Of a DNA stretch of 64,000 bases, positions 1-64,000 are shown piece after piece. How positions within the stretch are numbered: the first letter of the stretch is position 1; each line of letters opens with the position of its first letter. This stretch comes from an uncultured Prolixibacteraceae bacterium (lineage in GTDB: Bacteria > Bacteroidota > Bacteroidia > Bacteroidales > FEN-979), in assembly GCA_964616825.1 (NCBI GenBank), contig CAZTSX010000010.1, positions 525 to 64,524 on the forward strand, read 5' to 3'. The notes under the pieces are model-generated. The model did no database searches. It was not told the origin of the DNA and was given only the letters and a program-made list of their open reading frames with translations. Made by a program: the position numbers and the translations under genes.

Positions 1-402
1 TTTCTGCATGCCTATAAAATCGGAGAGATGCCTGATATTACAGGAGTGCCGGTATTTTTCACATCTTCTGTGAATACCAGGGTCTGGGAAGCGATCCTGA
101 TTTCCAGAGGAACTGATGTGCTGGATTTTGCAACCATCCGGATGATTGATACCTACGAAAACAGTAAAATGGGTCTGTTCAAATTGTTTGAAAAAGGTGA
201 AATTTACTCCATGGAGTTCCTCCTTCCCAATATGGAGAAGACCAGATTTGAGTACTATAATTACCGGACAAAAGAGTTGAGGCCGAAATATAGCTGGTTT
301 ATCAAATTTCTGTTGAGTGTTCAACAGCAATATACTGATCTTCTCAATGCAAATATTAAGTTGTCGACCTACCTGACCGAAAAAGTGTCGGAATCAAACT
401 AA
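1..402 (+). CDS. Hypothetical protein, 5'-truncated by the window edge
   Basis: Frame is open from base 1 (FLHAYKIGE-MPDITG...) to the stop at 402; no recognisable motif. Confidence 0.6.
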   Translation, partial: FLHAYKIGEMPDITGVPVFFTSSVNTRVWEAILISRGTDVLDFATIRMIDTYENSKMGLFKLFEKGEIYSMEFLLPNMEKTRFEYYNYRTKELRPKYSWFIKFLLSVQQQYTDLLNANIKLSTYLTEKVSESN

Positions 403-447
403 TCCTTTTATCCAATCCAGCTATGCTAAGACGCAATTGTTGATCCG

Positions 448-3400
448 ATGACCGAGCTCTCCAAATCCCGCAAATCCCGGCAAGGTTGGGTGCTTGGGAT
501 CGATATTGGTTCGGTCGCCCTATCCATCGTGCGGATGGATTTATCAGGGAGAATCCAAAATACCACGTACCTTTTTCATAAAGGAAAGATAAAGGAAAGT
601 CTGCTCTCTGCTACAGAGGGGATAGATATCGCTGCTGTTCGGGGAATTGCTTGCTGTGCTTCTCCCTGTTTCAATTCTGATTTCATTCATTCCTATAATT
701 CACAGATAGCTGTCATCGCGGCGACCAAAAAGCTATGTCCGACAGCACGATCCGTCCTGATGGTTGGTGCAGAGAAATTCATGCTGATCAACTTTGACAG
801 GCAGGGTGTCTACGCTTCCACTGAAACAAACTCTTCATGTGCTGCAGGAACAGGAAGCTTCCTGGATCAACAAGCATTCAGACTAAATCTTGCAGATATT
901 GGGGAGCTGTGTATTACAGCATTAAGAAACAATGGAAAGATCCCTGACATTGCCTCCCGCTGCTCCGTGTTTGCCAAGACAGATCTTATCCATGCACAGC
1001 AACAAGGCTACCCACTTGAAGCCATCTGTGACAGCCTTTGCAAGGGACTGGCAAAAAACATTGTGGATACGTTGTTCAATAAGGAGATCCCAAATCAGCC
1101 TGTTCTTTTTGCAGGAGGAGTATCTAAAAACAAAGCCGTTATTAAGCATCTGGAAAACCAATTGAATACACGTTTCCTGCTGCATGAACATGCTCATTTG
1201 TTCGGGGCAATCGGAGCCTGTTTCATGCTGTTGGAAAAGGAGGACCTTAGTCATGGGAAGAGAATCGATTTGTTCGATGAGATCTTGCTGACCGGGGAGA
1301 ATTCCAGGGAGTATTATTTTAAACCATTATCTCTTACCTTGTCTGAATATCCCGATTTTCGTAATGACGATTCCTGGAATTTTACCCCCATCAAATCATC
1401 TCATACAGCCCATGTAGAAGTTGATCCGTACGACTCCTGCAGCGGAAACCGCCATTATCCCGTATTTCTTGGAATCGATATTGGCTCTTCAAGTACGAAA
1501 GCGATCATCACAAACAAGGAAGCTCAACCTATTGCCGGCTTCTATACCCAGACCTCCGGTCAGCCTGTTCAGGCGATTCAAGCACTTTTTGAGGCCATCC
1601 ATGATTTTGGTGTCAGAAAAAATATCTCCTTTTCTATCCGGGGTGCCGGGACAACCGGGTCAGGAAGAAAATTCATCGGAAAAATCATCCGGGCTGATAT
1701 GATCATCGACGAGATCACCGCCCACGCCAGGGCTGCATACGAACTTAATCCATCTACGGATACCATCATTGAGATTGGCGGTCAGGACTCCAAGTTCACC
1801 CTCATGCACAAGGGTTCCGTAACCTTTTCTCAGATGAATACGGTATGTGCTGCCGGTACCGGAAGTTTTCTGGAGGAGCAGGCTAAAAAGCTGGCATGTC
1901 CCCTTTCTGAATATGCCACCCGGGCCGAAGGAGCCGGCGCTCCCCTTGCCAGTGACCGTTGTACTGTATTTATGGAACGGGATATCAACCAGCTCCTCAA
2001 CGCCGGCTATTCCGTGAGTGAGATCCTGGCAACGGCATTGCATTCTGTCATGGAAAACTATCTCCGGAAAGTAGCTGCAGGCGGTTCAATCGGTGAGAAT
2101 ATCTGTTTCCAGGGAGCCACAGCAAAAAACAAAGCGCTTGTTGCTGCATTTGAACAAAAACTGCAGAAAAAGATCTTTGTCTCAAGATTTTGTCATCTGA
2201 CCGGTGCGCTCGGCGTTGCTCTGTTGCTGAAAGAGGAGAAGGAAAACACCACTTCATTTCGCGGATTGGCTCTTTACCAGAAGACCATTCCGGTCACAAC
2301 CGAGACCTGCCAGCTTTGTACAAACCACTGCCTCATTACCCTGGCCACTCTTCAGGGAGAGAAGGAAGCATATGGATTTCATTGCGGCCGGGATTACGAT
2401 ACAGAAAGATATGTTGCCAAAAAGGATGTGCGGATCAGCATACCGGAAAAACACCGGCAGATTTTCAACCTGCCTGAAGAACCTCTTGTTAAACACACGA
2501 TCACAATCGGAATCCCGGCCGCATTGCATCTGTTTGAAGAGCTCTCACTCTGGAAACGCTTCTTTCACAACCTCTCAATCCGTGTAATTACCAGCGAACA
2601 CTATTCTAAACCGGTTCAAACAGGCAAACGCATTGCCGGAGCAGAATTCTGTTCTCCCATCAATGCCACCTATGGTCATGTAGCATACCTGGCTGATAAA
2701 GCAGACTATATATTCTTTCCGATATCACTTGAAGCGAATGGAAAACCGGATCAAATGGAGAGGTACTATTGTTACTATACCATTTACGCCGGCTCTCTGG
2801 TGAAAACCATGAAAGAGAAGAACATTGATGAAATGTGTATCTCGCCACTGCTCTATTTTTTCAAAGGCGAAACCTATGTCGTCAAGCAATTGGTAGAGTC
2901 TCTGGGTCCGATCTTCGGTTCTTCCATCAACCAATTTTCAGTCAGACAAGCATTCAATGAGGCGCTCCAATTCTACACGGACCGGAAAAAAGAGGTGGTC
3001 AGGTTGTTTGATGCGGAATTCCGTCCCGAATCAGAGCTCTCCATTGCGTTGCTTGGAAGACCCTATATCTTGAATTCCAAAGCCATGAATAAAGGAATAC
3101 CGGATATTTTTACGGGGATGGATATCAAGACATTCTTCCAGGATATGATCCCGGTTGAAGATCAAATTCCGGAGGAGGTTGAACGGATGCTGAAAAAAGT
3201 TCCCTGGCATTATGCGGCTAAAATCCTGGAAGCAGCAAATACAATCGCCACTACAAAAAATCTGTATCCGGTACTGATCACAGCATTTAAATGTGCTCCT
3301 GACTCTTTTGTGATTGAATACTTCAAGAAATTAATGAACCATTACGAAAAACCTTATCTGATTCTTCAGATCGATGATCATGATTCCAATGTGGGTTATG

Positions 3401-4659
3401 AGACACGAGTTGAGGCGGCTATCAGGTCATTCAAAAATCATGTTGCTGCTGAAAAAGAGCCTCAAAAAGGAAGGTTGGAAATCCTTCCTCAGCTCAAGAC
3501 AAAAATCAATGGAAAAACACTCTTGTTCCCCAGTTGGGATCCGCTGGTTGCACCGTTACTGGTAGCTAACCTCAAACGTGCCGGTATCGATACCAGGCTG
3601 CTGCAATCCAGCGAACAGATCATGAAAAAAAGTATGGTTCACAACACGGGACAGTGTCTTCCTATGAATATCATCGCACAGGAATTCATCGATTACATTG
3701 AGGCGAATGGATTGAGACCTGAAGATGCCATACTTTGGATGTCGAAAGGATATATTCCATGTAATTTACGGTTTTTCCCATATTACATTAAAAGCATCCT
3801 GGAAGACTATGGAAAAGGATTTGAAAAGGCCTCTGTTTACTTTGGTGAGTTATCCCACCTTGAAATATCCTATGGGGCAGGTTATTACGCCTATTTTGCC
3901 TACCTGCTGGGAGGACTGATCCGGAAACTCGGTTGCAGGATCAGGCCTTATGAAATCAACAAAGGAGAGACAGATGATGTTATAACACAGAGTGTCCGTA
4001 TCCTTGAGGAAGCATTTTCAGGGAACCGGAATATTGAACATGCAGTTCTCGGGATCATCTCCGGATTTGAACAAATTGAGAAGGTAGAGGGTAACCGGCC
4101 GGGAGTCGCTATTTTTGGGGACCTCTATGTTCGGGATAACGATATCATGAACCAAAACCTGATCCAAACCATTGAAAAGGCAGGTGGAGAAGCAATCACA
4201 ACACCCTATACCGATCTCGTAAAAATCAACATCGAGAATACCCTGCGGCGTGCCAGTGCCCGTGGTGATTATTACATGAACGGGGTTTACCGTGTGATGC
4301 TGGCTACATTGAAAGTGATGGAAGAGAAATATTACAAACACTTCCGGCCTTTCCTTGGAGATAAACCGGTCATCAATCCGAAACAGCTTGAGAAACACCT
4401 GGAAAAATTCAATATTAACCTGTACCACTCCGGGGAGTCATACGAAAACATCCTGAAGATCTTCTACATCATCGAAAATTATCCCGATATCTCTCTTTTT
4501 GTGCAAACCAATCCCGCTTTTTGCTGCCCATCGCTGGTCACAGAAGCCATGACCCATGAGATCAAACGTATCACCGGAATTCCGGTGGTTACATTGACTT
4601 ATGACGGAACTATCGGCAAGAAAAATGATGTGATCGAGCCCTATCTGGCCCATCTATAA
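448..4659 (+). CDS. Acyl-CoA dehydratase activase-related multidomain protein (two HgdC/BadF-type ASKHA ATPase domains, DUF2229-like and dehydratase-like C-terminal regions)
   Basis: 1403 aa. Two copies of GIDIGS...CAAGTG.FL..QA..L...RC.VF (4Fe-4S ligand Cys) and GATGSGR/IEIGGQDSK motifs; C-terminal CAPDSF, TGQCLP and NPAFCCP motifs typical of this fused family. Confidence 0.88.
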   Translation: MTELSKSRKSRQGWVLGIDIGSVALSIVRMDLSGRIQNTTYLFHKGKIKESLLSATEGIDIAAVRGIACCASPCFNSDFIHSYNSQIAVIAATKKLCPTARSVLMVGAEKFMLINFDRQGVYASTETNSSCAAGTGSFLDQQAFRLNLADIGELCITALRNNGKIPDIASRCSVFAKTDLIHAQQQGYPLEAICDSLCKGLAKNIVDTLFNKEIPNQPVLFAGGVSKNKAVIKHLENQLNTRFLLHEHAHLFGAIGACFMLLEKEDLSHGKRIDLFDEILLTGENSREYYFKPLSLTLSEYPDFRNDDSWNFTPIKSSHTAHVEVDPYDSCSGNRHYPVFLGIDIGSSSTKAIITNKEAQPIAGFYTQTSGQPVQAIQALFEAIHDFGVRKNISFSIRGAGTTGSGRKFIGKIIRADMIIDEITAHARAAYELNPSTDTIIEIGGQDSKFTLMHKGSVTFSQMNTVCAAGTGSFLEEQAKKLACPLSEYATRAEGAGAPLASDRCTVFMERDINQLLNAGYSVSEILATALHSVMENYLRKVAAGGSIGENICFQGATAKNKALVAAFEQKLQKKIFVSRFCHLTGALGVALLLKEEKENTTSFRGLALYQKTIPVTTETCQLCTNHCLITLATLQGEKEAYGFHCGRDYDTERYVAKKDVRISIPEKHRQIFNLPEEPLVKHTITIGIPAALHLFEELSLWKRFFHNLSIRVITSEHYSKPVQTGKRIAGAEFCSPINATYGHVAYLADKADYIFFPISLEANGKPDQMERYYCYYTIYAGSLVKTMKEKNIDEMCISPLLYFFKGETYVVKQLVESLGPIFGSSINQFSVRQAFNEALQFYTDRKKEVVRLFDAEFRPESELSIALLGRPYILNSKAMNKGIPDIFTGMDIKTFFQDMIPVEDQIPEEVERMLKKVPWHYAAKILEAANTIATTKNLYPVLITAFKCAPDSFVIEYFKKLMNHYEKPYLILQIDDHDSNVGYETRVEAAIRSFKNHVAAEKEPQKGRLEILPQLKTKINGKTLLFPSWDPLVAPLLVANLKRAGIDTRLLQSSEQIMKKSMVHNTGQCLPMNIIAQEFIDYIEANGLRPEDAILWMSKGYIPCNLRFFPYYIKSILEDYGKGFEKASVYFGELSHLEISYGAGYYAYFAYLLGGLIRKLGCRIRPYEINKGETDDVITQSVRILEEAFSGNRNIEHAVLGIISGFEQIEKVEGNRPGVAIFGDLYVRDNDIMNQNLIQTIEKAGGEAITTPYTDLVKINIENTLRRASARGDYYMNGVYRVMLATLKVMEEKYYKHFRPFLGDKPVINPKQLEKHLEKFNINLYHSGESYENILKIFYIIENYPDISLFVQTNPAFCCPSLVTEAMTHEIKRITGIPVVTLTYDGTIGKKNDVIEPYLAHL

Positions 4660-4676
4660 TATGAATTATTATAACA

Positions 4677-7600
4677 TTATTCTTTCCGGAGTGTTTGGAT
4701 CAGATCCCTTTTAAAAAGGAGTTGGACCGGGATCAGGATCCACACCGCTCCGCTTATCCATATCATCCCCAGTACCACCACGAGAAATCCTCCCGGCATC
4801 TGGTAGGCCGGTGAGATCAGAGAGGGAAGTATTCCCGCTACCGCTCCGATAATTCCCAGGACCATCCCGGCGAGAAGAATCAGAAGATATTCGATCATCA
4901 GCATTTTGCGGATGAAGTTCTTTCGAAATCCAATAGCCATATAGAGCGCCAGCTCACTGGTTCGTTCGAGGTTGTTACGCCAGAGGATGATGCCAAAACC
5001 AACCGTTCCGATCAGCACACCCAGTGCACCGAGGAGCATGAAGACCGACAGATAGGTGTTCTCTACGGAGTTGAATTCAGCCAGGCGTTCGGAGGCCGGA
5101 ACTGCCACCAGTCCATAGTCCACAAACAGCTCTTCAAGCCGGTTTGTGATCTCCTTTCGATGGTCAAATGGCCCCTCCACCAGCATGATCCGGGTTCCAC
5201 TGATAGAGGGGAACCGGTTTTTTAACAAGCTGTCGGAAACCAGGATATGTCCCTGGAAAATGGAGTTCGCCAATCCTCCCATCAGTTTTACCTGCAATAC
5301 CCTGCCTGCTTCATCAAGGTACCGGAGGGTATCGCCAACCGTTTTCCGCAATCCCCAGGTAATGACCGACTGATCCGCGAAGGCCGGGATCACGCCTGGT
5401 GAAAGCTCCTGGCTAAGCGTCAGCCATGGATGTTCCGGGTCTACTTCAGGGAGGAGATTCTCAAAGTTGAATGCGCCCAATGTATCAAAATTTCTTCCCG
5501 GGATCCCCAGCATCATGGGTTGCGTAACCTGGTTCAGGTTCAGGCAGCTGGCGTCATTGCCATCCAGCCGGTGCAATTGAAGATACCGGAGATCCTGCAA
5601 CAGGAGCTCATCGTCCAGCGCAAAATAGGCTTTCCCTGAAGTGGTGTTCAGGTCGTACAACAGGGGTATCGTCGTTTCGGCCCACAGGAGAAAACCTCCT
5701 GTTCCAGATTGGCGGTCTCTCTCGGTTCCAAAGAATGTTTTTCGGTTGGCTCCGGTGATGATGACAGTAAATGTCCCCAGGGCTAATAAAGATATCGCAG
5801 CCATACTCCTTCCCCGCTTCATGGATCCGAGCCTTACTATCATGGGCAACAAACCTGTATGGCCGGTAACATGTCTCTTTGATCGCCAGACAAGGAACAC
5901 ATAAACAAGAGCGATCCCTCCGCCCATCATCAGTCCACCAGCAGTGAGGTATAAGCCGGCATCAGGGACCATTAAGTCTGCCAGCAAAACAACCAGCAGC
6001 ACAATGGAGATGATCACAAGCATGATCCCGGTTCCCATCCATGCCTTTTTTTTCCGCTGAAGCCTACGTCCGGGAAGTCGTGGCGTCTCCTTCACCAGGC
6101 CGGTAACAGGTCGCCGGAGTTGTCTTCTCAGGGTTAAAAAGAGAACACATCCCGCCAGAATAAATCCTACAGCAGCTCCGGCAGCCAGAGAGGGAAGATT
6201 CACCTCCATCCGGAGCATCGAGGTTCTCACAGCATCCTGCCATAGTGTGTTTAGCCCTAAGAGGATAAGCTTATTATATAGAATTCCTGCGATGGCTCCA
6301 AGGATCACACCCGGAATTGCCACCAGGAGGGCTTCGGAAAAGAGGATCCGCATGATCAGCCATTTCCGGAATCCGAGCCCGGCTAACACCCCTGTTTCCG
6401 ACATCCTTGCTCTGGCATGAAGAGAGAATAGCAGTGCTGTGAGCAGGAGGGAAGAGGCAAGGAGAAAAAAGCTGAGACTCAGGAAGAGGCCTCCGAAATC
6501 AGTGGAATTCGCAGCTGCCTGTTGTCCCTGTTCCCTGACATGCTGAAAGACAAACCGGTGCCAGGAGGGATTTATCGCTGTCATAATGAGGGAGTCAACG
6601 GATGCCTGATTCCGGATGCCGTTGCCACATTGCGCTCGCAATGACAATGATGCCGGATTAGAAATGAAGCGGAAGGCTGTGACCGTTCCGAATGGATTAT
6701 CCCAGAGTTTCTCCCCATCTTCCAGGGTGATGAACGCTTTCGGGGTTCCTTTGAATGTATTCCAGTAGGCTTCATCCTTATCACGGATCCGATCCAGGTT
6801 CACCGGCGCTCCTGTTTCCCAGTCCCTGCAGTTACCGGCGCCGCTCATACCGGGAAAATCGGGCATCATTGTTTTGCCATCCGGAATGGCCTGCAGGGGA
6901 ATGATACCGGAGACTGTGAATCCTGCCTCTATTTCATTCAATCTCCTCAGCGGGCCCATAACATAATAGGTCATGTATAGTGAGTCTCCCGGCCTGACAC
7001 CCAGATCGGTAGCGAGCCAGTCGGTGACCAAGATCTCTCCGGGTGATAATGGCATCGGTAAAATTCCTTCATCCACGGCTGCCACAAACGAATAGGGTGT
7101 CTCTTCCCCGTTGGAAGTAAGGGTGTTGGCCAGGTAGGTAAAGAGGGGCAGGGCATCTGGAAGAGCAGTCCGGATGGCATTGGCAGTGAGATCGTCGAAG
7201 AAGATCCTGTCTGTGGTTATCCGGGATAATCCGCTTTCATCAAGTAGATTAATCTTGATTCCGGCATCTGCCATCTGCCAGGTTGACTCAAGGGCTTGAT
7301 CCAGTTTGTCTGCTGTCAGTTCATCGTTCTCTTCTGCGGGTATCAGCAACAGATTGGCAGATCCCGGGAGGCCGACCCGGCCGGCGAGCTGATCCATCAA
7401 GACAAACGCATTGTAAGGAGCCCGTTGATTGCTTTTCAGGCTGAACCTTCCCATTACCTCATTTCCTGCAATAGCTATAACCGTTAGCCGGATGGATGCT
7501 GCAGGCGTTTCATCAGCCACGAATGGCGCATTTTGAGGCACATTTCCCGGTTGCGGCAGACGAATCAATAGGGGATCTCCTGGTTCAAGAGCCAGACGTG

Positions 7601-8015
7601 ATGCCACGTTTTCACTGATAATCACTTCGTTCGCCTTAGGCAGTACCGGAGATGCTTTCCATAAAGAGGAAAAGCTGTTGTCGACTCCCACCACCTGTAT
7701 ATCCTGTAATCGATTGCCTGTCATGACATTGACCCCAATACCTGTCAACTGCATTACCGGCACCACAGGTTGCTCCAGTTCACGGGAGAGGTCAGCAGAA
7801 AGCGCTGACCTGAAATAGCGATCGCCCGGTTGCATCGCCCATTGTGTATCGCCCAATCTCAGTTCGGCCAGTCTTCCCAACGAACCTCTCACCGAATCCC
7901 CTACCAGTAGAGCTCCGGTCAGCACCGCTGTACTGACTATCACCCCAGCCAAAATAGCCAGGTAGGGCCACCGGTAAAAAATTACATTCCGGAAGATCAG
8001 CTTACCAATACTCAT
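4677..8015 (-). CDS. Large ABC transporter permease, MacB/FtsX/LolE type with duplicated FtsX domains
   Basis: 1112 aa. N-terminal TM with ALLVGDSVRGSL, two clusters of TM helices with R..E.G.L.G.GF and E.ALY.AIGF motifs and large periplasmic loops; overlaps the ABC ATPase by 4 bp. Confidence 0.88.
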   Translation of the reverse strand: MSIGKLIFRNVIFYRWPYLAILAGVIVSTAVLTGALLVGDSVRGSLGRLAELRLGDTQWAMQPGDRYFRSALSADLSRELEQPVVPVMQLTGIGVNVMTGNRLQDIQVVGVDNSFSSLWKASPVLPKANEVIISENVASRLALEPGDPLLIRLPQPGNVPQNAPFVADETPAASIRLTVIAIAGNEVMGRFSLKSNQRAPYNAFVLMDQLAGRVGLPGSANLLLIPAEENDELTADKLDQALESTWQMADAGIKINLLDESGLSRITTDRIFFDDLTANAIRTALPDALPLFTYLANTLTSNGEETPYSFVAAVDEGILPMPLSPGEILVTDWLATDLGVRPGDSLYMTYYVMGPLRRLNEIEAGFTVSGIIPLQAIPDGKTMMPDFPGMSGAGNCRDWETGAPVNLDRIRDKDEAYWNTFKGTPKAFITLEDGEKLWDNPFGTVTAFRFISNPASLSLRAQCGNGIRNQASVDSLIMTAINPSWHRFVFQHVREQGQQAAANSTDFGGLFLSLSFFLLASSLLLTALLFSLHARARMSETGVLAGLGFRKWLIMRILFSEALLVAIPGVILGAIAGILYNKLILLGLNTLWQDAVRTSMLRMEVNLPSLAAGAAVGFILAGCVLFLTLRRQLRRPVTGLVKETPRLPGRRLQRKKKAWMGTGIMLVIISIVLLVVLLADLMVPDAGLYLTAGGLMMGGGIALVYVFLVWRSKRHVTGHTGLLPMIVRLGSMKRGRSMAAISLLALGTFTVIITGANRKTFFGTERDRQSGTGGFLLWAETTIPLLYDLNTTSGKAYFALDDELLLQDLRYLQLHRLDGNDASCLNLNQVTQPMMLGIPGRNFDTLGAFNFENLLPEVDPEHPWLTLSQELSPGVIPAFADQSVITWGLRKTVGDTLRYLDEAGRVLQVKLMGGLANSIFQGHILVSDSLLKNRFPSISGTRIMLVEGPFDHRKEITNRLEELFVDYGLVAVPASERLAEFNSVENTYLSVFMLLGALGVLIGTVGFGIILWRNNLERTSELALYMAIGFRKNFIRKMLMIEYLLILLAGMVLGIIGAVAGILPSLISPAYQMPGGFLVVVLGMIWISGAVWILIPVQLLFKRDLIQTLRKE

Positions 8016-8683
8016 GGTTGGTCAATTTTTTCGAGCCTGCCTGAGTGGAGTTTATAAATGACTTTCATTCGCCTGGCTATCTCCATCGAGTGGGTAACGA
8101 TTACCATCCCCATCTCCTCTTCTCTGTTTAATTCTCCAAGTAGTATCCCAAGGGAGGCGGTATTCACCTCATCTAGTGAACCTGTAGGTTCATCAGCCAG
8201 GAGGAGCCCCGGATTATTGATCAGGGCTCTCACTACAGCGGCACGCTGGCACTCACCTACTGACAGTTCGCCGGGAAGGTGTTTCACACGATCGTTCAAA
8301 CCAACTCTGTCAAGGAACTTGTAAGCTCTCTGTTCGGCCTTTTTCACGACAAGTTTATCCTTTACAGGAAGCACTGGAAGAAGAGTATTTTCCAGCAATG
8401 TAAGCTGGGGGAGCAGGTAATGAAGCTGAAACACAAAACCGATAAATTGATTCCTGATTCCGGCTAATTGATTATCATCCAGCTTGTCAACTGCTTTACC
8501 ATTAAGAATGACCCGTCCGGAGGTGGGGCGGTCAAGTGTTCCCAGGATATTCAGCAACGTACTTTTCCCGGATCCTGAGGGGCCGACGATCGCGATTGAA
8601 TCTCCACGATGAATGGTCAGGGAGATCTCTTTCAGTACGGGGTGATCGTATTGTTTGGATACGTTTTGAAACTCTGCCAGCAT
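8012..8683 (-). CDS. ABC transporter ATP-binding protein (LolD/MacB type)
   Basis: Walker A GPSGSGKS, Q-loop FVFQ, signature LSVGECQR, Walker B LLLADEPTG, H-loop VTH. Confidence 0.93.
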   Translation of the reverse strand: MLAEFQNVSKQYDHPVLKEISLTIHRGDSIAIVGPSGSGKSTLLNILGTLDRPTSGRVILNGKAVDKLDDNQLAGIRNQFIGFVFQLHYLLPQLTLLENTLLPVLPVKDKLVVKKAEQRAYKFLDRVGLNDRVKHLPGELSVGECQRAAVVRALINNPGLLLADEPTGSLDEVNTASLGILLGELNREEEMGMVIVTHSMEIARRMKVIYKLHSGRLEKIDQP

Positions 8684-8687
8684 AATA

Positions 8688-9983
8688 TTATTGTTTTTTG
8701 TTCAGGATCTGTTGATATATTTCTACCATCTTCCGGGTGAGGTTCCTACAATTAAACTGCCTTCTAACAGCTTTGATTCCTTCAGTACTCATCTGCTCAA
8801 TTTGTTCAGCAGAACCCAGCACATCTGAAAGTTTTGCTGCCAGGGCAGAAGAGGTATTTGGCCGGTAAACCACGCCACCGCCGGTGGCTTCTATGATCTC
8901 AGGAAATGCACCCAATGCAGGTTGAACCAGGGGAACTCCCGAGGCCAGTGCTTCGAGCTGGTAGAGCCCGAATGCTTCTCCTTTCAGCACCGGAACAGAC
9001 AGCAGTGTGATCTTCCGGAAAAAGTCGCTGAGTTGGTCCTGCCGAAAATCATGCATGATCTCCACCTGGCCGGAGAGATTAGCTTGCTTCAGTTTCTGCA
9101 TCTGCTTGTTGATAAAGGGCTTGTCGTCACCAGTCATCCCCCCGGTAGCATAGAGTCGCAATGGGGCAAACGAATTATTCTGTTTCAATTCAATAAATGC
9201 ATCGATGAGCAATTCAAATCCATTCTCTTCATTCATCCGGGAAAGATATCCGATGGCAGGAGGATCGGTGGCCAGCCGGGTAGGCTCATAGGCATCGGCA
9301 TTTACACCAATATAGACAACATGGAGTTTTTCATCTGGGATCTTCATCCGTTGCTGCATCACCCCTGCATAAAAGTGGCTGACTGCAATAAATCCATCCA
9401 CATCCTCTCCTTTCTGAGCCATCAACTCCCAGATACGTTTCCGGAACGATTCATGCATGGCATCCACCCAAACATCTTCATCCTGCAGAGAGAAAATCAC
9501 CGGAGTTTTCACCTCTTCCTTGATTCGTTTCGCTAATCCAAGAAGCAATGCATTCGAAAGATGCACTACGTCGGGTTTTTCCTTTTTGAGAAAGTCAACC
9601 AGCTCTTCAAGTTCTTGGTGTTGGTTTCCTTCACTTCCCAAAAGCATCGATTCGGTCATCTCCTCGAGTCCTGTTGCCCTCGTAGAACCTGCTTTGTGCG
9701 CTGCATAGCTGAGTATGGCTTTGGAGTTCAGGAACCGTTCCATAAATCCCGGCATGCTTCTTAACCAGGGATAGTTCTGCTTCAGGTAAAGGATTACTGC
9801 GCCGTAAAAAACCGGGACTTCGTCAGGTTTGGTTTGTCCGTTCAACGTTAATGGCAGGTACATAGGAACTGTGAGTGCATCGTGCCCCTCATTGCGAAGG
9901 GATTGCACCAGGGCACTGTCGCGAAGGCAATTCCCGCAATAAAATGTTCCTCCAAAACCCGGTACGATCTGGATAATTTTCAT
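8688..9983 (-). CDS. Glycosyltransferase family 4 (GT-B) with N-terminal CxxC
   Basis: EAFGLYQLEALASG (EX7E) motif and GT-B layout. Start placed at MKIIQIVPG (9983), giving an ATGA overlap with the upstream gene; the ORF-track extension to 10085 overlaps that gene. Confidence 0.85.
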   Translation of the reverse strand: MKIIQIVPGFGGTFYCGNCLRDSALVQSLRNEGHDALTVPMYLPLTLNGQTKPDEVPVFYGAVILYLKQNYPWLRSMPGFMERFLNSKAILSYAAHKAGSTRATGLEEMTESMLLGSEGNQHQELEELVDFLKKEKPDVVHLSNALLLGLAKRIKEEVKTPVIFSLQDEDVWVDAMHESFRKRIWELMAQKGEDVDGFIAVSHFYAGVMQQRMKIPDEKLHVVYIGVNADAYEPTRLATDPPAIGYLSRMNEENGFELLIDAFIELKQNNSFAPLRLYATGGMTGDDKPFINKQMQKLKQANLSGQVEIMHDFRQDQLSDFFRKITLLSVPVLKGEAFGLYQLEALASGVPLVQPALGAFPEIIEATGGGVVYRPNTSSALAAKLSDVLGSAEQIEQMSTEGIKAVRRQFNCRNLTRKMVEIYQQILNKKQ

Positions 9984-11158
9984 GGTCCGAATGCATATAA
10001 AGTTCCATCGTGTGCTCCTACGAGGATCATCCCGGAGGTAACTGCCGGTGTTGCTGTGATCTGGCTTCCGATTTCGTAAACCCAAACCTTTTTTCCACTA
10101 TCTAATTCCAGCAGGTGGAGCCTGCCATCGGAGGAGGCAACTACCACCAGGTTTTCGGCAATGACCGGAGAGGCATCTACTTTTCCCAACGCTTTGTATT
10201 TCCAGAGCAGCTCTCCTGTCTCAGCCTGGTAACAAAAGAGGTACCGGTTCTGGGATCCGATCACTACCCGATCCCCCTGAATAGCCGGTGAGGAGAGAAA
10301 AGGACCTCCTCCTCCCGTTTTCCATTGTATCTTTTTTTGTTTCAGGTCGGCACAATAGAACTCTCCGTCGTAGTTTCCAAACCAGGCTTTATCTCCGCGG
10401 GTCGCTGCCGATGAGGCGATGTAGGTTCCCAGGTCAATCGTGTCATCTGCCATTCCTGTTATCGTGTTTACCAGGTGCAGGTATCCGTCACAACCACCAA
10501 AAACAGCTATCTCCCCGCTGATGGCAGCTGCTCCGTTTATGAAGTTGTTTGATTCGTATTTCCACAATTCCGCCCCTGTGGTGGCATCTACCGCATGGAG
10601 GTTATAATCATAGCTCCCGGTCAATATCTCTTTCCGTTTTTTGTCGGCCGACCATGCCCAGTTGGAGGAGCCCGATATTTGCCCCTCTGTGGTGTATTTC
10701 CATTTTCGTTTTCCCGATTCAGCATCCAGGGCCCATAGGACACCTTCGAGTGTCCCTACGTAAATAGTCTGATCCAGATAGAGTGGAGCCGCTTCCACAG
10801 ATGTTCCCGCGTTGAATTGCCATTGCAACTTTCCATTAAGAGAGAGGGCATAGATAAATCCGTCGTCGGATCCAAAACAGATCAGTCCATCGCAAATCAC
10901 CGGGGAGGATTTGATGGCGCTATTGGCATGAAAGGTCCACAGAAGTTTCAGTGGTGGTTGTATCGAAACCGGCGACGTACCAGTAAGCTGTGGATCTCCC
11001 CTGAACGAAGGCCAACAGTCCGCGTTTTTGGTCTGAGCGAGACCTGCTCCGGCTGCGATAATATTCAGTAATAAAACACAGACTTGTACCGCAAAGGCGC
11101 TAAGCCGTAGAGCACGCCAATTATACCAAAAATTAACTGTTATTTCGTTTAATCTCAT
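9980..11158 (-). CDS. PQQ-binding-like (BamB-type) beta-propeller protein, exported
   Basis: Signal-like N-terminus, WPSFRG motif, repeated G...W docking repeats and SSP motifs. Start uncertain (ATG 11158 chosen; the ORF-track GTG at 11185 lies in a repeat array). Confidence 0.8.
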   Translation of the reverse strand: MRLNEITVNFWYNWRALRLSAFAVQVCVLLLNIIAAGAGLAQTKNADCWPSFRGDPQLTGTSPVSIQPPLKLLWTFHANSAIKSSPVICDGLICFGSDDGFIYALSLNGKLQWQFNAGTSVEAAPLYLDQTIYVGTLEGVLWALDAESGKRKWKYTTEGQISGSSNWAWSADKKRKEILTGSYDYNLHAVDATTGAELWKYESNNFINGAAAISGEIAVFGGCDGYLHLVNTITGMADDTIDLGTYIASSAATRGDKAWFGNYDGEFYCADLKQKKIQWKTGGGGPFLSSPAIQGDRVVIGSQNRYLFCYQAETGELLWKYKALGKVDASPVIAENLVVVASSDGRLHLLELDSGKKVWVYEIGSQITATPAVTSGMILVGAHDGTLYAFGP

Positions 11159-11181
11159 CACATTATTCCTTAATACAATAC

Positions 11182-11248
11182 TCACTTATTCACCATTTCA
11201 CCACCTCACCATTACTCACCAACTCACCAGTTCACCAGTTCACTAGTT
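11182..11248. repeat. Imperfect 8-bp tandem array (TCACCA core) containing the stop codon of the upstream Fe-S flavoprotein gene
   Basis: TCACCA-type cores at 11182, 11190, 11198, 11206, 11216, 11224, 11232 and 11240; TGG TGA at the end of 11224..12801 is one unit. Confidence 0.85.
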
Positions 11249-12801
11249 CTATCTGCCAACGCCCCGGTGGGACATCCCTCCACACAAGACTGCGCTGTTT
11301 TAACCAATCCTTCCTGCATGGTTTTACTGAAAGGCACTGTGATCCTTACGTCAAAACCTCTGCCAATATAAGCCAACCCCAATGTTTCTCCATCTTTTTG
11401 CGTGATCTCCACACACAATCCGCACCGGATACATTTTTCTGGCTCGTAGACCACCAGGTCATGTTGCAGGTTCCTTGTCAGCTGATTCCTTTCTGCTGCA
11501 TCAAACCGTCTCTTGTTAACCCCGTATTGATCGGAAAATCTCCTCAACTTACAACTTACCGGCTTGCGGCAGTCGCAATGCATGCACCGCTGGGCTTCTC
11601 GGATTGCCTCATCCTGAGTAAATCCGGTCAGGTATCCCGACCCGGGATCGGTTCTTTCCTCAAAAGAAGCCTCCTGCATATACTCTTTGTTCTCTTCCTC
11701 TTTTAGCGGGCCGATGGATGAATTGAACATCGGCGTTCTACGAGGGATTGTTTCCCCTGAAAGATAGGCATCAGCCTCGAGTGCAGCTTTTTTTCCCTGG
11801 GCTACCGATCTTACGGATAGCAGCTGTTCGGAGATGATGCTGCCACAACCAAACACACCCGGCTTGCCTGAAGCAAAACTTTTTTTATGGATGACCGATT
11901 CATATTCCAAAATCGGCAAGTCAAATTCATCTACGGGGTGCTCCTCGCTAAATCCGGTTGCCAGGATCACCGCATCGAACCCGGGGAGGATCTCCTTATC
12001 CCACTTCTTCCCGGTAACCGGATAGTTAAGCTGAAACTCGCCTCCAAGTGCGCGAATGGATTCGATATCGGCATCGAGCATTTCTTTGGGAAGAAGATCA
12101 TCAGGGATACGATAACGCAGCGCTCCTCCGGCCTGTTCGTTTTTATCAAAAAGCGTACAGGCGTGACCTTGCTGAAGAGTATAAAACGCCGCTGCCAGTC
12201 CGGCCGGACCGGTACCGATCACAGCTACCTGTTTTCCGCTTTTTTCTGAGACCACCTCCAGGCCGGTTTTCCGAATGGCTTCATCCTGTGCTGTATATCG
12301 TTTCAACAGACAGATCGAGACCGGCTCATCAACCTTTTTCCTGCGGCAGGCTTTTTCGCAGGGGGCCGGACAGATATATCCGAGTATCAGAGGGAGAGCG
12401 ATCTCTTCCCTGACTACCCGAAGCGCTTCTTCATTCCTGTTAGCGGTAATCAATCTGTTCATCAGGGGTATGTTCATGAAGGCCGGGCACGAGATACGGC
12501 AAGGGGCCTCGCAATCCCCAACATGATCGCTTAGGAGCAGCTCCAGAGCCTCTTTCCGTGCTTCCATCACCTCTTTGGCAGATGCTGAAAGATTCATTCC
12601 GTCTGCGACAGGCATAGCGCAGGAGGGGAACAGTGTGCCACGATCAAGATCCTTAACCAGGCATACCATGCAAGAGGGGTGGTTGGAGTGGCCCGGCAGG
12701 TAACAGAGAGAGGGAATTTCGATTCCCTTCAGTGCCGCAGCCTGCATGACGGTCATGCCCTGCTCCACTTCTATAGCTGTATGGTCAATCGTGATGTGCA
12801 T
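11224..12801 (-). CDS. Fe-S flavoprotein, StnC/NfnA/SfrB-like: 2Fe-2S domain, GltD-type Fe-S/FAD module and HydA/NuoG-type 4Fe-4S region; NAD(P)H domain apparently absent
   Basis: 2Fe-2S motif SLC..PSCMVC..PSC; GltD-type CEAPCRISCP and ICPAPCEKACRR; FAD motif IGTGPAG; CMHCDC..SC and CIRCGLC...CPTGAL. No second GGGxxA Rossmann motif. Confidence 0.82.
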   Translation of the reverse strand: MHITIDHTAIEVEQGMTVMQAAALKGIEIPSLCYLPGHSNHPSCMVCLVKDLDRGTLFPSCAMPVADGMNLSASAKEVMEARKEALELLLSDHVGDCEAPCRISCPAFMNIPLMNRLITANRNEEALRVVREEIALPLILGYICPAPCEKACRRKKVDEPVSICLLKRYTAQDEAIRKTGLEVVSEKSGKQVAVIGTGPAGLAAAFYTLQQGHACTLFDKNEQAGGALRYRIPDDLLPKEMLDADIESIRALGGEFQLNYPVTGKKWDKEILPGFDAVILATGFSEEHPVDEFDLPILEYESVIHKKSFASGKPGVFGCGSIISEQLLSVRSVAQGKKAALEADAYLSGETIPRRTPMFNSSIGPLKEEENKEYMQEASFEERTDPGSGYLTGFTQDEAIREAQRCMHCDCRKPVSCKLRRFSDQYGVNKRRFDAAERNQLTRNLQHDLVVYEPEKCIRCGLCVEITQKDGETLGLAYIGRGFDVRITVPFSKTMQEGLVKTAQSCVEGCPTGALADRTSELVNW

Positions 12802-12804
12802 GGG

Positions 12805-15162
12805 TTAACTGATCATAATCGCATCTTCCGGACATGCCTGGCGGCAGATGTCGCACTTGATACATTTTTCCTTATCGATAACATGTTTTTCAAAAGGTGT
12901 GTATTCGATTGCTTCCGATGGACAACGCTGGGCGCATTTGGTGCAACCGATACATTCGTCAGTAACAGAATAGCTGATCAACGGTGCACATTTTCCGGCG
13001 GGGCACTTACCCTGAAGATGAGCTTCATACTCTTCCCTGAAATAGGTCAGTGTCGATAACACGGGATTAGGGGCCGATTTGCCCAATCCGCATAAGCTGC
13101 CTCTTTTGGTGGATCCCGCCAGGTGTTCCAGGTTGTCGAGATCTTCAGGGACACCTTTTCCATTTCGGATCTTCTCCAGTAATTCCAGCATTCGTCTCGT
13201 TCCAATCCGGCAAAAGGTACATCTTCCACACGACTGGCTCTGGGTGAAGGATAAAAAATAGTAAGCGATATCCACCATACAGTCATCTTCTTCCAACACA
13301 ACCATTCCGCCCGATCCCATCATCGATCCAACTTCAATGAGGGCTTCGAAATCAACCGTCAGATCGGCCAGAGAGGCTGGGATACAACCTCCCGAGGGTC
13401 CTCCGATCTGCACTGCTTTGAAACTTTTCCCTTTAGCAATCCCGCCGCCAATCTCTTCGACAATCTGCCGGATGCTCATTCCCATCGGAACCTCGATTAA
13501 ACCGCCTCTGTTTATCTTGCCGGCCAGGGCAAAAACCTTGGTCCCTTTGCTATTATTTATTCCAATACGTGCAAATGCTTCCGCTCCATGCCGGATGATC
13601 CAGGATATGAACGCGAAGGTCTCCGTGTTGTTCACAAGCGTTGGCTTGCCGTTTAATCCTTTCAGGGCCGGATAGGGTGGCCTGATACGTGGCTGGCCAC
13701 GATTCCCTTCCACTGAAGCGATAAGAGCTGTCTCTTCCCCGCAAACAAACGCTCCGGCTCCCTCAAAAATCCGGATATGAAACGAGAAGCCGCTTCCCAG
13801 GATATTCTCTCCCAGGAATCCGGCATCAGAACATTTGGTGAGTGCTTCTTTCACCCGGCTCACAGCTAACGGGTATTCAGCCCGGATATAGAAGATCCCT
13901 TCTGTAGCTCCTGTTGCGAATCCCGCAACAGTCATCCCTTCGATGACGCGGTAGGGATAAGATTCCAGGATCATCCGGTCCATAAATGCGCCCGGATCTC
14001 CTTCGTCACCATTGCAAATGATTAATTTTGAGGAATCCTCCTGGTCTTTCACCAGCTGCCACTTCCTCCCTGTAGGGAATCCGGCGCCACCGCGACCACG
14101 AAGACCACTCGCAGAGATCACATCGATTACATCCTGCGGAGAAAGTTCCTTCAAACATCCGGACAGCGCTTCAAATCCTCCCGATCGCTTGTATTCTTCA
14201 AGGTCTGTTGGGCGTATTACTCCCCTGTTCTCTGTAGCAATATTCATTTGAGGACCAAGAAATTCTTCCACCGGAGTGCCACGTTCTTCAGCCTGGTATC
14301 GCCTGACCGATAGTGGAGATCCATCGTTAAGGATCTGCTCAAATAGTCCGATCACATCTAACTTCATCCGGTGAATGAGCCCTTCCGGTCTGAAATGGTT
14401 CAAGACTACCTCCTTCACCTCTTCAGGTTTGATCTTTGCATAATAAGCTACCGGCTCCCCGGATTTGACCACCTCCAGGACCGGTACCTGGTGACAGATC
14501 CCCACGCATCCTACCTGCTTCACCTCCACGTGGATACGGGCATCAGCCAGTGTCTTCTCCAGTTCTGATTTCACCTCTGAACTGCCACTGGCAATACAGC
14601 AGGATCCCAATCCGATCCGGATCTCACCCTGACCATTTGGCTCAGCCTGTTCTATGGGCAAATCATCCAATTTCCGGTTGGCTTTGTGAAGCAGGAAGTC
14701 CTGAAGGATCCCGCCTGCTTTTTCCGGTACCACCTGTCCGTAAGTGACCGAATCGATCCGTATCACGGGAGCAATGGTGCAACAACCCAGGCAGGCGACT
14801 TTGCTGATAGTAAAGAGACCCTGGCTATCGGTATCTTCCAATCCTGTAAGGTTCAACTCCCGGCGGAAAGCATCATAAACCTTTGAAGCTCCTTTCATAT
14901 GACAGGCTGTACCGGTACACACTTTGATGCTGTGCTTTCCGGCAGGCTGATGCCGGAACTGCCCGTAAAAAGTGGAGATGCCGGTGATACGTGAAGGGGT
15001 GATTTCAGTGGTGGCACATACCTTCTCAAGGGCCTCCTCAGGAAGGTAATTGAACTCTTCCTGGATCGCCTGTAAAATCGGGACTACCGCATCCACAGTT
15101 TTCCCGTGAACATCGACAATTCTCTCGACAATCTCGTTTATTTTATGTTCGGTTTCCGGCAC
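12805..15162 (-). CDS. NuoE-NuoF (HydC-HydB) fusion, NADH-binding FMN/Fe-S subunit of the electron-bifurcating type
   Basis: NuoE 2Fe-2S motif CTGTAC..CLGCC; thioredoxin-like Fe-S domain SCC..CVGIC; FMN motifs SGLRGRGGAGFPTG, NGDEGDPGAFMDR, GAGAFVCGEETAL; SCGRCTFC..LCGLG; H..CPAGKC; C-terminal 2x4Fe-4S. Confidence 0.9.
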   Translation of the reverse strand: MPETEHKINEIVERIVDVHGKTVDAVVPILQAIQEEFNYLPEEALEKVCATTEITPSRITGISTFYGQFRHQPAGKHSIKVCTGTACHMKGASKVYDAFRRELNLTGLEDTDSQGLFTISKVACLGCCTIAPVIRIDSVTYGQVVPEKAGGILQDFLLHKANRKLDDLPIEQAEPNGQGEIRIGLGSCCIASGSSEVKSELEKTLADARIHVEVKQVGCVGICHQVPVLEVVKSGEPVAYYAKIKPEEVKEVVLNHFRPEGLIHRMKLDVIGLFEQILNDGSPLSVRRYQAEERGTPVEEFLGPQMNIATENRGVIRPTDLEEYKRSGGFEALSGCLKELSPQDVIDVISASGLRGRGGAGFPTGRKWQLVKDQEDSSKLIICNGDEGDPGAFMDRMILESYPYRVIEGMTVAGFATGATEGIFYIRAEYPLAVSRVKEALTKCSDAGFLGENILGSGFSFHIRIFEGAGAFVCGEETALIASVEGNRGQPRIRPPYPALKGLNGKPTLVNNTETFAFISWIIRHGAEAFARIGINNSKGTKVFALAGKINRGGLIEVPMGMSIRQIVEEIGGGIAKGKSFKAVQIGGPSGGCIPASLADLTVDFEALIEVGSMMGSGGMVVLEEDDCMVDIAYYFLSFTQSQSCGRCTFCRIGTRRMLELLEKIRNGKGVPEDLDNLEHLAGSTKRGSLCGLGKSAPNPVLSTLTYFREEYEAHLQGKCPAGKCAPLISYSVTDECIGCTKCAQRCPSEAIEYTPFEKHVIDKEKCIKCDICRQACPEDAIMIS

Positions 15163-15239
15163 GCTGATTATATTCTTTTTCTTCTTTTAACCAATGGAAA
15201 GCAGATGACACGGATTTAAATCAGTGTTCAATTTTATCT

Positions 15240-17069
15240 CTATTTCCCAATACAATACAAGTTATTATCTCCTCTGATATAAATTTTTCCACCGGCAAAC
15301 GCAGGTGTGCAAACAGATCCTTCTCCCAGTGGCGACTGCCCAACCGAGATAAAAACGCTGTCGGATTTGAATATATGCATGATTCCTTCTTTATCCATTT
15401 GATAGATCTTATCATACACCAATACAGGTGAGGCATATGTGCTGTTATCCAGTTCGTGGACCCAATACTCTTCTCCGGTTTTGGCATCGTAACAGACGAT
15501 CACGCCATAACTGGTAACCAGGAAGAGGTAGTTCTCATTCGCCACCGGGCTGGGGATATCAGAGAGGTAATCATTGAGCTCCCAGTCAACCTGAGGAGGA
15601 TTCCCTAATTTGATGGCAACCAGTTTAGCATATTCATTGGTGGCAAACAGATAGCCATTTGCATAAGCTGCTGAAGGTCCTACCTCTCCATAAATGCAAT
15701 CGATCTGCCAGCGTTCTTTTCCTGTAGCGGGATCATACGAAGCTACTATCGGGTCGGCTACAAGGATGAGCTCTGTTTGATTGCCGGTATTAACCAGGAT
15801 GGGTGAAGCCCATGATACCCGTACAGGTCGGGGGGTATTCCAGGCCAGTTCGCCCGTAGCACCGTCAAACGCTTTTACACTCGCGCCCTGTGATTGGTCC
15901 CATTGTACAATTATCAGGTTGCGGTACATGATGAGAGAGGAGGAGTGTCCGTAGTGATTCTTCGGTATGCCCAGGTTCTTTGACCATACCAGATTTCCTT
16001 CCAGATCCAGCGCCACCAGATCGCCGGTAGCGAAAATTGCATAAACACGACGACCATCGGTAGTCAGGGTTGGAGCAGCCAAACCCGTTTCCCCGTCTAC
16101 TTTCGGAACAGCTGCTGGTGTTCCCGGCACGGCAGAGACATCTGTCTGCCACAGGATCTTCCCTGAATTAGCATCAAAGCAATATATATCTCTTTTCGTA
16201 TCACTAGCCCCGGAAAGGAATACCCGGTCATTCCAGACAATCGGTGAATTATACCCGGGTAGGGGAACTTCAGTTTTCCATTTGATATTTGATCCGGTGG
16301 TACCGTTCCAGTTCACTGGAAAATTCTTCATGTTTACTACTCCGTTTCCATCAGGACCACGAAATGTCAACGCATTGTTGAGGATCTCCCGCCTCGAAGG
16401 AAATGACCTGGCTGGAGCTGACTTTACTGTTTCAGTGGAATCGGGATTCCCGGTTATGGCCGTTGTGGTGATCAGGCTGTCGGGTTCACTTTCAGGGATC
16501 GTTTCCGGGATAACTGGTTGGTTTGTTATCTTTTCCATCGAATCGACTTCCGCATGTGATATGGCTGTTTGATCACGAAGTGTTTTTCCGATCTCAGTGT
16601 AGGTGAGGTATGCCAGAATGAGAGAGCCAGCCACCAGAAATATCCCGGTATAGATGATCCATCGCTGGTTGGTTTTCCTGTGTTCCCAAAACCGATCTCT
16701 GACCGGTTCGGGAAGAGGCGGGATCTTCGGCCGGATCAGTTCGATCCATTTCATACAGATGATGATGATCAACACACATGCCAGGAGAATATATCCCCCC
16801 GTGCGGATCTGCCACCGACTGGTAAAGAACGCCTTGCGTGAAAGCAGATCGAGTTCGCGGATCTCGTTCCGGAGCGCTTCATCACCGGGGTTGCTCTTCA
16901 ACTTTTCCAGCATAATCGTCATCGCCGGTGTATTGAGCGGATCAACCCGTGTTACCTGGATGAAATTAGCAATGATCAGGATACACAGAATAAAAGCCAC
17001 GATCCCGCTGATGAGAGCGATTCGTCTCAGCAGTTGCATCGTCTGTTCTTTTGATGTCTCGTTTTCCAT
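15240..17069 (-). CDS. Membrane-anchored PQQ-binding-like beta-propeller protein
   Basis: Two N-terminal TM segments, Pro/Thr-rich linker, FRGPDG motif, W-docking repeats, YNSP/WASP/YASP motifs. Confidence 0.82.
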   Translation of the reverse strand: MENETSKEQTMQLLRRIALISGIVAFILCILIIANFIQVTRVDPLNTPAMTIMLEKLKSNPGDEALRNEIRELDLLSRKAFFTSRWQIRTGGYILLACVLIIIICMKWIELIRPKIPPLPEPVRDRFWEHRKTNQRWIIYTGIFLVAGSLILAYLTYTEIGKTLRDQTAISHAEVDSMEKITNQPVIPETIPESEPDSLITTTAITGNPDSTETVKSAPARSFPSRREILNNALTFRGPDGNGVVNMKNFPVNWNGTTGSNIKWKTEVPLPGYNSPIVWNDRVFLSGASDTKRDIYCFDANSGKILWQTDVSAVPGTPAAVPKVDGETGLAAPTLTTDGRRVYAIFATGDLVALDLEGNLVWSKNLGIPKNHYGHSSSLIMYRNLIIVQWDQSQGASVKAFDGATGELAWNTPRPVRVSWASPILVNTGNQTELILVADPIVASYDPATGKERWQIDCIYGEVGPSAAYANGYLFATNEYAKLVAIKLGNPPQVDWELNDYLSDIPSPVANENYLFLVTSYGVIVCYDAKTGEEYWVHELDNSTYASPVLVYDKIYQMDKEGIMHIFKSDSVFISVGQSPLGEGSVCTPAFAGGKIYIRGDNNLYCIGK

Positions 17070-17086
17070 AACTCAAAGGGGCCTTA

Positions 17087-18349
17087 TCATGATTTTATCG
17101 GACAATAATCAACACACCGGGCACAACTGAAGCAGGTACCCCGGTTGGGTTCAAAATCGGTTCGGTATCTGGTGATCAGGCGGCCAGCAAGCAATCCGCC
17201 AATGGTCAGCCCGATAAAACCTCCCAGGATCCACCCTCCGATGTAAAACTGACGGAGGATCCGTGATGCTTCATTATACAGTTCCTCTACCGACTTCCCG
17301 GAAGCTTTAAAGGCGGTCATCTCAATCGATTCAGGTTCTCCCTGTGTTTTTTCAGGGTGCAATAATTCATCTGCCATACGAACTTTTCCATTTACTTTAG
17401 CTAATGATTCATGAATCTGTGAGCCGGTCCATCCCCCAAGCAGCATGAAAAATGGGATCAGCAGCATGATCAGGATAAACTTTCTGACGACCGTTTTCCG
17501 GTTTTCCGGGTTCTTCACTGTGACCGGTTTTTCGATCGATTCGTAGGGACAGGAGTCTTCGCACAACCGGCATTCGACACAAATCGATGGAGTGATCGTC
17601 ATGTGGTATTTCGAAAAGCGGCTGATCCAGTTCAGCAATACGCCATAAGGGCATAGGAATCGACAGTATGGCCGGGCAATGAAGACCCCGCAAAGAAGCA
17701 ATATTCCACCGAAGATGAACATGCTAAAAAGAGCATCAAATCGAAAAATCCCTACAAATGGATCGTATCGGCAGATGATGAAGTCGGTTGCGGTAGCTGC
17801 ATATAACACAGCCAGTCCAAGGTAGATGTAAGGGATTACACCAAGCACAGCATTCAACCGGGTTCCAATTTTTTGAGGGCGCCAGGAGACGAGGTCCTGA
17901 AACGCTCCGAATGGACAAACACCCGCACAAAATGTTCTTCCAAAGAGAAGTGTATAGACCAGGGGTGCCAGGAAGAAAACGAGAACCGTCCACGGAATCA
18001 CATATGAACCGGCGAAGATAGCCAGGGCCACATTCTGGATGGATCCAATCGAACAGACACATCCTTCCCGGTAAAATCCGAAATAGGCCAGGGAGAAGAT
18101 AGAGATCCAGAAGACCATGTTGCGGGATCGACGTTTCAACACAGCCCAGGTAACCACAGAGAGTGCCAGCAACAGAATAGCTACATCCATCACCTCCAGG
18201 ATCTCTGCACGTGGAGTAGGGAGGAGTGTTTCGGGTGTAATGTATCCCGATTCAAATTCCGGTTTTGGAAATCGCTGGATCGCATAGGAGGAGACCATTT
18301 GCCAGGCAAACAGGATGGTCAGAACAACTAATGCAATCCCTTTTTTCAT
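17087..18349 (-). CDS. Membrane-bound 4Fe-4S-binding protein (NapH/MauN/RdxA/NosR-C-like)
   Basis: Multiple TM helices; GRTFCAGVCPFG and RPYCRFLCPYG (CxxxCP pairs); CVECRLCEDSCP and C-terminal CFSCARCVDYCP ferredoxin motifs. Confidence 0.85.
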   Translation of the reverse strand: MKKGIALVVLTILFAWQMVSSYAIQRFPKPEFESGYITPETLLPTPRAEILEVMDVAILLLALSVVTWAVLKRRSRNMVFWISIFSLAYFGFYREGCVCSIGSIQNVALAIFAGSYVIPWTVLVFFLAPLVYTLLFGRTFCAGVCPFGAFQDLVSWRPQKIGTRLNAVLGVIPYIYLGLAVLYAATATDFIICRYDPFVGIFRFDALFSMFIFGGILLLCGVFIARPYCRFLCPYGVLLNWISRFSKYHMTITPSICVECRLCEDSCPYESIEKPVTVKNPENRKTVVRKFILIMLLIPFFMLLGGWTGSQIHESLAKVNGKVRMADELLHPEKTQGEPESIEMTAFKASGKSVEELYNEASRILRQFYIGGWILGGFIGLTIGGLLAGRLITRYRTDFEPNRGTCFSCARCVDYCPIKS

Positions 18350-18364
18350 GCCGGATTAATCCTC

Positions 18365-18952
18365 CTATTTGATGTCTAAGTTTTTCTGTCCGAATCCCTT
18401 CAGAAGGTATGGTTGATCTGCCGGTATCCGCGAATATGCTTCTGACGGACAGTTGCGGGCAACGGAACATTCGTTGCAGTTGTCACACCTGTCTTGCCTT
18501 ACCTGCAGCTGTAGTGAGCCATTTCCGAAGGCACCACATCCTTTAACGCATTTTCCGCATCCGATACAGATCTCCTCATCAATTGTATATTCAAAAAATG
18601 GATCCTCAATAAATGTGCGTTTGATTGCTTTAGTTGGACAAAGCTGGTTTTCAGCCCCTGTATTGAGTGTTTTGGTATCAGGGAGGAAATAGCCACCACA
18701 GAGATCACAATAACCGCACATAGCATAGACATGGACACATTTAACCGCCGATGGAGTCTTGATGCAGCTGGTGGCACAACGGCCACACTGGGTGCATTTG
18801 GTGGGATCAAGCTGCCAGACATATTCACTGGATCCTGCTTTCTTTGCTGCCAGTACTGCAATTCCGCCGATGCTGATCAGCAATCCGGCCTGAGCTCCGG
18901 TTTGGAAGAATTTGCGCCGGTTGATCCGTTTCTCCTCTCCCTTGCCATCCAT
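18365..18952 (-). CDS. Tat-exported polyferredoxin (NapG/MauM/NrfC-like, about four 4Fe-4S)
   Basis: NRRKFF twin-arginine motif plus hydrophobic stretch; CTQCGRCATSC, CGYCDLC, LCP, CIGCGKCVKGC, CDNCNEC..CP. Start placed at ATG 18952, just after the upstream stop. Confidence 0.82.
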   Translation of the reverse strand: MDGKGEEKRINRRKFFQTGAQAGLLISIGGIAVLAAKKAGSSEYVWQLDPTKCTQCGRCATSCIKTPSAVKCVHVYAMCGYCDLCGGYFLPDTKTLNTGAENQLCPTKAIKRTFIEDPFFEYTIDEEICIGCGKCVKGCGAFGNGSLQLQVRQDRCDNCNECSVARNCPSEAYSRIPADQPYLLKGFGQKNLDIK

Positions 18953-18953
18953 A

Positions 18954-19199
18954 TTATTGAGTCTCCTGTTTTTGTTGTTCATATTTCCGGTAAGATTTGG
19001 CTGCCGGTAATCCACATTGTTCTGTTTTCCCACAGAGGGTACATGTAAAGTCAAGGGTACATGCCTCCGCAGGTTCTTCTTTTAAAAGCAGGTATCCGCC
19101 CGTGACAGCTAATCCGGTTCCAATGGCTCCCCGCATCAGCAGGGAGAAGAACTTACGCCTGGATTGCTTCACACCCTTATTACCTGGTCTATCTTTCAT
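18954..19199 (-). CDS. Small twin-arginine, Cys4 protein (C-x5-C-x2-C-x5-C)
   Basis: 81 aa; SRRKFF plus TM helix, then CTLDFTCTLCGKTEQC; fills the gap between two operon genes exactly. Confidence 0.72.
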   Translation of the reverse strand: MKDRPGNKGVKQSRRKFFSLLMRGAIGTGLAVTGGYLLLKEEPAEACTLDFTCTLCGKTEQCGLPAAKSYRKYEQQKQETQ

Positions 19200-20175
19200 T
19201 GCTATCCTCTCCTTTTTTAATGAAAATCCTGATTTGATTCCGCCAGGGGTCGAGGACCAGGATCCTCTCCTCTGAATCTACTGCCAGGTCAAGTCCTCTC
19301 GTTCCCTGGTCAAACTGATCGGGTGCAGCTACCAGGCATTTGAACTCTCCCGATGGATGAAAGACTTTCACATGTTCAATTCCCTTTTCACTGGTTACGA
19401 ACGAACCATCAGAAAGCATGGCAAAATTTGAGGGATTACAACATCCGCAAAAGCCTTCCACTCCCGTGGAGGTCTCACCCCAGGTGGAGATCAATGAGCC
19501 ATCGGGACGGAATGCCTCAAACAGGTGTCGTCCGGAGTTGACCACCCACAGTTCGTCATCGCGGCCGATTCCCAGGTCAAAATATGGACTGGGGATCACA
19601 AATCTAGGAATCCCTTTCAGGGAATCCTTTTTTCCGATCAGGTTCAGTAATGTCCCATCACGGTCATAGTGGTAAACAATCTTTTTGCCGGCATCGGCGA
19701 CAAAGATATCGGTTCCGTTTGTGGCTATACTGGTCAGAACAGATGCATCACTCTCCGGTTTCCACCGGTTGATGATCTCTCCTTCCGGATTCATGATCTC
19801 AATGTGGTCAATCATACCCAGCAGGAGGTTCCCATTCGGCGCAACCGCAATACAATATGCTGTATCAGGAAAAGGGAGTTCCGATATTTTCTCTCCGTCA
19901 TGGCTATAGATCTCTACTCCGTTTGCACCAGCTACATAGATCCGATTATCAGTATCTGCGGCTATCCCGTAGATCTCTGATAATCCGGCTGGAAAATGCT
20001 TTATTTCGCGGTATTCGATAAGCGATGTATCACTTTTCCGAAGTTCATTCAATCCTAAATCAAATGGATTATCGCTGGCACCTGATTCAGAGTAAAAGAG
20101 ATCAACCACCAGGTATCCGATTCCTGCTATCAGGAGGATCAGGGCGGTAATAATGATTAATCGTTGTTTCATCAT
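19189..20175 (-). CDS. NHL-repeat beta-propeller protein, membrane-anchored or exported
   Basis: N-terminal hydrophobic anchor; NHL-like repeats (GIAAD, IFVADAG, LAVDSEERILVLDP..QIRIF); FCGCCNP motif. Start at MMKQRL (20175) gives an ATGA overlap. Confidence 0.8.
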   Translation of the reverse strand: MMKQRLIIITALILLIAGIGYLVVDLFYSESGASDNPFDLGLNELRKSDTSLIEYREIKHFPAGLSEIYGIAADTDNRIYVAGANGVEIYSHDGEKISELPFPDTAYCIAVAPNGNLLLGMIDHIEIMNPEGEIINRWKPESDASVLTSIATNGTDIFVADAGKKIVYHYDRDGTLLNLIGKKDSLKGIPRFVIPSPYFDLGIGRDDELWVVNSGRHLFEAFRPDGSLISTWGETSTGVEGFCGCCNPSNFAMLSDGSFVTSEKGIEHVKVFHPSGEFKCLVAAPDQFDQGTRGLDLAVDSEERILVLDPWRNQIRIFIKKGEDSNER

Positions 20176-21608
20176 TCTGCTTTGATGTTTATGCAAACAA
20201 GTTGTTTTGAATCCCTCATCAGCAGGTACCCTCCGGTAATCGCAATCGGTCCCCACGAATCCTGTCCGTCAATGATTTGAGCACGGTCGAGTATGGTAAA
20301 GCGATTTGTTGAAAGTTTCGCAATAGTCATCTCGCCATCGTCATTAAGGATGAAGAATTTACCATCGGCGATGATGTAAGGCCCCATGCCAAACCGGTCT
20401 GTTTTTCCGCTCCTCATCACCACTTCCGTGCAATCGTCGGGGTGAAAACAGACAAATTCATTCCGTAATCCCCCGGCATCTTTTGGCATAATGCCAAAGA
20501 GGTGTCCATTGGAGTAGATCGGGGTTTGTTGCTCAGAAGCCAATCCTTTAGCTGGTTTATATTTCTGAATGATCCCGGCTGAGAATTTTCCGTTTTGTTC
20601 GTTCACTTGCATCACAACTCCACCATATCCGTACCCGGCTGTGAGGAAGATCCTTCCCTGATCCATGATCACCGGCGATGGAGCCACAACCGTTGGAGAG
20701 AACTCCAGGCTCTCCCATAAGATCTCGCCCTGATCCGCTCCTTCGGCAGAGATCCCGCAGACACCTCCTACCGCAGGATAGATGTACATCTTTTTCCCGT
20801 TGAACTGCATGGGCATCACCGATGCATGAGACATCTTCCAACCGTTGGGATTTGGTGTTTTCCAGGCAATGTTCCCTGTTTTGCAATCCACTCCGATCAT
20901 AAGGGATGATCCTCCCACGGCTATGATAGCCGTGTCGTCAACGATCAACGGGCACTGGCCTGTATACCAGAACGGAATTTCTGTTCCGAACTCCTTTTCA
21001 AGGTCTATTCCCCATAGAAAGTCGCCGGATTGCCTGTCCACACACATCACCTGGCACCGTGGACCGATGGTGACCACATATTTGTCGGTTACAGCGGGGA
21101 TTGTCCGGGATAGCCCGTGGTTTCGTTTCAGGTGGACACGATACGAACGACGCCATAACTCCTCTCCTGTTTCCAGGGAGAGACAACGTAAAGCATCCTG
21201 TTTTCTGACTTCATCGTAATCGAGCAGGTAGATCAGACCATCGTATACTGCCGGTGCGGCGTGACCTTCACCCAATTCCAGCGTCCAGAGGATATCCGGA
21301 CCGGAAGGTCCCCATGAGTCAATCAAATGAATTTGTTCTTTGCTGATGTTATCGAGATCGGCTCCACGGAATCGTGGCCATCGGGTACCCGGAACAGGTT
21401 CAACATCACCACCAAATGAGAAAAACTCACCGATATTGACAATTTCCAGTGCCCGGGAAGAATCTACGGTCCGGTTATCCATGCCAGGCGCCGCTATCGA
21501 CAACGATTTCACCGGGTTGTGTGAAAACCACCAGGAAACTACTCCAACAGCAAGAACAACAACTACATACGGAATGTATTTAACTATGTGCTTTTTTGTA
21601 ATTGTCAC
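20172..21608 (-). CDS. PQQ-binding-like beta-propeller protein with N-terminal TM anchor
   Basis: WPRFRG motif, GHAAP, W-docking repeats, SWGP..GG.L.MRD C-terminus; GTG start. Confidence 0.82.
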   Translation of the reverse strand: MTITKKHIVKYIPYVVVVLAVGVVSWWFSHNPVKSLSIAAPGMDNRTVDSSRALEIVNIGEFFSFGGDVEPVPGTRWPRFRGADLDNISKEQIHLIDSWGPSGPDILWTLELGEGHAAPAVYDGLIYLLDYDEVRKQDALRCLSLETGEELWRRSYRVHLKRNHGLSRTIPAVTDKYVVTIGPRCQVMCVDRQSGDFLWGIDLEKEFGTEIPFWYTGQCPLIVDDTAIIAVGGSSLMIGVDCKTGNIAWKTPNPNGWKMSHASVMPMQFNGKKMYIYPAVGGVCGISAEGADQGEILWESLEFSPTVVAPSPVIMDQGRIFLTAGYGYGGVVMQVNEQNGKFSAGIIQKYKPAKGLASEQQTPIYSNGHLFGIMPKDAGGLRNEFVCFHPDDCTEVVMRSGKTDRFGMGPYIIADGKFFILNDDGEMTIAKLSTNRFTILDRAQIIDGQDSWGPIAITGGYLLMRDSKQLVCINIKAE

Positions 21609-21612
21609 CTCG

Positions 21613-21620
21613 CAAAGATA
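21613..21620 (-). promoter_or_regulatory. Bacteroidota sigma-A -7 element (TATCTTTG) upstream of the 21608 gene
   Basis: The reverse complement of 21613-21620 matches TAnnTTTG, in the only sizeable gap (about 200 bp) in the cluster. Confidence 0.55.
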
Positions 21621-21812
21621 ACTGCTTTTGCTTAGTTTTCTTTGATATTATAGGCCATTAGTGTATCGCCATCAATTAAAAACGATTCTGAAAATCCATA
21701 AAATACCTGGCTTCCGTGAAGGTCTTCAAGCATATCCAATGACCATACTATCTCCCTGTTGCCGGCATGAAAACAGGTAATTTTCCCGGGCCCTGTCCTA
21801 GCCAACTTTTCA

Positions 21813-23111
21813 TCAATCCGGTTCTCGGATATTGAATGCCATCAGGACTTCACCATGCCGGACATATAAAATACCGTCGTTGATCACGGGATGCGACCAG
21901 TGGGGGCCGTTCCCTTCTGTAATTTGAAAGCTACTCAGGGGTTCAAATGTTGCCGGATCCGTATTTACCAGAGCCAGGTTCCCATTCTTCTCTTCATAGC
22001 AGTAGAGCATACCATCGGCGAAGATGATGGATCCTTTATTGTGCCATTCTGTTTCATAGGCGGGCTCTCCTGTCTCCCAGTCGATGCAGCACCAGTTCCC
22101 GCTTCGGTTATTGATCCAGTTTGCCCCATAGATATATCCATCCACCAGGACAACTCCCCCATGATGGGTGTCAAGCGTATGATCTGTCCACAGCAGCTCA
22201 ATCTCTGATCCATCTTCAGAGATGGCGAACATAGCGCCTACGTGGTTGTATCCGCTTGTAATATACAATTTGCCATCACGGTACAGGGGTGTGTTGATGT
22301 TGATCTTTGGTGAGTTGATCCATACCTCTTTGCATGCATCGGAATCTGTTTCGTAATAATTATGTTTCCAGATAATTGTTCCATCACTGGCATCCACTCC
22401 GATCAGGTAATTGGCCAGGAAGGTCACAATGATTTTCTTTCCTCCACGTTCGATCAGCAAGGGTGATACATAACCGCTGGTATCCGTGATGCTCTTCGAA
22501 GCCCAGATGGTCTCGCCGGTTATTTTATCCATTGCTACCATGGTTGTTTCTGTGCCGGCAGGGGTATAGATCACTTTATCGTCTGTGATCAGCAGGGATT
22601 CACAAATGCCCCAAACTCCCCATGCGGCATTGAATTTTTTTTCTGCATCGAAGGTCCAGTTAACAGAACCGTTGCTTGCATCTATACATGCGATGGTACC
22701 AGCTCCGCTCAGGACATAGATGCGATCTTCCTCGATTGTGGGGGTTGTTCGCGTTTCAGGGAAGGATTTCTGCCAGGATCTGCCAAAAGGTACTTTCCGG
22801 AGGATTTCGCCCTGCTTTGTCAATTTGATTAAATAATCGGTTGAATCCTGCATGCCCGTAACAAAGATCGCATCATCTGCAATGGCTGTAGAGGAGAAAC
22901 CTTTACCAATACCATCGACCGACCAGATAAGTGCAGGTCCTTCATCGGGCCACGTAGAGAGCAGGTTGGTATCTGTATAGATTCCATTTCGTTCAGGCCC
23001 ACGCCATTGAGCTACGTTCTGGGTGTTGACTGTATATCCAATAAAAAGTAATACAATCAGAAAAGTAATCGGCTTGCAGGTGAGTATCCATTTATACCTT
23101 TGCTGTTTCAT
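21813..23111 (-). CDS. PQQ-binding-like beta-propeller protein, exported
   Basis: Signal-like N-terminus, AQWRGP motif, W-docking repeats, HWSHPVI..G.LYVRHG C-terminus; start at MKQQRY chosen to avoid overlap. Confidence 0.82.
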   Translation of the reverse strand: MKQQRYKWILTCKPITFLIVLLFIGYTVNTQNVAQWRGPERNGIYTDTNLLSTWPDEGPALIWSVDGIGKGFSSTAIADDAIFVTGMQDSTDYLIKLTKQGEILRKVPFGRSWQKSFPETRTTPTIEEDRIYVLSGAGTIACIDASNGSVNWTFDAEKKFNAAWGVWGICESLLITDDKVIYTPAGTETTMVAMDKITGETIWASKSITDTSGYVSPLLIERGGKKIIVTFLANYLIGVDASDGTIIWKHNYYETDSDACKEVWINSPKININTPLYRDGKLYITSGYNHVGAMFAISEDGSEIELLWTDHTLDTHHGGVVLVDGYIYGANWINNRSGNWCCIDWETGEPAYETEWHNKGSIIFADGMLYCYEEKNGNLALVNTDPATFEPLSSFQITEGNGPHWSHPVINDGILYVRHGEVLMAFNIREPD

Positions 23112-23118
23112 CGATGAG

Positions 23119-24336
23119 TTATCTTTTTTGGATATCATATACCATCAGGGCATCTCCGTGTCGGATAAAGAGCTTTCCATCAGCAATTACCGGGTGTGCC
23201 CAATGGTGGTCCTCACCATAGGGAACCTCAAATGAACTCACTTTATTATACCCGGAGGTTGTTGGTTTCACCAGTACAACTTCACCACTGTCATTATAAC
23301 AATAAAGCATTCCATCGGCATAGATGACCACCCCTCTGCCCATCATATCCACTTCACCGATATCCAGTCCGGTTTTCCAGTCAACACAGAACCACCCTTC
23401 ATTCGAATCGTCTGATCCATAGATCCGATCTCCAAGCACCACAAATCCGCCCATCCGGTTGTCGATTGAAATATTACGCCACATCTCCTGCTTGACTGAG
23501 CCATCGGCTGAAAGTTTTAGCTGGATTCCTCCTTTACCGTACCCGGATACACAGTAAAGATAACCATCCCTGTAATAGGGTGTGTTGGCATGGACCGACC
23601 ATCTGTTGGTTTGTGGATGTGACCAGAGCAGTTTCCCGTCATTCGCGTCAATACCCATAATGGAATTAGCTGTCTGGGTTACAAGGAGTTTTCGCTTTGG
23701 CAGTTTTACCAGCAGAGGTGAGCAATAGGCACTTACTTCTGATTTTCCCTCACCAGACCAGATCAGTTCGCCGGTATTTCGGTTAAGTGCAATCACGTTA
23801 TTTTTTTTACCTCCCGGAGCGCAGAAGAGGATATCTCCATCGATCAGCAGATTTTCAGTGACACCCCATTTGATATTACGTCCGTCGTAATCCTTAAACA
23901 GGTCAACCTCCCAGAGTTTTTTCCCGTTTGCAGCATCCATACAAAAGATCTTGCCGAAAGCACTCATCATATATAATTTACCATCTACATATAGTGGAGT
24001 GCTTCGGGTCCCTGGCCAGCTTGCGACCCAATCAGGACCATAAGGAACTTTCCACTGCAGTTCTCCTTCCGGTGAAAAACAAAAGATATATCCTGTCTCC
24101 TCCAGTGTTCCGGCAGTATAAATCTTGTCTTCCGTTACTACTGCAGAGGCATGGCCCTGACCCAGGCCATCAATATGCCAAAGAAGGGTGGGGCCTGCTT
24201 CAGGCCAAGATTTCAGGAGGCCGGTTGCCGGGTATTTTCCATTGCGGTGAGGGCCGCGCCACTGGACAATTTCCTGTGTCATCAACTCTCCGCTGAAGAT
24301 CAGTATACAAAGGATCAATGAAAAAATTCTGCTCAT
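23119..24336 (-). CDS. PQQ-binding-like beta-propeller protein, exported (tandem paralog of the 21813 gene)
   Basis: Signal peptide, VQWRGP, RSTP, HWAHPVI..G.LFIRHG; collinear similarity to the neighbouring gene. Confidence 0.84.
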   Translation of the reverse strand: MSRIFSLILCILIFSGELMTQEIVQWRGPHRNGKYPATGLLKSWPEAGPTLLWHIDGLGQGHASAVVTEDKIYTAGTLEETGYIFCFSPEGELQWKVPYGPDWVASWPGTRSTPLYVDGKLYMMSAFGKIFCMDAANGKKLWEVDLFKDYDGRNIKWGVTENLLIDGDILFCAPGGKKNNVIALNRNTGELIWSGEGKSEVSAYCSPLLVKLPKRKLLVTQTANSIMGIDANDGKLLWSHPQTNRWSVHANTPYYRDGYLYCVSGYGKGGIQLKLSADGSVKQEMWRNISIDNRMGGFVVLGDRIYGSDDSNEGWFCVDWKTGLDIGEVDMMGRGVVIYADGMLYCYNDSGEVVLVKPTTSGYNKVSSFEVPYGEDHHWAHPVIADGKLFIRHGDALMVYDIQKR

Positions 24337-24360
24337 ATTGAATTGTATTTATGGTTGCTT

Positions 24361-25059
24361 TTATTTGTTCTTTTTTGAGAAACTGATTTGGTCCAGAGGC
24401 AGGGTATATCCAACATCTATCCCAACGCAAATCGTTTTCCCCACGACGTAAGAATCCCGCAAGACATCGCTCAATCCCTGGAAGTAATTTATTTTCGCAA
24501 AGAAGGTTCCGGGACCTAAACGATAGGTTGCTCCTGCCTCCACAGCAATGGAGAAATCAACCACGTTGAACCGGGCAAACGGAGTCATTGAATCGCGGGC
24601 CCGGTAAGGGGCCTGTTCGGCGATATTCAGGTATCCTACAGCAAAATCGACCTTCGGGCCAACACCGGCAAAGATTCCGAATTTACTCTCACGGAATTGA
24701 TAATGGTATTTCAACAGGAATGACCATCCTATGTAATGCTGGTTGGCTTTATAGGAGAAATAATCGTTCAGTGTATCAACGAAAGTGATATTCGAGATTC
24801 CCATCTCCTGATAATGCAATCCTGTTGAGATATAAAACTGGCTCCCAATATCCAAATCGATTGAGAGGGAAGCGTGAAATGAGCTTCTGTTCGGTTTTAG
24901 AGTGACGTAATCGAGGAGATAATAGTTATAATCAGGGCGCTTATATTCAGCTACGCTTGTATGGGTGAACAGGTATCCTGCTGCAAGACTGAAGCTATTC
25001 TGGCCCTGAAGGGTTCCCAGCGAAAAAACCATGATCAACACAAATAGGAGTTTCTTCAT
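24361..25059 (-). CDS. Outer-membrane beta-barrel protein (porin/PorT-like)
   Basis: Signal peptide MKKLLFV..., alternating aromatic beta-strand pattern, about 230 aa. Confidence 0.68.
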   Translation of the reverse strand: MKKLLFVLIMVFSLGTLQGQNSFSLAAGYLFTHTSVAEYKRPDYNYYLLDYVTLKPNRSSFHASLSIDLDIGSQFYISTGLHYQEMGISNITFVDTLNDYFSYKANQHYIGWSFLLKYHYQFRESKFGIFAGVGPKVDFAVGYLNIAEQAPYRARDSMTPFARFNVVDFSIAVEAGATYRLGPGTFFAKINYFQGLSDVLRDSYVVGKTICVGIDVGYTLPLDQISFSKKNK

Positions 25060-25083
25060 TTCATTAAAATTAAAGTCCGAATG

Positions 25084-25091
25084 CAAAAATA
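25084..25091 (-). promoter_or_regulatory. Bacteroidota -7 element (TATTTTTG) for the minus-strand cluster
   Basis: TAnnTTTG match about 25 nt upstream of the barrel gene ATG. Confidence 0.5.
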
Positions 25092-25190
25092 GTTTTTTTT
25101 AAATAGCTAAGGATAAGGAGGAAAATAATCAAGCTGTTTAAAATTTCACAATAGTCGCTTTACCCTGGTTGTCAAAGTGAAATTTATTAA

Positions 25191-25198
25191 TATCTTTG
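25191..25198 (+). promoter_or_regulatory. Bacteroidota -7 element (TATCTTTG) for DUF485-actP
   Basis: TAnnTTTG match about 30 nt upstream of ATG 25230, in an AT-rich divergent intergenic region. Confidence 0.55.
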
Positions 25199-25229
25199 GC
25201 CACAAATAAAAAAAATAAAGGAGGAAAAC

Positions 25230-25502
25230 ATGATACATGAACCAGCAGCACCCGTTGAAAAAGATAATGCGATCCAAAGAAAAACCAGATTAGGTGTCAT
25301 ATTATTTATAATATACACCCTGATTTATTCCGGTTTCGTTGTTATTGGATTAACAGATCCTGAGTTGATGGGAGTAGACATTATTGGAGGTCAGAATCTG
25401 GCAATTATTTATGGATTTGGTTTAATCTTATTAGCCATAATAATGGGATTCTTCTACAACTACTTTTGCACCAAATTTGAGAACGAAATGAATAAAAACT
25501 AA
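25230..25502 (+). CDS. DUF485 (YjcH-like) small membrane protein, ActP partner
   Basis: 90 aa, two TM helices, directly upstream of an SSS permease (conserved pairing). Confidence 0.85.
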   Translation: MIHEPAAPVEKDNAIQRKTRLGVILFIIYTLIYSGFVVIGLTDPELMGVDIIGGQNLAIIYGFGLILLAIIMGFFYNYFCTKFENEMNKN

Positions 25503-25520
25503 CTACTCAAAACTAAAGAT

Positions 25521-27446
25521 ATGATTTACGGAGTTTCAAACCTGGCCATAATCATTTTTGTATTTATCGTTGCTGTTGTTCTGGGATTGTCCTTTTTCTT
25601 CGCCAGAAAAACAAAATCCTCAAAAGGCTACTACGCTGCCGGAGGAAAAATTCACTGGGGAGTTAATGGTATTGCATTTGCCGGTGACTACCTGTCTGCA
25701 GCCTCTTTTCTGGGAATCTGTGGTATGATTGCCTTTGCTGGTTACGATGGATTTCTCTATTCTATTGGATTTCTTGCTGGCTGGGTCGTTGCCCTTTTCC
25801 TGGTTGCCGAACCCTTGAAAAGGCTTGGCAAGTATACATTTGCAGATGCGTTAGATGCAAAATTCAATTCGAAGTCGATCAAACTTGCTGCAGCAATAAG
25901 CACCCTTGTTGTCTCTATCTTCTATCTCATTCCTCAGATGGTTGGAGCAGGTGACCTGGTTGTTCCATTGCTTGGACTGCCTCACTGGATGGGCGTTGTT
26001 ATTGTTGGTTCGATTGTGATTTTTATCGTCGCCACTGCCGGTATGACATCAACCACCTATGTTCAGTTTATCAAAGGAGCCCTACTTGTTATTTTCTCAA
26101 CAGTGCTTACTATATATGTGTTGAAAAACGGATTGACGTTAACTCCTAATGACGACTATCACAAATTCGCTAAAATCGAGGCCCTTGTTGCTAATGATAC
26201 AGTGGTAACCATTCCTGACGCCGAATATATTGTTGAAAAAACAAAAGTGGTTGGTAAGCTGGTGTTTGTGAAACTGGAGAAGTCGGATGGCCCATCCTGT
26301 TGGTATAAGTTATCCACAAAAGATGGCAATGCTTCACTGGATGAAGTGATCTATACGACTCTTCTGCCGGATGGAGAGAAATTATATAACGGGGCACCAA
26401 AAGAAGATGGGAAATTCTTCCAGGTCGGTCACCTCAGCAAAATCGTCATTAACGGCAAAGAGGTGGATAAGACAGGCCCTGTGGGTCCATTCAGGTTTTT
26501 GAAAACACTCGAGTCGAGTGAAGTGGTCCGTTTCACTAAAAAATCGTTCATGAATGGTGAAAACAAAATTACCGTCTGGTATCAGAATGTTACGCCAGGG
26601 AAAGCGGTGATGGAGCCGGGTTTAAAGTATAAATTATCAAAAGCATCCGGGGCTACAATCTGGGATAAATTGAATTTCTTGTCGTTGATGCTCGCCTTAT
26701 TTTTAGGGACGTCGGCGTTACCACATATCCTGATCAGGTATTATACCGTACCCAATCAGCGTGCTGCCAGAAAATCCACCATCGTCGCCATTGCCGCCAT
26801 CGGCTTCTTTTATATGTTAACACTGTTTATGGGACTTGGTGCTATGATCAACGGTGTTTTGGATGTTGAAAGCAGTAACATGTCGGGGCCACTTCTGGCT
26901 AAAGCATTTGGTGTTAGCCTGTTTGCCATCATATCGGCCATTGCATTTGCCACTGTACTTGGTACTGTGAGCGGATTGATTATTGCCTCCTCCGGAGCTA
27001 TCGCCCACGACTTTATTGACAACTACCTGAAAGTTCAGATGACGGATAAAGGTAAAGTGCGGGCAGGAAAAATTGCTGCTTTCTCCGTAGGTATCCTTGC
27101 CATAATTTTAGGTATCCTCTTTAAAGGGATGAATGTGTCATTCCTTGTCGGGCTGGCATTCGCCGTGGCAGCATCCGCTAACCTGCCTGCCATCTTATTC
27201 TTGCTGTTCTGGAAGAAAACTACGGCAAAAGGAATTGCATGGTCGGTCATTGTGGGTGTCGTATTCTCTATCGGTATTATTCTTTTTTCACCATCCATGT
27301 GGGAAAGGTATGGACTGGCAGCATCTGATGCTCCTATTCCATTAGATAACCCCGGGATTATTTCAATCCCTTTGGCCGTGATTACACTTGTTGTTATTTC
27401 ATTAATGACTCAGAAGGATAACGCAACCAAAGATTTTGCCAGATAA
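25521..27446 (+). CDS. actP: Cation/acetate symporter (sodium:solute symporter family)
   Basis: NGIAFAGDYLSAASFLG, YLIPQMVGAG, GTSALPHILIRYYTVP and AASANLP motifs; preceded by DUF485. Confidence 0.9.
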   Translation: MIYGVSNLAIIIFVFIVAVVLGLSFFFARKTKSSKGYYAAGGKIHWGVNGIAFAGDYLSAASFLGICGMIAFAGYDGFLYSIGFLAGWVVALFLVAEPLKRLGKYTFADALDAKFNSKSIKLAAAISTLVVSIFYLIPQMVGAGDLVVPLLGLPHWMGVVIVGSIVIFIVATAGMTSTTYVQFIKGALLVIFSTVLTIYVLKNGLTLTPNDDYHKFAKIEALVANDTVVTIPDAEYIVEKTKVVGKLVFVKLEKSDGPSCWYKLSTKDGNASLDEVIYTTLLPDGEKLYNGAPKEDGKFFQVGHLSKIVINGKEVDKTGPVGPFRFLKTLESSEVVRFTKKSFMNGENKITVWYQNVTPGKAVMEPGLKYKLSKASGATIWDKLNFLSLMLALFLGTSALPHILIRYYTVPNQRAARKSTIVAIAAIGFFYMLTLFMGLGAMINGVLDVESSNMSGPLLAKAFGVSLFAIISAIAFATVLGTVSGLIIASSGAIAHDFIDNYLKVQMTDKGKVRAGKIAAFSVGILAIILGILFKGMNVSFLVGLAFAVAASANLPAILFLLFWKKTTAKGIAWSVIVGVVFSIGIILFSPSMWERYGLAASDAPIPLDNPGIISIPLAVITLVVISLMTQKDNATKDFAR

Positions 27447-27553
27447 CTGTTGACTACTATTGTTCACAAATCGAAAGCCAACCTGGTCCTTATTTACAGG
27501 TTGGCTTTCTTCTTTTCCTTATATTTACATGAAATTGCTTAAATTCCCTGTTC

Positions 27554-29845
27554 ATGAAGCGCTTATACAAGATTCTTATCTGGATCATAGGGAGCCTCCT
27601 GGGACTACTCCTGCTGATTCTTCTGGCAGCGCCTCCAATCACCCGGTTCGTGATTGAAAGCAACAGTGAAGAGTGGATCGGACGTACCGTTGAAATTGAT
27701 AAACTGGGAATTAATCTCCTCAACGGTCGTATTAACATCAAAGACCTTGCGCTGTATGAAGCGAATCAGGATACAGTTTTCTTTCACATGAATCACATCC
27801 TGTTGGATATCAATATCTGGAAACTTATCTGGGGAACTTATCATATCGAACAACTCCATATCGTGGATCCGTTTGTCAGGATCATTCAACATGGCGACTC
27901 GATGAACTTCTCTGATTTTATGATCCGGTTTCCAGCAGATACATCTGCAAAACCTGTCGATACCACAACCCCCGAAGAGATCAGGTATGTATTAGAAGAT
28001 CTCTCAATCTCCGGTGGCAATATTCACTATATCAACCACGACTTTGGTGCTGATATTCAGATTGTTGAGATGACATTGGACATTCCTGCAGTAGCCTGGG
28101 ATGATCCGGAATTGGGTCTCGAATACAGCCTTTCGCTTGCATCCGGAGGAAATGTAAAAGGAAGTTTTCACCTGAACCGGCAGAGTCTTGATTACACTCA
28201 GCAAGTAGACATAGACAGCCTCAATATCTCCTTCATCCTCCCTTACCTGAAACCCTATTTAAAGATAAAACAGCTTGACGGAGCTGCATTCATAACTATG
28301 GCTACCGGGGGAAATATCAACGATCCATACAGAACGGCAATGCAGGGCCAGGTAAACATTCGGGATTTTGATCTGATGGGATCGGCTGAACAAAAAAAGG
28401 TTGCCTTTGATCAGTTCAGCATCGCCTTTGACTCCATGAATACCTACCAGGGCTTCGCGACAATCGGAGACATCCTGCTTGACGGACTGTACCTGAAAGA
28501 GGAGCGGTTCGATAGTATCGACTCCTTCTCGCGAATGATCATCCGGAATTTCGACGGCTATACCCCTGACGGAAAGCCTCCTGATTCCACTTTCATCATT
28601 GCCAGCCAATCAAATCCGGTGATTCTGCTGAAGGACTATATCGAAAAGATGCAGGAGGTGGTGGTGATTGACTCTTATTTCGTCAAGCAGATCCAGCTTT
28701 CCAACGGGAAAATGGATTTCGTTGATCATACCTTGCTTGAGCCCAGTTCCACAAATATCGATAAACTGACTCTGGCTATCAAGAATATCTCTTCAGATAA
28801 AAACAGCAAGCGGGCAACCGGAACATTCAGTACGCGGGTTGAGGGGGATGGATGGATCAAAGCTGCATTCTCATTCTACGCATATGAACCTTTTGATTTC
28901 GATGCGACTTACCAACTGAAGAATGTTGCTCTAGTCGATTACAATCCATATTCTGTCTGGTATACGGATTACCCATTTAAAAAAGGGCAGATCTTCTACA
29001 ATGGAACCATCTCTTCCAGGAATCATGTAGTTAAAATGAACAACAAATTATTTGTGAAAAATATCTACCTGGCAGAGAAGGTCGATAACAATGTGGGAAT
29101 GCACCTTCCGCTGAAGCTGATCCTGGCTATCATCCGTGATAAAGAGGGAAATATTTCACTCGAATTTCCGGTGGAAGGAGATCTGAAAGATCCTAAAATC
29201 AACTATTGGAATCTGATCGGCCAGGCATTGAAGAATCTCTTTAAGAAAATCTTCTCCCCACCATCAAAGCAACTGGCGATAATATACGGGGAAAAGGTGA
29301 AGCTATTCAAGGAGATTCCATTTAATTACGGACAGGTTCAGGCAAACAAGAAGCAGGAGGAACAACTGACGAAGCTGGCCAGGGTGATGAAGGAGAAACC
29401 TCCGTTGATACTTGAATTTTCACAATCCATTGATACAGCGACCGAACTTGAATTTCTGGCCTGTTTCGAAGCCAAGAAACGATTCATTTTTGATACCCTT
29501 AATAAAAAAGTCCTTCCCGGTTCCATTACCCAGGCCAAACGAAGGCAGATCAACAACCTCTCCAACACCAATAAGAAATTCAATCAGTGGCTCGACAAAC
29601 AGCTGGCTAATACCGATCCGGAGCTCTCTCCGCTGGAGAAATGCTTGCGCTTAATTGATGAGGCAGAGTTACTGGCAATCCAACAAACCAGGATGGAAAA
29701 AAGAAACCTAATAGTCGAAAATTACCTGCTGAATTCTCTCGGCATTCCCAATTCCCGTTTTAAGGTATATACAAATCGTGACCCGGAACAAATCCCTGAT
29801 AAAGACAGGCCTCGTTACCTGATCTTCTTTTCAATTGAAGAATAA
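27554..29845 (+). CDS. DUF748/AsmA-like envelope protein
   Basis: N-terminal TM, repeated beta-rich segments, LPLKLILAIIRDKEGNISLEFPVEGDLKDP motif typical of DUF748 proteins. Confidence 0.8.
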   Translation: MKRLYKILIWIIGSLLGLLLLILLAAPPITRFVIESNSEEWIGRTVEIDKLGINLLNGRINIKDLALYEANQDTVFFHMNHILLDINIWKLIWGTYHIEQLHIVDPFVRIIQHGDSMNFSDFMIRFPADTSAKPVDTTTPEEIRYVLEDLSISGGNIHYINHDFGADIQIVEMTLDIPAVAWDDPELGLEYSLSLASGGNVKGSFHLNRQSLDYTQQVDIDSLNISFILPYLKPYLKIKQLDGAAFITMATGGNINDPYRTAMQGQVNIRDFDLMGSAEQKKVAFDQFSIAFDSMNTYQGFATIGDILLDGLYLKEERFDSIDSFSRMIIRNFDGYTPDGKPPDSTFIIASQSNPVILLKDYIEKMQEVVVIDSYFVKQIQLSNGKMDFVDHTLLEPSSTNIDKLTLAIKNISSDKNSKRATGTFSTRVEGDGWIKAAFSFYAYEPFDFDATYQLKNVALVDYNPYSVWYTDYPFKKGQIFYNGTISSRNHVVKMNNKLFVKNIYLAEKVDNNVGMHLPLKLILAIIRDKEGNISLEFPVEGDLKDPKINYWNLIGQALKNLFKKIFSPPSKQLAIIYGEKVKLFKEIPFNYGQVQANKKQEEQLTKLARVMKEKPPLILEFSQSIDTATELEFLACFEAKKRFIFDTLNKKVLPGSITQAKRRQINNLSNTNKKFNQWLDKQLANTDPELSPLEKCLRLIDEAELLAIQQTRMEKRNLIVENYLLNSLGIPNSRFKVYTNRDPEQIPDKDRPRYLIFFSIEE

Positions 29846-29850
29846 AATCC

Positions 29851-29858
29851 TATATTTG
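29851..29858 (+). promoter_or_regulatory. Bacteroidota -7 element (TATATTTG) upstream of the response regulator
   Basis: TAnnTTTG match 5 nt before ATG 29864. Confidence 0.55.
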
Positions 29859-29863
29859 CGTTT

Positions 29864-30223
29864 ATGAAAAAGGTGTTAATCATTGACGATGACAAGGTGT
29901 TCAGAACCTCATTAACAAAAATGCTTGTCAAGGCCGGTTATGCAACGGTTACAGCCAGTGAAGGTGAAGAGGGATTAACCCTCTTTAAAGAAGGAGATAT
30001 TGACCTGGTAATTACAGATATCATCATGCCCAGGATGGAAGGCATAGAAACCATCGTTGAACTCCGTAAGTTACAGTCAGATTTGAAGATCATTGCTATA
30101 TCAGGAGGAGGAAAGTTACCACCTGAAAAACACCTGCAAAATGCCAAAGCACTCAAAGTCAATGCCGTCCTTAAAAAACCATTTTCATTCAAACAGCTTG
30201 AAGCGATTTTGAGTACCCTGTGA
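29864..30223 (+). CDS. Single-domain response regulator (receiver)
   Basis: LIIDDD, LVITDIIMP (phospho-acceptor Asp), AISG, KPF. Confidence 0.92.
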   Translation: MKKVLIIDDDKVFRTSLTKMLVKAGYATVTASEGEEGLTLFKEGDIDLVITDIIMPRMEGIETIVELRKLQSDLKIIAISGGGKLPPEKHLQNAKALKVNAVLKKPFSFKQLEAILSTL

Positions 30224-30231
30224 TCAGAACA

Positions 30232-30792
30232 TTACAGACCGATTTCCTCCGCCACAGGCAACATTGATTCGATCGCCAGGGCGGCAAATTCGGGTAACGG
30301 AATCCCGATTTTTTCACACTCCAGGATGATTTCCCGATTTACTGAGGCAGCAAACGCCTTCGCTTTCATTCGTTTCACAACCGACTTTGGCTTTACGCTG
30401 GAAAGTTTTTTATCCGGATAAACGTAGGTGGTTGCAAAAATTAACCCGGTAATGGTCTCTCCCGCAGCCAGCGCATGCTGGAATTCAGTGTGCCGGTCTT
30501 TCCCTGAAGAGCATTCGTTGTGCATCCGGATCACATCCAGGATCTCCGGATCGACATCATAATCCTTCAGTAACACCTCCGTCTGGGTACCATGAGCTGT
30601 CGGTTCGGCGTTCGTGACCTCCACATCCAGGTCGTGCAGCAACCCAGCCATCGCCCATTTTTCCTCATCCCTGCCAAGTCTCCTGGCCAATCCCCTCATG
30701 ACGGCTTCTGAGGCGAGAGAGTGAAAGATCATTTTTTCGTTCTTGATATGAGTGTTGATTAATTCAATGGCTTGTGCTCTGGTTAAAGGCAT
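30232..30792 (-). CDS. HD/HDIG-domain metal-dependent hydrolase
   Basis: HSLASE...GLLHDLD...H motifs; SVVKRMK.KAFAA.V.R segment typical of this family. Confidence 0.85.
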   Translation of the reverse strand: MPLTRAQAIELINTHIKNEKMIFHSLASEAVMRGLARRLGRDEEKWAMAGLLHDLDVEVTNAEPTAHGTQTEVLLKDYDVDPEILDVIRMHNECSSGKDRHTEFQHALAAGETITGLIFATTYVYPDKKLSSVKPKSVVKRMKAKAFAASVNREIILECEKIGIPLPEFAALAIESMLPVAEEIGL

Positions 30793-30809
30793 GTGTTAAA
30801 ATAATTAAT

Positions 30810-30950
30810 TGGCGAACTGGTGAATTGGTGAACTAGTGAGTTGAAGATTTTTAAACAAAAGTATTACCTTTTTGAAATATCTGGATTAATGAAGAAAATC
30901 ATAAAAAATAACTCACCAACTTGCAAGCTCACCAATTCGCCAACTCACCC
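30810..30950. repeat. Inverted pair of 8-bp tandem arrays (TGGTGA cores ... TCACCA cores) between divergent genes
   Basis: Cores at 30810, 30818, 30826 and 30834; reverse-complement cores at 30913, 30929, 30937 and 30945. Confidence 0.8.
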
Positions 30951-31035
30951 TCTCAAATACAGCATTTTACAAAAAAAGTGCTGCCAAACATATAACCTTT
31001 TACCCCTGAACCGGATTAATGTCTAAAAATTGAAC

Positions 31036-33501
31036 ATGAAACGAATCAGGATTACTTGGGCTTTGCTTTTGACGTTGGGTTTTTTGGGTCCCAGTTGTGT
31101 GATCGGCAACGAAATCTCATCTGCACAATCGGGGAACTGGGGCAGCACGACCACATGGGTTGGAGGTGAAATTCCCACCGATAACGACAATGTGACCATC
31201 CTGGATGGACATACTGTAGTAGTTGAAGCGAGCGGGAAACATTGTGGAGACCTCACCGTACATACAGGAGGGAAACTCTATACGAATAACTCATCAACAG
31301 GATCTTATCCCCGATACATTTATACTTATGGGGATATCCTTTGTCATGGTCAGATCGGTAACGGAGTAATATACGATCGGATCGGGTTCAATATCGAAGG
31401 AACTTCCTGTACTATCTCGGGAAACGGGATATTTAATGCATCCCGAATCCGGAAGTATAAAAATGATCATGATACCACCACATTGACAATCTACATGCTT
31501 GTTTCGTTAGATTATGGAGGAACCGCATTCTACAACAACAAATCGGGCACTGTATTCAACTTGATCGTCGAAGAGGGGGATACACTTACAATACCCGGTG
31601 ACGGAATTTCGGCCGGGAACATCGCTATCGACGGTATCAACGGGGGTGCCAGTTCCACTGGCGGCGGGTCAATCACGGTGGATGGAACCCTCCTGGTATC
31701 CGGGATCCTTTATCTGACAAACAGCAATTCGGCCAATCCGGTTTCTGTTGTAATTCACGATGGAGGTGTGATCGAGACAGCCTCAATCAACTGTCCGAAC
31801 AGCGGTTCATCCGGTCATACATTTACCATCAACAACGGGGGGCAACTTACCCTGACCTCAGGTGATTGGGGCGAGATCGGATTTACGAACAATAGTTACA
31901 TTTTTGAAACCGGATCTACTGTCGAATACTCTGGTGACACCGCACAAACTGTCGGGAATCCTTCCAGCTACCATCATTTGGTAATATCGGGAACAGGGCT
32001 GAAAACCATCAGTACCGATCTGGAATCGGGGGGAAATCTATCAATAGAAGACAGTGCCACACTGGAACTGGAAGCCGGAAAATCATTTACCGTATCAGGA
32101 AATTGTACGCTCTCAGGGGAGGAGTGCATGTTGTTGAAATCGCCTGCTGATTCCGGAGCTACCGCTTCCTTCATCCACAACGGATCAATAAGCGGTAATG
32201 GAACAGTGACGATCGAGAGATATATTAAAAAATACCAGAGTACGGATGATTCAAGGTATCATATGCTATCCAGCCCTGTTACGTCCCAGGCTATCCAACC
32301 CGAATTTGTCGGCGATCCCCCTGAAGCGGAAGTTGATTTTTACCGGTGGGAAGAGACAACCGGAACATGGATCAACTGCAAAGACGAAACCGGGATGTGG
32401 AATACCGTTTTCCAGGCAGGCGACAACCGGAACTTCATTCCGGTTCGCGGTTACCTGGTGGCCTATCCTGAAGATGTGACAAAGAGTTTTACCGGCTCCC
32501 TGAATACCGGGGATCTTTCGCCAGGCATTACATATACTTCAGGAGTTTATGCCGGTTTCAACCTGACCGGCAATCCATTTACATCGGCATTGAATGGAGA
32601 GATCGATAGTTGGGTGAAGAGCAATGTCGATAACGCGATCTGGGTGTGGGATGGTGAAACAGGGAATTATAAGAGCTGGAATGGAAGTGTAGGGACGCTG
32701 ACAGATGGGATCATTCCGGCAATGCAGGGCTTTTTTGTTCATACGAATAGCTCTTCTCCTTCGCTCACCATTCCTGCCTCGTCCCGCGTTCATGCCACGC
32801 AAACGTTCTACAAAATAACGCTGGAAAACACCCTTTATATAACTGTAAAGATGGATCGGTTGCGTGATGGTGTAGTCATTCAATGTAACGACTCAGCTTC
32901 CGTAAGTTACGATGGCAACTATGATGTCCTGAAAATGTTCGGATCGCAGGATGCCCCACAGATTTTCATCGAAGAGGATGAGATTAATCTCTCAATAGAT
33001 GTCCGTCCATCGGGTGCATCTGGGTGGTATTTTCCACTTGGATTCATTGCAGGAAACACAGGCGAACATCAATTGATATTCGAAGGGGTTGAAACCTTCC
33101 TGACAGGAGAAAATATTTATCTTGAAGATCATCTGGAGCAACTGATAACGAATTTACGAACCGATACGGTCTACTCATTCTATGCGGAGGAAGGCCCTCA
33201 ATCCGACCGGTTTACTGTCAGGTTTGGAGACCCGGCCTCACTCAGTCAAACAGAAAGCGAACAGCATATTACACTTATGACTAGAGGCAATATTCTGATT
33301 ATCAATGGTCTGAACAACTCACACTATTCCACATATACACAGCTTTATGACCTGACTGGCAGAATGGTTCATGCTCAACATGTGAAATCAGATAATAACC
33401 AAATAGAGACTTCAGTTCCTGCGGGATATTACCTTGTCAGAATAGATACCGGAAAAGAGATCCTAACCAGGAAAATCTACTTATCCGGAAAGATTAATTG
33501 A
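31036..33501 (+). CDS. T9SS type A sorting-domain protein (beta-helix-like passenger)
   Basis: Signal peptide; SAQSGNW..TTW start; Gly/Thr/Asn-rich body; GFNLTGNPF.S; C-terminal LYDLTGR...GYYLVRI..KI CTD. Confidence 0.85.
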   Translation: MKRIRITWALLLTLGFLGPSCVIGNEISSAQSGNWGSTTTWVGGEIPTDNDNVTILDGHTVVVEASGKHCGDLTVHTGGKLYTNNSSTGSYPRYIYTYGDILCHGQIGNGVIYDRIGFNIEGTSCTISGNGIFNASRIRKYKNDHDTTTLTIYMLVSLDYGGTAFYNNKSGTVFNLIVEEGDTLTIPGDGISAGNIAIDGINGGASSTGGGSITVDGTLLVSGILYLTNSNSANPVSVVIHDGGVIETASINCPNSGSSGHTFTINNGGQLTLTSGDWGEIGFTNNSYIFETGSTVEYSGDTAQTVGNPSSYHHLVISGTGLKTISTDLESGGNLSIEDSATLELEAGKSFTVSGNCTLSGEECMLLKSPADSGATASFIHNGSISGNGTVTIERYIKKYQSTDDSRYHMLSSPVTSQAIQPEFVGDPPEAEVDFYRWEETTGTWINCKDETGMWNTVFQAGDNRNFIPVRGYLVAYPEDVTKSFTGSLNTGDLSPGITYTSGVYAGFNLTGNPFTSALNGEIDSWVKSNVDNAIWVWDGETGNYKSWNGSVGTLTDGIIPAMQGFFVHTNSSSPSLTIPASSRVHATQTFYKITLENTLYITVKMDRLRDGVVIQCNDSASVSYDGNYDVLKMFGSQDAPQIFIEEDEINLSIDVRPSGASGWYFPLGFIAGNTGEHQLIFEGVETFLTGENIYLEDHLEQLITNLRTDTVYSFYAEEGPQSDRFTVRFGDPASLSQTESEQHITLMTRGNILIINGLNNSHYSTYTQLYDLTGRMVHAQHVKSDNNQIETSVPAGYYLVRIDTGKEILTRKIYLSGKIN

Positions 33502-33522
33502 AGATAACAAGATCACAAAGAG

Positions 33523-33759
33523 ATGAAAAAGAATTGGAAAGTAATTGGTTTGGGGATTATTTGCTGGGCAGGGATCTCCATTTCGGGATGGGCAGATCCA
33601 CCGGATACCCCCCCTCCTATGCCTGGTAATCATGGCCAGAATGGAAATGCACCTGTAGGAGCACCAATTGATGGCGGACTGGGAATCTTACTGGCGCTGG
33701 GTGCTACTTATGGAAGCAGAAAGGCGTATCAAGCGTGGAAGAAAAAACGTGAGACGTAG
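33523..33759 (+). CDS. Small PID-CTERM sorting-domain protein
   Basis: Signal peptide, short Pro/Gly spacer, PIDGGLGILLALGATYG plus basic tail. Confidence 0.78.
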   Translation: MKKNWKVIGLGIICWAGISISGWADPPDTPPPMPGNHGQNGNAPVGAPIDGGLGILLALGATYGSRKAYQAWKKKRET

Positions 33760-33771
33760 GACGTGAGACGT
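33747..33771. repeat. 7-bp tandem array (GAGACGT) containing the PID-CTERM stop codon
   Basis: acgt-gagacgt-aggacgt-gagacgt between convergent genes. Confidence 0.6.
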
Positions 33772-33777
33772 ATCTTA

Positions 33778-34236
33778 TCAACGCTTCTTCTCGAAAAATA
33801 CCTTCAACAATTTACTGCATTGTTCCGCGAGGATTCCAGAGGTTACCTTTGTCTTCGGATGTAGCAGAGGGTGCTCCACCAACCTGAAGCCCCGTTTTTC
33901 ATCCTCAGCGCCAAATACAATTCTCCCGATCTGTGTCCAGAAAGCTGCTCCGGCACACATCACACAGGGCTCCAGTGTTACATAAAGAGTACATTCGTTC
34001 AGGTATTTTCCTCCCAGGTTCGATGAAGCAGCTGTGAATGCCTGCATCTCCGCATGAGCAGTTACATCGTTCAGGATTTCGGTCAGGTTATGAGCCCGGG
34101 CCAGTACCTCATTTTCACATACGATGACAGCTCCCGCCGGGACTTCCTGTTTGTCAAATGCTTTGGCTGCTTCCTTCAGCGCCTCATTCATGAAGTATTC
34201 ATCGGAAAAGAGTTCGTATGAAGTACCGGAAGGCAT
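33778..34236 (-). CDS. tadA: tRNA-specific adenosine deaminase
   Basis: EVPAGAV, TAHAE, TLEPCVMC, FGAED.KRG. Confidence 0.9.
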   Translation of the reverse strand: MPSGTSYELFSDEYFMNEALKEAAKAFDKQEVPAGAVIVCENEVLARAHNLTEILNDVTAHAEMQAFTAASSNLGGKYLNECTLYVTLEPCVMCAGAAFWTQIGRIVFGAEDEKRGFRLVEHPLLHPKTKVTSGILAEQCSKLLKVFFEKKR

Positions 34237-34262
34237 AGAAAAAAGCTTTTTTCAACGTTCGC

Positions 34263-37016
34263 TTACAATAAAATCACTTTCTCTGAAGCAACAACTTTTC
34301 CTTTCTCTTCAAGAACAAGGATGTAGATGCCTTTAGCCTGGCCTGTTAAATCAATCCGGGTCGAGAGCTTTCCGTCTGTCTGAAAACTCTCTGTGAAAAC
34401 AGCCTGACCCGTGGTATTGATAAGTTTGACTTTCACTGTAACCGGGGTTATCAGATCAAATGAAATATTCACCTGGTTTGTAGCCGGATTTGGATATAGT
34501 GCCAGCGCTGGTTTTGATTGCTCATCCATCCCAACCACAGCATCCCAGGTGGTGGTAAACAGTCCACGACCATGTGAGGCAGCCAAAACCGTATTGTCCG
34601 CTTTCCGGAATCGAAGCATATCTGTTCTTACATTCGCCATGCCATCGGTGACCGGTTCCCAGAGTACTGGGGTAGTCAGAATATCTTCTGTCATCCAGAC
34701 ACCTGTTTCGGTAGCCAGCATTACATTGCGAGAATAATCCGGGTGGATCAATGCCCAGCGGATCGGCATATCCGGAAGGTTGGCTTCTACATCTGTCCAG
34801 CTCTGACCACCATTAGCAGTGACCCAAACTGATGGAATACCATAATTGGAGAAGGTCACTACCAGTGTATCTTCTGAGGCTCCAACCGCAATACAGGAGA
34901 TATTTCCGACAGGAAAGTTGGAGCTTCCTATTTCATTGATTACAGGGGTATTATTGATATTCTCGACTTTAAATACCCTTCCCTCTTGATTTCCTATGAA
35001 AATAGTAGCCTGACCCGTCGGGGAGTGAGGGGAATAGGTCACAGCAGAAAAGTAGAGACTCGATCCTGTATTGATGTTGATGTATGAGCCCTGCTCGTTT
35101 CCTGTGATATTTCGAAGCCGCAATATATGATCAGCATAATTCCCCACGAAATCGACAGCATTGGCATAAATCTCGTTGCGATGAAAATCAAAAGCGGCAG
35201 GCGAGATAAAGGTTCCGCAATACCAATCATTCAGGCTGTTAATCCAGCTACCATTCATGTAAACATAATATCTGTTGTAGTATACTGAAGTGACCTGTAA
35301 ACTGCTTTGATTTTCATCAAAGAAGCAATAGGCTCCGTCACCCCCACTCCACATATCGTCAATCGTTAATGGATTCCCACTGTAATAGAGTGAACCGTTA
35401 TCCTGTAATCCGCCAAGGTATGATATCGCGCCAGCTGTTGGATTGATGGCGCAGGTATAGAATTGAAGGGTATTATAGTTGCTGTTTCGCTGTTCAAAAG
35501 CCGGGTAGTTGACAATCCCGTTGTAGGTATAAAATACACCGCCGTCTGTTCCAAAGAGGATCTCCTGGGATGATCCGGGTTTGTATACAATAATATGCTG
35601 ATCTGCATGAATGTAATCAGATCCTCCACCGCTGTACATTTTAGACCAGTCGCTTACCCTGTACCAATTATCTCCTCCGTTTACTGAGTGGTGCATATCC
35701 AATCCGCCGATATAAACGTTATCCGGATTATTCGGATCTACTGTAGCATCCAGCGCATGCCAGGCGATGGTGGCAAAGTTATCCCCGCTTGTCAGATCCT
35801 GAGGTAATGATTTCTCTGTCCAGGTGACTCCTTTGTCATCGGACCGGAGGACGTAGTAACAATAGAAATACCTGAAGTTGTTGGAAGACCTGATGTAACC
35901 TGATGCCACAAGAGCATATACTACATTCGCATCCGATTTGGAAGCGGCTATAATGACTCGTCCGGGAATGGGATAATCGGGGTCATTTTCGATAATAATC
36001 TTATACTCTTCATTGATAATCCAGCTGCCAGGTAAGCCCGAATCAGAATAGAGGATCGTAGCACCTCCTTCATCATCCAGGTTGGGACGGCTGCCTATAT
36101 AGATCCTTCCGTCGGGTCCCTCTTCAATACAAGCCGGAGAGTAAGGCACATCGGATCCATAAATATCCGGGAGCACCTGTTCCCATGTTACGCCCCCATC
36201 TTCAGACCGGTATAATCCATTGGAAGGTTCGCTTTGATGAACTCCATGATATTGGCCGGATACGACACCGGCGTAGATCACACTCGTTCCATTCTCATCC
36301 CGAACCAAAATGTTTGTGATGTAAACGAAGTCTGAGGTAGAGGGCATCTGTTCCCAGGTTGTTCCTCCATCTTCCGATCTCCAGATTCCCTGTCCCAGAC
36401 CAGAGCTCTCCCGATACGTGATCAAGGCTGTTTCTGGTTCACCTGTGCCTATATAGAACGTCTGCGTATTATTGGGGTCGTATGTCATGCATCGGATGCT
36501 CAGCATCGGCCAGAAGTCGCCAACGGGAACCCAGGATGAAAACTGACTGGTGATGTCGTTATTGTACCACAATCCTCCGGTAACACCACCGGCCCAAACC
36601 TTTTTCACGTCGGGATCGTTGGGATCATACATGATCGCACGGGTTCGTCCGCCCATCTCAGTACCGGTTCCCTGCCAGCTAATCGTTGATGTGCTTTTTT
36701 GAGCCTGGAGGATTTTCGTCTCCTGATACGCTTCGAGCAATCGTTCTCTTGGTACCGTTTTTGTCGCCGGATCGAGCGTCATCAAGTACTCCTGAAAGGC
36801 GGCTGCTCCAGGTTGATCAACTGATTTCCCATTGCTTTTTTCCGCTGTTACCGGTGCATGTTTGTATTCATTCAACAAGAAGGTTTCAAACTGTGTGCGT
36901 TTATCAAATTGAGCATGATTCAAAAATGAGATAAAGTCTGCAAAGACAAATGAAACTAAGATCAGTAAAGCGCCTGCAAGAAAAACAGCAGGATAATTCA
37001 ACGTTCTGGTTTTCAT
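34263..37016 (-). CDS. T9SS type A sorting-domain protein with BNR/Asp-box beta-propellers (VPS10/glycoside hydrolase-like)
   Basis: Repeated S.DGG.TW Asp-box motifs, GGRTRA, HADQH, GG.QDNG; C-terminal YPNPA...GIYIL CTD. Confidence 0.85.
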   Translation of the reverse strand: MKTRTLNYPAVFLAGALLILVSFVFADFISFLNHAQFDKRTQFETFLLNEYKHAPVTAEKSNGKSVDQPGAAAFQEYLMTLDPATKTVPRERLLEAYQETKILQAQKSTSTISWQGTGTEMGGRTRAIMYDPNDPDVKKVWAGGVTGGLWYNNDITSQFSSWVPVGDFWPMLSIRCMTYDPNNTQTFYIGTGEPETALITYRESSGLGQGIWRSEDGGTTWEQMPSTSDFVYITNILVRDENGTSVIYAGVVSGQYHGVHQSEPSNGLYRSEDGGVTWEQVLPDIYGSDVPYSPACIEEGPDGRIYIGSRPNLDDEGGATILYSDSGLPGSWIINEEYKIIIENDPDYPIPGRVIIAASKSDANVVYALVASGYIRSSNNFRYFYCYYVLRSDDKGVTWTEKSLPQDLTSGDNFATIAWHALDATVDPNNPDNVYIGGLDMHHSVNGGDNWYRVSDWSKMYSGGGSDYIHADQHIIVYKPGSSQEILFGTDGGVFYTYNGIVNYPAFEQRNSNYNTLQFYTCAINPTAGAISYLGGLQDNGSLYYSGNPLTIDDMWSGGDGAYCFFDENQSSLQVTSVYYNRYYVYMNGSWINSLNDWYCGTFISPAAFDFHRNEIYANAVDFVGNYADHILRLRNITGNEQGSYININTGSSLYFSAVTYSPHSPTGQATIFIGNQEGRVFKVENINNTPVINEIGSSNFPVGNISCIAVGASEDTLVVTFSNYGIPSVWVTANGGQSWTDVEANLPDMPIRWALIHPDYSRNVMLATETGVWMTEDILTTPVLWEPVTDGMANVRTDMLRFRKADNTVLAASHGRGLFTTTWDAVVGMDEQSKPALALYPNPATNQVNISFDLITPVTVKVKLINTTGQAVFTESFQTDGKLSTRIDLTGQAKGIYILVLEEKGKVVASEKVILL

Positions 37017-37095
37017 ATCAAAAGAAATTTGAGGGTGTAAAATCATTATTATTGGTGCCTTACAAAGATAACAGTTTTTATTCCAGAAGGTTGCG

Positions 37096-37800
37096 TCAGC
37101 GTTTATCGGTTATGCGCTGTTTCAGATCTTCCAGCTCATACGCATCGCGCAAATGATATGGGCCAATCCGGGTGCGGCAAAGCGCCCCCAGGTAAGCTCC
37201 GGTTTTCAAGGCTTTGCCGAAATCCCTGGCCAGTGCCCGAATATAGGTTCCTTTGCTACAGACAATACGGAAATGTACTTCAGGCAATGTGATTGAATCG
37301 ATCTCAAATTCAGCAATATGGACTGGTCTGCTTTCCAGGTTTACCTCTTCGGCCTGTCGGGCATAATCATACGCTCTTCTTCCTTTTACCCACACAGCTG
37401 AGAATGCCGGAGGAACCTGCATAAGATCACCTTTAAACAGATTGGAAGCATTCCGGATCATCCGTTCCGTGAGGTGATCTACCGGAAACTTGTGGTCAAT
37501 TTCACTCTCCCGGTCAAACGATGGAGTTGTAGCCCCCATGATAAATGTACCTGTGTATTCTTTTTCGAAATTTTTGAACTCTTCGATCCTCTTTGTATAA
37601 CGACCTGTACAGAGAATCAGCAACCCGGTGGCCAGTGGATCCAGCGTACCCGTATGGCCAATTTTTATCTTTTTTATCCCCATCTTAGATTTCAGGAAAT
37701 AGCGCAGGTTATTTACCACATCAAATGATGTCCACTTGAACGGCTTGTTGATCAACAACATTTCACCTTCAAGAAAGTTATATGTGCTTGGTAGACACAT
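37096..37800 (-). CDS. truB: tRNA pseudouridine(55) synthase
   Basis: INKP..WTSFDVV, KIGHTGTLDPLATG, CSKGTYIRALARD. Confidence 0.95.
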   Translation of the reverse strand: MCLPSTYNFLEGEMLLINKPFKWTSFDVVNNLRYFLKSKMGIKKIKIGHTGTLDPLATGLLILCTGRYTKRIEEFKNFEKEYTGTFIMGATTPSFDRESEIDHKFPVDHLTERMIRNASNLFKGDLMQVPPAFSAVWVKGRRAYDYARQAEEVNLESRPVHIAEFEIDSITLPEVHFRIVCSKGTYIRALARDFGKALKTGAYLGALCRTRIGPYHLRDAYELEDLKQRITDKR

Positions 37801-37810
37801 ATTAATGAAC

Positions 37811-38602
37811 TTAAAATGCAGTAGCTGAAAGGATCGCAAGCAACCCAACGACAAAGCAATAGATTGCAAAGTAGATTAACTTTCCTTTTTTCACAATTCC
37901 GATCATCCATTTACAAGCGATGAGGCCGGCAATGAACGCTGCAAAAAAACCAACAATCAATGACAACATTCCAACGCCACCTTCAACTGTCGCCCCGCCA
38001 TCGTAAAGATCCTTCATGTTTGCGCCAATGATCGGAATCAAGACCATCAGAAATGAGAATCTGGCTACATTGACTTTCTTATCTCCAAGCAACAACCCTG
38101 TTGAGATGGTCGCTCCTGAACGGGAGATGCCGGGTAACACAGCGAAAGCCTGAGCGATACCCATGACAAATGAATCGAAGAATGAGATCTTCCTTGTATT
38201 ATTTTTTTTAAGGTAGGTTGAGGCCAGGATGAGGGCAGTGACAATCAGCATAGAACCGACAAAGACCACATTTCCGGTAAAGAAACTTTCTATTTCCTCC
38301 TTGAAAAAAATACCAAGAATGATAACAGGTATCATGGAAAGTAATAGCCTGGCGATATATGCAGTCTCCTCGTTCCACCTGAATGCAAAGAGGCCTTTCA
38401 GTAATTTGAAAATATCCTTGTAAAATACGACAATGGTACTGAGCACTGTAGCACCGTGTACCACGACAGTAAACATCAGGCTTCTTTCGGCATTCACTCC
38501 AAGAATGGCTTTTCCCAGTTCAAGATGACCGCTACTGCTTACCGGTAAAAATTCCGTCAGTCCCTGAACAATGCCAAGTATCAATGCTTCCAGCCAATTC
38601 AT
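37811..38602 (-). CDS. uppP: Undecaprenyl-diphosphate phosphatase
   Basis: GIVQGLTEFLPVSSSGH, LPGISRSGAT. Confidence 0.95.
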   Translation of the reverse strand: MNWLEALILGIVQGLTEFLPVSSSGHLELGKAILGVNAERSLMFTVVVHGATVLSTIVVFYKDIFKLLKGLFAFRWNEETAYIARLLLSMIPVIILGIFFKEEIESFFTGNVVFVGSMLIVTALILASTYLKKNNTRKISFFDSFVMGIAQAFAVLPGISRSGATISTGLLLGDKKVNVARFSFLMVLIPIIGANMKDLYDGGATVEGGVGMLSLIVGFFAAFIAGLIACKWMIGIVKKGKLIYFAIYCFVVGLLAILSATAF

Positions 38603-38620
38603 AAATGAAAAGAAACGGGG

Positions 38621-38902
38621 TTAATCTTTGGGTTTTTTCATGATCGCAAAGATCTCCACCACGTAACCCGCAAGAATGAGGATCGGTGCCAGGGTGATCC
38701 GGCGGAAACTGAAAATATCCGGATTGAATTGTGAAGGGTCTTTGGAGCCACCGCCGATCATCAGGATAAAGCCAATAGCGATCAGGGCCAGACCAATCAG
38801 CATGAGGCGGTAGTTTTCCTTACCAAAGGCAAAATCACCTGGTGGAGGTGGTTGTTGTTTTGGCTGTGGTGCCGGTTCACCGTGTTTTTTCTGTTTTTTC
38901 AT
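38621..38902 (-). CDS. DUF3098 membrane protein
   Basis: FAFGKENY..M, FNPDIFSFRRITLAP; conserved position between ftsX and uppP. Confidence 0.88.
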   Translation of the reverse strand: MKKQKKHGEPAPQPKQQPPPPGDFAFGKENYRLMLIGLALIAIGFILMIGGGSKDPSQFNPDIFSFRRITLAPILILAGYVVEIFAIMKKPKD

Positions 38903-38921
38903 TCGATTCTCGTTGGGTGCG

Positions 38922-38929
38922 CAAAAATA
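38922..38929 (-). promoter_or_regulatory. Bacteroidota -7 element (TATTTTTG) upstream of DUF3098-uppP-truB
   Basis: TAnnTTTG match 20 nt upstream of the start. Confidence 0.45.
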
Positions 38930-38950
38930 CGCTATTTTTCTGAATATGGG

Positions 38951-39829
38951 TTAACTGTATAACGAATCTGTCTTCATCCGTATGTATTTCCGTACAGCAA
39001 AAAAAGTGGAGATCCATGAGATCACGATACCCAATAAAATGACCAGTGCAAATAACATTGCGAACATCCTAATGTCCTGTAATTCCATTAGTTCAGGAAT
39101 CTCCTGGGCTGAAAAATACAATAATAACAGAAGCAAGCCGATAGCAATTACTCCACTCAGAAATCCGTTCAGAGCCGCTTTGATCAGGAATGGTCGCTGA
39201 ATGAATTTTTGGGTTGCGCCCACCAGTTGCATGCTCCGTATTAAAAAGCGTTTGGCATAAACAGAGAGGCGGATCGTATTGTTGATCAGAGCGATCGCAA
39301 TAAGCAACAGGATCAGGCTAAAACCAAGAATTACCAGGCTTATCTTGTTCACATTCCGGTTTATTTGATCGACCAGCGATCGGTGATAATCCACCTCCTT
39401 AACACCGGAATAGGCTTGCAGTTCCTTCTCGATAAACAGGATACTGTCGGGATTGGCATAACTGGCGTTCAACCTTAATTCAATCGATGGGAGCAGTGGG
39501 TTGTATCCAAGGAAGCCAACAAAATCTTCTCCCAGCTCATCCGAAAACTCCCGTGCTGCCCGCTCCCGTGTAATGTACTCAGTAGATTTTACAAACCGTT
39601 GCTTGTCGAGTTTTTTCTGAAGCTCAAAGATGTCGACCTCCTTGACTCCCTCATTGATCATAATCGAAAAACCAATATTCTCTTTGACATAATCTGATAA
39701 CTTTTTCGCATGAAGCACCAGCATCCCAAGCAAGCCCAGCATAAACAATACCAGTGTGATGCTGATGATCGTAGTCACATAAGATGTGGCTATTCGTCGG
39801 CGTTGATATTCTCTTTCGTTGGGAATCAT
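38951..39829 (-). CDS. ftsX: Cell-division permease-like protein FtsX
   Basis: 292 aa, four TM helices; GYNPL..S; NTIRL....R..I..MQLVGAT..FI..PF. Confidence 0.92.
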   Translation of the reverse strand: MIPNEREYQRRRIATSYVTTIISITLVLFMLGLLGMLVLHAKKLSDYVKENIGFSIMINEGVKEVDIFELQKKLDKQRFVKSTEYITRERAAREFSDELGEDFVGFLGYNPLLPSIELRLNASYANPDSILFIEKELQAYSGVKEVDYHRSLVDQINRNVNKISLVILGFSLILLLIAIALINNTIRLSVYAKRFLIRSMQLVGATQKFIQRPFLIKAALNGFLSGVIAIGLLLLLLYFSAQEIPELMELQDIRMFAMLFALVILLGIVISWISTFFAVRKYIRMKTDSLYS

Positions 39830-39850
39830 CGTATTGAATTCCGGATAAAA

Positions 39851-41599
39851 TTACTTCTTTTTTCGTCCCTTGCCACTGCTTTCCTTTTTCATTTCCTTTT
39901 GCTCCTTGGTATTGAAACCCATATTCGACTTCAGTCCGCTCAGGGTGCTCTTCCAGATGAAGTTGATGATCGATTTATGTTTATCGCGTTCGAAATAGAT
40001 CATGCCTGTACGCAATTTCCCTTTTGGGCCCGGATTGCTTTTAGGTATCAGTATATCACCGGCGATCCAGTTGATCACTCCCGATTTAATCCCCGACCAG
40101 GCAGTATGTTTTTCGTCCAGAATTTTGAATGAAAGGTTTTGATAATATAATGTCAGGCTGCCTTTTGAGTAATTATCGTTGAATTGGATTCCATGAACAA
40201 TCATTTTACTCACATGTCCGCTTTCGAATTCAGCCGGTAACAGTTTGGAGAGCATTGTATTGACCCGGGGAAGTTCGAAAGAGGTAAGGAGGGCTGACGG
40301 AATGGTAAAGCGATTCATCGGATCACCGAACACGAAGTTGATGGTAGCCTGAAGTTTTCCTGTTCCCTGCAGATAAGCTTCAGCTTTTAACGGAGAGACT
40401 TTTTTCTCTGCCAGCCAGAGAGAGTCGTTTGTCAACCCGGTAAGGGTGCCGTTTAGGCGGTCAAAAAAGATGGTCCCTGCCTCTTTGGCGACCTGTTCCG
40501 AGTATGTTGCTTTCCCGTTGCTCAACACCAGGGAATCAATCCGGATATAGGTTTTCAACTCCCTGATCAGCTGTTGTGGCATCGGAGGTTTGAATCCCGG
40601 CTTCATGGGAATCCGTTTGTCCCGATAATCATCCATCACCAGGCTGTCGATCTGTAATTTTCCGGCTATCAGTCGCTTGTGAAACATCAGCTCGCACCAA
40701 TCGATCCTCAACAGGGAGATCTTTTCAATTTGAATATCCATTCGATCAGTTTGAAAACCCAGTTTTCGGGTAAAATCATATCTGTTATACATGGGTTCCA
40801 GGTGGAAGTTCTTCACATAAACCTGGTTTTGCCGGGTTGATAAACCTATTTCACCCGCACTCAACGCATACATCCCATTACCGGTTTTTTGCCTGATCCC
40901 GCGAAGGATCACCACTATGTCATCGGTGTTGTAAATGCGTGGATCTGTTCTCCAGGTGGAATCAACCCACAGGTTGCTGATCCTGATGTCAAACGAAGGA
41001 ATCGTAAACTCGTTGACCGTGTCAGAGGATCTGTCAATGAATCCAAGGCTGCCTGTTTCCAGTAAAATCTCTCCGATCGTGATAAGTTCCCAGCCTTTCG
41101 GAAGCGGGATCGATTGCGTTGTATCTATTTCCTGACGAGCTGTATCCGCTTCCTGGATAGCCGTATCCTTCACCACTTCTTTCATACGCATGATTTTCAA
41201 ATCCGGCGATTTGATCACGATGCGCTTCACATCAACAATCTTGCGAAAGATGACCTTCTTCAGATGGAGGTCATACACATTAAGCTTGTCAACATGCAGC
41301 TGGATCAACATGGGTGGAGCTGAATCTGCCGCTTTCATATCATTGTAAACAGCAGTATCCGGAATGAGAGAGAAATCACGGATATAGAGATGGCCTCCGA
41401 AAATGCCATAGTAAAGCTTGCCAATATCAGCCTGATACAACCCTTTACTCTCTTTATGAATGGCATCTTCTATGGTTCCCTTAATCAGGTTGCCCCAGTA
41501 GAAATAGCCTACAACAAACACGACCAGGATGATACCAGCCAGGATACTCAGTATCCAGATAAGGATTTTTTTCCATCTGGGCCGTTTGTTCTTTTCCAT
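39851..41599 (-). CDS. AsmA/DUF748-like envelope protein
   Basis: N-terminal TM, beta-rich repeats; shares GFQTDRM, DDYRDKR and NF.WKS segments with the neighbouring gene. Confidence 0.65.
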   Translation of the reverse strand: MEKNKRPRWKKILIWILSILAGIILVVFVVGYFYWGNLIKGTIEDAIHKESKGLYQADIGKLYYGIFGGHLYIRDFSLIPDTAVYNDMKAADSAPPMLIQLHVDKLNVYDLHLKKVIFRKIVDVKRIVIKSPDLKIMRMKEVVKDTAIQEADTARQEIDTTQSIPLPKGWELITIGEILLETGSLGFIDRSSDTVNEFTIPSFDIRISNLWVDSTWRTDPRIYNTDDIVVILRGIRQKTGNGMYALSAGEIGLSTRQNQVYVKNFHLEPMYNRYDFTRKLGFQTDRMDIQIEKISLLRIDWCELMFHKRLIAGKLQIDSLVMDDYRDKRIPMKPGFKPPMPQQLIRELKTYIRIDSLVLSNGKATYSEQVAKEAGTIFFDRLNGTLTGLTNDSLWLAEKKVSPLKAEAYLQGTGKLQATINFVFGDPMNRFTIPSALLTSFELPRVNTMLSKLLPAEFESGHVSKMIVHGIQFNDNYSKGSLTLYYQNLSFKILDEKHTAWSGIKSGVINWIAGDILIPKSNPGPKGKLRTGMIYFERDKHKSIINFIWKSTLSGLKSNMGFNTKEQKEMKKESSGKGRKKK

Positions 41600-41603
41600 T
41601 GGT

Positions 41604-44600
41604 TTATTTTTTTTGCGATTTCATCTCTTGCTTATATTCCTTTTTAAATGCTTTTTGTTCCTTTGAATTGATTCCTTCACTCGATTTCAATCCCTCGAGA
41701 ATTGACTTCCAGAAAAAATTAAAATATCCTTTTTCCTCATTCCGGTGATTCCAGATATATCCTCTTCGGTGAATGCCAAAGTATCCCGGATTCTCCTGCG
41801 GGACAGCCATATTTACCAGGATTTGCATTATGTCTGTACCCACCTTGTTCAGAAAATTTTTCTTCACATGCAGTAATTCAATCTGGAGGCCCTGATAATA
41901 AAGATCCAGGATGCCTGTTGCATAGGTGTTGTTTCCTCGCATCCAGTGGATGTTCACACTATCAACCACGCCGCTCTTGATCTTTACCGGTGCTACTTTT
42001 GAAACCATCGGGTTGAACAGGGTCATATCAACACGACCGGTTTTCCCATTAAAATAAAAGGTATCTGTCGGTGACTGCATCGGGAACCTGAACTCCCCTT
42101 CCATCTTGGCTTTTCCCATCATGTAAACAGATCCGCCTGCAACCAGCTCATCCCCTTCGGAAATCATCAGCGAGTCGGTAGTGAAACCTTTTGCCAGGAA
42201 ATGCATTTGATTGAAAAAGATCATTCCTGGTTCCTGCTCAGTCTGCTCCCTATACGTCACCTCCCCGTTGGTCAGTAGAAGGGAATCGATATCCATAGGG
42301 AACGTAATATTACGGATAGCTTGCTGAATCATGGGTGGCCGTTTCCAGTATGGGAATTTCACCCGCTTGTCGCGGTAATCATCGAGTGACAACCAATCTA
42401 TTGCAATGAGGCCGACATGTAATCGCTTCTCATTCAATAATCGTTTAAAATTCAGCCGCTCCAATTTAATGGTGCCTGTCTGGATTTCCATCCTGTCAGT
42501 TTGATATCCCAGTTTCCGTGAGTACCCAAAATCTGAATAGTTTGGCGTCAGTGCGAAGGAGTCGATCTCCAGGATGGATTGTTGGGTAGATAGATGCAAT
42601 CCGGCAAAGGAGATTGTATTCATGCTGTCTTTGGTAACCATGGCGTATCCACCCGTTCTGAGATCGATATCCTGACAGTGAAAGATCGCCGACTGATCCG
42701 GAAACTGATCTGATGTATCGTAACTGAATCCCTTGATCATTGCATAGATATTATCCAGGGAGAGTGTGGTAGTGGTTGTATCTCTATGGTCGATATAGTT
42801 AATATAGTTGATTTTGCCTTTGTCCAGATTCAGTCTGGAGATCGTCATTTTGTTAAACGGGCTATGAATTTCCGGGTGAGTAAATTGTCTTTTTTTCTTG
42901 TCGGGATGGCTCTTTTTCGATTCCTGTCTGACAAGGGTGACCTCCGGCTCTTTGATGTCGATAGACCCAATTGCCAGCTCTTTGTCAAACAATACTCTCT
43001 CCAGATTGAGGTCGTTGATTTGGAGCGAAGGAATCGAAAGGTCAATTTCAACCGGAGGAGGCGTTTTCTGGTTTGGCCTTTTCATCGGAGCAACGCGCAG
43101 GTCTTTTATAGCCAGGTCTGGAGGATAAGAGTCCGATAAAAATCTCGAAAAGTTGATGGTATAGGCGCTATCAAGAATGAGTGGTGCGGTAGTGTCGAGT
43201 TTAAAAGAGAGATGATCGTACCGGAATATTTTTATTCCTTTATCCCATCCTGAGAGATCCATCAGAAATCCGGACAACTGGTAATCAAAATTCTTTAGCC
43301 GAATACACCCGGGCTTTTCATGGTGGCGCTGGATCATATCAAGTGTGCCCTGATTGATGTTCAACTGCTCCAGTTCGATCCGGTTAACGACTTCATGAAT
43401 CACTTCGAAAAGAGCCCTCTGTTGATGTTTCTTCTTCGTCTTTTTATTTAAGTGAATGAATACACGGGGTTTATCAAGCCGTATATGTTTCGCATAAAAG
43501 TGCCTCGTACGGATCCAGTTCATATGATCAAATCCATTGACATCCAACGCTTCAACCCGGATACTCATTTCCTCTTTGATTGTATCCAGTTTAGATTTTC
43601 CGGTGATATCGGCCAGGTAGGTAAGGTCTTTAACTTCCAGGTTTGCTGCCAGTGTGTTGAAATAGAACTCGTTGAAGGATACCTGATGCTGGTCGTCCCG
43701 TGAGTTGTACCGGAAATCCCTGGCCTGTAGATCCAGGTCGAGTTTCCCCAGAATCTCTTTTTGATCCTGCCATTTCAACGAATCAACATCTATACCGGTC
43801 AGATAGAGATCGATCAATCCGGATATCCGTTCATCTTGCTGTCCACGGGTTTTATCCAGAAACCTGATCTTTCCATTGCTGATCTCCACGGAACCTGCCC
43901 GTAATGATTTCATATAAGGCGATACCAGGTGAGGAATGATATTGAGTTTCGTAATGAATGTCGTCTTCTTCTCTGCGCTATCTGACGGAGGCTCTTTTCC
44001 TCTGTATTGAATAATGTCGAGGTCAGGTTCCAATACGGATAACTTAGCAAAATTCAACCTCCTGAAGTTGAACATTTTACTTATATCGACCTGGTAAAAC
44101 CGAACTTCAGGGAACATCAGGTGGTAAAAAGAGTTGCTTTTATATCTCACTGTTTCATCCTGATGTTTGGAGATGGAAAGTAAGGTATTTAAGACCTCAA
44201 TACTGGATTTCCGGGTATTCACTTTTACCTTATATGCGCGTAATTCATGCAGCTTGTCCTCCAAAGCCAGTGTGAAGTTAGTCAGATCCAGTTCAATATC
44301 TTTGGCATAGATGATTTTGGTTGTATCAAGATGAGCCAGGGAGTCGAGTTGAAACTGATGAAACTGAACATCAGCTTTGGAAATATTGACCTCCGGATAA
44401 GGATCCCTGATGGATGCGAAATAATCAAATGAGGCGTTTTTTAGTGAAAAGGTGTCGATCCTGAAACTTCTGATCTTGTTGTCGAAGACCGTAAAGAGGT
44501 TCGCGATGGTAATCTTCTTTTTCGCTCTGTGCCTGACAGGATCTTCAGGGTTCCTGTGTTTGAACACTTTCACAGATAGATCTTCGATTTCAATCGCATT

Positions 44601-45542
44601 GATCCATATCTCCTTGTCAAGCATGGCCTTGAATATATCCACGTCATCAATTGAGAACTCAGGAAGGTAAATCTGGAACAACTGACCTGCTCTGGATGCT
44701 GCAACTCTCTTTTCGGTTAAATTAGGGGTTAGCGTTAGCTCTTTCCCAAATAACCGTGAACCTATTAACGAAAATCCTACTTCATCGGCATGCAGAAAAT
44801 AGAGACTGTCGGCCAGGCTGTATTTAAAATTCTTGATGATCAGCTCAATATCTTTGGAATAGAAGACGCGGTCTTGTTTGTAATATTGAAATGCATTGAG
44901 ATCAAAATCCCTGAGAATGGCTGAGAAAAGATACTCCCCTTCGTTGATTTGTCCGGATTTAATGGTCTGCTTTCCGGTAAATGATCCATCGTTCACACTG
45001 ATCGAATCAATTTTAACTTCCGAAAAGAAAATCGACATCATGGGGTAAATATCCTTGTATATCCGCTTGAATTTCTCCTTTTTCTTATGGATCGTATCAG
45101 GGTAGGCTACAAAATTGATGACTGGTTTGTTGAGTTCAATCTCTCGAAGATGAATGATCCGCTCAAAATATATTTGTTTAATATCCAGTGATTTAAGAAC
45201 AAGTTTTTCGTAGGATAGCCCATACAATGAACTTTTCGCTTTTCCCTCTTTTTTCAACTCCTGGTAGAGTTCCTCATTGGGGATCAGCTTGAAATCTGTG
45301 ACCGTTGCCTGGCCTGTGAAAATATTATACCGGAATTTGTCGAAATTGATCTCATAGAGCCCGTTGCTGGTTTTATGAATTTTATTTTGAAGAAAACCTT
45401 TGATAAAATATTCCCCAAAATGGCTGAGAGCAATGTACAGCGAAAACAAGATTACGAAGCTCAAGACAAACAGTGCTGTAAGAATTTCCAAAACAATTCT
45501 CGAAACACTTCTTTTATTGGATTTTTTTTTGTCGCTGGCCAT
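41604..45542 (-). CDS. Large AsmA/DUF748-like envelope protein (tandem paralog)
   Basis: 1312 aa, N-terminal TM, repeated beta-rich modules; C-terminal part similar to the 39851 gene. Confidence 0.65.
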   Translation of the reverse strand: MASDKKKSNKRSVSRIVLEILTALFVLSFVILFSLYIALSHFGEYFIKGFLQNKIHKTSNGLYEINFDKFRYNIFTGQATVTDFKLIPNEELYQELKKEGKAKSSLYGLSYEKLVLKSLDIKQIYFERIIHLREIELNKPVINFVAYPDTIHKKKEKFKRIYKDIYPMMSIFFSEVKIDSISVNDGSFTGKQTIKSGQINEGEYLFSAILRDFDLNAFQYYKQDRVFYSKDIELIIKNFKYSLADSLYFLHADEVGFSLIGSRLFGKELTLTPNLTEKRVAASRAGQLFQIYLPEFSIDDVDIFKAMLDKEIWINAIEIEDLSVKVFKHRNPEDPVRHRAKKKITIANLFTVFDNKIRSFRIDTFSLKNASFDYFASIRDPYPEVNISKADVQFHQFQLDSLAHLDTTKIIYAKDIELDLTNFTLALEDKLHELRAYKVKVNTRKSSIEVLNTLLSISKHQDETVRYKSNSFYHLMFPEVRFYQVDISKMFNFRRLNFAKLSVLEPDLDIIQYRGKEPPSDSAEKKTTFITKLNIIPHLVSPYMKSLRAGSVEISNGKIRFLDKTRGQQDERISGLIDLYLTGIDVDSLKWQDQKEILGKLDLDLQARDFRYNSRDDQHQVSFNEFYFNTLAANLEVKDLTYLADITGKSKLDTIKEEMSIRVEALDVNGFDHMNWIRTRHFYAKHIRLDKPRVFIHLNKKTKKKHQQRALFEVIHEVVNRIELEQLNINQGTLDMIQRHHEKPGCIRLKNFDYQLSGFLMDLSGWDKGIKIFRYDHLSFKLDTTAPLILDSAYTINFSRFLSDSYPPDLAIKDLRVAPMKRPNQKTPPPVEIDLSIPSLQINDLNLERVLFDKELAIGSIDIKEPEVTLVRQESKKSHPDKKKRQFTHPEIHSPFNKMTISRLNLDKGKINYINYIDHRDTTTTTLSLDNIYAMIKGFSYDTSDQFPDQSAIFHCQDIDLRTGGYAMVTKDSMNTISFAGLHLSTQQSILEIDSFALTPNYSDFGYSRKLGYQTDRMEIQTGTIKLERLNFKRLLNEKRLHVGLIAIDWLSLDDYRDKRVKFPYWKRPPMIQQAIRNITFPMDIDSLLLTNGEVTYREQTEQEPGMIFFNQMHFLAKGFTTDSLMISEGDELVAGGSVYMMGKAKMEGEFRFPMQSPTDTFYFNGKTGRVDMTLFNPMVSKVAPVKIKSGVVDSVNIHWMRGNNTYATGILDLYYQGLQIELLHVKKNFLNKVGTDIMQILVNMAVPQENPGYFGIHRRGYIWNHRNEEKGYFNFFWKSILEGLKSSEGINSKEQKAFKKEYKQEMKSQKK

Positions 45543-45642
45543 GAACCAAAGGAGGGTATGAATCTACGGTAAAGATAGAAAATTCCCTCTAAATTGCTAT
45601 CTTGCACACCAAAAATGGAATAATTCGTTTTTTCAATTGACA

Positions 45643-48489
45643 ATGGAATACAACTTTTCTGAAGTAGAGAAGAAGTGGCAAAAATACTGGCTGGATCACG
45701 GAACATTCCGGGTTGAAATAGATTACTCAAAACCCAAATTTTACGTTCTCGACATGTTCCCGTATCCATCCGGGGCTGGCTTACATGTAGGGAATCCTTT
45801 GGGATATATTGCTTCAGACATTTATGCACGATTCAAGCGATTAAAAGGATTTAATGTTCTGCATCCGATGGGATATGACGCCTACGGATTGCCAGCTGAA
45901 CAATTTGCCATTCAAACCGGGACCCATCCATCAGTCACGACCGAAAAGAATGTCATTCGCTACCGTGAACAGATGAGTAAGATCGGTTTTTCCTACGACT
46001 GGTCACGAGAAATAAAGACCTGTGATCCGGATTATTACAAATGGACCCAGTGGACTTTCATCCAGCTATTCAACCATTGGTACGATCCGGATAAACAGAA
46101 AGCTGAACCGATCGAAACGCTGATCAGCAGGCTTTCAACGGAAGGCTACGATGAGGTCACGTCATCTCAATGGAATAGCAAAACAAAAAAGGAGCAACAG
46201 GAGTTTCTGATGAACTACCGCCTGGCGTACCTTTCCGATGCTATGGTGAACTGGTGTCCGGAGTTGGGAACGGTTCTTGCCAATGATGAGGTAAACAACG
46301 GAATTTCTGTACGGGGAGGTCATCCCGTTGAACGGAAGCTGATGAAACAATGGTTCTTACGTATCACCCCTTATGCTCAACGCCTGTTGGATGGCCTGGA
46401 TACGGTCGATTGGTTTGAATCACTGAAAGAGATCCAGCGGAACTGGATCGGTCGTTCGGAGGGTGCTGATATATTCTTCCCGATCCAGGATACCGATTAC
46501 AACCTGGAGATCTTCACAACACGTCCGGATACCATTTTTGGATCAACCTATATGGTTCTGGCTCCTGAGCATAAGTTGGTGGAGAAGATTACCAGCACCG
46601 ACCGGAAAGAGGTAGTGATGGCTTATGTTGAGAAAGCCAGGAACCGTTCCGAAAGGGAACGCATGATCGAGGTTAAGCATATCACAGGAGAGTTTACGGG
46701 CGCCTATTGCCTCAATCCGATCAACGGTCAACCGATCCCCATCTGGGTAGCCGATTATGTGCTGGCTGGCTACGGAACCGGTGCCATCATGGCTGTTCCG
46801 GCACATGATCAACGCGACTATGAGTTTGCAAAACATTTTGGCTTGCCCATTATTGAAGTGGTTTCCGGAGGTGATATCTCAGAAAGCTCCTACGATGCAA
46901 AAGAGGGGATCCTGATTAACTCCAACTTCATCAATGGCATGTCTGTGAAAGAAGCGGTACAAGCCGTAACCGAGCGATTAGAGGAGATGGGAATTGGTCA
47001 AGGGGCTATCAATTACCGGCTGCGCGATGCCATTTTCAGCCGGCAACGTTACTGGGGTGAACCATTTCCGATCTACTACAAAGATGGAATTCCCTACCCT
47101 CTCGATGAATCTGAACTTCCGTTGCGGCTTCCCGGTGTTGATAAATACCTTCCTACCGAAACGGGTGAACCACCTCTGGCAAGGGCGAAAGAGTGGAAAA
47201 CCAGGGAAGGATATCCGCTCGAAACTTCTACTATGCCAGGATTTGCAGGATCCAGTGGGTACTACCTCCGGTACATGGATCCGAAAAATGATAACGAATA
47301 TTTCTCCGGGGAAGCAGCGGAATACTGGCAGAATATCGACCTCTATATTGGCGGTTCAGAGCATGCAACGGGTCATCTAATTTACTCCAGGTTTTGGAAT
47401 AAATTTTTATATGATATTGGATTAATCCAAAACGAAGAACCCTTTAAAAAGCTGATAAATCAAGGGATGATTCAGGGAATTAGTCAAAAAGCTAAAGGTT
47501 TTAAATCTGGATCCCTTGACGATATGAAATTTTATATTATTCCACCTGATTTTACATATATAGAAAACAATATATCAGAAAAATACCCGAGTTGGCGTAA
47601 TATTCCTATTGAATTTGTCAAGGATGGCAAATTAACTGCTATGAACCTTGAACTTATGAAACAGAAATATCCACTCTTTGATGACTTACAAATAGCTACA
47701 GTAAAGGATATTATTGATTTACCTCCTAAAAGGAAAGACAGATTGACACAAACCCAAAAAAGTCTTATTCATGATGGCTGGGTGGAATTAAAGCCTGAAT
47801 TGGAGAAAATGTCAAAATCAAAATTCAACGTGGTGAATCCCGACCAGATTATTGAAGAGTATGGCGCCGATACTTTGAGGATGTATGAGATGTTTTTGGG
47901 TCCGCTTGAGCAATCAAAACCATGGGATACACATGGTATCGAGGGTGTATTCCGGTTTATCAAAAAGGTGTGGCGGCTCTATCACGACGATACTAATCAG
48001 TTTCGTGTTACCGATGAGGCTCCAACAGCGGAGGAACTCCGGGTATTGCATAAAACCATTAAAAAGGTACAGGAAGATATTGAACGGTTCTCGTTCAATA
48101 CCGGAGTAAGCACATTCATGATCTGTGTAAACGAATTGACCGAACTGAAGTGTCACAAGCGGGCTATCCTTACCGATCTGGCCATCATCTTATCGCCATA
48201 TGCTCCGCATCTGGCGGAAGAATTATGGGAACAACTTGGTCATAAGGAGAGTATCTCCAAAGCCTTTTTTCCCGATTTCAACGAAGAATTTCTGAAAGAT
48301 AATACGTTTGAGTATCCTGTTTCGTTTAATGGTAAACTTCGCTTTAAGATCACGCTTCCACTCGACCTGAATGTGGCCGATATCGAAAAAGCTGTCCTTG
48401 AAGCTCCGGAATCAGCAAGATGGTTGCAGGAAAAACCTCCAAAGAGAGTCATTGTCGTTCCGAAAAAGATCGTCAACGTGGTGATATAA
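45643..48489 (+). CDS. leuS: Leucine--tRNA ligase
   Basis: [15 protein letters not shown] (HIGH-like), [28 protein letters not shown]-terminal VPKKIVNVV. Confidence 0.97.
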
Positions 48490-48521
48490 GCGGGAATTTA
48501 TGTAATGGCGACCGGGTTTAT

Positions 48522-49349
48522 ATGGGTTATTACATCCTTGCATTCCTTCTTATTCATTCCTTATTCCTCATTGGACAGGATTTAACCCCAGTGAAGAACG
48601 AAGCCTTCACCCAAGGCGAATTCCTGAAATACCGTGTCTATTACGACTCCTATGTTACAGGAAAGGTAACTGCCGGAATTGCTACGGCCGAGGTCAAATT
48701 TGATCTGGAAGAGGTGAACGGAAGGCAAACCTATCACCTGGTTGGAAAAGGCAAAACCCAGGGAGCGTTTAACTTATTTTTTAAAGTAAACGACCGGTTT
48801 GAAAGTTTTATAGACAGGGAATTGCTGGTTCCATGGAAATTCATCCGGCGAACAAAAGAGGGAGATTACGAATACGATGATGATGTAAAGTTCAACCAGT
48901 TCACAGGAACTTATTCAAGCACACGCAAGAATAAATCAATGCCCAAAGGAACGCAGGATCTGATCTCTGCATTATATGTTGCCCGAACGTATGATCTTTC
49001 TAACGCTTCGCCTGGAGATAATTTTCCTATTACCTTTTTGCTGGATGACTCGATTTACGTTTCGGCAATCATGTATATGGGAAAAGCTGATGTTCTGACT
49101 GACCTTGGGACATTCCGTTGTCTCCGGTTCCAGCCCATGGTCGTGTCCGGAAACGTCTTCTCCCAGCCCTATCCCATGGATGTCTGGATCACAGATGATA
49201 AAAATCACATCCCCCTGCTGATTAAATCTGCTGTGATTATCGGATCTATCAAGATGGAGCTCATGGAATACAAAGGGCTGGCAAATCCCATGACTTCGAT
49301 GATCAAGCCTCCAAAGAGAAATCGATCCAAAAAGAAGAGAAAAAACTGA
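48522..49349 (+). CDS. DUF3108 domain protein (exported)
   Basis: Signal peptide; AF..GE.L.Y; FFKVND.FES..D; W.TDD.N.IP; start at MGYYIL after the leuS stop. Confidence 0.8.
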   Translation: MGYYILAFLLIHSLFLIGQDLTPVKNEAFTQGEFLKYRVYYDSYVTGKVTAGIATAEVKFDLEEVNGRQTYHLVGKGKTQGAFNLFFKVNDRFESFIDRELLVPWKFIRRTKEGDYEYDDDVKFNQFTGTYSSTRKNKSMPKGTQDLISALYVARTYDLSNASPGDNFPITFLLDDSIYVSAIMYMGKADVLTDLGTFRCLRFQPMVVSGNVFSQPYPMDVWITDDKNHIPLLIKSAVIIGSIKMELMEYKGLANPMTSMIKPPKRNRSKKKRKN

Positions 49350-49526
49350 GATTCGGTATGACGAAAAGCGCCTGTTCAACCGGGAGGAGTGTTAATTTTA
49401 CTCTTTCTGCATTATTTTTATGGAAATCCCGGAATTCGCTTATCTTGATAGATGAAAATCAAATCACTTTCTTGCATTCATGTTTTCCGATAATATTGTA
49501 CCTTTAATGATTCCAAATAAATAATT

Positions 49527-52500
49527 ATGAGATCACTACATGTGCTTATCGCCCTATCGTTTGTAGTAACTGGTCATGCGGAAATACGGTCATACGGTCA
49601 TCCAGTCATGGCATCAACTCCCTTATTCACCTGGTCACCCGTTCACCTGATTACTTGTTCACCTGTTCACCTGTTCACCAGTTCACTCAATCGAGATTAC
49701 CAAAAGCAATGGGCAAAAGTCGACTCACTCACCAAATCGGGACTTCCCCGGTCAGCTTTGAAAGTTGTCGATAAAATATATTCCCTGGCGAATTCAGAGA
49801 AAAACAATCCCCAGGTGGTCAAAGCAATCCTCTACCGGCTCAGGCTGAATTCCGATTTTCAGGAAAATTTTCCTGTTCATGCCATCCGGGAGATTCAAAA
49901 GGAGATTGCCATTTCACAGGAGCCTGTTAAACAGATTCTGCACTCCATCCTCGGAGAGCTCTGCTGGAACTATTTCCGGATGAATCAATACCGTTTTCAA
50001 AATCGCACTTTCATTCCCGATAATCAATCAGATGATCCGGAAACATGGGATCTCAATACACTGGCCTCCCAGATCATCCTCAACTACAGATTGTCCCTAT
50101 CTAATGATATCGTATTACAGGATATCCCTATTGAGCAATTTCAAGCTATTCTTGATCAGCCTGTTCTTGCTGAAGGAGAATCAGATCCAACACCTGAGTT
50201 TCGCCCTACACTCTTTGATTTCCTGGCCCACCGGGCACTTGACTTTTTTACAACATCGGATCTCCTTTTAAATCAATCCGTCTATACATTCAGTCTGGAT
50301 AATGCAGCTTTCTTTGATCCAGCTCAAAAATTTATCAACTACCCCCTCCAGTCCAAAGGGATTCATTCACGGTCCGGTGATGGTTCGTTTATCCCACCAG
50401 AAAATGATACCTTATCACTTCCCTGGTATGCGATTCGGATATTTCAGGCACTTGATCAGTTTCACATTAACGATAAAAATCCCCGTGCATTGATAGATGT
50501 GGAGCTTGACCGCTATGCATATGTTCTGAATGAAAGCACGTTACCAGCGAAAGATAGCATCTACCTTCAAGCCTTGCAGCAATTTGAACAGGATTATACC
50601 TATTCCCCTTTTTCAACTGAAATTTCATTTGTTATAGCTGAAAAACTGATACAAGAAGGAGCAACATACGATCCTCTGGTCTCAGATAGTCATAAGTGGG
50701 ATCTGAAAAAGGCCCTTCAGATATGTATTCAGGCGAATGAAAAATTTCCCGATGCTGACGGGAGTAGGGCATGCCGGAGACTCATCAAGGAGATCAAAGA
50801 GCCTTCCCTGACAATTACATCAGAATATGCTATTATCCCTTCCCGGCCAGCGTTAATCTCATTGGGATTTAAAAATGTTTCAGCATTACATTTCAGGATG
50901 GTAAAAGCTAATCCGGATCAATTTCCGTCGGCTCTTTCGGGATTGAAGCAAGCACAGATTCTCAACTACCTGGCCCGTCTGGAAATGGTATCCGACTGGT
51001 CTGTTTCATTGCCTTCCGACGGCGATTACCAGGAGCATCAAACAGAGATATCAATCCCTGCAGTTGAACCGGGTTTCTACATCCTTTTCTCTTCATCAGA
51101 CTCCTCCTTTCAAAATCCTGAAATGCCATTTACCTATCAATCTCTCTGGTCATCACAAATCAGTTATGTTACGCAGCGTATAGCTACCGGAGGGGTTGAT
51201 GTTTATCTTTTGAACAGGGACAGCGGCAGGCCTTTACCAAACTTGCTTGCTGAATCCTATTCCAGGAGCTATAACTCCAGGGAGAGAGTTTATACCACAA
51301 CGAAAACAGGCGAATATCATTCAGATGCTTCCGGATTTTTCTCAATTCCGGCTCCAGAAAAACGCGGCATCCATACCAATCTCTACCTGAAGATCCACTC
51401 GAAAAAGGATCTGTTGATTACCGAATCATTTTATCTCTATCCTGCCGTTACAAAAGCAACCAGGACCGTTGAGCAGACACGGTTTTTCACCGACCGTGCG
51501 ATATACCGGCCGGGACAAATTATCTATTTTAAAGGGATTATACTGGAGCGGACTGGAGATTCGTCCTCTTTGAAAACAAACAAAACAACCCGTGTTGCAT
51601 TCACTGATGTGAATGGACAGAAGATTTCAGAACAGACCTTCACTACCGATTCCTATGGCGCTTTCAATGGCTCCTTTATTGCTCCGGGTGGTGTGTTATT
51701 GGGCGATATGCGTATCTTCAATGAGTCGGGTTCCATTACTCTTTCCGTGGAAGAGTATAAAAGGCCCACTTTTGAAGTGCTGTTTGATCCAATAGAAGGA
51801 AATTATAAATTGGGAGAGAAGGTGACGGTGATTGGCAAGGCAATCGGGTATGCCGGGAATGCTGTCGATGCCGGCAGTGTCAGTTTTCGTATAGTACGAA
51901 CCGCCCGTTTCCCTTTTTGGAACCGGATGTGGTACTACCCCTTTCCCTCTTCCCCCGAAACAGAGATCATCAACGGTACTGTTATCACGCAACCTGACGG
52001 ATCGTTTACCATTTCCTTTGATGCGATCCCTGACCTCACCGTGCCGGCCCAGACCAAGCCGGTATTCACATTCCAGGTTTATGTCGATGTAACCGATATC
52101 AATGGGGAGACCCGTTCGGCACAAGAGTCGATATCGGTAGGCTATATTTCACTGATTATCGATATCGAAATTCCTGAAAAACTGAATCTTAAAAAAGTAT
52201 CTGCACTCTCACTCAGCACAACCAACCTGAATGGCAGGCCCACTCCTTCCGATGTACAAGTTGTCCTGTCCAGATTGGATGAGCCGGAACGAGCGTTCAA
52301 AAAACGTCTTTGGGGCCGTCCTGATCTTACCCTCATGTCGGAAGAGGAATTTTATTCTCAATTTCCGAACGATATTTATGAAAACGACGATGACCCGGCG
52401 ACCTGGAAAATATCGTCAACGGTATTCGATAAGGTGTTGAACACCTCCAGAGATACCCTGTTGAATTTCGCAGATACCGGATGCCGGATACCGGATGCCG

Positions 52501-55500
52501 GATATTATAAAATCGAATTGAGTGCGACTGATCCTTTCGGCCAAAAAGTTGAAAAAACACTCTATTTCATTGCATTTGATCCGGATAGCAATCAGATTCC
52601 TGTTCCCGAAATGAACTGGTTTGTTCCATTACAGATCGAAGGAGAGCCGGGAGAGCAAGCCTCCTTTCTTATTGGCACCAGTGAAAAAAATGTACAGGTT
52701 ATCTGGGAAATCCGGGTGAAAGATCAGCTCCAATCCAGGGAGTGGATCAAACTCAACAACCAGCAAAAAAAGATCGAGATTCCGATCCTGGAAGCATACC
52801 GGGGTAATTTCTCGGTGAATTTTCTCTTTGTCAGGGATAACAGGGTATACCAGAACAGCCAGGTGATCACAGTTCCCTATACAGATAAAAAACTCGACAT
52901 CACATTTGAAACATTCCGGAACAAGCTGATCCCGGGACAACATGAAGAGTGGAAGATTTGGATCACCAATGCCGATAAAGAGGGGGTTGAAGCCCAATTT
53001 TTAACCACAATGTATGATCGTTCTCTTGACGTTTTCAGGAGTAACTCATGGACTTTCGATCTTTACCGAAAATTCTATTTCAACGATCCGTGGGAGATCC
53101 ATAATGATTTCAGAACATCAGCAAATTCCTGGTACTCAACCTGGTCCCATGAAGTTGTCTCTCCCCGTGAATATGACCGGTTGAACTGGTTTGGAATTCG
53201 GGTAGCACAGCCTTTCTACTCACGATCGGGAGGATTAAAAGGAGTATACATGGTGGAAAAGATGGATGCCCCGGAAGCCGAACCTTCTATGGGTGGCAAC
53301 GAAGATGTTGTGCCTCCTCTTTCTCACGATCAAACCAAATCAGGAAGTAGCACTAGCCAGGATGTACCGGTAATTCCGATTCGGAAAGATTTTAGTGAAA
53401 CAGCGTTTTTCTATCCATCCCTGACCACAGATTCAGACGGGAGGTTATATCTGAAATTCACCGTGCCGGATGCATTGACCTCCTGGAAATTGCTCGGCCT
53501 TGGCTACACCAAACAGCTTGATTACGGATTGATTGAGAAAGAGCTGATCACCCGGAAGGACCTGATGGTATTTCCCAATCCGCCCCGTTTTCTCAGGCAG
53601 GGGGATACCATTGTGTTCAGTGCTAAGATTGTCAACCTGAGCAATCATGAGATCAGTGGTGAATCAATGCTCAATTTGTCGGAAGCAGTTACGTTACAAC
53701 CATTAGATAATTTGATCCTGGATCCTGGATCCTGGATGCCGGATAGCAAATTCTTCACTATTCCCGCCGGTCAGAGTGCCGGTGTCTCCTGGACCATCGC
53801 TATCCCGGTTACGAACATCATAAGCCTGTTGAAATACCGTGTCACAGCACATGCAGGAAATTTCAGTGATGGAGAAGAGAACACCATCCCGGTGCTCACC
53901 AATCGAATGCTGGTCACCGAGTCGCTCCCGTTACCGGTCAGAGGGCAAGGTACATTCAATTTTACGTTCGATAAATTAAAAAACTCCGCTTCCCAGCCAG
54001 ATGCCACTCTGGAAAACTACAGGCTGACACTTGAATTTGCCTCGAATCCTGCCTGGTATGTAGTTCAGGCATTGCCCTCTTTGAATGAAGTGATCTATAA
54101 AAATGCCGGTCAAATCTTCGGGGCTTTCTATGCGAATGGTTTAGCTGCACATATTGCTAACTCACGGCCGGAGATCCGACTTGTATTTGAGAGCTGGAAA
54201 GCATTGACACCAGATGCTCTGGTATCGAATCTGGAAAAGAATGAGGAACTCAAAACAGCGATCCTGGAGGAGACACCCTGGGTGATAGAGGCTAAAAGCG
54301 AAACCCAGAACAAGCGTCGGATAGGATTATTTTTCGACATGAATAACCTGGAAAATAACCTGAAGCAAAACCTTTCAAAACTCATCGAGATGCAGAAACA
54401 TTCAGGTGGCTGGCCATGGTTTGAAGGGATGCGTGAGAGCCGGGTGATCACATTAAACATCTTGACCGGACTTGGTCGCCTTAAGCATCTGGGAGCCAGA
54501 TATGCTTTGCAGGAGGCCCAGGTGTCTGCGATGATCAAACGTGCCATTCAATACCTGGACGAGGAATTGGTCAACGATTATGAAAAACTGAAAAAAAGAT
54601 TTCCTAAAAAGTTGAACCAGAATCACCTGACGCCCCTTCAAATAAAATACCTCTATGCCCGAAGTTTTTTCAAACAGATACCGGATCCCGGATTCCGGAT
54701 CCCGGATTCATCATCCAGCATCAACCAAGTGCTGCAATACTATACTTTCCAATCTAAAATGTACTGGTTAAAGCAGGACATCTACTCCCAGGGGATGATT
54801 GCACTTGCGTTGAACCGCACTGGAGATCGTGATATTTCGTTGAAAATTCTGCAATCACTGAACGAAAAAGCGTTGCATTCGCCTGAGATGGGAATGTATT
54901 GGGCAACGCAAAATGGCTATGAGTGGTACCGGGCTCCGATTGAAATCCAGGCCTTGTTGATCGAAGCGTTTGATGAGATTGTTAATGACCGGAAATCTGT
55001 TGAAGAGATGAAAATCTGGCTGTTGAAACAGAAACAAACCCAGATGTGGCGAACCAGGCAGGCAACGGTGGATGCCTGTTATGCACTGCTCTTAAGAGGG
55101 GTAAATCTGCTTGCAGACGATCCACAAGTATCCATTACCATCGGTGACTTGAAGATTGATCCTTCGAAATTGACCGATTCAAGAACAGAGGCTGGAACCG
55201 GGTATTTTAAGATGTCGTGGATGGGAGATCAAATCAAGCCGGATATGAGTACCATTCAGATTACAAAATCGACGGATGGTATTGCCTGGGGCGGATTGTA
55301 CTGGCAGTATTTCGAAAACCTCGATAATATCACCCCGCATGAAACACCATTAACGGTTGAGCAACAATTATTTCTTGAGAAGAACACTGAATCCGGTCCA
55401 GTATTAGAAAAGATACCGGATGCCGGATATCAGAAACCAGATTCAATATCCAACATCCAACATCCAACATCTCTTGAAGTGGGAGATAAAGTCATTGTCC

Positions 55501-55847
55501 GCATCCTTTTAACGGTAGATCGAACCATGGAGTTCGTCCATCTGAAAGCTATGCGTGCATCCGGTCTGGAGCCATTTTACTCACTTAACTCACCAGCTCA
55601 CCAGCTCACCAGCTCACCACTCTCCGGCTATCGATACCAGGATGGGTTGGGCTATTACCAGTCGACAACGGATGTGGCGACAAACTTCTTTTTTGACAAC
55701 CTGCCCAAAGGAACCTATGTGTTTGAATACCCGCTTGTGATAAATAATGCCGGAAACTTCTCTAATGGAATCACAACGGTTCAATGCATGTATGCTCCGG
55801 AATTCTCATCACATACAGAAGGAGTCAGGATTGAGGTAACGAAGTAG
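49527..55847 (+). CDS. Bacterial alpha-2-macroglobulin family protein
   Basis: 2106 aa; FTDRAIYRPGQ (MG2), EEYKRPTFEV, RKDFSETAFFYP, PDALTSW, Q..SGGWPWF, G.FSNG...VQCMYAPEF. Confidence 0.92.
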   Translation: MRSLHVLIALSFVVTGHAEIRSYGHPVMASTPLFTWSPVHLITCSPVHLFTSSLNRDYQKQWAKVDSLTKSGLPRSALKVVDKIYSLANSEKNNPQVVKAILYRLRLNSDFQENFPVHAIREIQKEIAISQEPVKQILHSILGELCWNYFRMNQYRFQNRTFIPDNQSDDPETWDLNTLASQIILNYRLSLSNDIVLQDIPIEQFQAILDQPVLAEGESDPTPEFRPTLFDFLAHRALDFFTTSDLLLNQSVYTFSLDNAAFFDPAQKFINYPLQSKGIHSRSGDGSFIPPENDTLSLPWYAIRIFQALDQFHINDKNPRALIDVELDRYAYVLNESTLPAKDSIYLQALQQFEQDYTYSPFSTEISFVIAEKLIQEGATYDPLVSDSHKWDLKKALQICIQANEKFPDADGSRACRRLIKEIKEPSLTITSEYAIIPSRPALISLGFKNVSALHFRMVKANPDQFPSALSGLKQAQILNYLARLEMVSDWSVSLPSDGDYQEHQTEISIPAVEPGFYILFSSSDSSFQNPEMPFTYQSLWSSQISYVTQRIATGGVDVYLLNRDSGRPLPNLLAESYSRSYNSRERVYTTTKTGEYHSDASGFFSIPAPEKRGIHTNLYLKIHSKKDLLITESFYLYPAVTKATRTVEQTRFFTDRAIYRPGQIIYFKGIILERTGDSSSLKTNKTTRVAFTDVNGQKISEQTFTTDSYGAFNGSFIAPGGVLLGDMRIFNESGSITLSVEEYKRPTFEVLFDPIEGNYKLGEKVTVIGKAIGYAGNAVDAGSVSFRIVRTARFPFWNRMWYYPFPSSPETEIINGTVITQPDGSFTISFDAIPDLTVPAQTKPVFTFQVYVDVTDINGETRSAQESISVGYISLIIDIEIPEKLNLKKVSALSLSTTNLNGRPTPSDVQVVLSRLDEPERAFKKRLWGRPDLTLMSEEEFYSQFPNDIYENDDDPATWKISSTVFDKVLNTSRDTLLNFADTGCRIPDAGYYKIELSATDPFGQKVEKTLYFIAFDPDSNQIPVPEMNWFVPLQIEGEPGEQASFLIGTSEKNVQVIWEIRVKDQLQSREWIKLNNQQKKIEIPILEAYRGNFSVNFLFVRDNRVYQNSQVITVPYTDKKLDITFETFRNKLIPGQHEEWKIWITNADKEGVEAQFLTTMYDRSLDVFRSNSWTFDLYRKFYFNDPWEIHNDFRTSANSWYSTWSHEVVSPREYDRLNWFGIRVAQPFYSRSGGLKGVYMVEKMDAPEAEPSMGGNEDVVPPLSHDQTKSGSSTSQDVPVIPIRKDFSETAFFYPSLTTDSDGRLYLKFTVPDALTSWKLLGLGYTKQLDYGLIEKELITRKDLMVFPNPPRFLRQGDTIVFSAKIVNLSNHEISGESMLNLSEAVTLQPLDNLILDPGSWMPDSKFFTIPAGQSAGVSWTIAIPVTNIISLLKYRVTAHAGNFSDGEENTIPVLTNRMLVTESLPLPVRGQGTFNFTFDKLKNSASQPDATLENYRLTLEFASNPAWYVVQALPSLNEVIYKNAGQIFGAFYANGLAAHIANSRPEIRLVFESWKALTPDALVSNLEKNEELKTAILEETPWVIEAKSETQNKRRIGLFFDMNNLENNLKQNLSKLIEMQKHSGGWPWFEGMRESRVITLNILTGLGRLKHLGARYALQEAQVSAMIKRAIQYLDEELVNDYEKLKKRFPKKLNQNHLTPLQIKYLYARSFFKQIPDPGFRIPDSSSSINQVLQYYTFQSKMYWLKQDIYSQGMIALALNRTGDRDISLKILQSLNEKALHSPEMGMYWATQNGYEWYRAPIEIQALLIEAFDEIVNDRKSVEEMKIWLLKQKQTQMWRTRQATVDACYALLLRGVNLLADDPQVSITIGDLKIDPSKLTDSRTEAGTGYFKMSWMGDQIKPDMSTIQITKSTDGIAWGGLYWQYFENLDNITPHETPLTVEQQLFLEKNTESGPVLEKIPDAGYQKPDSISNIQHPTSLEVGDKVIVRILLTVDRTMEFVHLKAMRASGLEPFYSLNSPAHQLTSSPLSGYRYQDGLGYYQSTTDVATNFFFDNLPKGTYVFEYPLVINNAGNFSNGITTVQCMYAPEFSSHTEGVRIEVTK
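49571..49688. repeat. Two in-frame 8-bp arrays at the A2M N-terminus (CGGTCATA x5; GTTCACCT x8)
   Basis: 49571-49610 and 49625-49688, imperfect units read directly from the sequence. Confidence 0.8.
52472..52506. repeat. In-frame 7-bp array (GGATRCC x5) in A2M
   Basis: agatacc ggatgcc ggatacc ggatgcc ggatatt. Confidence 0.8.
53714..53748. repeat. In-frame 7-bp array (GATCCTG x3 plus variants) in A2M
   Basis: gatcctg gatcctg gatcctg gatgccg gatagca. Confidence 0.8.
54676..54724. repeat. In-frame 7-bp array with inverted tail in A2M
   Basis: agatacc ggatccc ggattcc ggatccc ggattca tcatcca gcatcaa. Confidence 0.8.
55411..55473. repeat. In-frame 7-bp array with inverted tail in A2M (nine units)
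   Basis: agatacc ggatgcc ggatatc agaaacc agattca atatcca acatcca acatcca acatctc. Confidence 0.8.
55579..55625. repeat. In-frame 8-bp array (AGCTCACC) in A2M
   Basis: actcactt aactcacc agctcacc agctcacc agctcacc actctcc; same core as the arrays at 11182, 30913 and 60189. Confidence 0.8.
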
Positions 55848-55912
55848 TGAGTAAGCGAGAAGTGAAAATTTCGCTATTTCGTTATTTCGTTATTTCGCTA
55901 CCTCGCTATTTT
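55837..55912. repeat. Inverted pair of 8-bp arrays (TAGCGAAA / TTTCGCTA) spanning the A2M stop
   Basis: taacgaag tagtgagt aagcgaga, then tttcgcta tttcgtta tttcgtta tttcgcta cctcgcta. Confidence 0.75.
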
Positions 55913-55946
55913 GTACATTTGTCTCTTCAATTTCAACGATATCACT

Positions 55947-57692
55947 ATGCTTCGAACTCATACCTGTGGAGAGCTCCGCATATCCCAAACCGGTCAGAAC
56001 GTTTCTCTTTGCGGATGGATACAACGAAACCGGGAAATGGGTGGATTGACCTTCATCGACCTGCGTGACCGTTACGGGATCACACAACTTGTATTCAATA
56101 TGGAGCTAAACGACTCTCTTTGCGCGGAGGCCCGGAAGTTAGGACGTGAGTTTGTGGTCTGCATTCAGGGAAATGTGGCAGAACGTTCCAATAAAAATCC
56201 GAAAATTCCGACCGGTGATATCGAAATTCTCGTTGAAAAGCTGACCATTTTAAACACCTCCAAAGTCCCTCCTTTTACTATTGAAGATCATACCGACGGC
56301 GGGGAAGAGCTCCGGATGAAATATCGCTATCTCGATCTCCGCAGGGATGAGAATAAAAGGAATATGTTGCTCCGGCACAGGATGGCAATTGAGGTCCGCA
56401 ATTACTTGAATTCTAAGAATTTTATTGAAATAGAAACGCCCTTTTTAATCAAATCCACACCGGAAGGAGCCCGTGATTATGTAGTTCCCTCCCGGATGAA
56501 TGAAGGGGAATTTTATGCGCTTCCGCAATCTCCTCAAACCTTCAAACAATTGCTGATGATTGCCGGGTATGATCGCTATTTCCAGATTGTCAGGTGCTTC
56601 CGGGATGAAGACCTGCGCGCTGACCGCCAACCGGAATTTACCCAGATTGATTGTGAAATGTCGTTTGTAAACCAGGATGATATCCTGAATACGTTTGAAG
56701 GGCTGGCCACACACCTGTTCAAAACAATCCTTGATGTAGATTTATCTGATTTTCCTCAGATACCTTATGAAGAGGCTATCAAACTCTATGGGTCCGACAA
56801 ACCTGATATCCGCTTTGGGATGACTTTTATTGAGCTGAATACCCTGATGATAGGAAAAGGATTTAAGGTATTTGATGATGCCGGCCTGGTAGTTGGAATA
56901 AAAGCAGAAGGATGTGGAGATTACTCCCGCAAGCAGCTGGATGCATTGACCGATTTCGTTAGAAAACCTCAGGTAGGCGCTACCGGTCTGGTCTATATCA
57001 AATACAATCCTGATGGATCGATCAAATCATCAGTCGATAAATTTTATTCTCCGGAAGATCTGAAACCTGTTCTGGATGAATTCCAGGCCAAACCTGGTGA
57101 TCTGATCCTGATCCTTGCTGGTGATCCCGATCAAACCCGATCTGCGATGAGCGATTTGCGATTGGAGATAGGAAAAAGATTAAACCTGATGATTCCGGGT
57201 GAGTTCAGGCCACTTTGGATCGTCGATTTTCCTTTATTGGAATGGGATGAAGAGAGCCAGCGATATCATGCAAAACATCACCCGTTTACATCACCCAAAG
57301 AGGGAGATATTCCAATTCTTGAATCCGATCCTGTTTCAGTACGGGCCAATGCCTACGATTTGGTTATCAACGGTGTTGAGATCGGTGGGGGTTCTGTCAG
57401 AATTCACAATAAAGAGCTTCAGCAACAGCTATTCAAGGTGCTTGGTTTCTCCGATGAAGAGGCAGCCGCACAGTTCGGATTTCTGATGAATGCCTTTGAA
57501 TACGGCGCTCCTCCTCATGGGGGTATTGCGTTTGGCTTCGATCGTTGGGTCACTTTATTCGGTGGGGGTGAATCCATCCGTGATTTTATCGCCTTTCCGA
57601 AAAACAATGCAGGAAGAGATGTGATGATCGATTCCCCCTCCACGCTCAGTAACGAACAGCTAAACGAGTTGGGAATAAAAACTACGAAGTAG
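55947..57692 (+). CDS. aspS: Aspartate--tRNA ligase
   Basis: [60 protein letters not shown]. Confidence 0.97.
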
Positions 57693-57711
57693 CGAAATCC
57701 AGGTCGTTTTA

Positions 57712-58578
57712 TTATCGAATATACCCGGTTTGAAGGCGTAATGAAATCGAGCTGGCCAATGTTGATACAGCCATTCTTATCAATGATCCTAAATCTTGAT
57801 CTTCCTCAAAATTAGGGGCATGGATGCTTTGAACCCGATGGTATTGAACCATGTTTATGTAAGAGTGCTGGGCTCTTTTGTTGTCTTCAGGACTGAAAAC
57901 CCCAAAACTAGACGCTTTGTGGGCAGCTAAGAGAGAAAAACAGGGGACATCGTTATATCCATCGCCCAGGTAAATCATATTCTCAATCGGAATCCTTCGT
58001 TCGCCTGGTGGAATAAAGGTGTTTATCGCAAATGGATCAACCAATGCATCACGATAACGAATTCCTTTATTGATTTCGAAAATATATCGGGTTTTCTCTG
58101 TATAGGTAATAGCGCGTTTAATGTTTGAAAGAATGGGCGGATCTCCCTCTTCATCCAACATACATCCATAAAACCCATAGAAATAATCATTTACAATATT
58201 ACTTCCGCTGATAATTGCATGTAGTCCACCTGAAATTATATAGAATTCAATAGCTATGAGTTCGTTAATCTCTTTGACAATCGTTTTGAGATCATCGAAC
58301 AGTTCAGGAATGCCGGGGTAAAAGAGTGAATCAAGTGTTGCGCCAAATTCGTTCAGTTGCTGATTGTTCAACTCCCCTAATGGTCTCCCTTTTCCCACTA
58401 AATCGAGTAAAAGCTTGATGTAAGCTAAGGTCGGATCATATCCCTTTGTAACTAATTTTGTGTAGGTGTCTTGCCAAAATTGGTTTGTGTCTACCCCAAA
58501 TTTTTCAAGTAACAAATTCGTGGAATCAGGTACCAATGTGTCATCGAAATCGAATATGACTGCAATGATGTTTGACAT
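57712..58578 (-). CDS. HAD-superfamily hydrolase (AT-rich gene)
   Basis: Motif I FDFDDT, motif II ISGG, motif IV YLGDGYNDVP. Confidence 0.8.
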   Translation of the reverse strand: MSNIIAVIFDFDDTLVPDSTNLLLEKFGVDTNQFWQDTYTKLVTKGYDPTLAYIKLLLDLVGKGRPLGELNNQQLNEFGATLDSLFYPGIPELFDDLKTIVKEINELIAIEFYIISGGLHAIISGSNIVNDYFYGFYGCMLDEEGDPPILSNIKRAITYTEKTRYIFEINKGIRYRDALVDPFAINTFIPPGERRIPIENMIYLGDGYNDVPCFSLLAAHKASSFGVFSPEDNKRAQHSYINMVQYHRVQSIHAPNFEEDQDLGSLIRMAVSTLASSISLRLQTGYIR

Positions 58579-58629
58579 ATCCTATACATTAATTAGACTT
58601 CTTGGTTACTCTCTTTTTATTTGTCTCAA

Positions 58630-59007
58630 TTATTCATTAAGCTCAGCTTCCATCCTTTCACGGTCTTCTACAGAGAGGTGCGGGCAATCGACCAGGGCTT
58701 TGTTCATCTCTTTTTTGAATTTCTTCCCAAATTCCTGGTCCGAGATCTTATCGCCATATTTATCCTGAAATTCCTTGTTGAGAATAGTCATCTCAACCGT
58801 TATCTGATGTTTTTCGGCTTCATATTTGTGGATGTTCAGGGAATCACCTTCTTCCCTGGCTGCTTTCAGATTATTCTGGACCTCAATGAACTTGCACATG
58901 GTTTCACCCAAAGGAGCTACATCCTCTTTCAGTTGGTTGTTTCCACATCCTGATAATCCAAAAATGGCCAGAGCCAGAATCGCGATTGCGATCGTTTTCA
59001 TTTTCAT
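58630..59007 (-). CDS. Hypothetical lipoprotein
   Basis: Lipobox LSGC after a hydrophobic signal; helical body with two further Cys. Confidence 0.75.
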   Translation of the reverse strand: MKMKTIAIAILALAIFGLSGCGNNQLKEDVAPLGETMCKFIEVQNNLKAAREEGDSLNIHKYEAEKHQITVEMTILNKEFQDKYGDKISDQEFGKKFKKEMNKALVDCPHLSVEDRERMEAELNE

Positions 59008-59030
59008 TTTATGTATTATTTAGTTTTTTG

Positions 59031-59038
59031 CAAAGGTA
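59031..59038 (-). promoter_or_regulatory. Bacteroidota -7 element (TACCTTTG) upstream of the lipoprotein gene
   Basis: TAnnTTTG match 24 nt upstream of the start. Confidence 0.5.
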
Positions 59039-59105
59039 AGATTTTTCTTTTCTGCAGAATATTTCTATTTTTATCTGTGTAATCCGTTGTTAATACCTTC
59101 TCATT

Positions 59106-60194
59106 ATGAAAAAGAACTTCGTTTTTCTTCTCCTGGCATGTAGTTGGAGTCTTTTCTCTTTTTCGCAGAACGAAAATTCATCTGTTCAGGAAGAGATCAT
59201 TGAGTTGAAATCAGATCTCCGCGATCTCTCTTTTGATATTGATCGTGTCCGGAAAGCTGTCGACGACATTCGCTGGTACAATCGTGTGGGTGATGTTGCT
59301 TTCATTGACAAAGTGTATATCACAGGCCCTCCTATCAACCAGGAGACAGTAACAAATGAGACCGCCATGGGGGTGAAAAATCCGATTAAATTTTACGCTT
59401 ATGTATTCGTCCCGAAAGGAATTGATGGCAGTAAAAAATATCCCCTGCTGGTCTTTCCGCATGGAGGCGTTCATGGCGACTTTACCACGTATTATGCACA
59501 TATCGTACGGGAGATGATGGCTCAGGGGTATATTGTGATCGCACCGGAATATCGGGGAAGCACCGGATATGGGAAATCATACTGGGAGCGGATCGACTAC
59601 GGCGGACTGGAGGTGGAAGATGCTGATGCCAGCCGGAATTATATGGTGGAGAACTATTCTATTGTCGATAAAAACCGGATCGGAATCCTCGGCTGGAGTC
59701 ATGGTGGAATGATCTCATTGTTGGCTGTATTCAACCATCCTAACCACTACAACGTCTGTTTCGCCGGTGTTCCCGTCAGCGACCTGATCTCCCGGATGGG
59801 GTATCAGGATGATAATTATCGGGCTCTCTACTCTGCCGATTATCATCTTGGGAAAACAGCACAGGAGAATGTTGAGGAGTACAAACGCCGATCTCCAGCC
59901 TGGAATACACACAAACTGAAAACACCTCTGTTGATCCATACCAATACCAACGACGATGATGTCAATGTACTGGAAGTTGAGCACCTGATCAAAGGCCTGA
60001 AAGCGGATGGAAAAACGTTTGAATATGAAATATTTGAAGAGGTGGAAGGAGGTCATTCATTCGACCGTATCGACACCAAGACCGCTAAAGAGATACGCCT
60101 GAAGATTTACTCTTTCCTCGACAGGTATCTGAAACCTCCCAGACCCATAAAAACAATCGGGGAGCTCGATCGGGCAGCATATATGAGTTGGTGA
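59106..60194 (+). CDS. S9 family (prolyl oligopeptidase-like) serine hydrolase, exported
   Basis: Signal peptide; PHGGVHG, YRGSTGYG, GWSHGG nucleophile motif, DDDV, GGHSF. Confidence 0.9.
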   Translation: MKKNFVFLLLACSWSLFSFSQNENSSVQEEIIELKSDLRDLSFDIDRVRKAVDDIRWYNRVGDVAFIDKVYITGPPINQETVTNETAMGVKNPIKFYAYVFVPKGIDGSKKYPLLVFPHGGVHGDFTTYYAHIVREMMAQGYIVIAPEYRGSTGYGKSYWERIDYGGLEVEDADASRNYMVENYSIVDKNRIGILGWSHGGMISLLAVFNHPNHYNVCFAGVPVSDLISRMGYQDDNYRALYSADYHLGKTAQENVEEYKRRSPAWNTHKLKTPLLIHTNTNDDDVNVLEVEHLIKGLKADGKTFEYEIFEEVEGGHSFDRIDTKTAKEIRLKIYSFLDRYLKPPRPIKTIGELDRAAYMSW

Positions 60195-60297
60195 GATGGT
60201 GAGATGGTGAGTTGGTGAGATGGTGAATTGGTGATGTGGTGATGTGGTGAGCTAGCGAGAACCGAGCATCGAGCATCGAATTCCGAGCATCGAGCAT
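60189..60297. repeat. Composite intergenic array: TGGTGA core x8 at 8-bp spacing, then CGAGCAT x5 at 7-bp spacing
   Basis: Cores at 60189-60245 in steps of 8; heptamers at 60263-60297; spans the whole gap between convergent stops. Confidence 0.88.
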
Positions 60298-60588
60298 CTA
60301 GTCTTTAATCAACCGGTCCAATCCGGCGATCATAAATACTTTCTTAACATCCGGTTTTGGGTGGCGGATCCAGAATTTCTCACTCCCCAGCTCTTTGAAT
60401 TTCATCAGGCAGATTCGCAGAAATGTGGAGGAGATATAATCGACTTGTGAAAAGTCAAAGATCAATTTCTTTCCCGGATCAGTACATTTATTGATCTCTG
60501 GTTCAAGATTTTGTGAGATTATTGTATCCAATCTGCCAGATAGATGACAGATCATTTGATCGGTATTGGATTCTGTTTTCAAACTCAT
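60298..60588 (-). CDS. STAS domain protein (anti-sigma-factor antagonist type)
   Basis: LSGRLDT, LIFDFSQVDYISSTFLR, VKKVFMIAGL. Confidence 0.88.
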   Translation of the reverse strand: MSLKTESNTDQMICHLSGRLDTIISQNLEPEINKCTDPGKKLIFDFSQVDYISSTFLRICLMKFKELGSEKFWIRHPKPDVKKVFMIAGLDRLIKD

Positions 60589-60599
60589 GGTTTTCCGTT

Positions 60600-62033
60600 T
60601 TAGTAGTGCTTATTGTATGCTTGTTCCAGGGTATCGGCATCAATTGATTCATCCATGTAAATATCAAAACCCATTTGGAGCATCCGTTCATTCATCCGTC
60701 GTTTGGTAATCCGTTGGATGTTCAGCAGGTGATGTGCCGATACATTATCTGTGGTGATGTTCTTCCCGTATGTTCCACATCCCAGTGTAAATGATGGTTC
60801 CAGTGTATTGTACAGAGATCCGAGAGCGCCCTGTGAGGAGGGCATGTTGACCAGTATCCTGCCGGCATTCATCATGACGGAAAACTTTCTGATTTTCTCA
60901 TCGTCGTAGGAAAAGATAGATGCGGAATGCCCTATGCCGCCATGGAAGTTGAGATCGATACATGTCCGAACGGAATCTTCGAAATCTTCTGTTTCATAGA
61001 AAGCAAGAATGGGGGCCAGGATTTCAGAAGAGAGAGGTTCATCATTTCCGACTTTTTTCAACGGAGCGATCAGCAACCGGGTGCCTTCCGGAAAATCAAT
61101 TCCTACCATCTGGCCGATCTTTTCAACCGATTGGCCCACGATTTCCGGACTCATCGATTTTGTGCCTGCGAAATAGGCAACCTTTTCCACCGCTTTGTGC
61201 TCTTGGGGATTTAGAAAGTAAGCTCCTTTGCGAATGAATTCTTCTTTCACTTTATCGGAGATCTTTTTCTCAACTACCAACGCTTGTTCACTGGCACAGA
61301 TAGTCCCGTTGTCAAATGTTTTTGACAGGATAACCTGTTCTACCGCATATGGAATGTCCGCTGTCTCTTCGATATAAACTGGTACATTACCTGCACCCAC
61401 CCCCAGTGCAGGTGTCCCTGAACTGTATGCTTCATGAACCAACCCGGTTCCTCCTGTTGCCAGGATCATTGCCAGCTTCGGGTGTTGCATCAGGTAGTGA
61501 GTCTCTTCCCTTGTTTTATGAGCAGCCCACTGGATGCAATCTTCCGGAGCATCTTCACTCAACGCTGCTTCATAGCAAATCTTGGCGGTTTCGATAGAAC
61601 TTTTTGGTCCGCGTCGATGGGGGCTGATGATGATCGGATTTCGGGTTTTCAGGGAAATCAAGATCTTAAATATCGTTGTCGAAGTCGGATTGGTTACCGG
61701 AATAACTGCAAGGATAGGCCCGATGGGTTGGGCAATCTCAATAATACCTGTACGCTCGTCCTCAGAGATAATCCCCACTGTTTTCTGGTTTCTGATGTTC
61801 TCATACACATATTGGGAAGCGATAGCGTTTTTCTTCACCTTGTCTTCCCACTTGCCCATTTTAGTCTCTTCTGCCGCCATTTTGGCCAGCATGACCCTGT
61901 TGTTTAATGCTGCCTTGTAAACAGCTCTGACGATCCGGTCAGTTTGTTCCTGGTCATATTGATTGAAGATCGCTGCAGCAAAGGTTGCCTTTTCAAGAAT
62001 CTCATCAATGTTGTTCTTGTGTTGTTCGTCCAT
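60600..62033 (-). CDS. CoA-acylating aldehyde dehydrogenase (stand-alone AdhE N-domain, EutE/PduP-like)
   Basis: PVTNPTST, ATGGTG, GVGAGN, KTFDNGTICASEQ (catalytic Cys), SFTLGCG. Confidence 0.88.
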   Translation of the reverse strand: MDEQHKNNIDEILEKATFAAAIFNQYDQEQTDRIVRAVYKAALNNRVMLAKMAAEETKMGKWEDKVKKNAIASQYVYENIRNQKTVGIISEDERTGIIEIAQPIGPILAVIPVTNPTSTTIFKILISLKTRNPIIISPHRRGPKSSIETAKICYEAALSEDAPEDCIQWAAHKTREETHYLMQHPKLAMILATGGTGLVHEAYSSGTPALGVGAGNVPVYIEETADIPYAVEQVILSKTFDNGTICASEQALVVEKKISDKVKEEFIRKGAYFLNPQEHKAVEKVAYFAGTKSMSPEIVGQSVEKIGQMVGIDFPEGTRLLIAPLKKVGNDEPLSSEILAPILAFYETEDFEDSVRTCIDLNFHGGIGHSASIFSYDDEKIRKFSVMMNAGRILVNMPSSQGALGSLYNTLEPSFTLGCGTYGKNITTDNVSAHHLLNIQRITKRRMNERMLQMGFDIYMDESIDADTLEQAYNKHY

Positions 62034-62106
62034 TGATTGTGCTTATATCCGTTTTATTTGTCAATAATCTTAAGAAAAGATAAATGTAATAAAATTTCCA
62101 ATTCAG

Positions 62107-62114
62107 TACCTTTG
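62107..62114 (+). promoter_or_regulatory. Bacteroidota -7 element (TACCTTTG) upstream of the U32 gene
   Basis: TAnnTTTG match 17 nt upstream of TTG 62132. Confidence 0.5.
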
Positions 62115-62131
62115 CAAAAATTCTATTTTAT

Positions 62132-63367
62132 TTGAAATCCGCTGAAATCACAGCTCCTGTTGGAACCTGGGAATCACTAACTGCTGCTATTCAGGCTGGT
62201 ACTGATTCAGTCTATTTCGGAGTGGGTATACTTAACATGCGAGCCCGGTCATCTATCAACTTTACCCTCCGCGACCTGGTCAAAATCTCCCGGATATGCA
62301 GGAAACATAGCGTTAAGACCTATCTCACGGTAAATACCGTCATTTACGATTCTGAGATCAGGGAGATGAAGCGGATCGTGGATTCGGCAATGAAAAATGG
62401 AATTGATGCCATAATTGCTTCCGACCTGGCTGTGATTCAGTATGCCAGAATGGTAGGGATGCTGGTTCACATGTCGACCCAGACCAACATCACCAACCTG
62501 GAGGCAGTAAAATACTGGGCTCAGTTTGCCGATGTAATGGTTACCGCCCGGGAGTTGAGCCTGGAACAGGTAGCAACTATCTCCCGAGCTATAAAGCGCC
62601 AGAAGATCAAGGGCCCTTCCGGAAATCTCGTTCAATTAGAGGTTTTCGTGCATGGCGCGCTCTGTATGGCAGTCTCCGGAAAATGTTACCTGAGCCTTGA
62701 TAAATACAACGCTTCAGCCAATCGTGGATCGTGTTACCAGCTTTGTCGCCGTCCTTACCGTGTAACCGATTTCGAAGGAGAAATTGAACTGGTGGTCGAC
62801 AACGAGTACATCATGTCGCCCAAAGACCTTTGTACCATCGGATTTCTGGATAAAATTATCAACGCCGGTGTATCTATACTGAAGATCGAAGGCCGGGGGC
62901 GAAGTCCGGAATACGTAAAAACAGTTGTCTCCTGTTATCGTGAAGCAGTTGATGCTATTGTAGAAGGGACATACAGTCAGGAAAAAACCGATAGATGGCT
63001 GGATAAGTTGAAATCTGTTTACAATCGTGGTTTCTGGGATGGGTATTACCTCGGACAAACGTTTGGTGAATGGACCGAGAAGCATGGATCTGTCGCTACA
63101 CAATCAAAAGAGTATATTGGGAAAGTAACGAATTTCTTTACCAAGCTTAATGTAGCAGAGATAAAACTGGAATCAGGATATCTTAAATCCGGTGATCGCA
63201 TTTATATCCAAGGGCCAACCACGGGTGTGATTGAGATGACAATCCCGGAGATCCGTGTGGACAAGATGGCTGTGATGAGAACAAAAAAGGGGGATGTTTG
63301 CTCTTTTCATGTACCGGAGTTCCTTCGACGGGCAGATAAGATTTATAAACTAATTCAACATTTATAA
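62132..63367 (+). CDS. U32 peptidase family protein (PrtC/TrhP-like, Fe-S Cys motif)
   Basis: EITAPVG, HMSTQ, FVHGALCMAVSGKC, SCYQLCRR, MSPKDL, LKIEGR. Confidence 0.9.
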   Translation: MKSAEITAPVGTWESLTAAIQAGTDSVYFGVGILNMRARSSINFTLRDLVKISRICRKHSVKTYLTVNTVIYDSEIREMKRIVDSAMKNGIDAIIASDLAVIQYARMVGMLVHMSTQTNITNLEAVKYWAQFADVMVTARELSLEQVATISRAIKRQKIKGPSGNLVQLEVFVHGALCMAVSGKCYLSLDKYNASANRGSCYQLCRRPYRVTDFEGEIELVVDNEYIMSPKDLCTIGFLDKIINAGVSILKIEGRGRSPEYVKTVVSCYREAVDAIVEGTYSQEKTDRWLDKLKSVYNRGFWDGYYLGQTFGEWTEKHGSVATQSKEYIGKVTNFFTKLNVAEIKLESGYLKSGDRIYIQGPTTGVIEMTIPEIRVDKMAVMRTKKGDVCSFHVPEFLRRADKIYKLIQHL

Positions 63368-63784
63368 TTCCATATAATAGTGTTCGATATCGGCTTCGAA
63401 AAACGTTTCGCCTTGTTTGACAAATCCTGCTCGTTCATAGAGTGGGACTGCGCGTAGCTGAGCATTCAGATAGATCTTTTTACCTAGCGGCCTGACATCC
63501 TCCAGAATCCTCGCCAAGATATTTCCAGCTATCCCCTGGTTCCGGAACTCCGGCAAAACGGCAAATCGTTCCAGCTTCACACCTTTATCTGTCTCACGCC
63601 AGCGTGCTGTTCCGGCCGGCTGATGATCTTTCAAAACAAGGTAATGATTTGATTCAGCCTCAAATTTGTCCCATTCCAGTTCGGGATCTACATCCTGTTC
63701 TTCTACGAAAACTGTTTCACGAATTGCAAAAGCTCTCTTTGCATCCTCCGATTCCAACGACTCTATTTTCCTGATCTCTATCAT
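63362..63784 (-). CDS. GNAT family N-acetyltransferase (YjcF/ElaA-like)
   Basis: IRETVFVEEQ, KLERFAVLPEFRNQGIA, LNAQL.A..LYE..GF. Confidence 0.9.
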   Translation of the reverse strand: MIEIRKIESLESEDAKRAFAIRETVFVEEQDVDPELEWDKFEAESNHYLVLKDHQPAGTARWRETDKGVKLERFAVLPEFRNQGIAGNILARILEDVRPLGKKIYLNAQLRAVPLYERAGFVKQGETFFEADIEHYYMEL

Positions 63785-63787
63785 AGC

Positions 63788-64000
63788 TTACATCCTGCGT
63801 TTTATATTCTGCTTTGCTTCTGCCTCTTTGTTTGATTTCAGTGCCTTGCGATGATAAATAAGCGGTTCTACATAGATTGCCCGTATTGGCCTGGTGGGAC
63901 ATACATATTCGCAAGCACCGCAACCGACACAAAGTTTTTCATGGAGTTCAGGTATTTTCAGTTCTCCCAGGTATGGAACCATCTCAATAGACCTGGTCGG
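63788..64000 (-). CDS. 4Fe-4S dicluster protein, C-terminal fragment (5' part outside the window)
   Basis: Frame open to the window edge (PTRSIEMVPYLG...); CVGCGACEYVCP motif. Confidence 0.75.
   Translation of the reverse strand, partial: PTRSIEMVPYLGELKIPELHEKLCVGCGACEYVCPTRPIRAIYVEPLIYHRKALKSNKEAEAKQNIKRRM

Follow-up and report, generated by a model that had tools for sequence, protein, structure and literature searches.

What does an open reading frame of 81 codons encode when it is wedged between an NHL propeller gene and a ferredoxin gene, and what could its four closely spaced cysteines be for? We analyzed this frame within a stretch of 64,000 nucleotides (the window) and in related loci.

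The gene and its family

The frame lies on the minus strand, with its ATG at 19199 and its stop at 18954–18956, and its product, here called the Cys4 protein, is MKDRPGNKGVKQSRRKFFSLLMRGAIGTGLAVTGGYLLLKEEPAEACTLDFTCTLCGKTEQCGLPAAKSYRKYEQQKQETQ. It shares 11 nt with the 3' end of the NHL gene (NHL stop 19189–19191), and the ATG of the ferredoxin gene (18952) lies 1 nt past its stop. RRKFF is found in both the Cys4 protein (SRRKFF) and the ferredoxin (NRRKFF). The following features were recognized in the gene and its two neighbors:

18954..19199, minus strand: Cys4 mini-protein gene, 81 aa plus stop (ORF, homologs, purifying selection)
19206..19212, minus strand: GGAGAGG, putative Shine-Dalgarno-like sequence, 7 nt 5' of the ATG and still within the last part of the NHL gene (3' end) (read from sequence)
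19146..19163, minus strand: twin-arginine motif SRRKFF, residues 13–18 (R14/F17 conservation)
19083..19145, minus strand: h-region or predicted single TM helix, residues 19–39, Gly/Thr-rich, followed by Lys40 (AF2 and family statistics)
19014..19061, minus strand: C-x5-C-x2-C-x5-C loop CTLDFTCTLCGKTEQC (C47, C53, C56, C62), predicted metal or Fe-S site (invariant columns)
18957..19013, minus strand: GLPAA and basic C-terminal helix, residues 63–81 (AF2 helix 65–80, LP conservation, fusion junctions)
18365..18952, minus strand: Tat-signal polyferredoxin, NapG-like, 195 aa, 17 Cys, four [4Fe-4S]-type motif groups (Pfam Fer4)
19189..20175, minus strand: NHL/SGL beta-propeller with an N-terminal TM anchor (Pfam NHL, synteny)

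The SRRKFF motif, the helix, the Cys motif, the overlap with the NHL stop, and the 1-nt gap to the ferredoxin gene are all present in the sequence as the original prediction described them. The predicted extracytoplasmic part past the helix, described there as a periplasmic domain of ~35 aa, comprises 42 aa instead. Within the window, the C-x5-C-x2-C-x5-C motif occurs a single time among ~128,000 six-frame residues, and [ST]RRxF[FLI] followed by a hydrophobic stretch is found only at this frame. The AF2 model of the protein has a helix at residues 14–39 (pLDDT 81–93) and a second one at residues 65–80; pLDDT was 54.6 with 15 sequences and 71.6 with 149, the Cys loop staying at ~55 even with the larger set. 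An example of a tryptic peptide of the protein is EEPAEACTLDFTCTLCGK.

The 81-codon frame is, almost beyond doubt, a real gene. It has 14 close homologs, and a profile search identified 182 representatives of the family at 50% identity. Its conservation spans genomes of 33% to 72% GC. Values of dN/dS range from 0.06 to 0.35 where measurable, and pN from 0.09 to 0.5 while synonymous sites are saturated. In 13 orthologous loci, the sense frame alone is open, stops interrupting the five other frames in nearly all of them. The four Cys are the sole invariant columns in an alignment of 149 sequences. Among the 166 small members analyzed, the four-Cys motif is carried by 164, with the exact 5-2-5 spacing in 154; 145 have exactly four Cys, and in 118 LP directly follows the fourth. 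The distance from RR to the first Cys is 32–37 across the family. The Cys residues and the position of the gene are conserved in homologous clusters, so the condition that would have refuted the original prediction does not apply. The likeness of the frame to the N-terminal 60 residues of the ferredoxin and its lack of a family annotation might have suggested a spurious ORF, or a decaying fragment left by partial duplication of the ferredoxin 5' end, but purifying selection, the 182 representative clusters, the invariant Cys, the wide GC range of the genomes, and a frame open only in sense refute this for practical purposes.

We did not identify any Pfam or NCBIfam family for the 81-aa protein or 46 of its relatives beyond weak hits; the NCBIfam scan of the window protein at E <= 1 returned no match, TIGR01409 included. 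Nothing significant came from a PDB profile search. Its best match (E = 0.71), to the C-x5-C-x2-C loop of adrenodoxin, is a lead only. A literature search found no paper on the operon or the protein, and homologs in Bacteroidia and Bacteroidales MAGs are labeled "hypothetical protein." A scan of a genome collection with the close-relative alignment yielded only 6 MAG loci. The exact 81-aa protein is, however, present on 30 contigs in NCBI/JGI/ENA/Logan gene calls; as public gene callers already predict it, the view that it had likely been missed by annotation is without support. At the RNA level, one 151-nt metatranscriptome contig (19209–19359) adjoins the gene and does not cover it. Scans of the DNA for Rfam families, repeats, promoters, and terminators gave nothing relevant. 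Two antisense ORFs on the plus strand (18731–19048 and 18997–19275) were discarded, their frames being broken in nearly all orthologous loci, as was a RiPP precursor, the operon encoding no modifying enzymes.

The N-terminal signal

Judging from its N-terminus, the Cys4 protein is predicted with good confidence to be a Tat-targeted protein of N-in/C-out topology. The window protein (SRRKFF) and the family (RRxF[ILF]K) agree with the Tat consensus [ST]-R-R-x-F-L-K. R14 and F17 are >90% conserved among the 149 divergent sequences, and 151 of the 166 members have R[RK]xF. TIGR01409 is weakly matched by 4 of 46 members, the window protein not reaching its curated cutoff, and TIGR02811 ("formate dehydrogenase region TAT target") is weakly matched by 9 of 46 through the signal region. 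Proteins of the latter family resemble the Cys4 protein in their size of 60–90 aa, their twin-arginine signal, and their location beside redox enzymes; in contrast, the window has no formate dehydrogenase near the gene, the C-terminal motif is missing, and the window protein itself is unmatched.

The h-region of the family is an uncharged stretch with a median of 16 aa and a mean Kyte-Doolittle value of 1.77, directly followed by a basic residue (K or R) in every member listed; the N side carries a net charge of +3.3, the linker one of +0.5. A short h-region of low hydrophobicity with a basic residue behind it has been reported to define Tat-dependent transmembrane domains (PMC5449189), and the h-region of the family with its basic "Sec-avoidance" residue matches this description. 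Moreover, at 12 loci where the small protein is fused to the 4x[4Fe-4S] ferredoxin, its N-terminal segment is the only export signal of the ferredoxin. With RRxF conserved at this level, the weak TIGR02811 and TIGR01409 matches, and this role in the fusions, the proposed Tat N-terminus looks genuine. It could nonetheless be a mere inheritance from the ferredoxin and not the sign of a cofactor.

The weak h-region is probably not cleaved and would then serve as a single membrane anchor, N-in and C-out. Cleavage would release a soluble periplasmic mini-carrier of ~35–40 aa with one cluster, shuttling electrons between the ferredoxin and the beta-propellers, which corresponds to the minimal electron carrier of the original prediction. 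HiPIPs, which are small Tat-exported single-cluster Fe-S carriers, offer a precedent for this, and the AEA just before Cys47 of the window protein could be an AxA site, loose small-x-small sequences occurring near the end of the h-region in 87 of the 149 members. Strict AxA is found in only 14 of them, however, and the site is not conserved among close orthologs, which read KES, EET, EEF, or EEN there; the fusions, besides, place the loop at the ferredoxin N-terminus and not on a diffusing peptide. We consider such a mini-carrier very improbable. The family has no Pfam match to HiPIPs, and its Cys spacing differs from theirs.

Relation to the neighboring ferredoxin

The 195-aa ferredoxin matches NapG, DmsB, and DsrO weakly, below cutoffs. 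We examined 96 related loci, of which 80 are metagenome loci representing the best matches to the window ferredoxin and not an unbiased sample: In 76, a separate Cys4 gene immediately precedes the gene of a 4x[4Fe-4S] ferredoxin with a Tat signal, the Cys4 module is fused to the ferredoxin N-terminus in 12, it is absent from 7 of the 95 classifiable loci, and one locus was undetermined. The RRxF and four-Cys combination runs through the whole family, and its carrier is always adjacent or fused to the ferredoxin. The order of small gene, Tat-ferredoxin gene, and NapH-like gene is kept at 33–47% identity and also where the NHL gene is missing. Among the seven loci without the Cys4 loop, three (L035, L061, and L079) retain an anchor resembling that of the small protein, with a Cys-free linker in place of the loop, and the module is wholly absent from the four others. 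Since 7 of 95 loci do without it, electrons must be able to take their path without the module.

In the fused forms, the module takes the place of the ferredoxin's signal, and the mature ferredoxin, starting "VWQLDPxKC...", follows it without a break, residues 63–81 (GLPAA and the helix) being exchanged for a short linker. In the fusion of locus L016, the module is recognized by the family HMM at E = 4e-22, and Fer4 matches begin only at residue 67, past the module. At L060, one chain comprises the Cys4 module, the ferredoxin, and the NapH-like protein. These fusions suggest that the Cys4 module is exported with the ferredoxin and adjoins its first Fe-S cluster. The small protein is very likely a physical partner of the ferredoxin/NapH-like pair, and it has the appearance of a module accessory to this ferredoxin at its N-terminus.

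Sequence comparisons also make a common origin likely, the Cys4 module being probably a paralog derived from the ferredoxin's own signal and first Fe-S motif. Alignment of 46 small proteins with 8 unfused ferredoxins by hhalign gave a probability of 95.8% (E = 7e-9, 58 columns), part of which is due to the Tat signal. In this register, C53, C56, and C62 correspond to ferredoxin Cys I, II, and IV, and LDxxxCxxCG falls within the aligned columns. The family HMM run on the ferredoxin N-terminus gave listed matches at E <= 1e-3 in 12 of the 15 loci searched, and a relaxed rerun gave E = 0.0037 for the window ferredoxin. The 81-aa protein itself is not a member of the CxxCxxCxxxCP or Fer4 type, its third Cys being replaced and no Fer4 match being found. 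A higher hhalign value (99.8%, alignments A3 and A4) was set aside as inflated, A4 holding a fused protein and A3 probably long members that reach the ferredoxin body. We also rejected the 17th Cys of the ferredoxin (C72) as an inter-subunit ligand, its presence showing no correlation with the split or fused state.

The initial proposal of an assembly subunit or electron carrier of neighboring Fe-S proteins fits the gene fusions. A free-standing minimal carrier is not supported; the protein looks instead like an accessory module of the ferredoxin, probably originating from its first Fe-S motif.

The cysteine loop and the proposed electron-transfer operon

The Cys loop probably binds some metal, and there is about an even chance that it forms a redox-active Fe-S relay. 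The other genes of the operon provide the context for these predictions:

17087..18349, minus strand: NapH/NosR-like polytopic Fe-S membrane protein, 420 aa, two CX3CP and two CxxCxxCxxxCP (PF12801 at 1e-15)
9980..17069, minus strand: downstream operon genes, whole block (Pfam, synteny)
15240–17069, minus strand: TM-anchored PQQ_2 propeller (Pfam)
12805–15162, minus strand: NuoE/NuoF-type fusion (Pfam)
11224–12801, minus strand: 2Fe-2S and GltD-like flavoprotein (Pfam)
9980–11185, minus strand: further PQQ_2 propeller (Pfam)
20172..25086, minus strand: upstream operon genes, whole block (Pfam, synteny)
20172–21608, 21813–23138, and 23119–24336, minus strand: three PQQ_2 propellers (Pfam)
24361–25086, minus strand: OMP_b-brl_2 outer-membrane barrel (Pfam)

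A Tat ferredoxin that has four [4Fe-4S]-type motifs, paired with a polytopic protein (PF12801) in which CX3CP and CxxCxxCxxxCP each occur twice, recalls NapG/NapH, as well as NosG/NosH, MauM/MauN, and the NapH-like systems of PMC8238504. The window ferredoxin scores 14.6 with NF007012 (NapG; cutoff 269), and its partner 46.6 with NF007013 (NapH; cutoff 234) and 52.1 bits with TIGR02163 (cutoff 213). As these scores are far below the NapG and NapH cutoffs, we call the partners NapGH-like and not NapGH. In contrast to NapGH, the window operon is without nitrate reductase, N2O reductase, or FMN-binding domain and has NuoEF/GltD-like proteins and PQQ_2 and NHL propellers. We know of no third small Cys4 subunit described for NapGH. 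Natural NapH-NapG fusions are known (PMC5449189), and the chain of L060 similarly joins a NapG-like to a NapH-like protein.

The same CX5CX2CX5C motif is formed by C20, C26, C29, and C35 of Escherichia coli RseC, whose family is marked by CX2CX5C, and hhalign places the four Cys in register. RseC/RnfF (SoxR-reducing system, Rnf accessory) is likewise a membrane protein that goes with a membrane Fe-S electron-transfer complex, and in vitro its N-domain can be loaded with a [4Fe-4S]-like cluster that is O2-sensitive (PMC11729352). Homology was nonetheless not detected: hhalign with a single RseC sequence gave a probability of 2.6% (P = 0.017), and PF04246 (RseC/MucC) matched neither the window protein (E <= 1) nor any of 46 members (E <= 0.1). 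The RseC motif precedes two TM helices and is cytoplasmic, whereas that of the Cys4 protein follows one helix and is predicted to be periplasmic; the first Cys, which never changes in the Cys4 family, varies in RseC; and RseC is linked to Rnf/Rsx, the Cys4 protein to NapH-like and NapG-like neighbors.

The fused Cys4 forms share with RnfB/RsxB the succession of an N-terminal membrane helix, a small Cys-rich module, and a polyferredoxin. In RnfB, a membrane-proximal cluster hands electrons to the membrane subunit, and by analogy this layout suggests a similar role here. No sequence similarity to the RsxB N-domain was detected (hhalign 0.6%), and RnfB differs in being cytoplasmic, in having no Tat signal, and in its Cys spacing (C-x2-C-x4-C...). 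Another comparable loop is that of endonuclease III/MutY: E. coli Nth has four Cys within 17 residues (C-x6-C-x2-C-x5-C), which ligate a [4Fe-4S] cluster and show that so short a loop can do so. Nth has one residue more in the first spacer and is a DNA glycosylase of the cytoplasm with an unrelated fold, and we found no profile or PDB match between it and the Cys4 family.

Since the third Cys of the ancestral ferredoxin motif has been lost, the loop could now be purely structural. The protein would then be an anchor or docking peptide that orients the ferredoxin on the NapH-like subunit, its Cys binding Zn or forming two disulfides. The degeneration of the canonical CxxCxxC would be in line with this, as would the loci that keep an anchor with a Cys-free linker or lack the module, the weak Zn-ribbon-type Pfam matches of 2 of the 46 members, and the absence of a defined loop fold from the AF2 model. 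For a Zn or disulfide knuckle, however, insertion by Sec or YidC and maturation outside the cytoplasm would suffice, yet >90% of 149 divergent members retain RRxF; the Cys and their spacing are far more constrained than the rest of the protein, and the identical RseC motif takes up Fe-S in vitro. We find this structural alternative possible but doubtful. One of the 46 members also matches PF12669 (FeoB-associated Cys-rich protein; E = 0.025).

A maturation or assembly factor, which would deliver Fe or Fe-S to the ferredoxin or the NapH-like protein or escort either through Tat, appears improbable. The analogy is with the proposed roles of RseC and with NqrM, like the Cys4 protein a small, single-pass, four-Cys protein; the Cys4 protein shares CX5CX2CX5C with RseC, an Rsx/Rnf accessory, and the module is dispensable at some loci. 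But the 12 covalent ferredoxin fusions, one of them also with the NapH-like protein, speak for a permanent 1:1 association; the predicted location of the loop is the periplasm, where Fe-S assembly is not known to occur; and no Pfam match was found to the NqrM (PF04400) or RseC families, the hhalign probability with RseC being as low as given above.

Because it travels with the ferredoxin or is fused to it, the Cys4 protein most likely contributes one more metal-binding part to an uncharacterized electron-export machine. The best reading, to which we give about an even chance, is a Tat-inserted, membrane-proximal accessory module of a NapGH-like unit, with a predicted and probably Fe-S cofactor. 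The 81-aa protein would belong, as a small subunit, to a transmembrane module for electron transfer that resembles NapG/NapH. The Cys loop starts ~7 residues past the helix, which would place it on the periplasmic face of the membrane. In this position it most likely would hold an Fe-S cluster loaded in the cytoplasm before Tat export, [4Fe-4S] being the leading guess. Added near the membrane to the N-terminus of the periplasmic 4x[4Fe-4S] ferredoxin, the protein could tether the ferredoxin beside the NapH-like protein and lengthen the Fe-S chain toward the membrane. The operon as a whole may link an NAD(P)H module of NuoEF/GltD-like type in the cytoplasm with the periplasmic PQQ_2/NHL propellers by electron transfer.

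More speculatively, and with a likelihood well below even, the loop would carry a fifth, membrane-surface Fe-S cluster, at which electrons would be handed over in an envelope conduit that uses neither cytochromes nor flavins and is widespread in Bacteroidota. Electrons would pass from the cytoplasmic NuoEF/GltD-like NAD(P)H module (possibly bifurcating) through the NapH-like protein and the Cys4 cluster to the ferredoxin, and on to the PQQ_2 and NHL propellers with a GFCGCCNP site, where they might power an undescribed periplasmic redox chemistry. This GFCGCCNP sequence (19432–19455) is invariant, being present in all 29 loci where the NHL ORF is full-length; the probable start of the NHL gene is M28 of the listed ORF.

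NapH-like systems abound, the majority with functions yet to be assigned (PMC8238504). How electrons cross the membrane through NapH/NosR-type proteins, and what receives them outside, are questions to which this family would add a testable component: a domain of ~40 residues that has four invariant Cys and would sit where the membrane meets a periplasmic polyferredoxin, available in natural split and fused versions suited to biochemistry and structural work. Should the cofactor be real, the protein would rank among the smallest Tat substrates with one; should the loop be a Zn or disulfide knuckle, the finding shrinks to an unannotated anchor subunit. The analysis also draws attention to a large conserved operon of undescribed function, which may be the more important discovery. 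Its downstream gene order is the same in L001–L004 and L016. The NapH-like protein has at least 7934 homologs, found in marine, freshwater, and sediment metagenomes, and the taxon-labeled ones among the 120 listed are from Bacteroidota. It also contains a conserved loop, YREGC[VI]CS.

The small gene and its operon

From ~25.1 kb down to ~10 kb of the window, every gene lies on the minus strand, in the following order:

Gene 1 (-): OMP_b-brl_2 outer-membrane barrel
Genes 2-4 (-): three PQQ_2 propellers
Gene 5, 19189-20175 (-): NHL propeller with a TM anchor
Gene 6, 18954-19199 (-): small gene
Gene 7, 18365-18952 (-): Tat-signal polyferredoxin
Gene 8, 17087-18349 (-): NapH/NosR-like membrane Fe-S protein (PF12801; two CX3CP and two CxxCxxCxxxCP motifs)
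Gene 9 (-): TM-anchored PQQ_2 propeller
Gene 10 (-): NuoE/NuoF-type fusion
Gene 11 (-): 2Fe-2S plus GltD-like flavoprotein
Gene 12 (-): further PQQ_2 propeller

The small gene has 81 codons and an ATG start, and its product is MKDRPGNKGVKQSRRKFFSLLMRGAIGTGLAVTGGYLLLKEEPAEACTLDFTCTLCGKTEQCGLPAAKSYRKYEQQKQETQ. Its start is overlapped by 11 nt by the 3' end of the NHL-propeller gene (stop at 19189-19191), a GGAGAGG element is located 7 nt upstream, and the ATG of the ferredoxin gene (18952), encoding a 195-aa protein that carries NRRKFF, follows 1 nt past its stop. The motif C-x5-C-x2-C-x5-C occurs once in the ~128,000 six-frame residues of the window, and [ST]RRxF[FLI] followed by a hydrophobic stretch is found there in the small ORF only. 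Rfam, repeat, promoter, and terminator scans of both strands revealed nothing competing at this position.

The small ORF is a real gene. A word-indexed search identified 14 close homologues, all of 60-90 aa and 58-99% identical, in which C47, C53, C56, C62, and the pattern LxFTCTLCxKxxQCxLPAAxSxRxY are invariant. A full profile search against 1.84 billion cluster representatives retrieved 182 relatives at E <= 1e-3, nearly all of 55-110 aa. Among 166 small members, 164 harbor the four-Cys motif, 154 with the exact 5-2-5 spacing; 145 have exactly four cysteines and 151 carry R[RK]xF near the N-terminus, 32-37 residues separating the RR from the first cysteine. In an alignment of 149 divergent members (mean column identity 18%), the four cysteines are the only invariant columns, and R14 and F17 are more than 90% conserved. 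Synonymous differences between orthologous genes are saturated (pS 0.56-0.98, vs. pN 0.09-0.5), dN/dS is 0.06-0.35 where dS could be estimated, and only the sense frame stays open throughout the 13 loci compared. The original prediction held the gene to be likely missed by annotation. However, the exact protein is present in public gene calls (NCBI, JGI, ENA, Logan) on 30 contigs, and its homologues in Bacteroidia and Bacteroidales MAGs are annotated as "hypothetical protein"; the gene has thus been called, but not named.

The operon order also persists in contigs in which the small protein shares only 33-77% identity. Two related loci (L007 and L008), where the NHL gene is either missing or beyond the range covered, keep the order small gene, ferredoxin, NapH-like, which makes the ferredoxin/NapH-like pair the constant partner of the small gene. 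For the NapH-like protein, at least 7934 homologues were retrieved at E <= 1e-20, and among the 120 matches listed all those with a taxon label are from Bacteroidota. The GC content of related loci ranges from 33% to 72%, which probably takes some of them beyond typical Bacteroidales. Marine and seawater metagenomes contain the window's own genome. In a seawater metatranscriptome (run X21), one 151-nt contig corresponds to 19209-19359 and falls in the NHL gene, at its 3' end immediately before the small gene. No other hint of expression was found, and this one might reflect DNA carry-over.

Mobile or selfish genes interrupt the otherwise conserved operon in two related loci (L004, 10207-10668 and 12852-13205; L016, 11384-11737 and 5799-6435). 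An IS200-type Y1 transposase gene separates the small gene from the ferredoxin gene in L004, 23S_rRNA_IVP (four-helix-bundle) genes are found 3' of the NapH-like gene in both, and L016 carries a HepT/MNT toxin-antitoxin pair among the propeller genes.

Separate, fused, and absent forms of the Cys4 module

We classified 96 loci according to the state of the Cys4 module, i.e., the signal/anchor and four-Cys loop of the small protein; 80 of these were fetched with a ferredoxin alignment.

State of the Cys4 module in the 96 loci
Separate, directly upstream of the ferredoxin: 76/96 (3 cut by a contig end)
Fused to the ferredoxin N-terminus: 12/96
Absent: 7/96 (7/95 classifiable)
Not assignable: 1/96

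In split loci, only a few nucleotides separate the stop of the small gene from the ferredoxin start. L016, on a 1.68-Mb contig with a 66% identical NapH-like protein, lacks a separate small gene and encodes a ferredoxin of 212 aa. Residues 1-63 of this ferredoxin match the small-protein HMM (E = 4e-22), and the module runs straight into "VWQLDPTKC...", where the mature ferredoxin starts in unfused forms. Such fusions support the view that the small-protein N-terminus can act as export signal of a multi-cluster ferredoxin, that the Cys loop is on the ferredoxin's side of the membrane, ~12 residues before the first cluster motif, and that module and ferredoxin associate 1:1. In L060 (metagenome contig Ga0364867_10119, 3811-5697), a single 628-aa ORF combines the Cys4 module, the polyferredoxin, and the NapH-like protein, joined at the usual end point of the NapH-like signal peptide; this is a single observation and might be an assembly error. 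Its order, NapG-like then NapH-like, is the reverse of that in the published MLMS-1 NapH-NapG fusion.

The seven module-less loci are natural "deletion mutants" of the Cys4 module. In four (L024, L031, L040, L084) the ferredoxin has its own signal and nothing lies upstream. In the other three (L035, L061, L079) the ferredoxin signal is small-protein-like ("NRRQF..R....GGLAL.SG.LLFR"), and the loop has given way to a Gly-rich linker without cysteines. Four clusters require 16 cysteines; the window's ferredoxin contains a 17th (C72 in "SAVKC"). Most loci retain this residue and a few have Val or Arg instead, and it showed no link with the split or fused state across loci.

Predicted targeting and likely origin of the module

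The family consensus RRxF[ILF]K agrees with the Tat consensus. The h-region is uncharged, Gly/Thr-rich, and of low hydrophobicity (median 16 aa, mean Kyte-Doolittle 1.77), with K or R directly after it in every member listed. Low hydrophobicity and following positive charges are reported to render transmembrane segments Tat- rather than Sec-dependent (PMC5449189). The curated TIGR01409 model did not significantly match the window's small protein; some relatives match TIGR02811 or TIGR01409 weakly. The N side carries a net charge of +3.3 and the 7-residue linker one of +0.5, a distribution favoring a putative N-in/C-out topology. Only 14 of the 149 divergent members have a strict AxA, and close orthologues do not share the site, which favors an uncleaved signal anchor. 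With these 149 sequences, AF2 predicted a confident helix at 14-39 (pLDDT 81-93), a C-terminal helix at 65-80, and a poorly defined Cys loop (pLDDT ~55).

The small-family HMM also matches the N-terminal ~55 residues of the neighboring unfused ferredoxin, with hits listed in 12 of the 15 loci searched (E 1e-6 to 1e-3; E = 0.0037 for the window's own ferredoxin in a relaxed rerun). Profile-profile comparison of 46 small proteins with eight unfused ferredoxins (cleaned sets) gave 95.8% probability (E = 7e-9, 58 columns), aligning RRxF, a conserved Arg nine or ten residues on, the h-region, and "LDxxxCxxCG". An earlier result of 99.8% was discarded, as one alignment held a fused protein. C53, C56, and C62 are matched to ferredoxin Cys I, II, and IV, and C47 to the ferredoxin's Trp. 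The module thus resembles a second copy of the ferredoxin signal and first half-motif that appears to have lost its third Cys and gained a new one upstream. This paralogy is likely but not proven, since Tat similarity supplies part of the score.

Putative cofactor and partners

The Cys4 loop is a candidate Fe-S site. Judged from sequence, this is suggested by the four invariant cysteines at constant spacing, by the likely descent from an Fe-S motif, and by the retention of a twin-arginine motif in a separate polypeptide, which a domain maturing outside the cell would not need. Compact-loop precedents also argue for it by analogy: E. coli RseC has the identical CX5CX2CX5C, and reconstitution of its N-domain yields a cluster that absorbs at 420 nm and is sensitive to O2 (PMC11729352); the endonuclease III loop is C-x6-C-x2-C-x5-C; and adrenodoxin-type [2Fe-2S] proteins have C-x5-C-x2-C, although their alignment to the small protein is non-significant. 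Conversely, the degeneracy of the canonical ferredoxin motif, the failure to obtain a structural model, and the loss of the loop in 7 of 95 classifiable loci argue against an Fe-S cluster.

We propose that the small protein would be synthesized by translational coupling within the operon, loaded with a cluster in the cytoplasm, and inserted by Tat, the h-region serving as anchor. It would lie beside the NapH-like protein, its cluster at the membrane surface touching the N-terminal cluster of the polyferredoxin, and would tether the ferredoxin and lengthen the wire toward the membrane subunit. The NuoEF/GltD-like module would be the cytoplasmic source or sink and the propellers the periplasmic one.

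The small protein matched no described family, and our literature search found no paper on it or the operon. We class it as a putative accessory subunit of a membrane redox module, small and of the Fe-S/Tat type. The fused ferredoxins share the layout of RnfB/RsxB (helix, small Cys-rich module, polyferredoxin), but lie on the opposite membrane side and show no sequence similarity to RsxB. RseC shares the motif of the small protein but not detectable homology, topology, or partners. The NapGH-like partners fall far under the NapG and NapH cutoffs and do not have the FMN-binding domain that many NapH-like systems typically contain (PMC8238504).

The whole operon may merit more attention than the peptide. 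The NHL/SGL propeller contains an invariant GFCGCCNP, with three cysteines in four residues (19432-19455 (-)), in all 29 related loci with a full-length NHL ORF in range; the motif might form an unusual metal or redox site in the periplasm, perhaps the operon's business end. The NapH-like protein carries a conserved YREGC[VI]CS[IV]G between predicted helices (18044-18073 (-)) in most related loci, 13 ORFs lacking a regular-expression match. Manual topology reading places this motif on the periplasmic face, which would make it a possible membrane-side counterpart of the Cys4 loop. At the operon end (11224-15162 (-)), a NuoE-NuoF-ferredoxin fusion (785 aa) and a 2Fe-2S/GltD/NfnB-like flavoprotein (525 aa) show an architecture that we take to resemble NuoF-type electron-bifurcating or transhydrogenase (HydBC / Stn-like) modules, and their genes adjoin the membrane NapH-like gene, not a hydrogenase. 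The five PQQ_2/BamB-like propeller paralogues (9980-11185, 15240-17069, 20172-24336 (-)) all score below the PQQ-dehydrogenase cutoffs and are therefore unlikely to be quinoproteins. They are equipped with a Sec-type signal or a TM anchor, and two of the five share the N-terminal motif "QWRGPxRNG".

Follow-up and report, generated by a model that had tools for sequence, protein, structure and literature searches.

A gene for a thioester-less bacterial alpha-2-macroglobulin (A2M) in an uncultured marine member of the Bacteroidales contains seven arrays in which units of 7 or 8 nt are tandemly repeated, all in frame. We consider it the best explanation, at a probability of roughly 0.6, that these arrays are non-triplet simple sequence repeats (of the 'long SSR' class) typical of the lineage, which slippage would renew and translation would filter, so that they occupy the N-terminal linker and five tolerant loops of a functional protein of the periplasm or envelope. 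The analysed stretch of 64,000 nucleotides is called the window here. A preceding sequence-only reading had described the arrays as insertions in a repeat hot spot; its observation was confirmed with three qualifications, concerning the term 'insertions', the intergenic motif families and the start codon, and its interpretation is partly supported.

The A2M gene and its seven arrays

The open reading frame (49527..55847, + strand) is intact and uninterrupted across 2106 aa. Its neighbours are leuS, DUF3108 and aspS; pbpC is not among them. The protein contains the Pfam domains MG2, A2M_BRD, A2M (aa 1292-1378) and bMG10, and the top Foldseek matches of its model were Salmonella A2M 4u48 (E 7.7e-33) and ECAM 5a42. 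Sequence inspection found no CxEQ thioester motif in the protein, no Cys in the TED region and no lipobox Cys at the N-terminus. We take the thioester-less YfaS/MagD type, which shares the MG-domain/TED/C-terminal MG architecture, to be among its closest relatives in kind. Codons outside the arrays show a dN/dS of 0.11-0.16; the gene is functional and under purifying selection there. In alignments, the signal-peptide-like N-terminus MRSLHVLIALSFVVTGHA (49527..49580, +) coincides with the M1 signal peptides that orthologues have, and M1 is the true start instead of M28, where a gene caller had placed it (P0001).

Architecture and fold are shared with ECAM/YfhM and Salmonella A2M (4u48, 5a42; PMC4498604), but our protein is longer (2106 versus ~1650 aa), reaches 12% identity to solved structures and has neither the thioester nor an evident lipobox. 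A segment of ~130 residues directly N-terminal to the Pfam A2M domain (53016..53414, +; aa ~1164-1296) is predicted to be disordered (pLDDT <50, model residues 225-357). It resembles the bait region of bacterial alpha-2-macroglobulins and, from its position and disorder, may be regarded as a candidate bait (PMC4498604).

Tandem Repeats Finder (TRF) and inspection located all seven arrays, on the + strand, within the open 2106-aa frame, and every odd peptide quoted in the sequence-only reading is present in the translation. Two unit families occur: GGATNCN, translated as G-Y-R-I-P-D-A, and TCACCNNN, translated as S-P-x-H-x-L-T-x. With a DNA period of 7 or 8 nt, every unit is read in all three frames; the arrays are tandem repeats of DNA, not of peptide. 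A1 (49572..49609) consists of ~4.8 decayed copies of the 8-nt unit GGTCATAC and begins within the conserved T-G-H codons that close the signal peptide; the identical unit is found at this site in the relative L049 and a related one in L003. A2 (49626..49686), with 7.6 copies of the 8-nt unit TTCACCTG around a TCACC core, encodes SPVHLITCSPVHLFTSS and occupies the N-terminal linker of the mature protein; in L048 it is missing and the linker is short. A3 (52473..52504; TRF and codon alignment) has 4.6 copies of the 7-nt unit GATRCCG (GATACCG/GATGCCG) and encodes TGCRIPDAGY, its final unit specifying G-[YS]-Y, which is conserved family-wide. A4 (53714..53744) comprises 7-nt units GATCCTG/GATGCCG (GATCCTG x3.4-4; LDPGSWMPDS), while A5 (54677..54716) is built of four 7-nt GATNCCG units (GATCCCG x4.4 in TRF) followed by CATC-type units and encodes IPDPGFRIPDSSSS. 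In A6 (55411..55471), which encodes IPDAGYQKPDSISNIQHPTS, a forward arm GATACCGGATGCCGGATAT (55411-55430) and a reverse-type arm, (ATCCAAC)x3.4 (CAACATC x4 at 55444-55471 in TRF), form an imperfect hairpin. A7 (55579..55619; SPAHQLTSSP) contains 3.9 copies of the 8-nt unit CTCACCAG (TRF 55589-55619) plus decayed units.

A strict scan returned nine arrays of period 7 or 8 in the 64 kb, compared to 0.02+0.02 expected from 50 triplet shuffles, while periods of 5, 6, 9, 10 and 12 gave no array; a looser scan returned 13 against 0.25 expected. A chance origin is excluded. Six of the nine strict arrays and seven of the 13 looser ones lie inside A2M, which makes up 9.9% of the window (hand-calculated binomial for the strict scan ~6e-5). 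In L001-L006, 23 arrays fall in A2M and one in flanks of about equal length, and array-bearing relatives reach down to ~54% identity with arrays at matching loops; A2M genes of 35 homologues at 28-38% identity had none. Both scans and the clade-wide counts, taken from the 64 kb and syntenic flanks, bear out the proposal that A2M is a hot spot, and a conserved one. No strong array was found in the other large envelope proteins of the window (DUF748, 1312 and 763 aa; two T9SS cargo proteins, 927 and 823 aa; FtsX/MacB, 1112 aa), and slippage plus tolerance leave this preference for A2M unexplained. The unit itself is generic: at least 120 contigs from metagenomes, with GC contents of 0.32-0.74, carry (CCGGATN)4, and none of them is A2M-related.

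Loop position and orthologous sites

The AlphaFold model covered five of the seven arrays (A3-A7). All five lie in coils, as the proposed loop character had predicted, and four (A4-A7) at low confidence: A3 is a coil leading into a beta-strand (model residues 44-54), A4 a loop between two strands (458-467; pLDDT <50 at 461-465), A5 a loop that joins two helices in the TED-like domain (778-791; pLDDT <50 at 782-784), A6 part of a coil (1023-1043) and A7 a loop within the C-terminal bMG10 domain (1079-1092; pLDDT <50 from 1082). Compared to the median of 59 orthologues, the term 'insertion' is apt for the N-terminal linker (45 vs 29 aa), A5 (21 vs 17) and A6 (30 vs 16), but not for A3 (15 vs 15), A4 (18 vs 18) and A7 (19 vs 18); array-free orthologues have an A3 loop of equal length.

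Length changes in multiples of three units, as anticipated, were found between species: relative to the window, A3 is 21 nt (3 x 7) longer in L049 by codon alignment, A5 is 21 nt shorter in L048, where a single IPD unit (ATC CCG GAT) replaces four, and A6 is 21 nt shorter in both. Close species also gain, lose, invert or replace arrays (A4 in L051, the N-terminal linker in L048). The claim that the gene accumulates arrays was not supported for this genome, since arrays stand at orthologous sites in species separated by dS above 1 and are thus mostly inherited and renewed in place. Repeats of the same family align well whatever their orthology, which inflates apparent conservation.

Array columns have a dN/dS of 0.63-0.84 against 0.11-0.16 in the rest of the gene; the array peptides evolve almost neutrally and the remainder under strong constraint. 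Among the window, L051 and L048, A3 and A5 differ by six substitutions, every one of which falls on the only degenerate position that the 7-nt unit has, although most are non-synonymous; the CCGGAT core shows no synonymous change. Array dS is 0.36 compared to 1.30 for the remaining gene (window versus L048). The core is kept beyond neutral expectation, which counts against slippage and tolerance. Unit variants tend to be common to different loops of one genome (ACG in A3 and A4 of L005, CCA in A3 and A5 of L049, CCT in A4 and A5 of L002), which hints at exchange between arrays or a motif-specific process.

Could three-unit changes serve to vary surface loops of a defence protein, as secondary bait or recognition sites, against changing proteases or ligands, so that positive selection and not tolerance alone would make the gene a hot spot? 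The wide spread of loop lengths among orthologues (A3 12-41 aa, A4 12-44, A6 13-46), the 21-nt steps, the elevated dN/dS and the enrichment in A2M throughout the clade, with other large envelope proteins free of arrays, would agree with such adaptive diversification. However, a dN/dS below 1 fits relaxation rather than positive selection, the substitutions follow the DNA unit instead of the peptide, and within-population variation was found neither among contigs nor in a sister pair. A role as new protease bait, suggested by the sequence-only reading, is not supported: TRF placed no array inside the predicted bait candidate, and the thioester and a TED Cys are missing. We therefore regard adaptive diversification as rather unlikely.

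Folding, orientation and stability of the arrays

At the A4 site of relatives, forward and reverse arrays fold as hairpins (z -3.67 in L003, -3.50 in L005); such pairs range from z -3.5 to -3.9 in relatives, A6 of the window has z -3.87, and intergenic array pairs reach z -3.95 and -6.0. In A3, A4 and A5 of the window, the reverse arm was lost or never present and z is -1.2 to -3.0 (A3, -2.98). TCACC 8-mer arrays gave z +1.27 and -1.8; they are not self-complementary, which leaves them outside the hairpin argument.

The view that the same motif families occur between genes applies to TCACC 8-mers (11182-11249, 30807-30843, 30910-30949, 60184-60250), but not to GGATNCN 7-mers, which are confined to coding sequence within the 64-kb window. 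Read in reverse, TCACCNNN becomes NNNGGTGA, which contains an in-frame TGA within three units, so that this orientation is untranslatable; every coding TCACC array stands in sense orientation, and a GGTGA-oriented array terminates a gene at 11224. GGATNCN is stop-free both ways, and orthologues show both, as IPDAGY and SGIRHPA. An inverted pair of 8-nt arrays (55845..55911, +; TRF and RNA fold), TAGYGARN followed by ATTTCGCT x5.5, starts at the A2M stop codon and forms a stem-loop with a T-rich tail (-25.2 kcal/mol, z -3.95) that is kept in four of four close species. It includes a terminator-like match (55854-55875), and we consider the putative structure terminator-like.

These hairpins, the post-stop one conserved in four species among them, together with the fixed CCGGAT core around a non-synonymously changing position and the low array dS, would suit selection on the nucleotide motif itself, be it for hairpins, factor binding, recognition sites, mRNA stability or ribosome pausing between the domains of so long a secreted protein. 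But the 8-mer arrays are unstructured, three window arrays have no reverse arm, arrays come, go and invert among close species, and the alignment of same-family repeats regardless of orthology feigns part of the conservation. We know of no factor that binds such arrays, and consider a DNA- or RNA-level function unlikely.

Quite improbable, in our view, is the in-frame insertion of small palindromic mobile elements (RPE-, MITE- or REPIN-like) with arms of 7- or 8-nt units. Forward and reverse arrays do make imperfect palindromes at A4, A6 and between genes, unit families recur at several sites per genome in genome-specific variants, and Rickettsia RPEs set a precedent for loop insertion in frame (PMC10969869). 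Against this, unit number, sequence and arm presence vary at every site with no fixed-length consensus, the flanks show on plain reading no conspicuous terminal inverted repeats or target duplications, sites are orthologous beyond dS 1 rather than scattered, in L048 A5 consists of one native IPD codon triplet, and the 8-mer arrays are not palindromic.

The A2M protein recurs without any change on at least 40 contigs; P0002/P0123, on 11 contigs, differ by only two substitutions, and L051 and L052, a near-clonal pair of a sister species, are identical at all arrays over 26 kb. A single frameshifted allele was found, in the metagenomic L173; its 19-nt deletion lies 90 nt ahead of A3 and outside every array, and its A3-A7 are unchanged. 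The arrays are real, and appear to be old and stable at population time scales and not a fast on/off switch. Phase variation by gain or loss of single units, as proposed before, is very improbable. In its favour, neither 7 nor 8 nt is divisible by three and any single-unit slip would truncate the protein, A1 and A2 are close to the 5' end, a typical place for phase-variable tracts according to Lin and Kussell as cited in PMC4692102, and one disrupted allele exists. Against it, the arrays are imperfect with only 3-5 clean units, that allele involves none of them, the populations are invariant, and seven independent switches would leave the gene mostly off.

Known repeats and a proposed origin

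Like RPEs, the arrays are repeated DNA in frame inside genes, and RPE insertion is tolerated because it forms surface-compatible peptide segments. The analogy drawn earlier holds for the outcome, repeat-derived loops, but fails for the element type, as A2M has no fixed-length consensus element: RPEs are ~150-bp elements with family consensus sequences scattered in unrelated genes (PMC10969869), while A2M has tandem arrays of 20-60 nt at inherited orthologous sites of one gene. Prokaryotic long SSRs with 5-11-nt units (Mrazek et al. 2007, as summarised in PMC4679880) share head-to-tail short units, dominance of heptamers and lineage-specific distribution. Heptanucleotides are, in that summary, the commonest long SSR class and ascribed to polymerase slippage, and coding repeats there mostly have multiple-of-three units, whereas the 7-/8-nt units of A2M keep the frame at seven places within a single conserved gene and lie in orthologous loops clade-wide.

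Heptamers are normally under-represented in coding regions (PMC4692102). The GGGNATC and GGGGA(C/T)T heptamers of Xanthomonas and Nostoc (Rehm et al. 2015, PMC4692102) also have a conserved core with one degenerate position, a preference for about four units and tandemly inverted pairs, but are enriched in non-coding DNA, depleted on the coding strand and different in core sequence. The relatives L003 and L005 resemble them in having (GGGATRC)n, with four G3 tracts. The window units have only GG tracts and so cannot form a three-tetrad quadruplex. TAACTGA heptamers of Beggiatoaceae, cyanobacteria and a few Bacteroidetes (MacGregor 2015, PMC4679880) are direct repeats too, with rare in-ORF cases at the protein periphery, and orientation decides their translatability because one orientation has stops in all frames; they are mainly intergenic, just 5' of start codons, with a single unit sequence, unlike the several unit families mostly within A2M. 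Contingency loci of Haemophilus and Neisseria (e.g. PMC2651432) have non-triplet repeats in envelope-protein genes in which a single-unit slip shifts the frame, yet their tracts are long, perfect, usually one per gene and variable between isolates, whereas the A2M gene has seven short and imperfect arrays that do not vary across at least 40 contigs.

Following the slippage and tolerance reading, replication slippage would create the arrays and keep renewing them, in places out of native loop codons: Pro-Asp (CCG GAT) and Gly-Tyr/Ser (GGA TNN) jointly contain the unit CCGGAT. The single IPD of L048 at the place of four window units and the conserved G-[YS]-Y of the last A3 unit speak for such seeding in place. 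CCGGAT units are partly self-complementary, which may favour slipped hairpins and thus their own propagation. No slippage event was directly observed at the A2M arrays in the species and contig comparisons. Translation would act as the filter, leaving arrays that keep the frame, have an orientation stop-free in all frames and sit in structurally tolerant loops. As the encoded P, D, G, S, T and H favour loops and linkers, arrays would persist as disordered loops with little or no specific function, stable on population time scales. The A2M arrays illustrate how non-triplet DNA repeats can become protein.

Seven arrays in one reading frame

The alpha-2-macroglobulin (A2M) gene at 49527-55847 (+) keeps a reading frame unbroken over 2106 codons, in which Tandem Repeats Finder located seven arrays of 7- or 8-nt units: A1 at 49572 (GGTCATAC), A2 at 49626 (TTCACCTG, 7.6 copies), A3 at 52473 (GATRCCG, 4.6 copies), A4 at 53714 (GATCCTG), A5 at 54677 (GATCCCG), A6 at 55411/55444 (GATRCCG, then CAACATC) and A7 at 55589 (CTCACCAG, 3.9 copies). 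The arrays claimed for the open frame by the sequence-only reading were thus recovered, and the peptides quoted there are present in the translation. A strict scan of the window yielded nine arrays of period 7 or 8, compared to 0.02 per period (0.04 together) in triplet shuffles, and none of period 5, 6, 9, 10 or 12. Six of the nine lie in the A2M gene, which makes up 9.9% of the window (hand-computed binomial ~6e-5); a looser scan gave 13 arrays vs 0.25 expected, seven of them in this gene. None of the other large envelope proteins encoded in the window carries a strong array. The longest perfect run comprises 3.9 units (A7), the other arrays matching to 72-100% over 3-7 units. The arrays are a real and statistically strong feature and, with head-to-tail copies beyond chance, belong to the long simple-sequence repeats (5-11-nt units).

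By domains and fold, the protein is a member of the bacterial alpha-2-macroglobulin superfamily. Pfam MG2 (aa 653-730, 6.7e-12), A2M_BRD (aa 1040-1145, 1e-06), A2M (aa 1292-1378, 3.8e-18) and bMG10 (aa 1978-2092, 5.9e-25) were all found above the gathering score. Since a sequence search of the PDB returned marginal matches only, a fold search was required: an AlphaFold (AF2) model of aa 940-2106, computed with 74 orthologues as input (mean pLDDT 70.9), had 4u48 (Salmonella A2M), 4u4j and 5a42 (E. coli ECAM) as top Foldseek matches (E 1e-31 to 1e-33, probability 1.00), with TM values to solved A2Ms of only 0.2-0.3 due to a different or uncertain domain arrangement. A thioester-containing A2M of the ECAM/YfhM type, with CxEQ in its TED, can be ruled out: the motif is absent anywhere in the 2106 aa and none of the seven cysteines lies between aa 987 and 1850, indicating an A2M-type protein without thioester. 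Relatives carry the JGI label 'YfaS'; the closest ones are uncultured Bacteroidales MAGs, several of them from the Black Sea water column; Black Sea data sets underlie the loci L001, L003 and L052, and the window genome is carried by, e.g., sample SRR8062322. Bacterial A2M operons show linkage to pbpC and lipoprotein anchoring. Neither was found at this locus: the order leuS-DUF3108-A2M-aspS is held in the four species in which synteny was read, and the signal peptide of the A2M protein lacks a lipobox Cys. The first methionine M1 (MRSLHVLIALSFVVTGHA) aligns with the signal peptides of orthologues, hence A1 and A2 are translated. The public gene call P0001 (2079 aa) begins at M28 (49608 vs 49527) and drops the signal peptide together with A1, while the alternative call P0121 begins at M1, in agreement with the orthologue alignment; judged from this alignment, the M28 start is probably wrong.

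Two unit families account for the arrays, which, named side by side, are CCGGATN and TCACCNNN. The 8-mers have a common TCACC core (TCACCTGT, TCACCAGC) and, read through three frames, encode S-P-x-H-x-L-T-x. Repeat orientation is known to determine translatability (PMC4679880), and the reverse orientation of the 8-mers (NNNGGTGA) inevitably places a TGA in frame. As a consequence, every coding 8-mer copy is in sense orientation, and the array at 11182-11249, which has the GGTGA orientation relative to the glutamate-synthase-like gene 11224-12801 (-), provides the TGA stop of that gene. The 7-mers, GGATNCN or equivalently CCGGATN, encode G-[YSCF]-R-[IM]-P-D-[APST] and are stop-free both ways; orthologues show both orientations, as IPDAGY and SGIRHPA. 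An intergenic occurrence of these families had been claimed. This holds for the TCACC-core 8-mers (TCACCAAC, TCACCATC, TCACCAAT) and fails for the GGATNCN 7-mers, which in the window are confined to coding DNA, namely the A2M gene and a T9SS cargo gene with two traces of 2 units each.

Outside the A2M frame, (TGAGATGG)x8.5 followed by (CGAGCAT)x5 lies at 60184-60298 between convergent genes, overlapping the stop of 59106-60194 (+). At 30807-30949, between divergent genes, two opposed TCACC-type 8-mer arrays about 65 nt apart pair up in a long stem (z -6.0, -41 kcal/mol); one of its arms ends 15 nt upstream of the 30232-30792 (-) start codon. A second inverted pair of 8-mer arrays (55845-55911, z -3.95) folds as a stem-loop that has the A2M stop codon in its 5' arm and is kept in four species, with a T-rich tail after it. 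A scan for sigma-70 promoters, a model ill suited to Bacteroidota, gave no excess.

Loops and inheritance across species

We compared loop lengths at six array sites with 59 orthologues, and all six are loops variable in length. The N-terminal linker (45 aa, orthologue median 29 aa) and the loops at A5 (21 vs 17 aa) and A6 (30 vs 16 aa) are longer than the median, while A3 (15 vs 15 aa), A4 (18 vs 18 aa) and A7 (19 vs 18 aa) show no net insertion; the A3 loop of array-free orthologues is equally long and can be aligned, e.g. KSASMKPGVY. The view that each array is an insertion can therefore be kept for the linker, A5 and A6 and has to be given up for A3, A4 and A7. In the AF2 model, A4 (model residues 458-467), A5 (778-791), A6 (1023-1043) and A7 (1079-1092) lie between secondary-structure elements, in coils where pLDDT drops to values under 50, and A3 (44-54) lies in a coil running into a strand. 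The placement of the repeats in loops is thus borne out by both approaches. A new protease bait had also been considered. The bait region is expected to be largely disordered and just ahead of the A2M domain (PMC4498604); predicted disorder in the model is largest at aa ~1164-1296, plus 1315-1342, directly ahead of this domain, making aa ~1164-1296 a candidate bait region by position and predicted disorder. None of the arrays maps inside it, which speaks against a role as bait.

In a codon alignment with the close species represented by loci L051 (87% identity), L048 and L049 (both 77%), the arrays occupy orthologous positions. Clean length differences between species amount to 21 nt, i.e. three units of 7 nt: in L049, A3 is longer by 21 nt, A5 is 21 nt shorter in L048, leaving one ATC CCG GAT (Ile-Pro-Asp), and A6 is 21 nt shorter in both L048 and L049. 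Unit-number change between relatives, the slippage signature of long simple-sequence repeats, is thus seen at A3, A5 and A6. Further differences are more complex: A4 runs forward in three species and is of the reverse type in L051, and L048 is devoid of the N-terminal linker arrays. Across six loci at 54-87% identity, 23 strict arrays lie in A2M vs one in an about equal length of flank. In 35 homologues at 28-38% identity (Proteiniphilum, Petrimonas, rumen Bacteroidales and others), we found no array in A2M and three in ~0.5 Mb of flanks. The hot spot is hence real, clade-specific and inherited. This supports the proposal that A2M is a hotspot, for which the six of nine strict arrays in the window gene also speak, and contradicts the notion that the gene accumulates arrays, as they were inherited across the clade and no recent accumulation is seen in the window genome.

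Origin of the arrays

The best-supported explanation is that of lineage-typical long simple-sequence repeats renewed by slippage. Heptanucleotides are the commonest class of long simple-sequence repeats and polymerase slippage has been proposed for them, according to the account of Mrazek 2007 in PMC4679880; heptamers under-represented in coding DNA, whose families combine a conserved core with a single degenerate position, have been described as well (PMC4692102). The arrays may have been seeded partly from native loop codons (Pro-Asp as CCG GAT, Gly-Tyr as GGA TAY), slippage would renew them, and translation would filter them for frame, absence of stops and loop-friendly residues in tolerant loops. 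CCGGAT occurs 148 times in the window vs 43 +/- 7 in dinucleotide shuffles, and 137 times outside the arrays vs 104 under a trinucleotide model, so that the excess is mostly trinucleotide composition; a HIP-like highly iterated word was rejected on these grounds. The frequent CCGGAT supplies many seeds for arrays. The palindrome ATCCGGAT was counted 26 times vs 13.8 under the trinucleotide model, with 13 occurrences listed for the whole window, and ranges in clade loci from no excess (L003, L002) up to 4.8x (L048), with most distant Bacteroidales at ~1x or less; both words are absent from the top words of the window.

How general are these units? (CCGGATN)4 was found on at least 120 metagenome contigs (L053-L172) with GC contents of 0.32-0.74, indicating that the heptamer core forms arrays in very different organisms. 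Among the matches listed, in many high-GC contigs of which ORF assignment is unreliable, no A2M-related host was present, and a protein search for host families with an array-encoded peptide returned only six hypothetical ORFs of 50-69 aa. Multi-array genes exist outside A2M: on metagenome contig L068 (GC 0.51), a 1689-aa UvrA-like ORF at 2564-7633 holds at least six in-frame 7/8-nt arrays, with GATCCCG at three sites plus CATCTGG, CACAAAGG and CGCGATA.

Outside the arrays, dN/dS is 0.11-0.16 and the A2M gene is thus functional; in array columns it reaches 0.63-0.84, leaving the array peptides almost free to change. All six substitutions that separate the window, L051 and L048 at A3 and A5 (few codons) hit the single degenerate position of the unit, most of them changing the amino acid (hand-computed (1/7)^6 ~1e-5), and the CCGGAT core shows no synonymous changes, although repeats of one family align well whatever their orthology. 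For the window-L048 pair, dS is 0.36 in the arrays vs 1.30 in the rest of the gene, again from few codons. Within a genome, different loops tend to carry the same unit variant: L005 has ACG at A3 and A4, L049 has CCA at both A3 and A5, and L002 has CCT at both A4 and A5. A core kept despite a near-neutral peptide, together with the preference for A2M over other large envelope proteins, leaves some room, which we consider small, for a motif-specific process or a role at the DNA or RNA level. Such a process, rather than passive slippage debris, would keep re-writing the CCGGAT+N and TCACC+2-3N cores at fixed loops over deep time; we regard it as unlikely. Its agents could be self-propagating quasi-palindromic units, conversion between arrays within the gene or a factor that binds or nicks DNA in a sequence-specific manner.

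At the 7-mer sites, a forward array is often succeeded by one of the reverse type, giving an imperfect hairpin, as in the relatives L003 (14363-14430) and L005 (14147-14214), each with 31-nt arms of 74% complementarity, and at A6 of the window. RNA folds of these three hairpin regions reach z -3.5 to -3.9; the partly self-complementary CCGGAT units of A3 by themselves give z -2.98, and 8-mer arrays are unstructured. The palindromic structure is seen at A6 and at A4 of relatives, and not at A1, A2 and A7. An analogy to the RPEs of Rickettsia had been drawn, which holds for the outcome, as in-frame repeat-derived loops are tolerated at the surface, judged by orthologue loop lengths and the AF2 model. 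It does not extend to the type of element: RPEs, at about 150 bp, are fixed elements (PMC10969869), whereas the window arrays have no fixed length or consensus. An RPE- or MITE-like element was accordingly rejected, with unit, number and arm content varying by site and species. G-quadruplex formation, which takes four or more G3 tracts at 7-nt spacing, was dismissed for the window arrays because their units carry only GG tracts. On the coding strand within A2M of L003 (10049-10115, 14321-14394) and L005 (12920-12950, 14153-14180), (GGGATRC)n and (GGGCATAC)n have four or more G3 tracts and fit the G-quadruplex motif pattern.

Stability within the species and meaning of the arrays

Contigs encoding the exact 2106-aa protein (P0121) or the version starting at M28 (P0001) number 14 + 28, and 23 contigs encoding the window A2M were inspected directly. 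Neither the cluster members, these 23 contigs nor a near-clonal sister pair revealed array polymorphism within a species, in consensus assemblies from which rare variants could escape. The sister-species A2M, present on 11 contigs, shows two substitutions at unchanged length. Over 26 kb, a single mismatch and a 72-nt indel in an array-unrelated 36-nt repeat separate the near-clonal loci L051 and L052; the difference in their A2M gene length was rejected as an indel and results from different start-codon choices. The 36-nt unit CTGTAGGGGCGACCGGGTTTATATGGAAGATTACAT, which carries the sole indel of this comparison, lies between leuS and the DUF3108 gene, once in L051 (~8896) and three times in L052 (8824-8967); the window holds one copy (48495-48535), overlapping the likely DUF3108 start codon. 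In the metagenome scaffold L173 (1-5510), a 19-nt deletion equivalent to window 52366-52384, with CGA microhomology at its flanks and 90 nt upstream of A3, breaks A2M into two ORFs; A3-A7 are identical. The split represents a natural pseudogene allele or, alternatively, an error of assembly, and an array-driven frameshift was rejected, as the deletion lies outside the arrays. Phase switching, as had been envisaged for unit changes other than multiples of three, is therefore not supported: the arrays are identical across the contigs and the sister pair, and the sole split allele stems from a non-array deletion. A phase-variable contingency locus was likewise rejected, given that the consensus assemblies showed no unit-number polymorphism switching the frame and that no long perfect tract was found.

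Non-triplet simple-sequence repeats within genes are usually viewed as lethal or as phase-variation switches. The A2M arrays show a third possibility: with units of 7 and 8 nt that are read in all three frames, they form long-lived loops of a large protein under selection and change in three-unit steps, filtered by stop-codon content and loop tolerance. If a motif-specific process should apply after all, the A2M gene would be a conserved 'cradle' continually turning non-triplet repeats into loops, in which constraint acts on the nucleotide motif rather than the peptide, and conservation of the motif would reflect an unknown driver of repeat formation, relevant to environmental (CCGGATN)n arrays. 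Slippage-renewed repeats offer a testable route by which disordered protein segments are born from DNA slippage, and the array sites show where a bacterial A2M naturally tolerates insertions.
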